A stretch of 64,000 nucleotides of DNA, from assembly GCF_009914755.1 (NCBI RefSeq), contig NC_060936.1; one strand, given 5' to 3'. Numbering within the stretch: the first letter of the stretch is position 1; each line of letters begins with the position of its first letter. This document shows, piece by piece, positions 1-64,000 of the stretch. The notes beneath the pieces were generated by a model, which was not told where the DNA came from, made no database searches, and saw nothing but the letters and a program-made list of their open reading frames with translations. The stretch is from the human T2T-CHM13v2.0 reference genome, Homo sapiens. Position numbers and translations under genes: made by a program.

Positions 1-1075
1 TAGTTCCCATGTAGTGCCTGAAAAGTGCCCTACAAAAGTTATTTTTTCCATCTTGGATTCTGAACTGCAGATGTTTTTAGGCCAAGACTAAAATCTTAGT
101 TGACATATTAGTTGACTTCTTCCTAGAAGGTAGGAGTTGAGATCCTAAAAATGAAGGTTCTTTTGAGATTTTTGTGGTAGAAACAAAAACACTGAGAATT
201 TCAGCTCACTATTTATTGAGCAAATAACTGTGTTCTATACTATGGAAGAGAATGGAAAATGAATCAAGATGCGATTTATATCCTTATATAAAGATTATTT
301 GCATAAAGATACAAGTAATGAAATGGTGGTAAGTATAATGATGATATGCATAAAAGATATTGAGAGAGTAATGATACCTGGTTTGGGGATGTGCGTATTA
401 AGGAGAGAGTAAGCAAAGAATTATCAGTGATAGGGTAATATAGGTTGAATCATGTAAAGGATATATCAAGTAAACTATAATAGGATAGTTTCTTTGGGAT
501 AAAGGTGTTGGCCTTGACACTATTTATCTGAATAACAGCCTAATTATTTTCCTTTTCTAAACTGTTTCATCAGACACAGAAAGAGAACCAATGTGTGAAG
601 GGATGGATAAAGCTCTGTCAGCTGGTACTAAGTGTTGTCTGGGTTGTATTTCTGCTTGTATCAGTTTTGTGAAATTATTTAATCTTATTGGAGAATTCTG
701 GATTTTCGGATTAGGGATGTCCAACCTGTATTATTAGTAGCCAGCAGCTTTCTCTTGGTAGACTATGTTTAGACTAAGAAAAAAGTAGTCAGGATTTACA
801 TTGGAAAAGTATTTGGCAAGAGAAGGGAGGCTTGAAGAAGATATCATCCATTTGACAGTGTGTTCCATAATTTAAATCTTTGTGGATCAGACTTCCTAAA
901 AACACTTTGCTTCCAGAATGTAAGAAAGTGTTCATTAGGCAGCTCTGAATATTTTGGCTATGTGTACCATCTTTCCCCACCCCCCAATTAAACATAGATT
1001 CCAGTGCTACAGTAATATCAATTCTGTTCCAGCCTTTCTCAATTTACCAAATCTTGCTTTTGTTTTTAATTATAA

Positions 1076-1373
1076 TTTTTTTTGAGACAGGATCTGGCTC
1101 TGTTGACTAGGCTGGATGGAGTGCAGTGGTTCAAGTTCACTGTAGCCTTGAACTTCTGGGCTCAAGTGATCTTCCTGCATCAGCCTCTTGAGTAGCTGGA
1201 ACTACAGGTTCATATTACCACACCTGCTAATGTTTAAAAAATTTTTTTTGTAGAGACAGACAGAGATCTCGCTTTGTTGGCCACGCAGGTCTCAAACTCC
1301 TGGCTTCAAGAGAGCCTTCCGCCTTGGCCTCCCAGAGTGTTGGGATTATAGGTGTGAAGCACTGTGCTTGGCC
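1076..1373 (-). mobile_element. Alu (old, J-like)
   Basis: Antisense Alu body; TSD aaatcttgctttt on both sides. Confidence 0.9.
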
Positions 1374-2689
1374 TAAATCTTGCTTTTAATGAATAGTCTT
1401 TGCTTGAGAATCACAGTTGTATTTTTAAAGAATTAATATGGCTTGGATCAAGTTTAACTTTTTTTTTCTGATATACTGAAGTTGTTACATACATTATTCA
1501 TTTTGCCTCATGGAAAATACATAAGGACCTTTTAAAGATAAGTAATTTAAAAAACTTTTATTATGGAAAATTTCAAATATATACTGAAATAGAATGAGAT
1601 AATAAATTCTGTGTGCCCATTGCTCAGCTTGAACCATTGTCAAGTCATAGGGCCAATCTCCTTTTAGCTATATCCCTATTACTCCCCTATACCCTTAAAA
1701 CTTTTTAGTAAATACCTATATTTAGTGATAGATAGAACAAGATACACAGGTTAGCTAGATTTTAGGAAGGTAGACTGAGGAAGAGAGAAAGAAAATGTGG
1801 ATTCTATTGCTGATGTGAACAGGTTCTCTCTGTGCTTTTGTCCTTCCCTTCTCTTTGATTGATATGTTTCTGCCAACCCACATTTGTTGGAGCTCTTTCA
1901 AATTTGTCTTGCTAATATATCTATTAGACTGAGTTTTACTCTTTTTTAAAATTCCCTTCTTTCCATCAGGGTGCCTATAATTCTTTGTTTTTATTTGCTT
2001 TTCACTCACATCAAAAAGTTGGGAGGTCTTTGTCAGGGCATGAAATGTAATTTGCCCTGGGACTAAACACTCACCTGGGGATGTTAATGTTTGTGACCAT
2101 CTGTACTACTGAAGAGAAGAAATTATTTTTATATCTATGGTAAATTACTCAATAAGCTTTTTGCCATCTTCTAGAGATTCTGTTATCAAGGTTCAAAAAT
2201 TTAATTGTAGGCTTTAACTGTTCTGCTAGATTTGAGCACTTTGGGGCTTTTAGATTCTGTGGAGAAAATCTTTAGCCTTCTATAAATTGAAATTAACTTA
2301 ATCAATCAAGTCATTTTCAGGATTTAAACAATTTTCTAGAAATTATAAAATTGAAATTCTTTTCATGATAAAACTATAAAAGGTAAAAAAAAAAAAAAAG
2401 GCCTTGAGCAAGGTTTAACTTTTTTTTTTTTTTTCTGGACTGAAATGGAGGCTTTCTTTCAAGCGAATTCCCTGATGTTTGCTCTGTGTGATTTGGCTCC
2501 ATCTCTGTAACTGCTAATATGTGGCATGGATTTCAAGTTGTTTGGGATCTGGATGTGCCCAAAGTCTGTATTGCAAGACGGGATTCACAGGCATTATGTT
2601 ACAAAACTGGCTTGCTGCCTTCTGTTTTCTTTTTCTGTGTCCTGTGTAGCTGCATTGTTTGTTGCAGTATATGCATTAGCTGTTGTCTA

Positions 2690-2913
2690 TGTTCAGTTTC
2701 CTGCAGGCTGACAAAGTGGGAGGGGCTTTGTTTGTTACATAGCTGAGTTTTCACTGTGTGAGTTCTTGAGTGCACATTGCAGCCATCTTAATTACACTTT
2801 TGTGCAACTGAGACTGTGCAGCTGTCTCAAAATGGCTGCTAACCTAGTCTTTGTAGCTGCTTAGGCAGCAAGTATGTCAGTGAGGAGACTTGTCACATGC
2901 ATCAGGACCAGAG
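2690..2913 (+). promoter_or_regulatory. ATF7IP: Alternative promoter/first exon region (5' boundary uncertain)
   Basis: Non-repetitive sequence; TTCAGTTTC Inr-like at 2692; YY1-type AAAATGGCTGC at 2829-2839; donor at 2914. Confidence 0.55.
2897..2913 (+). CDS. ATF7IP: Coding end of an alternative upstream ATF7IP exon giving an 8-aa N-terminal extension MHQDQRFR
   Basis: ATGCATCAGGACCAGAG|gtaaga strong donor; 17 nt + 7 nt of exon 2 = 24 nt, in frame with the ATG at 41419. Matches my recollection of a 1278-aa isoform. Confidence 0.75.
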
Positions 2914-5521
2914 GTAAGAACCAATTACTCTTTTATCTTAAACATTCTCATTTTTTTCTTTTTTAAAAAGGAATTTAACTGAGTTTACTTAGAGGGGTGA
3001 ACTTAGAGCTTGGTTTTTAAAAAGTTGAAATGTTTGGTAGAACCTTTAAGCCTTTATTATGGAAACAGTACATAGCATGGTGGGGTCAAAGGTTAAATTC
3101 CTGTAATTTCTCACCATTTTATGTTCTGTCATTGCCAGAACATTTGATCACCATAGTAGTGCATTTCTGGCCCTAATTAATGTAATATTCCTTTTGTGTA
3201 GGCTATTTTAGTGTGTTTGGTATTTATTTGTAGAAATTAAAACAATATATTATCTGAATAGATTTTTTTTTTAAAGGATCCATAAGTAAGCCTTGTTTTG
3301 CACAAAGACTACAATTTTTCTACGGTTTTGTGAGGTATTGTGTGGAAGCTTTTTGGAAAGAAGGGTAATTATATAAATCATGAAAAAAAATTTTTAATAC
3401 TGTCCAAAATCTTTTTTTTTGGCATTATGGGTTGCAGTTCTTTCTCATCATGCTGCCTCCTCCCAGTATCCAACTCTTTGACATTTTTAATGCTGCTTTG
3501 CTTCTTTGTTCAAATTACTTTTTGCTTAAGTTGGCATTCAGATTCAGATTTTGAATTTAGAAATAAATTCACATCTAGTCATGGATACCTCTTTTTAAAA
3601 AATATATCTAATGTATTCAAATACCATCAGAGCTGAAGTACTCAGTTAATTAAGTTATATTTTCATTTTAGTCTTAATTCAAACCTGTAGTATATTTAAA
3701 AGAAATATAGCTCAATGATTTTGTAAATTTAATTTCAAAAAGTTTAAAAAGCTTTCTTAACATCGTTCTGGAGTAGAAATGTTTATTGAGATACTGTAAG
3801 TCTGTGGTTACCCAGAAAGATGGGAGAATGAAATTCTTATTCACGTAGTATTTCAGATAGCAGAAAAGGCATACTTTAAGCAGCAATACTTAAATTGCAG
3901 TACCTGTTAAAATATTTTTTAGCTGGTATAATATACTCCTGGTTTTGTCCGTAGAGTATTAAGAATATATCCCTGACTTATATGACATAGAACAGTAAGT
4001 TCTAAACTTTCTGAGTAGAGCAGCTTTCTAAAAACAGAAACTTTTTGCATGTTAAACTCTTAGGGAGGATTCCAATATATAAAAGGGATACTTATGGTTT
4101 CTGCTTAATTCTGCAAGGCTTAAGAAACAAAAGGACACGTGATATTTTATTGTTATGTACTTATTTTATATTGTAAACTTATTCACATGTCATGTGTATT
4201 TAATAAAATGACAATAATTATGCTATTAAGATAAACAAAACTTGGAAACGAGATCGTACATGACAATTATAATCTTGTATTAGATCCAGATCTAGTTCAC
4301 TTATTTGTAGAACCTTGGCCTCTTAAGGCACTGTGGAATTCAGTTTGAAAATTATTCTAGAATGTGTCTTCGTTATGTTGATTTTTGATGTTCATGAAGA
4401 TGGAATATAAGATCTATATGTACATGACTTAACAGTTTAAAATTGTTGACTTGTCTCAGCCTTGTGTTTATATTTGTTATTTACATTTTTTTTAAACAAA
4501 ATAATTGTTTTTCCTAATTAAATCAGTGTCCATTTATTTAGTGGCTTAAAATATATTCTGGGATCAGTATTTATCTCAGTTTCATCAACAGCTTTAGCAT
4601 TTTTGTTTCACTTTAGTCACTACATTGTAAAATCTTTAGGACTGTCTTATATGACATAGTAGATTCTCATAATTTGAACACTAATTTATGTAAATCATTC
4701 AGTCATATGAACTGTCCCTAAAAAAGAAAAAGAAAAACATTTCAATGTGTTTGAGGGATTCTATTCATCATTCCTTTCAGTAAGGTTATCCTTGGAGTGA
4801 GTATGACATAGAAAAGTGAATGTGCTGTGACCTTGATCACTCTTATTTTCATGCCTTTTAATAGTAATAACAGCTCATTTTCTTGGTGGCGAGAGTGGGA
4901 GGGGAGGAGACTCTAGTGTTTAAAAATATGTGTATTTCAAAACATTTTATATAATGTCGAAAAACTGTCCATGTTGAAATTATTGAGCAGTTTATGCTGG
5001 TCTTGAGTGGGATCTTAGGGAAATTTTAATAACCCAGTCTTTTTGCCTTCTATTGCTAACTGTAATATTTGCCCCTACCCTCTACAAGATTATTACCTGT
5101 ACATGAGGAAATACTAATGCCCTATGGTTACTCAGGATATTATTGCTAATTCTTTCCCTGCTGTGTTGCATTTTTGCAACTGTAAGCATAAATTACCCCT
5201 TAATGAGATGATTGCTTTTGGGATTGGTGATAGTTCTCAAATTTTCTGTTCCAAGTTCCAGTTAGCTATTATGCTGGGTAATTGAGGGCATAATAAATCT
5301 GGGAGCTGAATAATTGAAGTTTTATGATGTTATTTTGTCACTTTTAAAAATTCTCCCCTTTTGTTTACCCTTTTTCATGAACAATTTCATCTGCATAAGC
5401 CTCTAAGAGAAATGTTAGGGTGGTGGCACTGGCCAAGGGTCCAAACCTGAATTTGAATACTGTTTTTGCTACCTTTTTCTGACATTGACGAGCTTATTCC
5501 ATTTTCTTTCTTTCCTTTCAT

Positions 5522-6450
<929 letters not shown>

Positions 6451-7108
6451 GTTCATTCCATTTTTTGATTTTCGTTTCTTCGTCTATAAAATGGGGGAAA
6501 TTTCCTATCTATTTGGTAAGCATATGCTCAGAATCAATTTACATAATGTTTCAGAATAGTATCTTGAAATACTCTGCAAAAATCTTGCATACTAATTTTC
6601 TCAGTAATATCCAAATGCATTTCAGTTTATTTGCCTCTCGAGTGTCATATACCTTTTCAAGTGTGATTGGATCAGTGTGTATTTAAAAACTATGGGAAAT
6701 TTCTTATATAACTCATGCTCAGAAGCAAGAAGTGCTAAGTAACATCATATCCACTTAGTAATGTTATATATTCGTTTTTGTAGTACTGGGTCCTACTCTG
6801 TTAGCATAAATTAGCCATCCTTTGTTGTGTATGGATATGGCAGATGTATTTATTAAGTAAAGCCAATATAGAATGTTGACATTACAGAATTTAGAGGAGT
6901 AGGAGAAGTGTTTTGGGTATAGTCTGGCTGAGTTCTTCAAATACACTGTGAGAAAATAACTTATCTAAAAACATGACTTGAATTCACGGCCTAGAGTTTC
7001 CTGTGTTTCAGTACAAATAAGAATCATAAAAACAGTAAATTCTCTTTGAAAAAAATTCATTTTCAGAGCTATAAACTGGCAGCCAGCAAACTTACTTTTA
7101 TTCTTTAG

Positions 7109-7451
<343 letters not shown>

Positions 7452-9215
7452 TAACATTTAAAGTTGTCAGATTTTACCTAAAAATCTAGATGTCTTGCCT
7501 CTTGAAAAGCAAACAACATTTTTGCTTGAGGATAGCAATCTACAATTGAGTATAGATGCTGTCTCCTTCAGATAGGGCCTTCTCTTGCCCACCTCTGGTC
7601 CTCTTCACTGAATCACGTTACCTGTGTGGCCTTGGAAGACAGTTCCTTTTAAAGACCTATCCTACGTATTTGATAGTTTATTGGCAGCCTTAAATATCTA
7701 AAATATAACTTCTAACCCAAAAGAAAGTAAACATAAGTAAAATTTAGCCTACTTTACTTGGTAGGAGAGACTTAGAATATATAAAGTCAGTTTACTCTTT
7801 AGAAGATATGGCACCTTTTGTAACCTTTCACTTTGTCCTAATTTTATATAGAGTGCCATGGGAGCCAAATGAAGGAGATCCAATGGCATAACAACAAGTA
7901 ACGATTGAAAGTGAAGAGATTAAAGAAATACTAATTAGAAACATCTAAGTACCTTGAGATCTTTTATGTGATAATCAGTTCTGTTTTCTTTAAATGTTAC
8001 CGCTGTGTTAAAGGACATCACTATCAACTTGATGTTCTTAATGGTGATACTGAATAAGAAAAAGTTAAAGTGTATTCAAGCTATGCAGTTTACTGAACAG
8101 ATAAATGAAATAACATTTTATAAAAGATTTTTGCTCAAATTAGTTGAGCTAAGAAGTTTATCACTGAAAATAATGAGTAAATTTCCTAATAGAATGTTTT
8201 CTTAACCGTACACTAGATTAGATAATGGCCGTTAGGCCATTACAAACTTTATTTTTGTTGAAAACTTACATCTATTTACATTTATTAATTTAACATTTAC
8301 AGTGTCTATGTGAAGACTACCTTGATGATGCATGAAACATGATAATTTATAATCTTGATCTGACTTAAATTTGAATTCCACATTTCCCAGAGTGAAAGCC
8401 AGCTTGTTAACATTCAAATAATACCACGACATTGGTAACTCTAAGGAAGTGCTAAAAGAATGTTATGCCTTTTTGGAAAATGGTTTTCTAGTTAGAGTTC
8501 AACTTTAGAGAAAATTGAAAAAGTGATTAACTTGCACAGGAAACAGTGACTCCCCTGCTTTACTGCTCTTCACACTTTGAAAAGAGAAAGTGATTTGAGA
8601 GAAAGCCTAATGTCTATTCAAATAAGTGATTGTTTTTTAATTGCTCAGGTTAGAACTCTCACAAAGAGTTCTCTGTTGGTGATATGTAACAGTCTGTTAT
8701 TAGTCATTAATATGTGAATATGGAAATTGTGAAAACAGCACAAATTGATTTAGCAAATCTTCATCAGTTTAGTGAAAGAGGGACCTTAACACTGGAGAGA
8801 GGTCTGAGGAGTTGCTTCTGCATCTGCCTGAGGGAATCTTGTCTTTCCTTCTGAAGTAAGGCAGATACAGCTAGCCAACTGCCAGTAGAACTATCTGACT
8901 CGTGTATCCCTTTGTTGGATATAGAAATACCTGTACCATGGCATACATAGTGGAAAACATTAGTATAGAAGTTAGGAAAAGATTACTTCTGCTCTGGTAC
9001 TGTTATTAAGTAATTGTGTAGTTTTGGATAAATATTTAACCTCTTTGTGTTATCCCTGATCATTAAATGAGATGGGTCGTTGGAAGAACACCAACTTTGA
9101 GTCAAACAGAGTCAGGGTGAATCCATGTTCTTCCTCTCATTAGTTATAGGTTATATGAAAAATGGATATATAGTGCTCAAAGTACAGTACCTATTTATGA
9201 TTATGTGTTCAGTAA

Positions 9216-9599
<384 letters not shown>

Positions 9600-12500
9600 T
9601 AAAATGGGAATAATGTTTATCATAAAGAACTAATATTGGGGTTTAAATGAGGATAACAAATATAAAGTCAAGTGAAGTGTAGCACAAATTAAATATTGGT
9701 TGCATTTGTTTCACAAGACTCCCTTTAGCACAGATCTTTTTTTTTTCTTTTTTTTCTTTTAAAAATCATCATTTCAGGAAGAATGGAGTTGGGAGAAATC
9801 TGGTCTACTGGGTAGTTTAGAAAAGGATCTTTAGGGAGAGGGCGTATTTAGGGGCCTGGCTGATTTACAGTAAAAATGTCACAGAGCAGGGTCTTTAGAA
9901 TCTCCAAGTGAAGACTTTGAAGAGTCTAAAGGGGACAAAATAAGAATTCTTACTTGTGCAAAGGCAGCATGGTAGAGTGAAAACTAAAACAGACTGTGAA
10001 TTGATCAGTTACTCAACAAATGTAACAGTTATTTATTATGCACCTATTATTTGCCAGGTACTGTTTGATGCTTGGCATATAAGATCCTTGCTCTCTCTCA
10101 GGGAGTTTACACTTGTGGAGGGAGTGGGAAGACACAGACAATAAATATGAGAGAAGGTTGCAAATACTTAAGGATTGTGAATGCTGTGGGGTAGGGTAGA
10201 ATAGGTATCTAAGAGCTAGATGAGCACTACACAAAATGTGGCCTGTGATCAGTCTGAGAACTGTTCGCTTCTGGTCCTCTGTGAGATAAGAACTGAAATT
10301 GAGAGTTTATAGAAATTTTTACATCAATCTGATAATGTAATTTTATGTCAGTTGAGTCAAAACAATTAAAACTCATATTTTATATGCCTTATTTTTAATT
10401 TCATTTTTCAGGTAATTCATTGCCACCATATTTTACAATAGCATTGATCTACAGTGGGTTGAAAATAAAACACCAGTCTTTACTGTATTCATTTTAGCAG
10501 TGAGCTAGATCAACAGTTGCCATTGTTAGTACTATTAGTAAGCATGTTGTGGAGATTTTCAGCTTCTTTTGATGAATAATTCACTGTCAAGTAATTAGCT
10601 TATTTGGCTTAGAAATACTTACATCCATGTTATTTACACTATATTTTATGTTGGACTAAGTTATTTTAGGTCTTTTGATTTTCAAGTACTTTTATTCATG
10701 GTTGGATGCATGATACAGGTAGGAAGAGAACAAAATTAAAACTGTAAGGTATATAATAAGTGATTTCTTTTTTTAATTTTTAACTTCTAGATTCTGTTCT
10801 CAATGCTTAGATTATTTCTAACATTTTTTCTCAACTCATATTTTATGATCAGTATATGGTACTTAGAAAGCTCTTTTGATATAAGATCTTTCCTCCAACC
10901 AAGAGTTAATTTATGCATGAAATTGTATCATTATATTTGTCCCTATCACTTCATCTGCTGCTGGTGGGTCATAGATCCTGAGAAGAGAATATAGTTGTTT
11001 GAGGAAATTTATCATTGATAACCTAGATAATATTTTTGATTGTCTATATAAGTCTACCATTTGCTATTGATAAATGATAACTTTATGCGTCCCCTCATTT
11101 ATAGCCCCATTATCTTTTTTATGTGATAGGGGTAACTTAAGAAGTATGTTGAAGATAGCTGAAAATAAGATTTAAAAATATGGAAAATATTTTGGATAAC
11201 CCCTAGTAAGCATTTTAAGTACTTCTTTTCATTTTGTTATTTCAGATGCGGGACTAAACTAGTTTCTGGATTGTTACTTTAAAATGAAATTTAATATATC
11301 TCTAGCCTTAATGAAAATGGTAGTGGAGTAGAATTATGTATTAGTAGATAATAAATTAACTAAAAAATAAGTAAAAATAAAGAAAAGGGCCTTGCAGATA
11401 ATGACTCAACTCTTGCCTTGTCAGATCTGGCCAGTAAAAACAATACATGAATGATACAGGTTTGAAAAGAATGTGGCACAGACAGAATATTTTCTTGGGA
11501 AGACATTCGTAATTTAATGTGCCTAGGTTTTTATACTCAGCACATGCTTTGGTAATATTAACTAGTGGTAAATGTGTTGAATTATTTAACCATCATAATA
11601 GTGATACCTGAAGGTACACAATTCTTATTATTTGGTGAAATGTTAAACAATATACTTCTAAGAGCACATCTACTTAATAATGTTTACTATTTAATTGATT
11701 AGTTAAAATTTGAAAGGTAGTTGTAGAGTAGAATGAGGATAACATTAGGTAATGTGAATTATAATTTGTATTTTTAATGATTGCCAAACAGCAACCATTG
11801 AATTTACGTGGTCTGTGCCATAAGTAAGCTAAGGCTTTTGAATATCTCTGAGAGTTAAAAATATTTTTCTTGTGGTGGGGGGTGGAATTTCAGTTATATA
11901 AGAATTATAAATTGGTTTTCTTTTATTACCTGGATTTGAATTCTATTCAAATATGTATATCAAATATATGTAGATAACTAGATATATTCTAGAACCAGTC
12001 AGTACATGTTGGGGAACGAATGGGGAGGGTTTACTCAGCAGTACTCTCCTTTAGTTTGGTCATGAAATGAGGACTGCTTTATGTAAATTGTCCTTACTGG
12101 CGCCAGCTAGCTGTAACTGCAGTCTGGCTGTGCTAGGGTAGCAAATAAAATGTGTCATGGATTTTCTGTTTGGAATGTATAAGAATTCAGCCTTTTGGAC
12201 TGAAAGAACAGAGTTGATACATTAGAATAGCAGTAGTGAGACCACAATTGACAGTGAATATGTGAAATAGTGAGAAGCTATAAGCCTTTTAAGCTTTTAG
12301 TTCTTTTATAGGTTTATACCTATTGATACTATTGGGTAATATGTGGGAGGTACTTAACTGCACACAGTTGCTGCAGACCTAATAGTTGGCAGCATAGAAA
12401 GCAGTACAAAGAATTCTGATTCTAGGCATTTTCACTTTGAAATAGTCATTTTGAAGATATACTCTGTGTGTTCTGTGAGCTTCATTGACATATTGTCTGA

Positions 12501-14294
12501 CGTTTTTTGGCTTTTGTGGTAAATGGGATGTATGCTGCACAAACTACCCAACAGATGTGAACCACTATTTGAAAGGAATTTTAATATGTAGCCAACCTAC
12601 TGTATTCTTGTTTTTTTTTTAATGAATATGAATCAAACAAGAAATTTAGACTCGAGAAGGCTGACCTAGAAGTCTGCATTAGCTTTTAATGTTTATACAA
12701 ATGAACTAAGTAGCAGTGGTTTACAGAAGAGGAAGTCCTTTTCACAGTGTCAAGCTGCCCACAGGTAAGAGATTCAGGTCCTTTTTCTGTGACACCTACC
12801 CCCCAGGCTTTATGTTTTTCTCTCACCATTGGGAAGTTTTTAAAAATTTGTTTGTTTTTAGTTCTAATGAAAACAGGATTGGTAGATCGTTTCATGTTAA
12901 TATTCAGGAGATTTTGAATGCCACATTTGGATTTGGTATTTTTTAAAATGTAATTTTCATCTTCTCAAAATTCCTTCACATTTGAATTGAAATGAACTAA
13001 CAGTGGACTTCATATATGAATATTACTCATGCATACAATATGTTCATATTACATAGAAATCAGTTTTAGATCTCTTTTCATTATAGTCTGTTACTATATT
13101 CTCACTTGTAGTGACACCAACTGGTACACGCAGAGAGATGACATTTTGTAACCTCACTTAAGTATAAAGTTTTAGTTTAAATTTACCACTTTGAATTCAC
13201 CTTTACAAATCAGAGTGCTTATGTTTTCAAATATGGCTCATTGACATACATTAGATAATGTATATTTATACATATAACTTGGTCAATTTTCTACTTCCAC
13301 CCTTATTCTTTCCATTTCTCTATATTTAAATTTATTATTATTTTAATAAAGTGATTTTTAAAAGTCTAAAATGAATGTATTAATTAGGAATTCCACTAAA
13401 TTTAATATTTCTTAACCTGGGTTAAAGGAACACAGTCATTTGTTATTATTTTTTTCTATGCATGAAATATTGTATACAAAAATATAAAATTCCATTGCAA
13501 TAAAAATAATCTACTACCATTGCTGTAAAGATAGGAAGGTGTATGTTTATAAAGAAATGCCAATGTATGTGTTCATTCGTATCAGTATGGCCAGAAATAT
13601 ATTACTGATTGTAATAATTTTTGGAGGGTGGGTGAAGAGTTGAATAGCAGAGTAAAGTGAAGAGTGGTAGTGAGGTAGCTTAGAGTAGTGTATCAAAGAA
13701 AGGAATTACGTCAGGCAGCTCTCTGCTCTTTCCCTCCCTCTTTAGAAGTCAAGCAGCAGGCTCTTTCTGTAACCAAAGTGTTACTTTTAGGTGGGACTTC
13801 CAGTTCTCTAGTTTCTGAAAGTTTGGTCACTTATTGCTACATAGTTGTATACTTTAAAACTGGGGGCCAGCTGTGATAGAAGCCATACTCATGTTTCAGG
13901 GGCAGGAACTGTTCCTTACTTGTTGCCTTTTGACAGTGTTGCTTGGATTTAAAAAAAAAAAGCATATATTTTATTAAAGTATAGAAACGTAACTTTTTTG
14001 TGTATGTTTCATCTCAGTAAACAATTTCCCTATGATTGACAAAATGATGATAGTAGAAAGAAATCAATTTTGATTGATGTGTTTGAGGTTGGATGAGGAG
14101 AAGGTCATGCTTCTTGGTGTGGAAGACATACACATCTGAAACAGTAGGAAAAAGTTTTTCAAACTTCTCTTGTGCTATTATATTGGTTAGGGGAATGCTG
14201 GGCTGGGAAGATAGTTGAGATGGGCTAGTTTTTACATATAGACAAAGAGAAAAAGAGTTGATAGACAAAAACAGGAATTTATTGAATGCTGTTA

Positions 14295-14913
<619 letters not shown>

Positions 14914-15559
14914 CTAATATTGCACTTTGCACAGGAACCTACTGTTTGATATTCCTGACAGATAATTATCTAGTTTATACTTCACTATTTCTAATGACAG
15001 AAGGGAGAGTCTCTATTTTCATAAATCAGTTTCTTCTTTTATTGGGCATCCAAACAAATTAACATTTGTTGATTTTGAGATGAAGTTGCCTTTCATTACT
15101 TTTATTTTTGCTTCTCATAGCCCCCCACTTTCTGTCTGTCTGTAGCTCTCTTTCTCTTGTATCTCTTTTACATGACAAATATGTACTATTTAAAGAAAGC
15201 TCATTAAAATTTTCTTATGTTTTCTAGGCTAAATATCTTTTATTTTTTCCTGACATTTCCTCATACAACTTACTGTTCCAGAGCATTCTTTAGCATGGTC
15301 ATCCCACAGTTATTAATAAGTCCTTCTTTATCTGTGATGCTCAGAACCAAACATAATTACTCTAAAAATTTTCCCCTTCTCCTTGGCTATTTGTTCTACA
15401 GTTTAACTTTGCATTAGCATTTTTGGCAGCCACCTTGAGATGATTTTTTGAGTTTGCATTAAGTTAAAATACCTCAGTCTTTCCCTAATATTCATTGATA
15501 AACTTTAACATACTTTAATATTTGAAACAATTGTTACGTTATTATGTTTTCTTAATAAT

Positions 15560-17300
15560 TTCTCATGTTGTTCGTTATATTTACTATGCTTTGTGTCCGT
15601 CTTCCTTGCAAGGTTTTTTTCTGTTTTAATAGTGTTTTTAAAGAACTGGCTTTTGGTTCCTTAATTGCTTGCTCATTTGTTTTCTTTCATAATTTTCTGC
15701 TTTTATTGTAATTCCATGCTTTGGGATTATACCTTTTTGCCTTTATTAATGTTTTTGAGTTTGTGTTTTTTGTTAATATATGCATTTAAGGCTATCAGTT
15801 TTAATCTGAATATCATTTTAGCTGATTTCCCTAGGTTGTATTCTTTTAATACTTCGTTGGTATTTTATCACTGATTTCCTCCTACATCTAAAAGTTTTTT
15901 TTTTTTATTTATAAGGAGATAATTTTTCTGTCATCTTGTTGGTATATTTATTACATTATGACTACAGAATATAGCCTTGTGGTTTTTTTTTTTGTCTTTG
16001 AGTTTGTTAAGATTTTCTTGTCGCCATACACATGGTCAATATTGATGTACATTGGCTATATTTGTGAAAAAAATTATATTTTGGGTTTATTGGGTATACA
16101 GTTCTATTTATTTTTGTTATTCTGACATGCTAATGGGTTGTTCATTGCTTATTACTTTTGTGTTCTTCATCCATAGATTTATCTCTGATTGTGAATTTAT
16201 TAGTTTTTTCCTGAATTATTTAAACTTGTTTTATCAATAGGACATATCTCTTTTTTTTGTTCTATTACTTGATTTTCAACTTGAATTCTTTTTTATATGT
16301 CATATATAGGTTTTATATGTATACCTACCCTTTTTTGTGGTACTATTTGCCTAGCGTATCATTTTCTATCCTTCTGTTTCAACCTTTCTATGCTGTTACT
16401 CTAAGGTATGTCTCGTTTATAGTGCATAGCTAATGATATTTTTGTTGTTTTACACGCTTGAAACCCATCAGGTTTTTCCCTGATTGATAATTTTCTTTAT
16501 TTTTGCCCCATATTCTGCAACCTGTTAGTTAACTTACACATTGCAATTATCTGGATAAATAACATATTTATTTTAAAGATGATTGATCCTCAGTTATTTC
16601 AGCCTGCTCAAGAGTTTTACTTGTTTTTTGGAGCTTTGCTAATTTCCTTATCTGAATTTCTTCATAGGTTCTTCTGCTGTCTGGTCTTGTACTTATATTT
16701 ATATATAATCATTTTAGCAAAGGTCTGCATTCTCTGTCTTTGCTCAGAAGTAATATATTTATTTCCTCACTCTTGCTGACTGCTAGCTTTGCTAGCTGTA
16801 GAATTCCACAGTGAAAATAACTTTTCCCATGAATTTTGAGGATATTGTTTTTTTTTTAGCTTTCAGTATTGCTGATGACAAGTCTGATGCCAGTTTAATT
16901 CTTTCTCTTCTGTAGTTAAATGATATTCTAAGTTATTAATATTTCCCTATAATGATTTTCTGAAATCTTATTGCAGTATGCCTAGGTGTCAAAAAATTTT
17001 ATTTTGCTTATTTTAATTTAGTTTGTTTTGGGATTCAATAGACCTTTATTATTGGAAAACTTGTATATTTTTTCAGCTTTGCTGATTTTTTTTAATTTTC
17101 TTATTTTTTCCCTCCTTTTTTTCTTGTTTCTTTTTTTTTAGAAACTTGACTTAATTGAAAGTTGTTGCTTCTGGGTATATTTCTTATGTGTTTGTTTGTT
17201 CTTGTGAGTGTAATATCTTCTCATACACTTAGAGGATTTTTTAATATACTATTTTAAAATGTCTTCTGTTTATTCTCCTACTAATTAGCTAGTGTTTTTT
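15560..17300 (-). mobile_element. Old degenerate L1 (L1M-type) fragment
   Basis: T-rich antisense L1-like motifs (gctgatgacaagtctgatgccagt, tttaaggctat, tttcaacctt); boundaries uncertain. Confidence 0.55.
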
Positions 17301-18699
17301 GTGGGATTTGGCACCTGACCTTTTGTTTGAATTCTTGAATGTATTCATTTTTGTATTTGAGATTTCCTGTTTTACTTTGGCTGGATGCTGATGGTTCAGG
17401 TGATTGTGAGTGGTGGGGAAGTGGTACTTGCTACACATGGGATATGCTGATAATTTGTCTTTGGGATGGTAGCCTCCATGTCTCTCCGGGGACATAGTGT
17501 CTATATAAGTTACTACCCTAGCTGCATTCACAAATGTGACTGCTGCCCTGGTTTAGCACTAGCATGGAAGAGAGAATGTCTGATGAACTTAACTGTTCAA
17601 ATACCAATTACATGAGTGAATTTTCATGTGATGATTCACACTGGCGTATCAGGTCTAAATTGAAAGTCTGTATTTGTATCGCCTTGTCTCTGTGTAAGTG
17701 AGGTACTTTTAACTAGTTTGACATTTATCCTTTTAGTCTTTAAAATATCACTTGCATGCCTGTATACATGTTTAGATTTTTGTGTGTTTTAAAATATAAT
17801 GGCATAAAACAGGAAACATTTATTGACTGCTTACAGTATCTAAGTACTTTCTATTTATTATGTCATTTAATTCCCATAACATTTCCATGAAGACAGACTT
17901 TGTTATTTCAGTTTCATAGATGATTTTACTGAGGTAAGGAGAAGATATATATTTTAGATAGATAACCAGGAAATAATAGGATTAATATTTAAAAAGGTAT
18001 GTCTGGTCCTGGTATTTGCACTATTAATTGCAAGAGTTCTGCTTTTTTGGTGTGCTTGATAATATTTCTCAGAGATTTTTTTTTTAATTCCTGGGATATT
18101 AAGGGCTTTTGTTTTTGTATTTTCTATGACAGTGCAGCACTAGGCATCCTGATATATTCCTTTGTAAAACATGTTGATACATTGTTAGATAGATACCTTA
18201 AAGGTCCTTTGCTGTGTCAAAATGATGCACAATTCCTGCTTGTTTGTCCTTAAAAATGGATGTGACAGTTAACTCTTCTGCTTATGGTACATAAGACCAC
18301 TCATTTCTGTATATTAATGCTAACCACAAGTAGTTGCCAATCTGATGTTTAAAAATGTATTTTCTCTTTCTGTTTTGTCTTTTTTTGATGATTAGGTTGA
18401 ATGCCTTTTCTTGTATATGTTGTTTTATGAATTGCCTGCTCACGTTTCTGTATTTTTTTTCCAACTGTTTGTCCTTTTCATTCACTAATAGATTTTCTTT
18501 TTTATTCTGAATACTAATCCTATATCACTATGCCATTTTTTCAAGTATTTCTCCTAACTTGTGGTTACTTGTAGTACTTTCTGTGCCTTTGAATATTTAT
18601 ATTATTTTATGTCTAGTGTCTTTGCTATTATGCTTAACTGCTATTTTGATAGATTTTCCACTATTTATTTCAAAATCCATTTCTTCCTTATTTGTTACG

Positions 18700-20399
<1,700 letters not shown>

Positions 20400-21384
20400 T
20401 GAATGTTTTCTTTATTGTATGTTCTGACTCCTGTTTGAGCTTTTACTGCTTTGCTCAGGATTTTCACAACGTATTGGATATAGTATGCATACCCTTTGTT
20501 TTGTGTTTAAGAGAAATGTCTGTGGTGTTTTATTACTATGGTGTTTTTTTGTGTTTAAGAGAAATATCTGTGGTATATTATTATGGAATTTCTTGTTAGT
20601 TTGAAGTGATCTTTATCAGCTAAAGGAATGATTTTTATGTTCTTAATTTTTATTTTTATCAGTGCTTAATTTTAATTTTTATCAGTGAATGAGTGTTGAA
20701 ACATTTAGTGTCTTTTCAATTTCTGTTAAGAAATGAGTTAATTTTTGTTTACCCCTTTTATATTGTCAATAAATTTCCTAATATGCTTTAAAAATTATTA
20801 GAGGTGTTTAAAATGGAAAAACAGTGCAGTTTAGGATAGAGATGTTAATCTCATCTTTTAGTAGTTAACCAGGAATATGAGGATAAAGGAATTAGAAGAA
20901 AATGTATAGTTTCTTGCCTCCTGGCCTTAATGATCTAACATAGTCACAGTCAGGCTCCACAAACTGCTCTTCTAGTCTCTCTAAGCACTGTTCTTTGCAC
21001 AGTATATTTATTGAATTGATTGTTGTGCTGTTAACAGTGAGGTGGCTGATCGAATTTTTTTCTGTTTACCAGTCAAATGGCTTCAGACTCTTTATGTCAA
21101 CAGTAGAAAAGATGATTAAAAATTTAGAAGAGAAATATGGTATTTGGAAATGCCAAAATAAGGTGCTAGATCTGCATTTGTGAACCCTCCAAAAGAGCTT
21201 AGTTATATGTACTTGGTGGCTTACTGCATTTATCACTGAATTTCCTTGGAATTTTTCTCCCCTGCTTCTCTCTCTCCACCTCCTCCTTTTTATTTTTTTT
21301 AATTCTGGAGGCTCTAGGCTCAGTTAAATATTTTCATGTGGCAGAGAGCCAGATTTCCAATAGCCCTGAACTCAGCATGCTGCT

Positions 21385-21397
21385 GTTGCTTAGCAAC
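21385..21397. promoter_or_regulatory. Palindromic RFX X-box-like site GTTGCTTAGCAAC
   Basis: Inverted GTTGCT/AGCAAC halves, close to the RFX consensus. Confidence 0.4.
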
Positions 21398-22916
21398 TAC
21401 TTGTGAAGTCTTGTGGCTATAACTGAATTATAAATAGGGTTATGAGCAGAAGTGCAATTGAAATTGAGATTGGAAAGAAAGGCATACTCTTTTTTCCCCC
21501 GTCTCACTTGAATTTGAGTGATTTTTTTTTTTAAATGCAGAGTCAGTTTTCAGAAATCTGGCTCATAAACATTGGTAATACTAACCCTATCAGGAAGACA
21601 ATATGGGCATCTTTGTAATTACACATTTGTAAGCTTTTTTTTTTTTTTTCCAGTGCTAAACAGTCTATAATGGAGACAAGGCAGTTCATGGAAACTAGAG
21701 AACAGAACTTCTAATTTTCATGGTCATACATGTAGAAAAATATCCATATATTGTATTACTGCTGTATTTATCTTCCACATTTACATTAAAATCTACATAC
21801 AGGAACACTTTATTAGATTATGTTCTTGTACTTTTCATCACATCATTTCTTTAGAGTGGCTTAAAAATTGTCCTATAATCATGACCACAGGCATTTGATG
21901 AATATTGAATACATGAGTAAATCAACCTATCTTTATTATTGCTTAAACAGTACATTTTTAAGTACACTTTATTAAAATGTTATCAGCAAAAAACCTGAAA
22001 GGTTCTTTAAGGTCTTCTGATTTAATTTCCTTATATTTCACATGGAAAGCTTTAGACCTAACGATGTTAAATGATTTGCCTAAGATCTGTCATACCCTGG
22101 TGTGTGTATGTATATTTGGTTTTTTTGCATTGGTCTCTCTTACTGTTACATATTTCACAACTCTCTTTTTTTTTGCACTCATATTTCATCAGTTTACACA
22201 AAATTTAAATTCTGTAATTTATTAAAAAATGTACAACTTAGTAACAAATACAACTTACATGAACAGGTTTAGTTGAGAGCAGAAGACCATGGGTATCAGT
22301 CAATAAATTTGTAGAATGGATGGAGACCACTGGCTTATTTTTTTATGATGATTAGGAGGTTAAGAGAGTTTCCAAAGTATAGAATTTTTGGTCAGAACTC
22401 TACAGATTTTTTTTCAGGTTCCAAAAGATGAAACTAAGTGGCAATTCTTGGTTTTGGGTAAAGAACTCTGTGCTTTCTTAAAATATATTAAACTTTTGTT
22501 AATCGCTTTTAACAGCCCATCCTATGAAACTAAGTCGATTGCAGACATTTGCCAGAAACAAGTAGATTGTATTCTTAGGCATTGTTGCTAGGAAAAATTT
22601 AGAGTGGAAATGTAATTTTTTCTTTTGCTGCCAGTGGAGGTGCTGGTTCATTCTTTGTTGTATGCCCAGTAGTAGAGATAGTAGAGATCTTGCTATCAAA
22701 AGTGTAAGTTTCTTTGAAAGGTTTAACTGAAGGAAGATGTAGAATTATAAATAGAATTGGCTGGAAAATTTGTGATAAAAAATAATTTTAATTAGATCTA
22801 CAAAGAGGGATAACCAGCAATCTTGCTCTGCTATAGAAGATAAATAGTTGGTACAAAGAGGAATTTGAATTTCCTCCATAATATGGAAGAGGATTTAGGG
22901 TCTTTTTTCTTTCATC

Positions 22917-23228
22917 TTTTTTTTTTTTTTTTTTTTTTTTTTGTGACAGGATCTCACTCTGTGGCCCAGGCTGAAGTGCAGTGGCACAATCATGGCTCAC
23001 TATGACCTTGACCTCTCAGGCTCAAGTGATCCTCCCACCTCAGCCTCCGGAGTAGCTGGGACCACAGGTGTGCACCACCACACCCTGCAAATTTTTAAAT
23101 TTTTTTTGTTGAGACAGGGTCTCACTATGTTATCCAGGCTCATCTTGAACTTCTGGTGCCTCAAGCAGTCTTCCCACCTCAGCCTCCCAAAGTGTTGGGA
23201 TTATAGGCGTGAGCCACTGCACCCAGAC
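22917..23228 (-). mobile_element. AluJ-like
   Basis: Antisense Alu with J-type features (ctcaagtgatcctcccacc). Confidence 0.88.
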
Positions 23229-23567
23229 ATCTCAGCTGCCACTTTAAACTCCTGTGGGTTTTTAGTAGGGCAGTTGGAAGAGAAGAGGAATAAGATAGAG
23301 ATCCAGGGTGAAGTTCCTGGAACTCTCTAAACTATTCTAAGGCATTTTAGTTGCTATACTAATTGTTCTAAGGTGCCTTGGTTATTCAGTTTCCCTCAAA
23401 TTTTGATTGGTATGTGATGTGTAACTGCTTTGAATAATGTTTTGCAAGCATCATGTCTTCTTGCTTTTCTTGAAACAAAACTGGCCAGTATGAGCAAAAA
23501 TTATTTTAAAAGCATTAAAACTAATTTAATAAAGAAAATGTGAAATTCCAAGACATGTTTAAAGTGA

Positions 23568-23908
<341 letters not shown>

Positions 23909-24175
23909 TGTAGTGCTTTATTAACAAAATCTGATATGTTTGTGATATACTCTTTTCACTAGTTGTGACTCATAGGTTTATTAATATTGCTTTCCTTGCA
24001 ATGAGGATAACAGTATAAGTTAAGAACTATTTTAAGATATTTTAGATATAAATATAATTGTAGTTAAATTTTGGATATCTGTTGCATATGAATGTAACAT
24101 TTAAAAAAAAAAAAAGTAAAATAAGCTAAGCTACTTTTCATGTAGACCAGTGTTTAAAATAACAGTATTTATGGG

Positions 24176-24401
24176 TTTTTTTTTTTTTTTTTGAGATGGA
24201 GTCTCGCTCTTTTGCCCAGGCTGTAGTGCAATGGCATGATCTCAGCTCACTGCCACCACGCCTGGCTGACTTTTTGTATTTTTAGTAGAGACAGGGTTTT
24301 ACCATCTTTCCCAGGCTGGTCTTGAACTCCTGACATTGTGATCCACCCACCTCAGCCTCCCAAAGTGCTAGGATTACAGGCGTGAGCCACCATGCCCGGA
24401 C
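24176..24401 (-). mobile_element. AluS with internal deletion
   Basis: ctcagctcactg joined directly to ccaccacgcctggct; about 70 bp of the right arm missing. Confidence 0.85.
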
Positions 24402-25625
24402 AGTGTTTTTAAAAGCTTGGTTAAATTTCATTTAAAAATCTAACCACTGTTAAATATTTGGTTAAAAAGAGCCTCAGTTGGTGGATTACTCGTATAATTT
24501 TTACCCTTCCTCCAATGGAGCTTTTGTTACTTAAAATGGTTCTGTGTTCCTATATGTTTTAAAGGCATTGTTTCTAATCTTTAGTTCATGATTAAAATAA
24601 GTCCTCTACATATAATTTTTATATTAAGTGTTTAGGCTTTCGTAGTGTCAAATATATGAATTCATTTTGCATTTTGGATAACAAGTAGTGACCAAAGAAA
24701 CATTTTAAAATTAATTTGTCATTTCATCAAAACACACTACTGGATGGTTTCATATAAGAAATGCATAGAACAAGTACATTAATAAATAGCATTGGTTTTA
24801 ACATGACTTGGCTGTCAAACCAGCCATTCATTTCAGCAACTGTAATTTAAATTCTTGAAATTAAAAGGTTTTTTTTTTCTTTTTGTTTTCTCTTTCTTAT
24901 TTATTTATCTATTTATTTTTTGGTTTGGTTTGGTTTGGTTATTTCCTACTGATCTGTAATCCTCTTCATGATGTTATATTAGACTATACATTGTTTGACA
25001 TCTTTAGGAATTAAAATCCACTCCATAATAAATTTGTACTATACAAAGAGACATGCCTATTAAGCATTATTAGGCTGGAAAGGTAGAATGATGAAATGCA
25101 TTCTGTTATCTGGGTAAAGGAGTAAGAAATTTCAAGTATTGTCAACTTTAACATTACTCCACTTTAGGCAAAGTTGAAAAATCAAAAATAGCGGTGTTGT
25201 ACAGATTATTTATGTGCATGGTTAACTTTTACTTGACACAATCTTAAGATAATTTGTTTTTCTAACTGATAGAAATTATTTTAACTTAATTGAGAAAATA
25301 ATTATTGAATGCCTACTGTGTATAAGACACTACTTTTTGTGGAAAGAAGTTTGTGTTAAAAAAAGTATAAGGCATACTTCCTACCTTATTTTGAAGTCTG
25401 CTTTGGTAAGTTATTTAAGCTTTGTATTTTTAATACATATTAAGCAGTTTTTTAACCAACAAATCTGATTGACTCATAAACTTGCAGAAAAAAAGTGCTA
25501 GGAAAAATGTAGTACTGTTTAGAATTTGAGATTTTAGAGAAACTTTAATGTATTAGGACTGTGATTCAAGTGTTTTATGATTCTCCTGTAAATAGAAAAA
25601 CACTTAAATATATAGATATTGATGT

Positions 25626-25626
<1 letters not shown>

Positions 25627-25656
<30 letters not shown>
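25627..25656. repeat. (CA)15 microsatellite
   Basis: Direct reading. Confidence 0.95.
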
Positions 25657-25658
<2 letters not shown>

Positions 25659-25887
25659 TATATATGGACAGTGGCATGTTTCTTGAAAGTGGCCCATTTA
25701 TTTAGCTTAACATTCATTTCTTTAATTGGCACCTAATAAGTAAAGGTGTCAAGTTAATATTTTAGGTGATGAAATGCAAGGCACATATTTTTTTCCAAGA
25801 AAATAGAGTGTTTTTGCTGGAAGTTTTGCTTTTATATTCGCATCTATTCTAAGATTCCTGCTAGCATATTGTTTCTATTTTTAGGCT

Positions 25888-26064
25888 GTTGCCAGGCAGA
25901 TTTAAAATTTCTTCTCTTATGGCTGTCTAATTTCTATCTTCCTGATTGGTTACATGATGCTGCTTTTATTAGCCAACCACAGTGACTATGCAAATTGTAT
26001 TTCAGTTTCTGTTGCTGTGAAAGAACTGATAAGATGGCTGCAGGGGGCTCCCTTTGGGGTATGT
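25888..26064 (+). promoter_or_regulatory. Promoter/first-exon cassette A
   Basis: GTTGCCAGGCAG (25888), CTGATTGG (25942), AGCCAAC (25971), ATGCAAAT (25988), TTCAGTT (26001), AAGATGGCTGC (ATG 26034), donor GGG|gtatgt (26058|26059). Confidence 0.7.
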
Positions 26065-27681
26065 TTTTTATTTTAAAGAGGGTTTTCATCAATATGTAGT
26101 AAGAAGCAAAGGTAGATTTCTTTTAAAGGGGCATTTTATTTTTGAAATGGGAAATCAAACTAAGCAAGCTTTATAAAAGGCTGAAAAATGACTCTCTTGT
26201 GTATTTGATTAATTTTAATGCTGCTCTGTTTTGCCTCTATTAGGCAACTTATAAATGGGTATATTTTATTACTTTTTGTATGTAAACATGCCAGCATGCT
26301 AGTTTACAAGTCTGTTAAAATGTTCTAGATTATTGTCTTTGCTTTCTAAAAGAATAGTTTTTTTCATGTAGGAATTATTTTAGATGTCAGTTACGTGTAC
26401 ATAGCGCATCATTCTTTTAGCCAATACTTAATTGTATTCTATGTGCTCAACACTACGTAGTTCACTAATATTATACTAGAATACTTCATATTCTTCTTCT
26501 TTTGTGAAATGACCTCAGAAGCACATCATCATGATATCAGCATATTTAAGATGTTTTCTAATATCAAAGCTTTGGACACTTAAAATGTATTAATTTTCCC
26601 TGAGATTTGACAGAGATTAAAATTTGAAAGAAGTAATAATTTTATACTAGATACTCGATAAAAATGTCAAAGTGTTCCATTAAACAATACATAAATGTAG
26701 TATTAGAGTCCATTTATAATAAAAATTTCTAAAAGGATACCTTCAGAGCATTGGCAAATACAGAGAATGGTGGCAGAACATGCCATGTGAATAAAAACAA
26801 TATTGATAAAATGTGACAAAGCCATATGTAACATCAGAAAGTTCAAGAAGTATACCTCATTTAAAAACATTTATCATCATTAATTACATATAAGGCCTTT
26901 TGGTTATAGTACCATTTTATAATAAAAGAGAATGTTTCTGTTTCACTTAAGACTTTCTAGTCTTTCTGGTAAAAGATAGTTAATTGAATTTTCCATATGC
27001 GGAAGACTTTATTAATATTTGCTCCTGGAGGGGTCACCTGTGTCATGCTTAGTACTGCTTTGTCTTTTGTTTTTTGTTTTTAAATATCTTGCGTGAGTAT
27101 TTTATGCCCATTACTGCAATCCTGCAAGATGAGCATACTGTAGAATTATGTACCATTTGGGACAGGGAAAAAGAGTAATGAGCTCATCCAAGATGAGGAC
27201 ATAAGAGAACAAGGCTGCTGCTATTTTACACATACTGCCTTTCACCACCAATATAATCACAGATACACTTGTTGGCCTAAAAATGTGAACGCTCTAAAGT
27301 ATAAACCAACACTCGGTTCTCTTGGTATAGTTGTTCTGTCCATGTTGGAAGTGTGACCCAGTAAAGGGGTTTAGGTTAAAAATAAATGAAAAACACTCAA
27401 CTGAAGTTCTGCTATTTTTTTTAAAATATCTAGTTTATTGAGATACAGTTCACATGTCATACAATTCATCTGTTTGAGTGTATAATTCAGTGGTTTTCAG
27501 CATATTCACAGTCGCATAATCACCACAATCAATGTTTGAACATTTATATTACCCTATAAAGAAATCCTGTACCCTTTAGCAGCCAACCGTTATTTCCTCC
27601 CAGGCCTCCAACCCTAGGCAATTGGTAAGCCACTTTCTGTCTGTATAGATATAGATTTGCCTATTCTGGACATTTCATATA

Positions 27682-28378
27682 CATTAGTCCCCCCTTCTCC
27701 ACAGTTTTCGTTTTCTGTGGTTTTAGCTGTCTGTAGTCAACCGTGGGTAATATTAAGTGGAAAAATTTCAGAAATAAATAATTCATAAGTTTTAAATTTG
27801 GCACTGTTCTAAGTAGTGTGATGAAATCTCATGCCATTCTCTTCTGTCCTACGTAGGATATGAACCATCCCTTTGTCCAGTATGTCCAGCATATCTACAC
27901 TGTAGACGCTACCCACCCATTAGTCATTTAGGAGATGTCTGGGTTATTAGATCTGTGCTGGTATCACAATGTTTGTCTTAAAGTCACCCTTATTTTATTT
28001 AGTAACAGCTTCAACGTGCAAGAGTAGTGATGCTGGCAATTTGGATATGCCAAAGAGAAGCTGTAAAGTGCTTCCTTTAAGTGAAAAGATTAAAATTTTT
28101 GACTTAATAAAGGAAAGAAAGAATCATATGCTGAGGTTTCTAAGATCTATAGTAAGAACTATCTTATACTTCTGTGAAACGAACAGTATATTGTTATAAT
28201 TGTTCTATTTTATTATTAGTTATTGTCAATCTCTTACTGTTCCTAATTTATAAGTTAAATGTATGTATGTATGTATGTATAGGAAAAAACGTAGTATATA
28301 TAAGGTTCAGTACTATCCAGTTTCAGGCATTCAGTGGGTGTTTGGGAATGTATCTTCTATGGATAAGGGGGAATACCG
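27682..28378 (+). mobile_element. MER44 (TcMar-Tigger) DNA transposon
   Basis: Degenerate TIRs cattagtccccccttctcc / ggataagggggaataccg with TA duplication (27680-81, 28379-80), splitting the host L1. Confidence 0.85.
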
Positions 28379-28923
28379 TAAATGGAATCATTCACTATGT
28401 GGCCTTTCGTGACTGGCTTCTCTCACTCAGCATGTTTTCAAAGTTAATGCATGTAGTAGCATGTACAGTACTTCATTCCGTTTATGGCTGAATGATACTC
28501 TATTGTATGGATATACCACATTTTATTTATCCATTCATTAGTCACAGGGCATTTAGGTTGTTTCCAGTTTTGGGCCATTATGCGTAGTGCTTCTATAAAG
28601 CATTTGTGTACAAGTTTTTGTGTGGACATATGTTTTCATTTCTCTTGGGTATATACCTAGGAATGGAATTGCTGGATCATATGGCAACTCTGTGTTTCAC
28701 ATATTGTGGAACTGCCTGTTTTCCAAAGCAGCTGCACCTTTTTGCAATCCCACCAGCATTGTTTGAAGGTTCCAATTTATCCATATCCTTGCCAATACTC
28801 ATTATTCTTGTTGATTATAGCTGTCCTGGTGTGTGTGAGATGTTATCTCATTGTGGTTTTGACTTGCATTTTGCTGATGACTAATGATGTTTACTGCCTA
28901 TGAACTATTGGCTTATAAAAGCC

Positions 28924-29082
28924 ATAGCATTAGGAGAAAAACCTAATGTAGGTGACGGGTTGACGGGTGCAGCAAACCACCATGGCACTTGTATACCTAT
29001 GTAACAAAACTGCACATTCTGCACATGTACCCCAGAACTTAAAGTATAATAATAATTTTAAAAAAAACAGAAAAAGAAAAAA
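28924..29082 (+). mobile_element. 5'-truncated L1PA 3' end (~160 bp)
   Basis: atagcattaggaga...cagaacttaaagtataat plus poly-A; TSD aaaagcc (28917-23 / 29083-89). Confidence 0.9.
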
Positions 29083-30245
29083 AAAAGCCTTTTTGTGGAA
29101 ATGCCTGTTAAGTCCTTTGCTCATTTTAAAATGGAGTTATTTGGTGTTTTATTATTGAATTGTAACAGTTTTTATATATTCAAGATACAAGTCTCGTATT
29201 GGGTATATGGTTTGCAAGTATTTTCGTCCATTGTGTGAATTGTCTTTTCACTTTCTTAGTGGTTTCCTTTGCAGCACGAACAGTTTTAATTTTGATGAAG
29301 TTCAGTTAAACTTTTTTTTTTTCCTTCTTCTTTTATTGCTTCTTCTCTTTGGGTCATATCTAAGAAACCATTGCCTGTTCCAAATTTATGAAGATTTTAT
29401 GTCTTTGTTTCCTTCTAAGATTTTAGTTTTAGCTCTTAAATTTAGGTCTTTCATTTATAGGAATTAATTTTTGTATAAGGCAAGAAATAGGACTCCAACT
29501 TCATTCTTTTGCATGTGGCTATCCAGTTTTTCCAACACTCTTTGTTCAAAATACTATTCTTTCCCCATTGAATGGTCTTGTAACCCTTGTCTAAGACAAT
29601 TTACTGTAAAAGTGAGGGTTTATTTCTGTTCCAAAATATATCCTAAGGATATACCTGTCATTTTACTGGTAGTATCACACTGTCTAGGTTATTGTAGCTT
29701 TGTAATAACTTTTAAAAATGCAAAGTATGAGTTCTCCAAGTTTATTTTTCTTCTTCAAGATTGTTTTGGTTGTTCTGGGACCCTTGCATTTTCATATTAA
29801 TTTTAGGATCAGCTTACCAGTGTCTGCAAAGAAAATAGCTAGGATTTTGATAGAGATTGTTTTGAACCTGTAGCTTAATTTGAAGAGTGTTGACATCTTA
29901 AGGATTTGAGTCTTTTGATTCATGAGTATGGAACGTCTTTTATTTATTTATGTCTTTAATTTATTCAATAGTATTTTATAGTTTTCAGAATATTAAGTTT
30001 TGTACTTCTTTGGCAAAATTAATTTTTGATATTACTCTAAATGAGATTGTTTTATTTTTGGATCATTTGTTTCAAGGGTATAGAAATGCAATAGATTTTT
30101 ATATGTTAATCTTATTATAGTGAACTTTGTTAAACTCTTATTCTAATAAATTTTTAGTTGATTTCTTACTATTTTCTATATACAAGATTTTGTTATCTGT
30201 AAATAAAAATAGTTCTTTCTTTTTTTTTTAAGTTGTATGACTTGT

Positions 30246-30541
30246 GGCTGGGTGTGGTGGCTCATGCCTGTAATCCCAGCACTTTGGGTGGCCGAGGCAG
30301 GTGGATCACCTAAGCTTGGCAGTTTGAGACCAGCCTGGCCAACATGGTGAAACCCCGTCTCTACTAAAAATACAAAAATTAGCCAGGCTTGGTGGTTCAC
30401 ACCTGTAATTCTAGCTACTCAGGAGGCTGAGGCATGAGAATCACTTGAACCCAGGAGGCGGAGGCTACAGTGATCTGAGATTGTGCCAGTGCACTGCAGC
30501 CTGGGTGACAGAGAGGGACCATGTCTCAAAAAACAAACAAA
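30246..30541 (+). mobile_element. AluS
   Basis: Sense Alu; TSD aagttgt(a/t)tgactt. Confidence 0.9.
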
Positions 30542-31881
30542 AAGTTGTTTGACTTTTATTTCATTTTCTTGCCTAATTCTCCTGGCTAGAACTTCTAGTT
30601 CAATGCTGACTAGAAATGGTGAGGGCAGATATCTTTTGTTCTGATCTTAGGGTGAAAGATTTCAGTCTTTGACCATTAAGTATGATAGCTGTGGGTTTTT
30701 CCTTGGTGCCCTTTATCAGGTTGAGGAAATCCTCTTCTATTCTTAGTTGGTTGAGTGAATTCTGCTCTTAATTGCTATGTTAAATTAAGGATGAGATAAT
30801 TTAATACTTAGAAAGCTGCTGGTAATACTCTTGTAGCTAATACATGAAGCAGTCAGCAGGCTGGTGAAATTGGGGAGGGAGTCTACTCTCAGGTCTCATT
30901 TACTGAGTAGATAGGTATTACCAGTGATCTTAAATGGCATCTCCATTTTCAAAGAGATAAAGAAGACAATTGCTGAACATTCTATTAAAATGGTACCAAA
31001 ACTTAAATGATGAAATGCATAAGAAGGGTTCCTGTGCTGAAGAAAACAACTTGGTACTGAATTGGGTGTCTGCTTTACCTTACCAAGTTAAAATTACTAT
31101 TTGTGTAATTATTGATAGTAATATAATTATTGATTTATTAATTCACATCATATGTAAAGTTGAAATTAATATAAATTATCACATAAACTAATGAGAAAAG
31201 GATATGTTTTGTTATAGTGACTCACATATATTATTCCTCGATAAGCATCAGTTTCTTTTTCTCCTTTCAAGGTGTGTAATAAAAGGGTTTTTTTTCAAGG
31301 TGTTAATAAAAGGCAGAATTTATAAGGCATGGTTGGGAATAATAAACATCAAATTCAAGATTATGCTTATCTTTGCATTTAGGAGTCAAGAATGGAGAAG
31401 AAGGAGTAAGCTGTTGTGTTGTACAGGGCACTTTATTTTTATTTCATAATAAAAAATTATATGTGTCAGTATAGCTAAAACTTGAGCTAGAATGGAACTT
31501 AGCAAGCATCTGCCCTAACTTCTTCAGTTTTACAGTTGAGGAAACTGAACTCCAGAGAGTTAAATTGATTTATTCTATGGTGGTTGTATACTAATGTTAG
31601 AACATGGAATAGAACCTAGTTTTGTTAGTTCAGAAGTCTTTTTGTTATGCCAAGCTTTTTAGAATATGTGTATTTTAAAGTGTGATAGTTTGCATGATAT
31701 TTTATAATTATACTTCTTTACAGCAAGAGGATTATATGTCCCTACCTTTTGCCATGTGACATGAGGTGTTTCCCCTTGGGAGGTTTTTTACTTCCCATGC
31801 CCTTAGTGACTTAATTTGGTTTTAGCCAATGGAATGTGAATGAAAGTAATGTACACCATGTCTAAGCAAAAGCTTTAAAAT

Positions 31882-32082
31882 AAGCTTGTCCTGCCGAGGG
31901 CCCACAGGCTGCATAGAGCCCAGGGCTGTTTTGAATGTAGCCAAACACAAATTTGTAAACTTTCTTAAAACATTATGAAATTTTGTTTTTCAGCTCATCT
32001 GCTATCGTTAACGTATTTTATGTGTGACCCAAGACAGTTCTTTCATTGTGGCCTAGAGAAGCCAAAAGTTTGGACACCCTAG
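31882..32082 (-). mobile_element. MER30 (hAT-Charlie) within an MLT1-like LTR relic (~31720-32270)
   Basis: aagcttgtcc...cacaaatttgtaaactttcttaaaacattatg...gccaaaagtttggacaccc. Confidence 0.8.
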
Positions 32083-32447
32083 CTAAAAGCTATTGTATAC
32101 TGTATATCTCTGTCATATTGGTCTTTTACCTCTGCCACAAGGCCTAGATGGGGTGAGGGGGTGCTGTTCCTTCAGCCTGGTGTCCTAGAATAATGAAAAA
32201 GTATACAGTTATTAGCCAGTGAAATTTTATTGTTGTTGCTGCATTATCATCTAGTAAAAGGTGACTGACACAGAAAGTTAGCTGTCCAGCTTTTCTCTTT
32301 AGGTTGGGTTAATAAGAAAAGTAAGAGTTATTTCCAGGCATTTGAAGGATTTACATCTTTCAGCTCCTCATACCTCATTCTGGGTGTTTTACTTCACCCA
32401 AGCAAAATGTGAAAAGTACGTTTGGACAAATGATTTCTACTGCTGGT

Positions 32448-32581
32448 TATTTATTTATTTTTTTAATGAGACCTGGTCTTGCTGTGCTGCCCAGGTTGGT
32501 CTCTACCCTTTAGGCTCAAGCAGTCCACTGCCTCAGCCTCCCAAGTAGCTGAGATTACAAGTATGTGCCACTGCGCCCAGC
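32448..32581 (-). mobile_element. Alu monomer (FLAM-like)
   Basis: ~130-bp single arm; TSD tggacaaatgatttct. Confidence 0.85.
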
Positions 32582-33289
32582 TCTGGACAAATGATTTCTT
32601 AAATGCCTGTGGAGATAAATACAAGACCTTCTGTAACTTCACTCCTTATCTGCATAGGGATAGTAGAGTTTGGCAAGCTAGTGAGTAGGGCCTTGATGGA
32701 AAATTGGCCAATTTTCTAAGGGGGTGTAATTTGCTCTATGTATTCTAAAATGGCATTTGTTGGATCAGGTCATTTAATTTTATTTTGCCCATGTAACACA
32801 ATGATCCCAAAAATTGACTTGGAGAAGTAATTTTAAGGTATCTTATGTTTTTATCATGTGGACCATTCCAAAATTTCTGAAAACATAGCACTGAATGCAA
32901 CAAGAAGTTAGATTGTAGTGACAGTTCTGGCTTTGATGTAACCAAACTTTTAAGGACATGATTTACTCCTGCCTTGTCTGGGGAATTGTTGGTAACCTTG
33001 TCTAGGGAATTGTTGGTAAAGCAAACTCCCAATTTCCTTTGTGGTTGGTTATTTTTTACAATTTAGTTTGGGGATATTGCATTCCACATTTTGGTCGGTG
33101 ACAGGCAGAGGGGTTAATTTGTGAAAGTGTCAAATATTATGATCACTTGATAACTTACTCAACTGAGTTTATGAGTATTTGATAAACAGATTTCACCACT
33201 TACTGTTTTTTTTTTTTTTTTTAAGATGGCAGGATAGCTAGTGACAGTTATTTTATACCAGTTAAGAGAACCGTAGCTGACAATGCAAC

Positions 33290-33490
33290 AGTGTAACATC
33301 TGTTTACATAGCCTTTATGTTATACTGGGTATTATAGGTAATTTAAAGATAATTTAAAGTATACAGCAATATGTGCATAGGTTATATGCAAATACTACAC
33401 TACTTTATATAAGGGACTTGAACATTGTCAGATTTTGTTATCTGTAGGGAGTCCTGGGACCAGTCTCCCACAAATACTGATGGACATGGT
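33290..33490. mobile_element. MER2/Tigger-type DNA transposon fragment
   Basis: tgtgcataggttatatgcaaatactacac...ataagggacttga motif. Confidence 0.7.
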
Positions 33491-34274
33491 ATTTAAAATA
33501 AAAATTTCAAAATCTTTATACTAAATTTGAGCAGATAAGTATCAAAGTGAGTGAACAGATTCAGTAGTCTATTTAATGGGCAGTAAGCAGTAAAGCAGAT
33601 TATTAGCATCTTTTGTGCAACCCACTATTCTTTATGATTTTATTTTTAGAGTATTGCAAATTCTCAAGCAAAATTTAGAAGTGTAAAATAAAATCATACA
33701 GTTTTCAACTGAGAATGGGATTCTTAAAGAATCTAATAGCAGAGTTGCATTTCTAAAGAGGTTAGAAATTATCAGCATAAAGTGATTATTTAATTCAGCC
33801 ATTTAATGAAAATAAACTCAAATTAAAATTATTTTCAGTAGAAAAATGAATGAAATTTTTATTCAGAAAAATGTTGTACTCTCAGGCAACAGCATGAATA
33901 TAATTGGAATGCCTTTGTCAAAGATAGAAATGCCATGTCCACTTAAAAGGTTTTGCTTGATGTTTTCTAAGCTTTTGCTTTAGTTTTATTTTGAAGTATA
34001 CTTCATCAGATATTCATTACTTTGAATTAATACAGCATTTGTTTTGTCTATGTGTTGTATATGCTTTTTGACCCAACAATCGTGGTACTTAGTTAAGTCT
34101 GTTCTTGGAAAGCAGTACAGACCCTAGTTTATTTAATCAAAGAAACCCTACCATGACCTGTTTTTCAAACAGAGCATCTAGAGTTATATTCCTAATGTTT
34201 CCATTTCATTGTTCACCTTGATTTTCACATCCTTTGCATTTTTAATAGAGCTCTTGCCCTCATCTTCTTCCCTT

Positions 34275-34463
34275 GTTGCTGGGCAAGGTTTGTGACACTG
34301 ATGTCTGATTGGTTTTAGACTATTTCGGCTTTGAGCCAATCAGACAGTGAATTTCAGTTCTCTCACAGGACTGAAACATTGAAGCAGCTGTTGATATATT
34401 TTTCCTGTGGGGAGATTATATAAACTAAGAGTATGGCTGCAGCAAGCTCCCTCTTGGGTATGT
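34275..34463 (+). promoter_or_regulatory. Promoter/first-exon cassette B
   Basis: GTTGCTGGGCAAG (34275), CTGATTGG (34305), AGCCAATCAG (34334), TTCAGTT (34353), ATGGCTGC (34433), donor TGG|gtatgt (34457|34458). Confidence 0.75.
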
Positions 34464-35375
34464 TTGAAAAATTACAAGGTTCATCTGTAAGGAAGGGGGG
34501 AAATGAGGTTTATTTTTAAAACTTGGTTATTAAGAACACCTAATAAGTAGTGAATTTGAGAAAAAAATTCTGATAACAAATTTTCCATTTTTATTTTATA
34601 ATCCTATATTTAAAGAACTATAGAATGGTGTAATATAATAAAAATGTCTTTAATTTTCATGAATATTTACTTTGTAATCCACACATTTGTTTTATAATAA
34701 AGCTTTGAAAGGATATCTCATATAACCTTTTGTAACTTGCTGCGAAAGGCAGTTAAGGAGAAAAGGATGTAGTAATTGTACTTATACCACTTAATATAGG
34801 TTGTCCAGAATCAGACATTTAGATTTCATTAGATGAATTAAACTAAGTCAGTTCAGTGCAGTAGACAGCACAACACTTCATAATACTATCCCTAGTAATC
34901 CTTTGGGTCCAGAATACTATTAATTTTTGGAATCGGAAATCTGTAACAATAGTGGTAGATGGGTATGAAGATTTTTTTTTTACTTGTCTGGATTTAAGGT
35001 TTTGCTAGATTTATATATTTTATATATATGGTCTATGGAATTTTTAAAAAGAAATTTACATTTGAATTTTGCATTGTATAGAAAAATATGTTCTTACGTA
35101 TATTGTCCATGTTTGACTTATTCCTCAGGTAGGAAATTAATTTATATTAATGTATATTTCTTGAAATGTTCATGGATATTTATTAAAGCAAATAGCATAA
35201 AAGATGTAAATCTCATCCATTTATGTGTGTGGTATATTTAATGCGTGTTACGTGGATTTAGGGTTTTATGTAAACTGTGTTCTAGATTACTTATTTCAAA
35301 CAAAGAACCACACTTAAGTATTGCAGATACAGTTTTTGTTTAACTATGTTTTTCTGACCTTATTGTCTGTCTCCT

Positions 35376-35510
35376 GTTGCTGGGCAGGAATCAGAATGCT
35401 GGCTGCTGATTGGCTGAGTTTGTGAGCAGCTCTTGAACAGCCATTTAAATTCTTGAGCTTTTTGAGCAGGCAGATTGTAGGCTAAGACATAACAGCTTCC
35501 CTTTGTTGTT
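35376..35510 (+). promoter_or_regulatory. Degenerate promoter cassette C
   Basis: GTTGCTGGGCAG (35376) and CTGATTGG (35406) with the same 30-bp offset as cassette B; only a remnant GCTTCCCT downstream; no ATG or donor. Confidence 0.5.
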
Positions 35511-36061
35511 TCATTGCTATGATCTCTTGCTAGAAAGAAGTGGGTGGAGGGGGATGAAGCAGAGAAGAGAGTAATGTTTTCATTTAAAGAAGAAGCTCGT
35601 TGGGCTTTCCTTAAAAATATTTTAAAAATAATTTACCAAAAATTTGAAAAAAAAATTTCCAAGCCAGAGAGACTTATTTGCAGGTAACATACCCTTCTCT
35701 GGTTATTTAAATATAAATTCCTATAGAAAAAGGTTTTATTAGTGATATTATTTTCCCAGAGTTCTTGAATATACAGAGACTTAAAAAACATTATTTTGAC
35801 TCTCATCCTCATGAAAAAAATACTTTCAGGAGAAACTAGTTCATCATGTTTTGCAGTTACTTTTAGACATGGCAGACATCTTCTGCCGTAAAATACCAAT
35901 GCTTTTTTCTGTGAAAATGAATTACAGTCATGTGAAAGCTTTCTGATTTGAGTTGCCACCTAAAATACTAACATTTATTTTATAGAATAGTTTTATGAAT
36001 GGCATGTTAGTTCTAGGCGACAGTACTAAAATGATCCTTGGAAGTGTTTTGCACTGGTATT

Positions 36062-36303
36062 ACAGCCATGGAAACTTGTTTGCAGGTAACACACCCTTCT
36101 CTAATGTGTATCTTTCTCAAATATGCTTCGCTAATGCAAAATACATTTCTAAAAGCAGACTGCTGATTGGTTTGTACAGATATGGCTGAACTAGTTTGAA
36201 CTAATTGTTCGTGTTACTTCCTTATTGCTTTGTCTGTTTTTTATTATATTTAGAACCCATAAGATCTGGTAAATGGCTGTAGTGTGCTCCCTTGTGGGTA
36301 TGG
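36062..36303 (+). promoter_or_regulatory. Promoter/first-exon cassette D
   Basis: CCATGGAAAC X-box half site (~36066), CTGATTGG (36163), AAATGGCTG (ATG 36273), donor TGG|gtatgg (36297|36298). Confidence 0.62.
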
Positions 36304-36803
36304 ATGGTAGTTATTCTATAATTCTTTTTAGAGTGCTTTATTATTACTGAAGTTAATGACAATTTTATTGATAAAATCAACTTTTCTTAAATTATATATT
36401 TTTATTAAATATTATTTGGTGGTGGCAATTTAATATTAACTGTGAGGTTTACATGTTGGATTTTCTAATTTATATAAAAAATACCAAAGAGGAATTTGTC
36501 TTAGACTCTTTAGTTTATTCCTAAAAACATTATCCTGAATATTTAGTTTATTCCTAAAAACGTTATCCTGAATATATAGATGGTGATGGTTATACCATTT
36601 ATTGAGTTCTTACTACATTCCAAGTGCTTAATGTATAGAATCTCATTTAGTTCTCATGGCAACCTTTGTGACAGGTGTTGGTATTAGTCCCTTTTTAAGG
36701 TAACCAAAACTAAGAAATTGATGTTAGGTAATTTGCCCAGTCTCACACAGTAGGTTTCCTGGGAGAGTTGGAATTCAAATCTGTGAATCTGTCTACAGTC
36801 TAC

Positions 36804-36937
36804 AGAGTTCATGTTCTTAATTGGGTTATTAAAAGTGATGAATTTTTTTAAAGGAATGCTTACTTTTAATGTAAGAGTTCATGTTCTTAATTGGGTTATT
36901 AAAAGTTATGAATTTTTTAAAAGGAATACTTTTAATG
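36804..36937. repeat. ~70-bp tandem duplication; a separate ~33-bp tandem duplication lies at ~36510-36575
   Basis: agagttcatgttcttaattgggttattaaaagt(g/t)atgaatttttt...aaggaat occurs twice. Confidence 0.9.
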
Positions 36938-37464
36938 CAATTGGTAATAACTACCAGCTGTCCATCTAATATCTGAGAAATGCGGATATTATGAGGCTAA
37001 AGTTCAAAAGAATGGCCTTTCAGTATTTTGAAATACTTAAAGGGTAACTATACTACTTATATTATAAACTTAATTATTTTGTAGTTTTGGAATTAGTAAG
37101 GAAAAGTGACAGCAAAATACAATGCATTGTATCTGTATCTTTTGCAGAAAATTTTGCAGTTAGCAAAACTTTGTAATGATGGGAAGGGAAAAACCTTGAA
37201 GGTGTGAAATTTTAGTCTGTAATTAAAAACCCTTAACATAATGTTTTGTATTATATTATACAAATTTTGTATAATTTTGTATTAAGGTTTTGTATTATTA
37301 TATATACATTTTGTATTAAGGTTTCTGTTTAAATGAAGAGTAATTTTTCTAAATAGTTGATTTAGTTATATAATTTAAATAAAATGGCTAGAATAAGAAA
37401 TATGTTCTAAGTAATTGGCTTAAAGTGAGAGAATGAATACAGAATGTATCACAGTCTAGAAATT

Positions 37465-38370
<906 letters not shown>

Positions 38371-38864
38371 CTCAGGCCAAAGCAAATGTATTCTACCATA
38401 TCATTCCTACTGGTGATGGTAATGGTAAGTGACTATCCAATGTGAAAACAGTATTCCTGCCTCCTGTACATCTTAGTCCTTAAAGCAATTTTGTTTTATT
38501 CTACTATTGATTGATGACATTGTTTTTCTTCAGAACCACATCCTTGTGCTCTTTTGTTTGCCTTTATTGCACTGGCCAGATGTTAACAAGGAAATGGTTA
38601 CAGGAAACATCCTTGTTTTCTTCTGATCCTATTTCAATATCAGACATGATATCTCTAGTTTTCTTGGTAGATAACCTTTATCAGATTTGAGTAAGTTTCC
38701 TTGTATTCTTAGTTTCTGGCAAGTTGTAATTATGCATCAGTCTTGAATTTTGTCAAATGAATATTCTGTATTTGTTGAGGTAATCCTTTGTTGATTTTGT
38801 CCCTCTGTTCTGTTTATGTGGTGAATTAAATAGCTTGATTTGTTTTGTGGTTTTCTTTTTTGCT

Positions 38865-39252
38865 TAACAGAAGTTTATCGTCTCAGAGTTCTGGAGGCAA
38901 CACATTTGAAATCACGGTGTTGTCATTGCCATTCTCCCTCTGAGGGTGCTGAGGGAAGGATCTGTTCCAGGCCTCTCTCCTAGCTTCTGGTAGTTGCTTG
39001 GCTTGTGGTACCATAACTTCAATTGTCACATGGCATTCTCCCAGTGTGCATGTCTGTCTGTGTCCAGATTTTCCCCTTTTTATAAGGACACCAATTGTAT
39101 TGGATTAGGGCTCACTTTAGTACCCTTATATTACCTTGATTACCACTGTAAAGGCCCTATCCGAATAAGGTCACATTCTGAGGTACTGGGGCTTAAGACT
39201 AATATCTTTCTGGGGATGTGGGGTGTGGGATGCTGCACAATTCAGTCAGTAA
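38865..39252 (-). mobile_element. MLT1 (MaLR) LTR
   Basis: aacagaagtttat..gttctggaggc...ataaggtcacattctgaggtactgggg. Confidence 0.8.
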
Positions 39253-39439
39253 CATCCTGGTACCAGACATTCAGTTTAGGCAAAACTCGTAATTGTACAC
39301 TCTGCTGGGCATGAAATAAAGTCAGAATGCATCATGGCTTGTTCATGGTCAACACTGCTTGATTTTTGAATGTGAAATCAGCCTTGTATTTTTCTAAGCG
39401 AGCTTCACTTGGTCAGAATTCATTACCTTTTTAAGAAAC

Positions 39440-39815
39440 CTACTTCTAAATAAGTCATAGATGAAAGAAGAAATCATGATGGAAATTAGAAAATATTTTA
39501 ACAGAATAATGTAAATGACACATTAAAATGTGAGATGCAACTAAAGCAGCTCTTAGAGGGAAATTTATAGCTTTATATGCACACATTACAAAAGAAGAAA
39601 GATTGAAAATAACACTTAAGCTTGAATCTCAAGGAAAAGGATGACATGTTAAGCTCTTTCCAAGAAAAAGTAAGTGAAAAGAGATAATAAATATTAGAGT
39701 AAATAATTAAAACAAGAAAGCAGATATAAAACCAAGAAATATCAGCCAAGTAAAGGTTCATACTTTAATAAGTGAATAGAATTGATAAAACTGTAGCACA
39801 ACTTACCAAAAAAAG
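39440..39815 (+). mobile_element. L1 ORF2 fragment
   Basis: gaaattagaaaatattt...gatgcaactaaagcagctcttagagggaaatttatagc. Confidence 0.75.
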
Positions 39816-39818
39816 AGA

Positions 39819-39820
<2 letters not shown>

Positions 39821-39858
<38 letters not shown>
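39821..39858. repeat. (AC)19 microsatellite
   Basis: Direct reading. Confidence 0.95.
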
Positions 39859-39860
<2 letters not shown>

Positions 39861-39894
39861 CCTTTGTATTTATTTTGAAATTTTTTTGTAGTGG

Positions 39895-40905
39895 CATTAC
39901 TGAGATAAAACCACATATCTACTATTCACCCACTTAAAGTACAATTCAGTTATTTTTAGTATATTCACAGAGCTGTATAATCATCACCATAATCAATGTT
40001 AGAACATTTTCATAACCCTGTAAAGAGATCCTGTACCCTTTAGCAGCTACTCCTCATTTTCTCCAGAATCTTCCAACCCTAGGTAGTCACTGATTTACTT
40101 TCTGTCTCTAGATTTGCCTACTCTGGACATTTCATATAAATTGAATCATTCAGTATGTGGCCTTTTGTGACTGGCTTCTCTCACTCAGCATATTTTTAAG
40201 GTTTATGCATGTAGTAGCATGTTCAGTACTTCATTCCCCTTTGTGGTTGAATGATATTCTGTTGTAGGGGTATGGCACATTTTATTTATCCATTCATCAG
40301 TTATGGAACATTTAGGTTGTTTCCAGTTTTGGGCCATTATGAGTAGTGCCTCTATAGAGCATTTGTGTACAAGTTTTTGTGTGGACATATGTTTTCATTT
40401 CTCTTGGGAAATGAATGGAATGGAATCACTGGGTCATATGACAACTCTGTACTTCACATATTGTGGAACTGCCTGTTTTCCAAAGCAGCTGCACCTATTT
40501 GCAATCCCACTATCATTGTATGAAAGTTCCAGTTTTTTCACATCCTTGCCAACACTCATTATTCTCGTTGATTGTAGCCGTCCTGTCGTGTGTGCAGTGT
40601 TATTTCATTGTGGTTTTGACTTGCGTTTCCCTGATGTCTCATGATGTTTATTGCTTATGGACTTTTGGCTTAGGGGTCTCTTTCTGGAAATGTCTGTTCA
40701 AGTCCTTTGACCATTTTTAAATTGGGTGATTTATTATTGAATTATAGCAGTTCTTAGATATTCTAGATATAAAAGTCTGTATTCTATATAAATATATATT
40801 CTGTATTCTAGATATGAAATTCTAGATTCGAGATAAAAGTCTTATCAGGCATATGATTTGCAAATATTTTCTCCCATTGTTGTGAATTTTCTTTCTTGAT
40901 GGTAA
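39895..40905 (-). mobile_element. L1M(B-like) 3' end, sister of the copy at 27430-29230
   Basis: Same L1 3'UTR, without the MER44 and L1PA inserts. Confidence 0.85.
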
Positions 40906-41418
40906 TCTTTTGTTAATATGTTTATAGTTCTGCCAATCTAAGTATGCTTGGTTGCAAATGTAATCTTTCCTTACATGTTTCTTAATTCTTCCTCCTTTTT
41001 CCTTTATCTCTATACCTGTTATTTCCCTACTGTTGTTCTTACACTTTTATTTTTCTTTCTCATTTTCTTCAGGTACTTTTTTTTTTTTTTTTTTTTTTTT
41101 TACTTTATCTACCTTTTTTTTGCTTAAACATCTCCATACTCTGTGAATTCCATATTGGAAAAAAAAACTTGTCCCTTTTCCCCCTAATACTTTCTAGTTG
41201 ATTTTCTAGTAGACTATGGCCATTTTTGATTTTGTATTACACAGATGCAGTAAATATGATAATTAGTATACAACAAGCAGTAGGTTTTCTATGTCTTAAA
41301 CATTACATGAAGTGTGCTGCTTGCATCTCTTCTAAGATCAATTTGTATTAAGTCTACAATTAGGTGGCTTCTGTTTCAGTTATTAAACTCTCTTTCTCTT
41401 TTTTCTTAAAGATTCAGA

Positions 41419-42976
41419 ATGGACAGTTTAGAAGAACCTCAGAAAAAAGTCTTTAAGGCTCGAAAAACGATGAGAGTGAGTGATCGTCAGCAACTTGAAG
41501 CAGTGTACAAGGTCAAAGAAGAACTGTTGAAAACTGATGTCAAGCTGTTAAATGGCAACCATGAAAATGGAGATTTGGACCCAACCTCACCTTTGGAAAA
41601 CATGGATTACATTAAAGACAAGGAAGAGGTGAATGGCATTGAAGAGATTTGTTTTGATCCTGAAGGAAGTAAAGCAGAATGGAAGGAAACACCCTGTATC
41701 CTAAGTGTTAATGTAAAAAACAAGCAGGATGATGATTTAAATTGTGAACCTTTGTCTCCCCATAATATAACTCCAGAACCAGTCTCTAAACTGCCTGCTG
41801 AACCAGTTTCTGGTGATCCAGCCCCTGGTGATCTGGATGCCGGAGATCCAGCCTCCGGAGTACTGGCCTCTGGTGATTCCACCTCTGGTGATCCCACCTC
41901 TAGCGAGCCCTCCTCTAGTGATGCTGCCTCTGGTGATGCAACCTCTGGTGATGCCCCTTCTGGTGATGTGTCCCCTGGTGATGCCACCTCTGGTGATGCC
42001 ACTGCTGATGATCTCTCCTCTGGTGATCCCACCTCTAGTGATCCCATCCCAGGTGAACCGGTCCCTGTTGAACCCATTTCTGGTGATTGTGCCGCTGATG
42101 ATATAGCCTCTAGTGAAATAACTTCTGTTGATCTGGCTTCTGGAGCACCAGCTTCCACTGATCCAGCCTCTGATGATCTGGCCTCTGGTGATCTATCCTC
42201 TAGTGAACTGGCCTCTGATGATCTGGCCACTGGTGAACTGGCCTCTGATGAGCTGACTTCTGAATCAACCTTTGATCGTACCTTTGAACCAAAGTCTGTA
42301 CCAGTTTGTGAACCAGTTCCTGAAATTGACAATATAGAACCAAGTAGCAATAAAGATGATGATTTTCTTGAAAAAAATGGAGCTGATGAAAAATTAGAGC
42401 AAATTCAGAGTAAAGACTCATTGGATGAGAAAAATAAAGCTGATAATAATATTGATGCTATTGAAGAAACTCTAGAAACAGATGATACAACTATTTGTTC
42501 AGATCGACCTCCTGAAAATGAAAAGAAGGTAGAGGAAGATATTATCACAGAGCTTGCTCTTGGAGAAGATGCTATATCTAGCAGTATGGAAATTGACCAA
42601 GGTGAAAAGAATGAAGATGAAACTTCTGCAGATCTTGTAGAAACGATTAATGAAAATGTTATTGAAGATAACAAAAGTGAGAATATCTTAGAAAATACAG
42701 ACTCTATGGAGACAGATGAAATCATTCCTATTTTGGAAAAGCTTGCACCTTCTGAGGATGAACTTACTTGCTTTTCTAAAACATCTCTCCTTCCAATCGA
42801 TGAGACAAATCCAGATTTGGAAGAGAAAATGGAAAGTTCTTTTGGTTCACCATCTAAACAAGAAAGTAGTGAGAGTTTGCCAAAAGAAGCCTTTCTGGTC
42901 CTCTCTGATGAAGAGGATATTTCGGGTGAAAAAGATGAGTCTGAAGTTATATCGCAAAATGAAACGTGCTCTCCAG
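41419..42976 (+). CDS. ATF7IP: ATF7IP first large coding exon (exon 2; exon spans 41412-42976 with 7 nt of 5'UTR), aa 1-519 plus 1 nt
   Basis: ORF MDSLEEPQKKVFKARKTMRVSDRQQLEAVY... recognised as ATF7IP/MCAF1. Polypyrimidine tract plus aag|ATTCAGA-ATG acceptor (AG 41410-41411); donor CAG|gttagc; 1558 coding nt, phase 1. Confidence 0.97.
41806..42270 (+). repeat. ATF7IP: Coding 15-bp tandem repeat (~31 pentapeptide units, consensus ASGDx; DNA GCCTCTGGTGATnnn)
   Basis: VSGDP APGDL DAGDP ASGVL ASGDS TSGDP ... ASDEL TSEST read in uninterrupted 5-aa register. Confidence 0.9.
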
Positions 42977-44047
42977 GTTAGCATATAACTTAAATGTTAA
43001 AGATTTTTTATTGACTTTGATGAACTGTTTAATAAAACATTATCATAATGTTTTAAATTTATTTTAGCTGCAGAGAAAGTTGAGAATAGTGATGACTCTA
43101 TAGAAAGATGTCTTAACTTCATAGAATTCAGAATTAGTGTGTGTACTCTGTGAGTAGCATTGTACTAAATACTAAGAAGGGAGATAAAATAAGTAGAAAA
43201 TATGCCCTTATAGTCTGGAAATAGAGATGAAGTAGAGCACCATAACACTGAGATAACAGTTTAAGTTAGTACATAATTGACTAGAGTTGTAGCAGTTCTT
43301 TCTTGCTATCACTTAGCGAACAAATAACTTAGAACTAAAAGCCTAATAGTTTAATCTATTTGCTTCAAGTGTAACAAATTATATTTTCAATTAATATTCC
43401 CAATGAAATCCTGTTCTTTAATATTCTTTGTCCAGGAATGACAGCACCATTGTTGTAAGCCAGAAACCTTAAAGCTTGATTATCCATTTGATAAAGACTT
43501 TACCCATTTGCTCCCTCAGCCCTTTTGATTCTACCCAGCCTATTCTCTTCCTCATTTTCTGAATGAGCTCCCTGTAACCCAATTCTCTTATTTGATATTG
43601 TCCGTCTATGTCTTAGATCTCTGTTACTTTTAGGTTGATTTCAAACTCCTTATGTAAAAGGTACATTAACTTTATGATTTGTTCAGTACCTATCTCTCCC
43701 ATCTCTTTTATTTTATTTATTATTCCTAGAGAAAAAGAATGAGAAAAATTCTACCTTCTTTTATGGTCAAACTGAAAAACATTATTCCTCTATGAAACTT
43801 TCTCAGCCTGTGGAAGACTGAGAAAAGCATGAATACCTTTCTTTTCCCATTATATCACATTCTTTTAGATTTAGACATCTCTGAGAGAAGTGACCTTGCT
43901 AGCATAAAACACCATCTAATTTCTTCAAAGAAAAAAAAATGGAGGCAGGTCTAAGAGACAGAGACAACTTTTTTCCCCAATATATCATACCAGCTTTTGG
44001 AGGTAGAGATTTTTTTCTTATTAAAAAATGGCTTTTTTTTTTTTTTT

Positions 44048-44351
44048 GGCCAGGTAAGGTGGCTCACACCTATAATCCTAGGACTTTGGGAGGCTGAGGC
44101 AGGCAGATTGCTTGAGCTCAGGAGTTCGAGACCAGCCTGGGCAACATGGTGAGACCCCGTCTCTACAAAAGTACAAAAATTAGCCAGGCGTGGTGGCACT
44201 TGTCTGTAGTCCAGGGTACTTGAGGGCCTGAGGTAGGGGGATCACTTGAACCTGGGTGGTCGAGGCTGCAGTGAGCCGAGATCGCGCCACTACTCCAGCC
44301 TGGGTGACAAAGTAAGACCCTGCCTCAAAAAAAAAAAAAAAAAAAAAAAAA
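44048..44351 (+). mobile_element. Alu (J/early S-like)
   Basis: Sense Alu with long poly-A; TSD atggcttttt. Confidence 0.9.
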
Positions 44352-44611
44352 GATGGCTTTTTATTTTCAAAGAGCATTCAACTAAACCTATATAAAGAGA
44401 CAGGCCAGGCCCTTCTTGGTTCTAGAGATTTGAAGATAGTATTTGCCCTCAGGATACACACAAGAATTAAATCATAGGCCATTAAATACAAGACTGTGAG
44501 TACAGTGATAATGTTAAATTGGCATTCTGGGAGTGCAGATTAAGGTAACTTTATTAGAGCACCAGATGTATTAGGGATGTCTTGCCCCTTTTAATATCTG
44601 TATAACAGAGG

Positions 44612-45163
<552 letters not shown>

Positions 45164-47379
45164 AAGTCTAATTCCTTTTAATGGCAGCTCCATCCTACTT
45201 GCTGAGGCCAGAAACTTTGGAACCATTTTTATTTTTTCTTTCACACCCCATAATTAGTCCATCAGGAAATTCTGTTGGTACTACTATCATAATAGATCTA
45301 GAGTCCAATTCACAACTGTTATTACTCCTGCTGCGAGTCACCATCATCAGGCCAAAACGGTGCCTGGCACACAGTAAGTGCCCAGTAAATATTTGTAAAG
45401 TGAATGAATAATCAATAATGTAAGAGAAGCATATCATGGAGGACCTTGGTTATAATGCTAAAGCTTTATGATGGCGCTGGAATGCCAATAAAGAACTTCA
45501 AGCAGAGAGGAGAATGAAATTTACATTTTGGAAAGGTAATAGGTGACAGTGTTGAGAATGAATTTCATCCATTTCCTATAAGTGTCTATACAGAGTGTGG
45601 CACTAGGCCAAGTCCATAAAAAAGCCTTATAAGTCCTTTAAAAAAAAAAAGTCTGTATAAGAAAGTTAAAAAAGCAAATTGCAGCTTATGATTTAATGAG
45701 TACCTTTATGTCAGAATCTTGATATTGGAGGGCATCCCACACAAGGCAGTTAAGTGCTGAGAGATGAATATTAAGCCATCCATGTTGCATACTTTGAAAA
45801 TTCAAAGTTGGGAATATTTTTGGTTACTTGCCTTTAATCTGATGGTATGCTATTAGCAGGGTAAATTTAGTGATAGATTTAATTTCTTGGCTCATAACTA
45901 AACTTTTATTTTGTATCTTTTCCCCTTCCTCTGAAGGTAATTTTGTGTATTTTGAGTTTAAGAATAGTTTCTTAATTGGTTCTTAAACTGTACTCTGTTC
46001 TCTTTATATGGCGATAGAATCTGTTGCATGTCATTTATGTTGCTGTACTCCTGTTGAAATGTTACTTAAATAAATGCCTTTATTCTTGACTAATTTTTAA
46101 TATACTCAGAACACAGAATTATTAGCTGAAGTACTAAAGTTGGCTTCAGTACTGGCTCTTCCTTCTAGCTACTAACATCTATGAGTGTAGTAAAAGGAAA
46201 ATAGCATAACCTTCTGTCATTTCAGGCACTTGTTGAGCAAATATGTTTTAAATAAAGCAATTGTGATGTGTATCAGCAGCAACAAGAAATAATGAAAGAT
46301 AAAGCAAATAGAAAAGCTATTTTAATTTTACAAAAGTAGAAGAAAGAACTAAAAAAGTGTTGCATATATACCTTAATAGGTCTAGAGACATTACTGAATT
46401 GTGACATAGTATTATGTTATAACTAATACTCACTAATTATTAAAATGATAATCTGTTTAAAGAGGATAGCAAAATAAAGATTTATCTCTCTGGGAAAGTT
46501 CAAACACTAGAGGAGCTTCATCGCCATACCATATACTTTCCTCTAACTACTATTTCATCTCTTTCCTTTCTTTTAGTGCCATTCTTCAAGTTATATTAAC
46601 AAAGCTAGGACCATTTCTTCTTCTGTTAGGCCTTCCACTTAATTGGATTTTGATTTCTGCCTTGGTAGCTGCCGCCCTCCTAATTTTTCTCAGTGAAATG
46701 ACATTGATGATCATGTTATTAAATCCGGGGACATCTTTTCTTTGTCTTATCTATTCTTCCATACTTGGATGACCTCTTAATAACAGTTCTTCCCTCTTGA
46801 GACTCCCCTTAGCTGTTGGGTTACTGCATTCTCCATCTTCCCTTCTTTTTTGGCCTTTCTCATTCTATTTCTTGTGGAAAAATAGGGATAGGCCTCCTCC
46901 ACGTGCTTTTTTTTCTTAAACATAAGATTTTTGAAGAGAAAAATCTGTTTTAGAGTGAACTAGATTTTTTTTGCATTAAACACTGACATAGTTTCCTTGC
47001 AGATTTTATTTCAGATTAAAATAAAAATCTGTGGTTGATATTTTCCTCCCCTTGTTCATTGGATCTTTAAGGTAAATAAAATAAACATAAACTGATGCTA
47101 ATGAGGATAATTACATTAGACTAGAATTTGAGACTTCCTTCTATTTTTGCTGTAGGTTAGTATTGATAGAATTGGCATGATTTAGTCAATTTACTGTTAA
47201 TTTGTTGTCACTGTTTATTGTGTTCAGTTAAAATTCTTTATCATCTCAATCCATTTATATTTAGCTGTTACTTATGTACTTGGCTTCTCTTTGTGGAGCT
47301 TCTTAGTTCTATTCACTAGTGTGCAAGTTGCAGATTTTTCTTTTCAGAGTTGAGGAAGACCAAAGATGAAGTAGATTTT

Positions 47380-47960
47380 GGAAGGAGGTGTATAGGAGGA
47401 AGATCATTTTTCAAATGAGTACTGTTGTCCAAGTTAGATGTGTAAGTCTGGATTTCAGATCAGAGACTTGACTTGTATTAGAAAAATATAGTAGGTAGCA
47501 TGTAGCTATTAGGTGACAAGATGAAATCACCTCAGAGTAAGTATACATGGAGAAAAGATCCAAGAATTGTGCTTTTGGCATTTCAGTGTTTAGGGTTGGG
47601 GAGATAAGGAAGAACCAACAAAGGAGCTGAGAAAGAGCAGCCCCTGAGGTAGGAAGAAAATGGAGAGATTTTGGTGTTTCAGAGATTTTGGTGTTTCAGA
47701 AGCCAAGTAAAAACACTGTTTTGAGGAGGGAATAAGGTAACCGTTTACTATATCAAATGCTGCTGTGTGTGCTCATAAGATGGAAGAGAAGTATTTAACA
47801 ATCTGGAGATCATTGGTGACTTTTACCAAGGGGCAGTTTTGGTGAATGGTGGAGTGGAAAACCTGATTTGGGTTTCAGAGAGAATGGGAGGGGAAGAATT
47901 GGAGATAATACAATGGGACTTTCCCCGCTAGGTTTTGCTTTTAAAGAGAGCACAAAAATT
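47380..47960. mobile_element. L2 (LINE2) relic
   Basis: gaaccaacaaaggagctgagaaagagcagcc...gaggtaggaagaaaa...agaagccaag. Confidence 0.65.
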
Positions 47961-48239
47961 CACATAGGAGATATTATTTGCCATTCTGTATTGGTTAAAT
48001 AAAACTAATACAAAATGTCTGGAAAAGTCACATTACCAGTCATGCCTTATTTTTCTGATAGATCTTGTTAGGTTGAGAATCTTTATATGTTTATTGGCCT
48101 TTTATAGTTCCTTATCTGTGAATTGCCTGTTCATCTCCTTTGCCCATTTTTCTAATGGATATTGTCTTTAATTTGTCTGTAGGAATTTCTTGTTTTGTTA
48201 CAAATATTTTCATGGAGCCAGTAATCTAAATCAGTGAAT

Positions 48240-48490
48240 GGGGTAGACTGGCCTGTGAGCCCTGTTTTTGTAAATAAAGTTTTATTTACATAAACATAGC
48301 TATGGTAATTTGTTTACATGTCACATAGCACTTATTGCACTTATTTGTTTACATGTCACATAGCACTTATTGCTGATTCCTGCAACAAGGACAGAATTAA
48401 GAGGTTGTGTCAGACAGAGGTCATGTGGCCCACAAGATTGAAAATATCTATTTTTTGGCCGCTTACAAAAAAGATTTGCCAATCTCTTAT
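48240..48490. mobile_element. MER58-like hAT element with an internal tandem duplication
   Basis: cctgtttttgtaaataaagttttatt...tggcccacaa...aaaagatttgccaa. Confidence 0.7.
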
Positions 48491-48870
48491 CTAAGGCAAT
48501 GGTTTTTGTCCTCCATTTTTCCTTAGAATAAAGTTCTATAAAGTATAATTCTGAAATGGGAAACTAAGTCCCCTAATGTAAATTCTATTTTGTAATCCTT
48601 TAAAAACACAGTTTTCTACCTTTACTTAATGGAACCTTATTAAAGATAGTAGTCATCTGATAGTATTAAACATGTAATTTGTCTCAGCTATTTCTCAAAG
48701 TGTTTGGGATTACCAAAATTATGAGATCTGGTATCTGCCCTTAATGAGCTTACTGTCTAGTCTGCTTGAAAGGAAAGAATATGGAACTATGAAAACTTGC
48801 CAAATTGTGATAAGGCTATAGCCTTATCCTCAAGAAAATCAAAGGAATTATAACAGAAACTTATCTGTAA

Positions 48871-49193
<323 letters not shown>

Positions 49194-50586
49194 GTAAAAA
49201 AGACATTGTTAACCTACTATTTGGATGAGTTTCAGGAGTCCCAGGAACTACCTGAAATTATGTCTAAAGTTGTCTGTGTACCAAGGGCCTTTGATTATTA
49301 CTCTGGGTTGAAGGAGACCCATTCTTAGTTTTTCTTCAGGCTTTGTGGACAAAATAAAATTAAAGAAATATAAGGCCCTACCCGTCTCTGTAGAATTTGT
49401 TAATACCATTTTTTAAATCCCAAGTTCTTTCCGTTACAAAAAACTCTAGCAACTCTATTTTAATTCTGTGAATTCTGAGTGTTTTAAGTGTTGGGGATCC
49501 AGTAATATCTTCTAAGCATATCTGGAAACTGGGAGTTGGGTGATAGGAGGAGGTTTTTGAATAAAATGAAGAAATCTCAAGCTGAGCTTGACATATGGAG
49601 AGGAAACTAACATGCGTATAAAAGAGGCAAACCATAGCAGGCCAATTTACTCTGCTGTGTTCTGGATGCTCTGGCTTGGAGTCACTCTAATTGGAGCCAT
49701 GGCTAATTTTGTGCTTTGTGCGATGTGAGGATTTGCTAAATAAAGACTATGTAAACCTTTCATCTCAAGCATCCCAGTTACTCTGTCTCTCTGGAAACTC
49801 TGGGGACTAGGAAGCTCAGGAGTTACTAACAATGAGTATTAAAATCAGAAAGATATGGAAAAATATAGAAAGAAAAATGTATTTTAATGAGTTTGTGATC
49901 TGTTTACAAGAAAGCAAACAAATTTTTATTTCACTGAAACTGAGGTTGAGAGATGAGGTCTTAAAACACTTAAAATGAGCAAAGGGTAGTAAATGGAGAG
50001 TTAATTTTCAAATAATTTATTTTAAAGTTCAAAAATAGTTTTAGTAATCCTGTGTACTGTGTTAGCTTATTGTTTATCTTACAGTGAAAAAAATACTTCT
50101 AGCGCCTTAATAGGTATTCATCAATGATCCTTGTCCTTGCCTATTTTCACCTAAAATATCTTTTAAATTTTTTTAACCTTGACTTTTGCTATTAGGGCTG
50201 TTGTGATTAAAATCCTGATGATTGGAGAAGAAATGTCTTATCAGAATCTTTATATAGCATAATATACTTTATGATTGTTTATTTAATATTAGTTGCAGAA
50301 CGTGATGAAACATAGCATGCTTTATTGAAGCCACTGAGAAGCAAGTTGCAATGACGTAAGGGGGAAAATAGAAGTCAAACATCTTAATGAATTTTTTTTT
50401 GTAGCTCCCTTATTCCTCATTTAATGAGTAGGTTAGTTGAAGAGACATTGATTGATTGACCAAAAGAACATTTTGGTACCTCTTGGATTTTATTTAATAT
50501 AATTGTATAGACATTTTTAGCAATATCTTTTGGCAGCACTCTTCAGTTGTTACATTTTATATGACTCATGCAAATTAACCCTTCTG

Positions 50587-51189
<603 letters not shown>

Positions 51190-51836
51190 AAATTAACCCT
51201 TCTGAATGTTTTCCTCATCTATATGATGACAAAAAATACAGTTTACAGTGTGAGATTATATTGTGGCCATGTGATAACTATATTAAGCACCTAGCTCAGT
51301 TGTTGGCACTGTTATCAAAGTAGGTATATATTTAAAGTTTTTATTATATTTGGGATAGCCTTTCCATTCCTTATTTATGAACTCTCTATACCATAAGCAT
51401 TAAAGTAACTTAAGGATTCAACCTGTTTTGAATTTTCCAGTAGTTTGGAATTTTTTTGATAATTGTCACAGGCACTATTTTAGTTTTAATTATTGAATGT
51501 AAAGGAATCAAAATGCTCTACAGCAGTTGTTTTCACATTTTATTAATGTTACTGGTGACAGAAAATTATTAAGTAATTTTTTAAAATTACTTAAAATCTA
51601 TATTAAGATTAAATCCTGTGTTGAGTTTGTTCTGAATTGCAGAACAGTTGAATGTGGACGTGGTCATTCATTCGATCAGTTCCTGCTCCCCTTTTCCCCT
51701 CCCCAAATTTTACATTTTGGGACTCTGATTTCATAAAAGGTTGGTTTTGTAACTGGATAGTGACTAAAAATGTAAATTAGTGAGCTGTTATGAATTCTAG
51801 TAGAAGTAAGATTTTCTTTTCTATATTTGTTAACAG

Positions 51837-51923
51837 CAGAAGTAGAAAGTAATGAAAAGGACAACAAACCTGAGGAAGAAGAGCAAGTAATACATGAAGA
51901 TGATGAAAGACCTTCTGAGAAAA
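51837..51923 (+). CDS. ATF7IP: ATF7IP coding exon 3 (AEVESNEKDNKPEEEEQVIHEDDERPSEK)
   Basis: Acceptor taacag|CAG-AAG (NAGNAG), donor AAA|gtatgc; 87 nt, phase 1 to phase 1, open in frame with exon 2. Confidence 0.93.
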
Positions 51924-52284
51924 GTATGCATGTATAAACAAACTTGAACTGGATTGAAAAATAATAATTCACTGTTTCTATATTTACAACCGTGTAATAT
52001 TCTTTTTTGCCCATGAAATAATTGTAAAATTTTGCAATTTCACAACTATACCATTTTGTTGATGGCTAACTGAAGGATTTCTGAAAGTATGTTTCATACA
52101 CTTCAATATTTTATTTTGTTTATTTATACTTTTTATTGTTCCACAGAAAGATTTAGCTTAAAATTTACTAAGTTACTGAGTGTTTTGAGATAAATTGTTT
52201 TAGATTTATGTTTAGAGAATGAAACTACAAGAATTTTGTATGGGCTAACGTAAGTGAATGGAAGGATGTATTTTAGTTCACTTA

Positions 52285-52743
<459 letters not shown>

Positions 52744-53605
52744 CTAGAAGTCAGGAAAGCTGGGTTCAGTAACTTTCCTGTCATGCTGCTATCCATATAT
52801 GACCATGGGTAAGTTAAGATTGTAAGAGAAATTGTAGAATAGAGTGGATTTACAAGTAGGCATATAGATACAGACACATACAGAGGGATAGGCATGGTCA
52901 CATAAGAGCATTTGCGTTTAAAAAGTGTGAAGATATTAGTGTTTTAATTTTTTTAGATATTGAAGAAGCCAGATACAAATTTGCTTATGATCTCATGAAT
53001 ATTAACAGCACGTGAAACAGATTTTCTAAGTGAAGTCTTCTAGTCTATATTCTTTATAAATGTACTTTTAATGACATTAATTTTATTTTTATTTGAAATT
53101 CATTAGGATATGTTAAGAATAACTATTACTGTGCTAGTTTTGTAAGGCTGATGATTAAGAATTTTTTCCTATACTTACGGAGGAAAAAGAATAAATAATT
53201 AAAGCTGTGCATAGTTAAAAATCTGACATGAGAATGAATACTATATTTTGTCAGAGGATTCATGTGCACTGTGACATTTAGTTACAGGAATGAATATGAG
53301 ATGATTTCATCTACCTTCTTCATGACACAATTGTGAGGCAGTTCTTAGTATGAAGATTTCAAGGAAATTCTGTGTTCACAGTGTGCATTGCTTGACCATT
53401 AGGGAGTTCTTATTTAGTATATTGAAAGTCATTTGAAGTTTAAAGCTAAAAGCTATATACCTTCTAAGATCTCCAAAACAGTTTACAAAATAGTTGGTTG
53501 AGAAGGCTATTATGATAGAAATAATATTTTGCTAAGGATGGATAATATGCATTAAGAGCTATAAGAAAAACACCTGAGTGTGATCATTGTGGTTTTCCTT
53601 CTCAG

Positions 53606-53751
53606 ATGAATTTTCTAGACGAAAACGTTCTAAATCAGAAGACATGGACAATGTACAGTCTAAACGTCGTCGATATATGGAAGAAGAATATGAGGCAGAA
53701 TTTCAAGTAAAGATTACAGCCAAAGGAGACATTAACCAGAAACTTCAAAAG
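53606..53751 (+). CDS. ATF7IP: ATF7IP coding exon 4 (NEFSRRKRSKSEDMDNVQSKRRRYMEEEYEAEFQVKITAKGDINQKLQK), includes bipartite NLS-like motif
   Basis: Acceptor ttttccttctcag|AT, donor AAG|gtattg; 146 nt restores phase 0 (cumulative 1791 nt). Confidence 0.95.
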
Positions 53752-53812
53752 GTATTGTGTCAATTATAAGTTATAAACCATATTGAATAAATAGCACCAC
53801 TATCTTCTTCTA

Positions 53813-54218
<406 letters not shown>

Positions 54219-55230
54219 AAGTCTATTACTATCCTTGATAATTTAATTTTAAAATTCTTTCTGACTTCTTTTTGGCTACATCTTTTTTTTTTTAAAAAAA
54301 GGTTATGATTATCAAAACAAGGGAGAGAAGGTAACATTTTTATTTATTTGCTTTGGTAACAAAACTGAATGTTGTTTTTCAGCTTTTCTTTTTCCTTCTC
54401 ACATTGAACTTTATCTTATTGTGAAAAGGAAATGTTAGAGTTTTAAATATTAGCATTTTAATCTTTATAAAGCTGGTTTCATGGTTATAAGTCTACATTC
54501 TAAACTCTTTATTGTGTACTTGAGGGTTAGTATAAAAGTGGTAGAGACAGGGTATTAAAAGGACTAGAGAAAGGAGTATTTAGAATACGGAGTTTGAAAT
54601 TCCCCTTACATCTGTTTGACTAGAGATAGAAATAATGAAAATATTCAGTATTTTATGTTTTTCAACATGTGTTCACAAATGTTTTTACAAAGCTTTTCTT
54701 AGAGAGGAATATTAAACTTCGATGATAACTAGTTTTTCAAGGTCTTATATATTTAAGGATGACATTTTACAATCAATGTTTTAGGACAAAATTCTTTCAT
54801 TAAAATATAGCATACATATTTGCACTTTGTAGAAAAAAGAATAGTGAGGCTGTAGAAACTCTCAGTGTTGTTTTTTTCCCCTAGTTTCTTTTTATTTGAC
54901 ATATGGAGATAATAATGCTTATTCAGTCTTTCTTACAGAGCTGTTAGAATTATGAAGGTAGCTATGTGAAAGAATTTTGAAAACTGAGGTTTCCTGAGAG
55001 TTTACTTCTTTAGAACAGTGTTACTCAAGTATGGTTCATGGGTATGTGCCAATGTCTTTGTTGTGGACCCATAATGAGAATATGGAACTTTTTAAAAGTT
55101 TACTCTCTGGAAATTTTCTATTTTTAGTATGTATTACCCTCTTGAAGTAGATTTTATATATATAAAAGTAGAGGATTTTAGCAGATAGTATTGTGTTACA
55201 GATTCTAGCATGTTTTATTCATTAAGTTAG

Positions 55231-55766
<536 letters not shown>

Positions 55767-55889
55767 GTTTGTACATTGACTTGAATTGTATACTCCATGT
55801 GTCATTGTTTTTATAACTTATTTTCTGAGATATATATTTGAGATTAACTATAAAATACATTTAAATTCTAAATGTAAGAAGGAAAAGGA

Positions 55890-56350
55890 GTTTGTTTAGT
55901 TTGCCAGGGCTGCTGTAAAGAAAGTGCAATAAACTGAGTGGTTTAAACAGTAGAAATATTCTGTCTCACAGTTCTGGAGGCTAGAAGTTGAAGATCAAGG
56001 TGTCAGCAGTGTAGATTCTTTTTGAGGGCTGTGCTGTGAGGAAGAATCTGTTCTATGCCTTTACTGTAGCTTCTGTTGGTTTGCGGACAGTTCTTTGGCA
56101 TTGTAGAAACATCACCCTGATCTCTGGCTTTATCTTTACATGGTGTTGTCCTTGTATGTGTGTCTGTAAATTTCCCCTTTTTACAAGGACACCAGTCATT
56201 GGAGTAGGGGCCCACTATACTCCAACATGACTTCATCTTAACTAATTACCTCTGCAATGACCTTCTTTACAAATAAGGTCACAGTCTGAAATACTGGAAG
56301 TTTAGACTTCAATATGTGAACTTTTAGGGGACACAGTTCAAACCATAACG
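55890..56350 (-). mobile_element. MLT1 (MaLR) LTR
   Basis: agggctgctgtaa...ctcacagttctggaggctagaag...ataaggtcaca...ggggacacagttcaaaccataac. Confidence 0.82.
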
Positions 56351-57047
56351 GAGACTCAGAAATTCCTGGATCTAACTTAGTGCTTCATATTTTTTTTTCC
56401 AGTCACTAAAGGAAGGCTGTCATTTAGCATGCTATAATAAGTACTAAATAATATTTGTTAGGGATTCTTTTTATGTTAATCTACCTCCTTTCGTGGACCT
56501 TATGTTTTAAAGATGTTAGTTTAATAACACGTATTTATTAATTTCTACTTGTCATTTTTTATTAAGTACAACTATATCTTAACATACAATACCAGAGCTT
56601 CTGGTCAGCTGAAATGAGCACACAGTAGTGTGCTGTAGTAATCTACTTTATTCCAAAGCTAAGAAGCTGGTATTTGAATCAGTACATTCATTCTGTCATA
56701 AGTAAGTGTATGGTTCCTATTGGGTTATTTTATATATGAGCATATCCCAAAGATGCTGAGTGGTAAACCATGTATAGGGCCTTATTTTGCAAATGAAGGA
56801 AAAGTGGCCCATGGAAGTCAAATCACTTTTTCCGTTACGAATAAAATTTTAGCTAAATAGGATTAGAATTTAAGTGTGTCTCCCAGACTGACCTATCTAA
56901 TTATTAAACTTCATTTTACTAGTACTGTTCAGACTTTTGAATTAAATTTGAAAATGCCTGAAGATTTGAAAGAATAATTTTATTCATTGTTTCTCATCAC
57001 ACCCACGGGTGCAACTATGAAATTGTGTTTTTAAAACCTAAGTTTTT

Positions 57048-57474
<427 letters not shown>

Positions 57475-58109
57475 TCAGAATTTGAATCTTTCTAACACCA
57501 AGCCAATCATCTTCTCTGCAAATGTTCCTGTTACTGACAATTTCTGAATTCTTGGAAAACTCTTGAAGGAAAATCTTCCCATTGTTCCTCTTATTGGCAG
57601 CTCTTGAATTCTTGGAAACCGATCCCTCTCAATCATTTCATATACACAGTGAGTTGCCAAGTTACAACTTGATTATTTCCTAGAAAAAATAAATCTCAAT
57701 TCTTTTCACTTTTCATTAGGCCATCATTACCCAATTCCTTGATTATAGTAACACCTTTTATATGAGCACTCTGGTACTAGTTTTTAAGTTCTTTCTGGTC
57801 CTTCCAAAGCATTGTACTAATTTTTCTAAAATACTGATTACTTCAGTCTCTTTATAGTCCAAGTTCCTCAATTGTGTACCGGTAAAACCAGTATTCATTT
57901 TTAAAATTTTTAAATTTTAATCTCTTAATTTTCAATCCACTTTTTCTAATATCCACCAGTTGCTTCACTGTCCTACAGGGTACTATTAATGTTTATTGTA
58001 TTTTGATACCAGGCTTTTGACTTCGTATTGTTTCCCCTGTTCACTCACCCATGATCATGTGCCCAATTTAATTCCATCTCTTTGTGTCTTGTTCCAGTAT
58101 TTTGTTTTT

Positions 58110-59780
<1,671 letters not shown>

Positions 59781-60269
59781 ATATCATTATGATTGTGCTC
59801 TAGAGAGGGAAATATGTTTTTTTGGTGTAGATACTACCCATGTGGCAATTGTTGGCAACCGTTCTACCCACATTTTGCTGCCTGTTTTGCAATGTGTACA
59901 TAGTTCAGCCTGATTCTGCCCTTCACTCTGGGTATAGTAACACTTAGCCAATCGAGTCCTGTTACAACAAATATAAAGCATAGTGCAAGATCATGAGAGG
60001 AGTTTGTTGAGATCAATTGTGCTCATTTTGGCTAAATTTATGTGGTGCAGTTGGTTTGGAAATAAAACTTTGAATTCGTTCTTACTGCGTATTTCAGAAC
60101 AATTTCCTGTTAGCTAATATGATATTTTGACTTTTGGCTTAATATGTTTTAGTATAATTATCCAGGGACAATTTGTTCAGTTGAATACATCTGAGACAAA
60201 TTGTTCTATTGGTCTGATAAATCTTTGACCTAGAAATAAAATAAATACAAATAAACTGCACAAGGATTA

Positions 60270-61600
<1,331 letters not shown>

Positions 61601-62484
61601 TTTCTTACAGAAATGGAAAAGCTGTCAACACACTCTGGAATATAACATTCCGTTGGTTATGACTTAGAAAATGCCATTTTAAGTAGATTTAACTAAAAAT
61701 GTCTATTTTACTTTTTCCTTTCAGCCTCGGCTCCTGTTCCCTATCAATGAAGTAAATTTATGACAGCCTAATACAGAGACAGTTTTAAATAATAGAAACT
61801 GTGGGTCTGTTTATTTACTTGCTTTTATGAGCAGTAATATTTGTTATAGGCCAACCTTGATGTTAAGGAAACCTCTTTTTTTTTGTAGACAGAGTTATTT
61901 CCTAAGAGGTTTCCTGGGTACATATGCAGTGAAATTCTTGGTTTGTCTAGTTTCCCAAATAAAACCCAATGTAATAGAATATCACTTTTCTGGAGTTACA
62001 AAAATGACTTGTTTATTCATTTTTTTAAAATGTCTCAGAATATCTACCAAAATAGCCATTCTTAGACACAGTATGGCAGATATTTTGAATTATAATTAAA
62101 AAAGAATTGTACAGCTTCCTATGTAAAAACAAAAAGGCTGCTCTTTGATTTCTCTGTTTTATAATATTAAATATCAGAAAACTATAAATCAGTGTCCACA
62201 TTTTGAGTTTGTTTTTCTGCTACTGGATTCATTTTTAAAATGATAATTCTTTTAAAAAAGAGTTTGAATACCACAAATGTATGTGATGTGAAAATGAGGT
62301 CCTTAGTTCATTTTCTTTCCCACTTTCTGCCAATCATAGCTTCCAGCGGTGACTACTTTTAACCTTGGAATGTATAGATCTTTTTCTATACATGTGACAT
62401 ATACAAGATGATTTTGGGGGGGCTTAAGTAAAAATAGAATAATAATATTATGCATACTATGCAATTTTTAGTGTAACCACCTAG

Positions 62485-62982
62485 TTTTTTTTTTTTTTTT
62501 TTTGAGACAGAGTCTTGCTCTGTCATCCAGGCTGGAGTGCAGTGGTGCGATCTCGGCTCACTGCAGCCTCTGCCTCCTGATTCAAGCAATTCTCCTGCCT
62601 CAGCCTCCCGAAGAGCTGGGACTACAGGCGCGCGCCACCACGCCTGGCTAATTTTTGTATTTTTAGTAGAGATGGGGTTTCACCATGTTGACCAGGCTGG
62701 TCTTGAACTCCAGACCTTGTGATCCACCTGTCTCAGCCTCCCAAAGTATTGGGATTACAGGTGTGAGCCACTGCGCCTGGCCCACCTATATGATTTGACT
62801 AAAGAAAAAATGACATTCTCGCATGAGCTGGGGTACAGAAAATACCTTCCCTTTCCCATATACCTTTCTTTTCTTTTTCTTTCTTTCTTTTTTTTTTGAG
62901 AGAGAGTCTCGCTTTGTCACCCATCCGCCCACCTTGGCCTTCCAGAGTGTTGGGATTACAGGCATGAGCCACTGCACCTGGC
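62485..62982 (-). mobile_element. AluS (62485-62782) and an internally deleted Alu (62864-62982)
   Basis: TSDs ccaccta and tttcccat.taccttt respectively. Confidence 0.88.
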
Positions 62983-63627
62983 TTTCCCATTTACCTTTTT
63001 AGAAAGTTATTTGAGATATTTTAGTCATCAGAAAGGTAAATCCATGTTAAGGATATGAAATTATGCTTTATGATCTTGAGCCTTAATAACATGCATAAAT
63101 AACTAAGTCCTTAGGGAAAATCTTTACCTTTGAGAGTCATAGGTAACTGATTGCCTAGGCCATAATATTGGACTTAAGCACATTTTAAGATTTGGGTTCT
63201 CCTCTAGAAGTGACTGCTTTCTGCAAGAAACTTTAAAAGTAAATCATAACATTTTCTCATTTTTATGAAATGTATGCCCTTATTGGATAAAATAAATTCT
63301 CTGGCAGAGCTCTTCCTTAGGTAGGGCCTCATGAATACACTCAGAAGTTTAATTTTCTTGAAAATATGTTTAATTTAAAATGGCTTCAGCAGCAACAGCA
63401 ACAGAAACAGTTGAATATTACGTCTATGCTTAGTAAAAGACTGAAAGGAGATACTACCAAATATTCATGTGGTGAAATGATAATTTTTATTTTTCTTTTT
63501 GTTCTGCTTTTTTTTCCCTCAGATTTCCTTTCAATATGTATTTGGGCAAAATATGTGATCAGGGAGTTTGTATAAGTACAACAAATGATTAATAATCTCA
63601 CTGACCATGTTGACACAAACAAGGTAA

Positions 63628-63940
<313 letters not shown>

Positions 63941-64000
63941 CAAGGTAATGTTTTTATCAGATTGTTAAAGACTAACAGAATATGTAATTTAATTTGTGAA

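What the first reader, a model, noticed from the sequence alone, without database searches (positions are those of the whole stretch)
25888..36303. Array of paralogous promoter/first-exon cassettes in the ATF7IP 5' intron (variable first exons, constant body)
Seen: three non-transposon segments end in the same 30-mer. A (26034): ATGGCTGCAGGGGGCTCCCTTTGGG|GTATG. B (34433): ATGGCTGCAGCAAGCTCCCTCTTGG|GTATG. D (36273): ATGGCTGTAGTGTGCTCCCTTGTGG|GTATG. 23 of 30 positions are invariant, there are no indels, and each has exactly 25 nt from ATG to a GT donor. All have an upstream CTGATTGG. A, B and C have GTTGCYRGGCA; the offset to CTGATTGG is 30 bp in both B and C. A and B have a second, opposite-facing AGCCAA exactly 29 bp after CTGATTGG, then ACAGTGA and ATTTCAGTT. 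Established: these match RFX X-box, NF-Y CCAAT, initiator and YY1 (AAnATGGC) motifs plus a 5' splice site. Inference: an ancient tandemly duplicated set of alternative promoters, architecturally like Pcdh/UGT1A variable first exons, with motifs kept while spacers decayed. Individual exons may already be annotated; I do not know of their paralogy being described.
Basis: partly seen in the sequence, partly recalled or inferred. Interest (0 to 1): 0.88.

Follow-up and report, generated by a model that had tools for sequence, protein, structure and literature searches.

The report
Duplicated alternative first exons of ATF7IP
Inside the first intron of the human ATF7IP gene lie three to four old, related copies of a small "promoter plus untranslated first exon" unit, which probably change when and how well the gene's message is made and translated, not the protein itself.

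Summary
The 30-mers at 26034, 34433 and 36273 are as quoted, with 23 of 30 positions invariant. Across the whole T2T genome the pattern matches exactly only at these three sites. The cassettes are not in masked repeats and find nothing else in the genome.

RefSeq already lists A (26004-26058), B (34356-34457) and C (35477-36085) as alternative first exons spliced to exon 2. D is not annotated.

Paralogy is supported by BLAST for A-B (E 3e-6), which extends about 60 nt into the intron, and for A-D (E 7e-5). The X-box/CCAAT composite shared by A, B and C occurs four times genome-wide, three of them here.

Predicted ATF7IP proteins of a dog and a turtle carry the translated module at their N-terminus, so it is old.

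In human the exons are non-coding. Their ATG opens a 14-codon upstream reading frame that overlaps the main start codon.

So this is an array of paralogous alternative promoters and leader exons. It resembles Pcdh/UGT1A in layout only. Transcription-factor binding, tissue use and activity of D are untested.

The parts
25888..25900 (+). Cassette A: X-box-like site (GTTGCCAGGCAGA), 116 nt upstream of the annotated start.
   Evidence: It is one of only 3 GTTGCYRGGCA sites in 94 kb.
25942..25949 (+). Cassette A: inverted CCAAT box (CTGATTGG), at -62.
25971..25976 (+). Cassette A: second box AGCCAA, 29 bp after CTGATTGG. It reads CCAAC here, so it is not a perfect CCAAT.
25999..26007 (+). Cassette A: ATTTCAGTT. 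The RefSeq start at 26004 is the A of TCAGTT, an initiator-like position.
26004..26058 (+). Cassette A: annotated alternative first exon (NM_001388181.1), 55 nt. It has a single upstream ATG at 26034.
26021..26063 (+). Cassette A: conserved exon-end module (30-mer at 26034-26063, extended to 43 nt) with donor GGG|GTATGT.
   Evidence: Bases 26022-26057 translate to the same 12 residues as the N-terminus of a dog ATF7IP model.
26064..26127 (+). Intron flank of A that still aligns with the flank of B.
   Evidence: BLAST of 26024-26127 against 34423-34519: 70 of 104 columns identical, E 3e-6 in 94 kb.
34275..34287 (+). Cassette B: X-box-like site (GTTGCTGGGCAAG), at -81.
34305..34312 (+). Cassette B: inverted CCAAT box (CTGATTGG), 30 bp after the X-box, at -51.
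34334..34343 (+). Cassette B: second, opposite-facing CCAAT box (AGCCAATCAG), 29 bp after the first.
34351..34359 (+). Cassette B: ATTTCAGTT. The RefSeq start at 34356 is the same A as in cassette A.
34356..34457 (+). Cassette B: annotated alternative first exon (NM_001388182.1), 102 nt. It has a single upstream ATG at 34433.
34423..34519 (+). Cassette B: conserved exon-end module (30-mer at 34433-34462) plus the intron flank homologous to A.
35376..35413 (+). Cassette C: X-box-like site and CTGATTGG at the same 30-bp offset as in B. The 12 letters TGTTGCTGGGCA are identical to B.
35477..36085 (+). Cassette C: annotated alternative first exon (NM_001388183.1 and NM_001388184.1), 609 nt, with many upstream ATGs. 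It uses a different kind of donor, CAG|GTAACA.
35662..35700 (+). Second, unannotated copy of the C-type exon end and donor. It is 87% identical to 36064-36102.
   Evidence: E 1e-6.
36064..36102 (+). The C-type exon end and donor used by RefSeq (exon ends at 36085).
36163..36170 (+). Cassette D: CTGATTGG. The 11 letters CTGCTGATTGG are shared with C.
36261..36302 (+). Cassette D: third copy of the exon-end module (30-mer at 36273-36302), donor TGG|GTATGG. It is not annotated as an exon.
   Evidence: (A-D E 7e-5). Its main-frame translation matches a turtle N-extension at 7 of 9 residues.
41412..41431 (+). Start of the constant exon 2: acceptor at 41412, main ATG at 41419, and the TAG at 41429-41431 that ends the upstream reading frame opened in A, B or D.

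Best explanation
**What it is.** The region holds a small tandem family of alternative promoter plus 5'-leader-exon units of ATF7IP. The family arose by old local duplication.
- A and B are complete units. In order they carry an X-box-like site, an inverted CCAAT box, a second CCAAT-like box 29 bp on, an initiator at which transcription starts, a short leader, and a conserved exon-end module with a modest GTATG donor.
- C keeps the X-box/CCAAT part but uses another exon body and another donor.
- D keeps a CCAAT box and the exon-end module, but has no shown transcript.
- All are CpG-poor, unlike the CpG-island main promoter.

**What is shown.** Each unit splices to the same exon 2, so the protein is unchanged. 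In A and B the only upstream ATG is the one in the module. It sits in a good context and opens a 14-codon frame that ends 13 nt past the main ATG.

**What is inferred.**
- The units give ATF7IP extra transcription inputs restricted by tissue or stage, through RFX-type and NF-Y-type factors.
- Their messages are translated less well from the main ATG, or partly from Met18, than the main message, whose leader has no upstream ATG.
- The module itself is kept by selection on the nucleotides (a YY1-like site, the donor and its surroundings), not on a peptide.
For: **Alternative first exons**
- RefSeq lists six alternative first exons, all joined to 41412. They include A, B and C.
- The starts of A and B are the same base of the shared ATTTCAGTT.

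**Paralogy of the exon ends**
- Only A, B and D lie within 11 mismatches of the A 30-mer in 94 kb.
- BLAST gives A-B E 3e-6 over 104 columns reaching into the intron, A-D E 7e-5, and B-D E 0.07.
- Genome-wide, the 3 exact pattern matches are these sites.

**Shared promoter module**
- GTTGCYRGGCA followed 15-50 nt later by CTGATTGG has 4 genome-wide matches, 3 of them here. The reversed control gave 1.
- 5 of the 6 CTGATTGG sites in 94 kb are in the cassettes.

**Not a repeat**
- No masked repeat of 100 bp or more overlaps the cassettes.
- Whole-genome DNA searches with A, B and C+D found only the query itself.
- There is no Rfam match.

**Promoter type**
- CpG observed/expected is 0.07-0.25 at A-D, against 0.90 at the main promoter.

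**Upstream reading frame**
- A and B each have one upstream ATG, 14 codons long, ending 13 nt after the main ATG.
- The main leader has none. A and B have A at -3 and G at +4.
- In the main frame A, B and D have no Met and are closed 9-12 codons before the donor.

**Age, and nucleotide-level rather than peptide-level constraint**
- A dog protein model begins with 12 residues identical to the translated end of human A.
- A turtle model ends its N-extension with GCSVLPHG, against human D GCSVLPCG.
- Two marsupial (sugar glider) models, isoforms X1 and X4, begin MLPCG.
- The same letters are read in different frames in dog, turtle and human.
Against: - Outside the motif blocks, the promoter parts of A, B, C and D do not align better than shuffles. 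With strict local alignment, 264 of 1000 shuffles reached the A-B score, 14 of 1000 the B-C score and 42 of 1000 the C-D score. Collinear k-mer chains did not single out the cassettes.
- C's membership therefore rests on one composite motif. That motif could have been assembled by selection rather than inherited.
- D has no annotated transcript, has T at -3 of its ATG, and has a poorer donor.
- No binding, expression or ribosome data were available here.
- Only 3 of the 44 distinct N-extensions seen in other species resemble the module, and I did not see their nucleotide sequences.
- The dog model implies a 1-nt shorter exon end. The frame of the upstream ATG is therefore not conserved, which weakens any reading that depends on the exact 14-codon frame.
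Confidence: 0.7

Rival explanations
1. The exons are, or were, coding variable first exons. Either they are read in the main frame as an N-terminal extension, as gene models in other species do, or in human they give an N-truncated ATF7IP when A, B or D is spliced to exon 3, skipping exon 2.
For: - The dog, sugar-glider and turtle models read the module as an in-frame N-terminal extension.
- In the main frame, several differences among A, B and D are silent or conservative: TGC/TGC/TGT for Cys, TTG/CTT for Leu in A and B, and AGC/AGT for Ser in B and D. This is read from the 30-mers.
- The ATG plus 25 nt leaves the same phase as the end of exon 2. Joining to exon 3 would therefore keep the ATF7IP frame, giving MAAGGSLW followed by AEVESNEK....
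Against: - In human, the main frame upstream of all three donors has no Met and is closed within 9-12 codons.
- None of the 14 RefSeq ATF7IP transcript models in the window (13 mRNAs, 1 non-coding) skips exon 2.
- No isoform of about 750 aa appeared among the 120 listed of 1149 hits, although clustering at 90% identity could hide one.
- Matching phase has a one-in-three chance.
- The dog reads the letters in a different frame from the turtle, which argues against one conserved peptide.
Confidence: 0.12
2. The shared promoter motifs, especially C's X-box/CCAAT pair, were assembled independently under selection for the same factors. Under this reading only the exon ends A, B and D are true duplicates.
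For: - Generic alignment of the promoter parts is not significant.
- C has no 30-mer and D has no X-box.
Against: - B and C share the same 30-bp offset and 12 identical letters around the X-box.
- A and B share the same 29-bp offset between the two CCAAT-like boxes, and the same order of five blocks.
- The composite occurs only once elsewhere in 3.1 Gb.
Confidence: 0.1
3. The cassettes are fragments of an old dispersed repeat or transposon that happened to be taken up as exons.
For: None found. Only repeats of 100 bp or more are listed in the mask table, so a short old fragment could escape it.
Against: - The pattern has no other exact match in the genome. Its 2 near-matches are one duplicated chrX locus, at about the number expected by chance.
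- DNA searches with A, B and C+D return only the query itself.
Confidence: 0.02
4. The module is kept because the RNA forms a small hairpin that encloses the 5' splice site and controls its use.
For: - RNAalifold predicts a CCC/GGG stem across the exon-intron junction in all three copies.
- It also predicts an outer stem in which the variable triplet pairs with intron bases +7 to +9. Two pairs change on both sides.
Against: - 62 of 500 column shuffles reach the same covariation and pairing.
- Single-sequence energies are ordinary, with z-scores from -0.05 to -0.78.
- There are only three sequences.
Confidence: 0.06

Closest known systems
Genes with multiple variable first exons in tandem, each with its own promoter and spliced to common downstream exons (Pcdh alpha/gamma, UGT1A, GCNT2; the class described by Zhang, Haws and Wu 2004)
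   Same: - Tandem paralogous first exons.
- An own promoter for at least A, B and C.
- One common acceptor.
- A shared promoter element, as in the Pcdh promoters (that comparison is recalled).
- PMC1885805 (passages seen) describes such clusters as evolving by birth and death of variable exons.
   Different: - Here the variable exons are 55-609 nt leaders that add nothing to the human protein.
- The array has only three to four members, two of them incomplete.
- The Zhang et al. paper itself was not held. What I say of it is recalled.
X-Y regulatory module of MHC class II-type promoters (RFX complex on the X box, NF-Y on a Y box read as CTGATTGG)
   Same: - An X-box-like site upstream of CTGATTGG, in the same order and orientation.
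- A fixed 30-bp offset in B and C.
   Different: - No conserved X2/CRE-like site sits next to the X box.
- The letters between X and Y differ completely between B and C.
- The offset is 54 bp in A.
- The MHC anatomy is recalled and was not tested here.
X-box-driven promoters of male germ cells (RFX2 targets such as Alf)
   Same: X-box close to the start of a CpG-poor, TATA-less promoter. PMC2797782 (passages seen) shows that an X-box in the minimal Alf promoter is needed for the RFX2 response and is occupied in vivo.
   Different: No expression or binding data exist here for ATF7IP. Target lists are in supplements that I could not open.
Overlapping upstream reading frames that dampen translation of the main frame
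   Same: A single upstream ATG in good context, out of frame, ending after the main ATG.
   Different: The effect was not measured. The frame is not conserved in the dog model.
[quoted passage not shown]
   Same: ATGGCTG, preceded by AAG in A, lies +30 to +78 from the annotated starts. [quoted passage not shown]
   Different: - The match to the YY1 matrix was not scored here.
- The site in B is farther downstream than the usual window.

Membership tests
Variable-first-exon cluster (Pcdh/UGT1A kind) | Tandem array of first exons related by duplication. | tested here: met
   A-B E 3e-6, A-D E 7e-5 and B-D E 0.07 in 94 kb. Only these three lie within 11 mismatches of the A 30-mer.
Variable-first-exon cluster (Pcdh/UGT1A kind) | Each variable exon has its own promoter and start. 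| tested here: inconclusive
   Annotated starts exist for A, B and C, but not for D. No CAGE data were available.
Variable-first-exon cluster (Pcdh/UGT1A kind) | All variable exons splice to the same constant exons. | tested here: met
   A, B and C join 41412 in RefSeq. D is unknown.
Variable-first-exon cluster (Pcdh/UGT1A kind) | The variable exon encodes a variable part of the protein. | tested here: not met
   In human the main frame has no Met and is closed 9-12 codons before each donor. The ATG gives a 14-codon out-of-frame peptide.
MHC class II-type S-X-Y module | X box followed by a Y box (CTGATTGG) at a fixed distance. | tested here: inconclusive
   The offset is 30 bp in B and C but 54 bp in A.
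MHC class II-type S-X-Y module | X2 (CRE-like) box next to X1, and an S box upstream. | tested here: not met
   The letters between X and Y share nothing between B and C. The S box was not looked for.
MHC class II-type S-X-Y module | Occupancy by RFX5/RFXAP/RFXANK, NF-Y and CIITA. | not testable with these tools
   No ChIP data were available.
Overlapping upstream reading frame | Upstream ATG, out of frame, with its stop beyond the main ATG. | tested here: met
   A, B and the putative D exon each give 14 codons ending 13 nt after the main ATG.
Overlapping upstream reading frame | Ribosome occupancy and an effect on main-frame translation. | not testable with these tools
   No ribosome profiling was available. 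A search for ATF7IP with uORF found 2 papers, neither relevant.
Dispersed repeat / transposon fragment | Many related copies across the genome. | tested here: not met
Known structured RNA (Rfam) | Match at or above a family's gathering score. | tested here: not met
   0 matches in 25000-37000 on both strands.

The most novel reading that the evidence does not exclude
The ~30-43-nt exon-end module is an amniote-wide regulatory device, kept in several copies, that ties promoter choice to what the ribosome does at the ATF7IP start. Depending on one-base differences and on which ATGs are present, the same letters are read in three ways. They give an in-frame N-terminal extension in the dog, sugar-glider and turtle models. 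They give an overlapping upstream frame in human A and B. If exon 2 is skipped, they would give the start of an N-truncated ATF7IP that lacks the first 519 residues. Under this reading the alternative promoters would set the dose or form of this SETDB1 cofactor in particular cell types, with the germ line as a guess.
Probability: 0.15. Interest if true: 0.6.

Novelty: new member of a known kind. Interest (0 to 1): 0.4.

Why it matters
ATF7IP stabilises SETDB1 and is needed for H3K9me3 silencing, as recounted in passages of PMC5651703. Its dose therefore matters.

The exons themselves are already in RefSeq. Three things seem not to be in print, as far as my eight searches reach:
- Three of the exons are copies of one ancient unit.
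- The copies keep a 30-nt leader end across amniotes.
- In human this end opens an upstream frame over the main start codon.

This gives a concrete, testable handle on promoter-specific control of ATF7IP. It is also a tidy example of variable first exons that are non-coding. It does not change any general picture.

Tried and rejected
**1. Generic similarity of the promoter parts**
- Strict Smith-Waterman against 1000 dinucleotide shuffles was not significant for A-B, A-C and A-D, and only marginal for B-C, B-D and C-D.
- A permissive scan put A as the best hit of B among 1260 windows (z 4.9) and C second (z 3.1). However, the best hit of A was an unrelated AT-rich stretch, and D found no cassette.
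- Collinear k-mer chains were swamped by low-complexity matches.

**2. More copies**
- There are none in chr12:14230001-14324000, by BLAST or by Hamming scan.
- There are none in the first 80 kb of the paralogue ATF7IP2, which also served as a control.

**3. Near-matches elsewhere**
- The chrX near-matches lie between XAGE1 copies, and the chr20 X-Y match lies in a BCAS1 intron. I take them as chance.

**4. RNA hairpin at the donor:** not supported.

**5. Exon-2-skipping isoform:** no support in RefSeq or among the listed proteins.

**6. Peptide-level selection on the 14-codon frame**
- Of the 7 variable columns, only 2 are third positions in that frame, read. No sign of such selection.

**7. 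Literature**
- ATF7IP combined with alternative promoter, uORF, RFX or first exon gave nothing on these exons (passages read).
- Supplementary tables, such as ChIP target lists or gene lists of variable-first-exon surveys, were closed and might hold relevant rows.

**8. Orthologous DNA:** none from other vertebrates could be fetched with these tools, so the cross-species evidence is from predicted proteins only.

Full report
**What is there**

- They agree pairwise at 25, 25 and 24 of 30 positions, 23 positions are invariant, and there is no indel.
- Each runs 25 nt from an ATG to a GT donor (GGG|GTATGT, TGG|GTATGT, TGG|GTATGG).
- The other motifs are also in place:
  - CTGATTGG at 25942, 34305, 35406 and 36163, with an inverted copy at 34336.
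  - GTTGCYRGGCA at 25888, 34275 and 35376.
  - An X-to-Y offset of 30 bp in B and C, and 54 bp in A.
  - AGCCAA 29 bp after CTGATTGG in A and B.
  - ACAGTGA and ATTTCAGTT in both A and B.

**Is it more than chance**

The degenerate pattern was made from the sites, so its 3 matches against none in 100 shuffles say little. The tests below do not depend on that.
- I used the A 30-mer alone against 94 kb (chr12:14230001-14324000) on both strands. Only A itself, B (5 mismatches) and D (5 mismatches) lie within 11 mismatches. The next nearest 30-mer has 12.
- In the whole T2T genome the pattern matches exactly only at these three places. With up to 2 mismatches there are 2 more, with identical letters, in the two arms of the XAGE1 region on chrX. 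The reversed control gave none.
- By my own arithmetic, about 0.2 such near-matches are expected in a genome of this size. I therefore take the chrX locus as chance.

**Not a repeat**

- No masked repeat of 100 bp or more touches the cassettes.
- Whole-genome DNA searches with B (221 nt), A (211 nt) and C+D (971 nt) found only the query itself.
- Rfam has no match in 25000-37000.

**What the annotation already says**

RefSeq gives ATF7IP six alternative first exons, all joined to exon 2 at 41412:
- the main exon, 16.8 kb upstream of the window;
- 2794-2913, which carries an in-frame ATG;
- 12375-12764;
- A (26004-26058, NM_001388181.1);
- B (34356-34457, NM_001388182.1);
- C (35477-36085, NM_001388183.1 and NM_001388184.1).

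D is not annotated. 'Variable first exons, constant body' is therefore already public for A, B and C. The annotated starts of A and B are the same letter, the A of TCAGTT inside the shared ATTTCAGTT. This fits a true initiator kept in both copies.

**Paralogy**

- A sensitive BLAST of each cassette against the 94 kb gives B as the best non-self hit of A. The alignment is 26024-26127 against 34423-34519, 70 of 104 columns identical, E 3e-6, and it reaches about 60 nt into the intron.
- D is the next hit of A (43 nt, 81%, E 7e-5). B-D is weak (30 nt, E 0.07).
- The same search against 80 kb of the ATF7IP2 locus gave nothing below E 0.02.
- For the promoter parts the picture is mixed.
  - The composite 'GTTGCYRGGCA, then 15-50 nt, then CTGATTGG' occurs 4 times in 3.1 Gb, 3 of them here and 1 in a BCAS1 intron. 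The reversed control gave 1.
  - 5 of the 6 CTGATTGG sites in the 94 kb are in the cassettes.
  - Ordinary alignment of the promoter parts is not better than shuffles for A-B, A-C and A-D, and only marginal for B-C (14 of 1000), C-D (42) and B-D (58).
  - My k-mer chain tests did not single out the cassettes.
  - A permissive scan ranked A first and C second for B. It did not rank B first for A, and found nothing for D.
- I conclude as follows.
  - A, B and D share an exon end by descent.
  - A and B are full paralogues.
  - C most likely shares its X/Y module with B by descent (same 30-bp offset, 12 identical letters), but this is less sure.
  - C and D are incomplete units.
- C also has its own small duplication. 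Its donor region at 36064-36102 has an 87% identical, unannotated copy at 35662-35700.

**Age**

I could not fetch other vertebrate genomes. Three protein searches gave 174 ATF7IP proteins, of which 80 have an N-terminal extension before the main Met, in 44 distinct forms.
- A wolf/dog isoform (P0050) begins MRELIRWLQGAPFG and then continues into exon 2. Human A, translated in that frame, reads VKELIRWLQGAPFG up to its donor. That is a 12-residue exact run anchored at the exon end in both.
- A softshell-turtle isoform (P0149 and P0150) ends its extension with HGCSVLPHG. Human D in the main frame reads NGCSVLPCG, so 7 of 9 residues agree in the same register.
- Two sugar-glider isoforms (P0118 and P0151) begin MLPCG.
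- A 4-residue run in a lizard is not anchored and is at the level of my control.
- These are predicted proteins, and I did not see their DNA. Still, the module seems to date to early amniotes.
- The dog model needs an exon end 1 nt shorter than in human. The 'no indel' rule therefore holds for the human copies only.

**What the exons do in human**

- In the main frame, A, B and D have no Met and are closed 9-12 codons before the donor. They add nothing to the protein.
- The ATG of the module is the only upstream ATG in exons A and B. Joined to exon 2, it gives 14 codons (ending DSEWTV) and stops at the TAG at 41429-41431, 13 nt past the main ATG.
- A and B have A at -3 and G at +4. D has T at -3. 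The main leader (146 nt, 70% GC) has no upstream ATG.
- The alternative promoters are CpG-poor (observed/expected 0.07-0.25), whereas the main one is a CpG island (0.90).
- My reading is as follows. These are extra, probably tissue-restricted promoters, driven through RFX-type and NF-Y-type sites. Their messages are translated less well from the main ATG, or partly from the in-frame Met18, which is visible.
- The factor names, the tissue and the translational effect are inferences. PMC2797782 (passages) shows an X-box promoter working in male germ cells. PMC8384218 (passages) recounts YY1 motifs just downstream of human starts. Neither paper concerns ATF7IP.

**Why the module is kept**

- The same letters are read in three frames across the dog, turtle and human models.
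- In the human upstream frame, only 2 of the 7 variable columns are third codon positions.
- I therefore favour selection on the nucleotides: a YY1-like ATGGCTG, the donor and its surroundings.
- In the main frame several differences are silent, so an old coding role cannot be ruled out.
- ATG plus 25 nt has the same phase as the end of exon 2. Joining to exon 3 would therefore give an in-frame N-truncated protein. However, none of the 14 RefSeq ATF7IP transcript models in the window skips exon 2, and no such protein was among the 120 listed of 1149 hits.
- A small hairpin across the donor is predicted, with two covarying pairs. It is no better than 62 of 500 shuffles, and the folding energies are ordinary.

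**Comparison and verdict**

- The layout is that of the variable-first-exon class (Pcdh, UGT1A, GCNT2). PMC1885805 describes that class (passages). The 2004 survey it cites was not held, so what I say of it is recalled.
- The defining coding feature is not met here.
- The X-Y pair recalls the MHC class II module, but without a conserved X2 box, and with a different offset in A.
- Eight literature searches found nothing on these cassettes. Supplements were closed.
- I file this as a new member of a known kind. It is real, tidy, moderately interesting and directly testable.

Noticed in passing
window 35662-35700 and 36064-36102: There is a second kind of duplicated exon end, 87% identical and 402 bp apart, with donor CAG|GTAACA. 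The downstream copy is the RefSeq donor of exon C. The upstream one is unannotated. If it were used, the ATG at 35574 would be in frame with the main ORF, giving a 39-residue extension.
   Followed up: partly
window 2794-2913: The alternative first exon with the in-frame ATG at 2897 gives the extension MHQDQRFR in human. Near-identical extensions (MHQDQRFK and variants) head ATF7IP proteins of many eutherian orders in the hits, so this coding first exon is widely conserved.
   Followed up: partly
window 2780, 2832, 25919, 26034, 34433, 35438, 36063, 36182, 36273: 9 of the 17 ATGGCTG sites in 94 kb (both strands) lie in or next to the alternative first exons. Two flank the start of the 2794 exon, and one on the minus strand lies just upstream of a TTTAAA about 30 nt before the start of C.
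   Followed up: partly
window 36215-36297: A pyrimidine-rich tract ending in AG at 36253 precedes D. D could therefore also serve as a 44-nt internal exon (36254-36297) after exon C, rather than as a first exon.
   Followed up: no
G000 chrX:51760580-51760609 (+) and 51808685-51808714 (-), loci L004 and L005: Two identical near-matches to the 30-mer pattern (2 mismatches) lie in the inverted XAGE1 duplication, between genes. This is probably chance.
   Followed up: partly
G000 chr20:55745978-55746024 (-), locus L013: This is the only other genome-wide match to the X-box/CTGATTGG composite. It has a nearly palindromic X-box and lies in an intron of BCAS1.
   Followed up: no
window 36804-36931, 36504-36569, 32972-33019: Three small local tandem duplications lie in the intron: 58 nt at 95% identity, 33 nt at 91% and 24 nt at 96%.
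   Followed up: no
proteins P0013, P0120-P0124, P0126, P0129-P0132, P0149-P0174: Marsupial, bird, turtle, lizard, alligator and frog ATF7IP models carry many different N-terminal extensions before the main Met. Numerous alternative first exons seem to be a general feature of this gene in tetrapods.
   Followed up: partly
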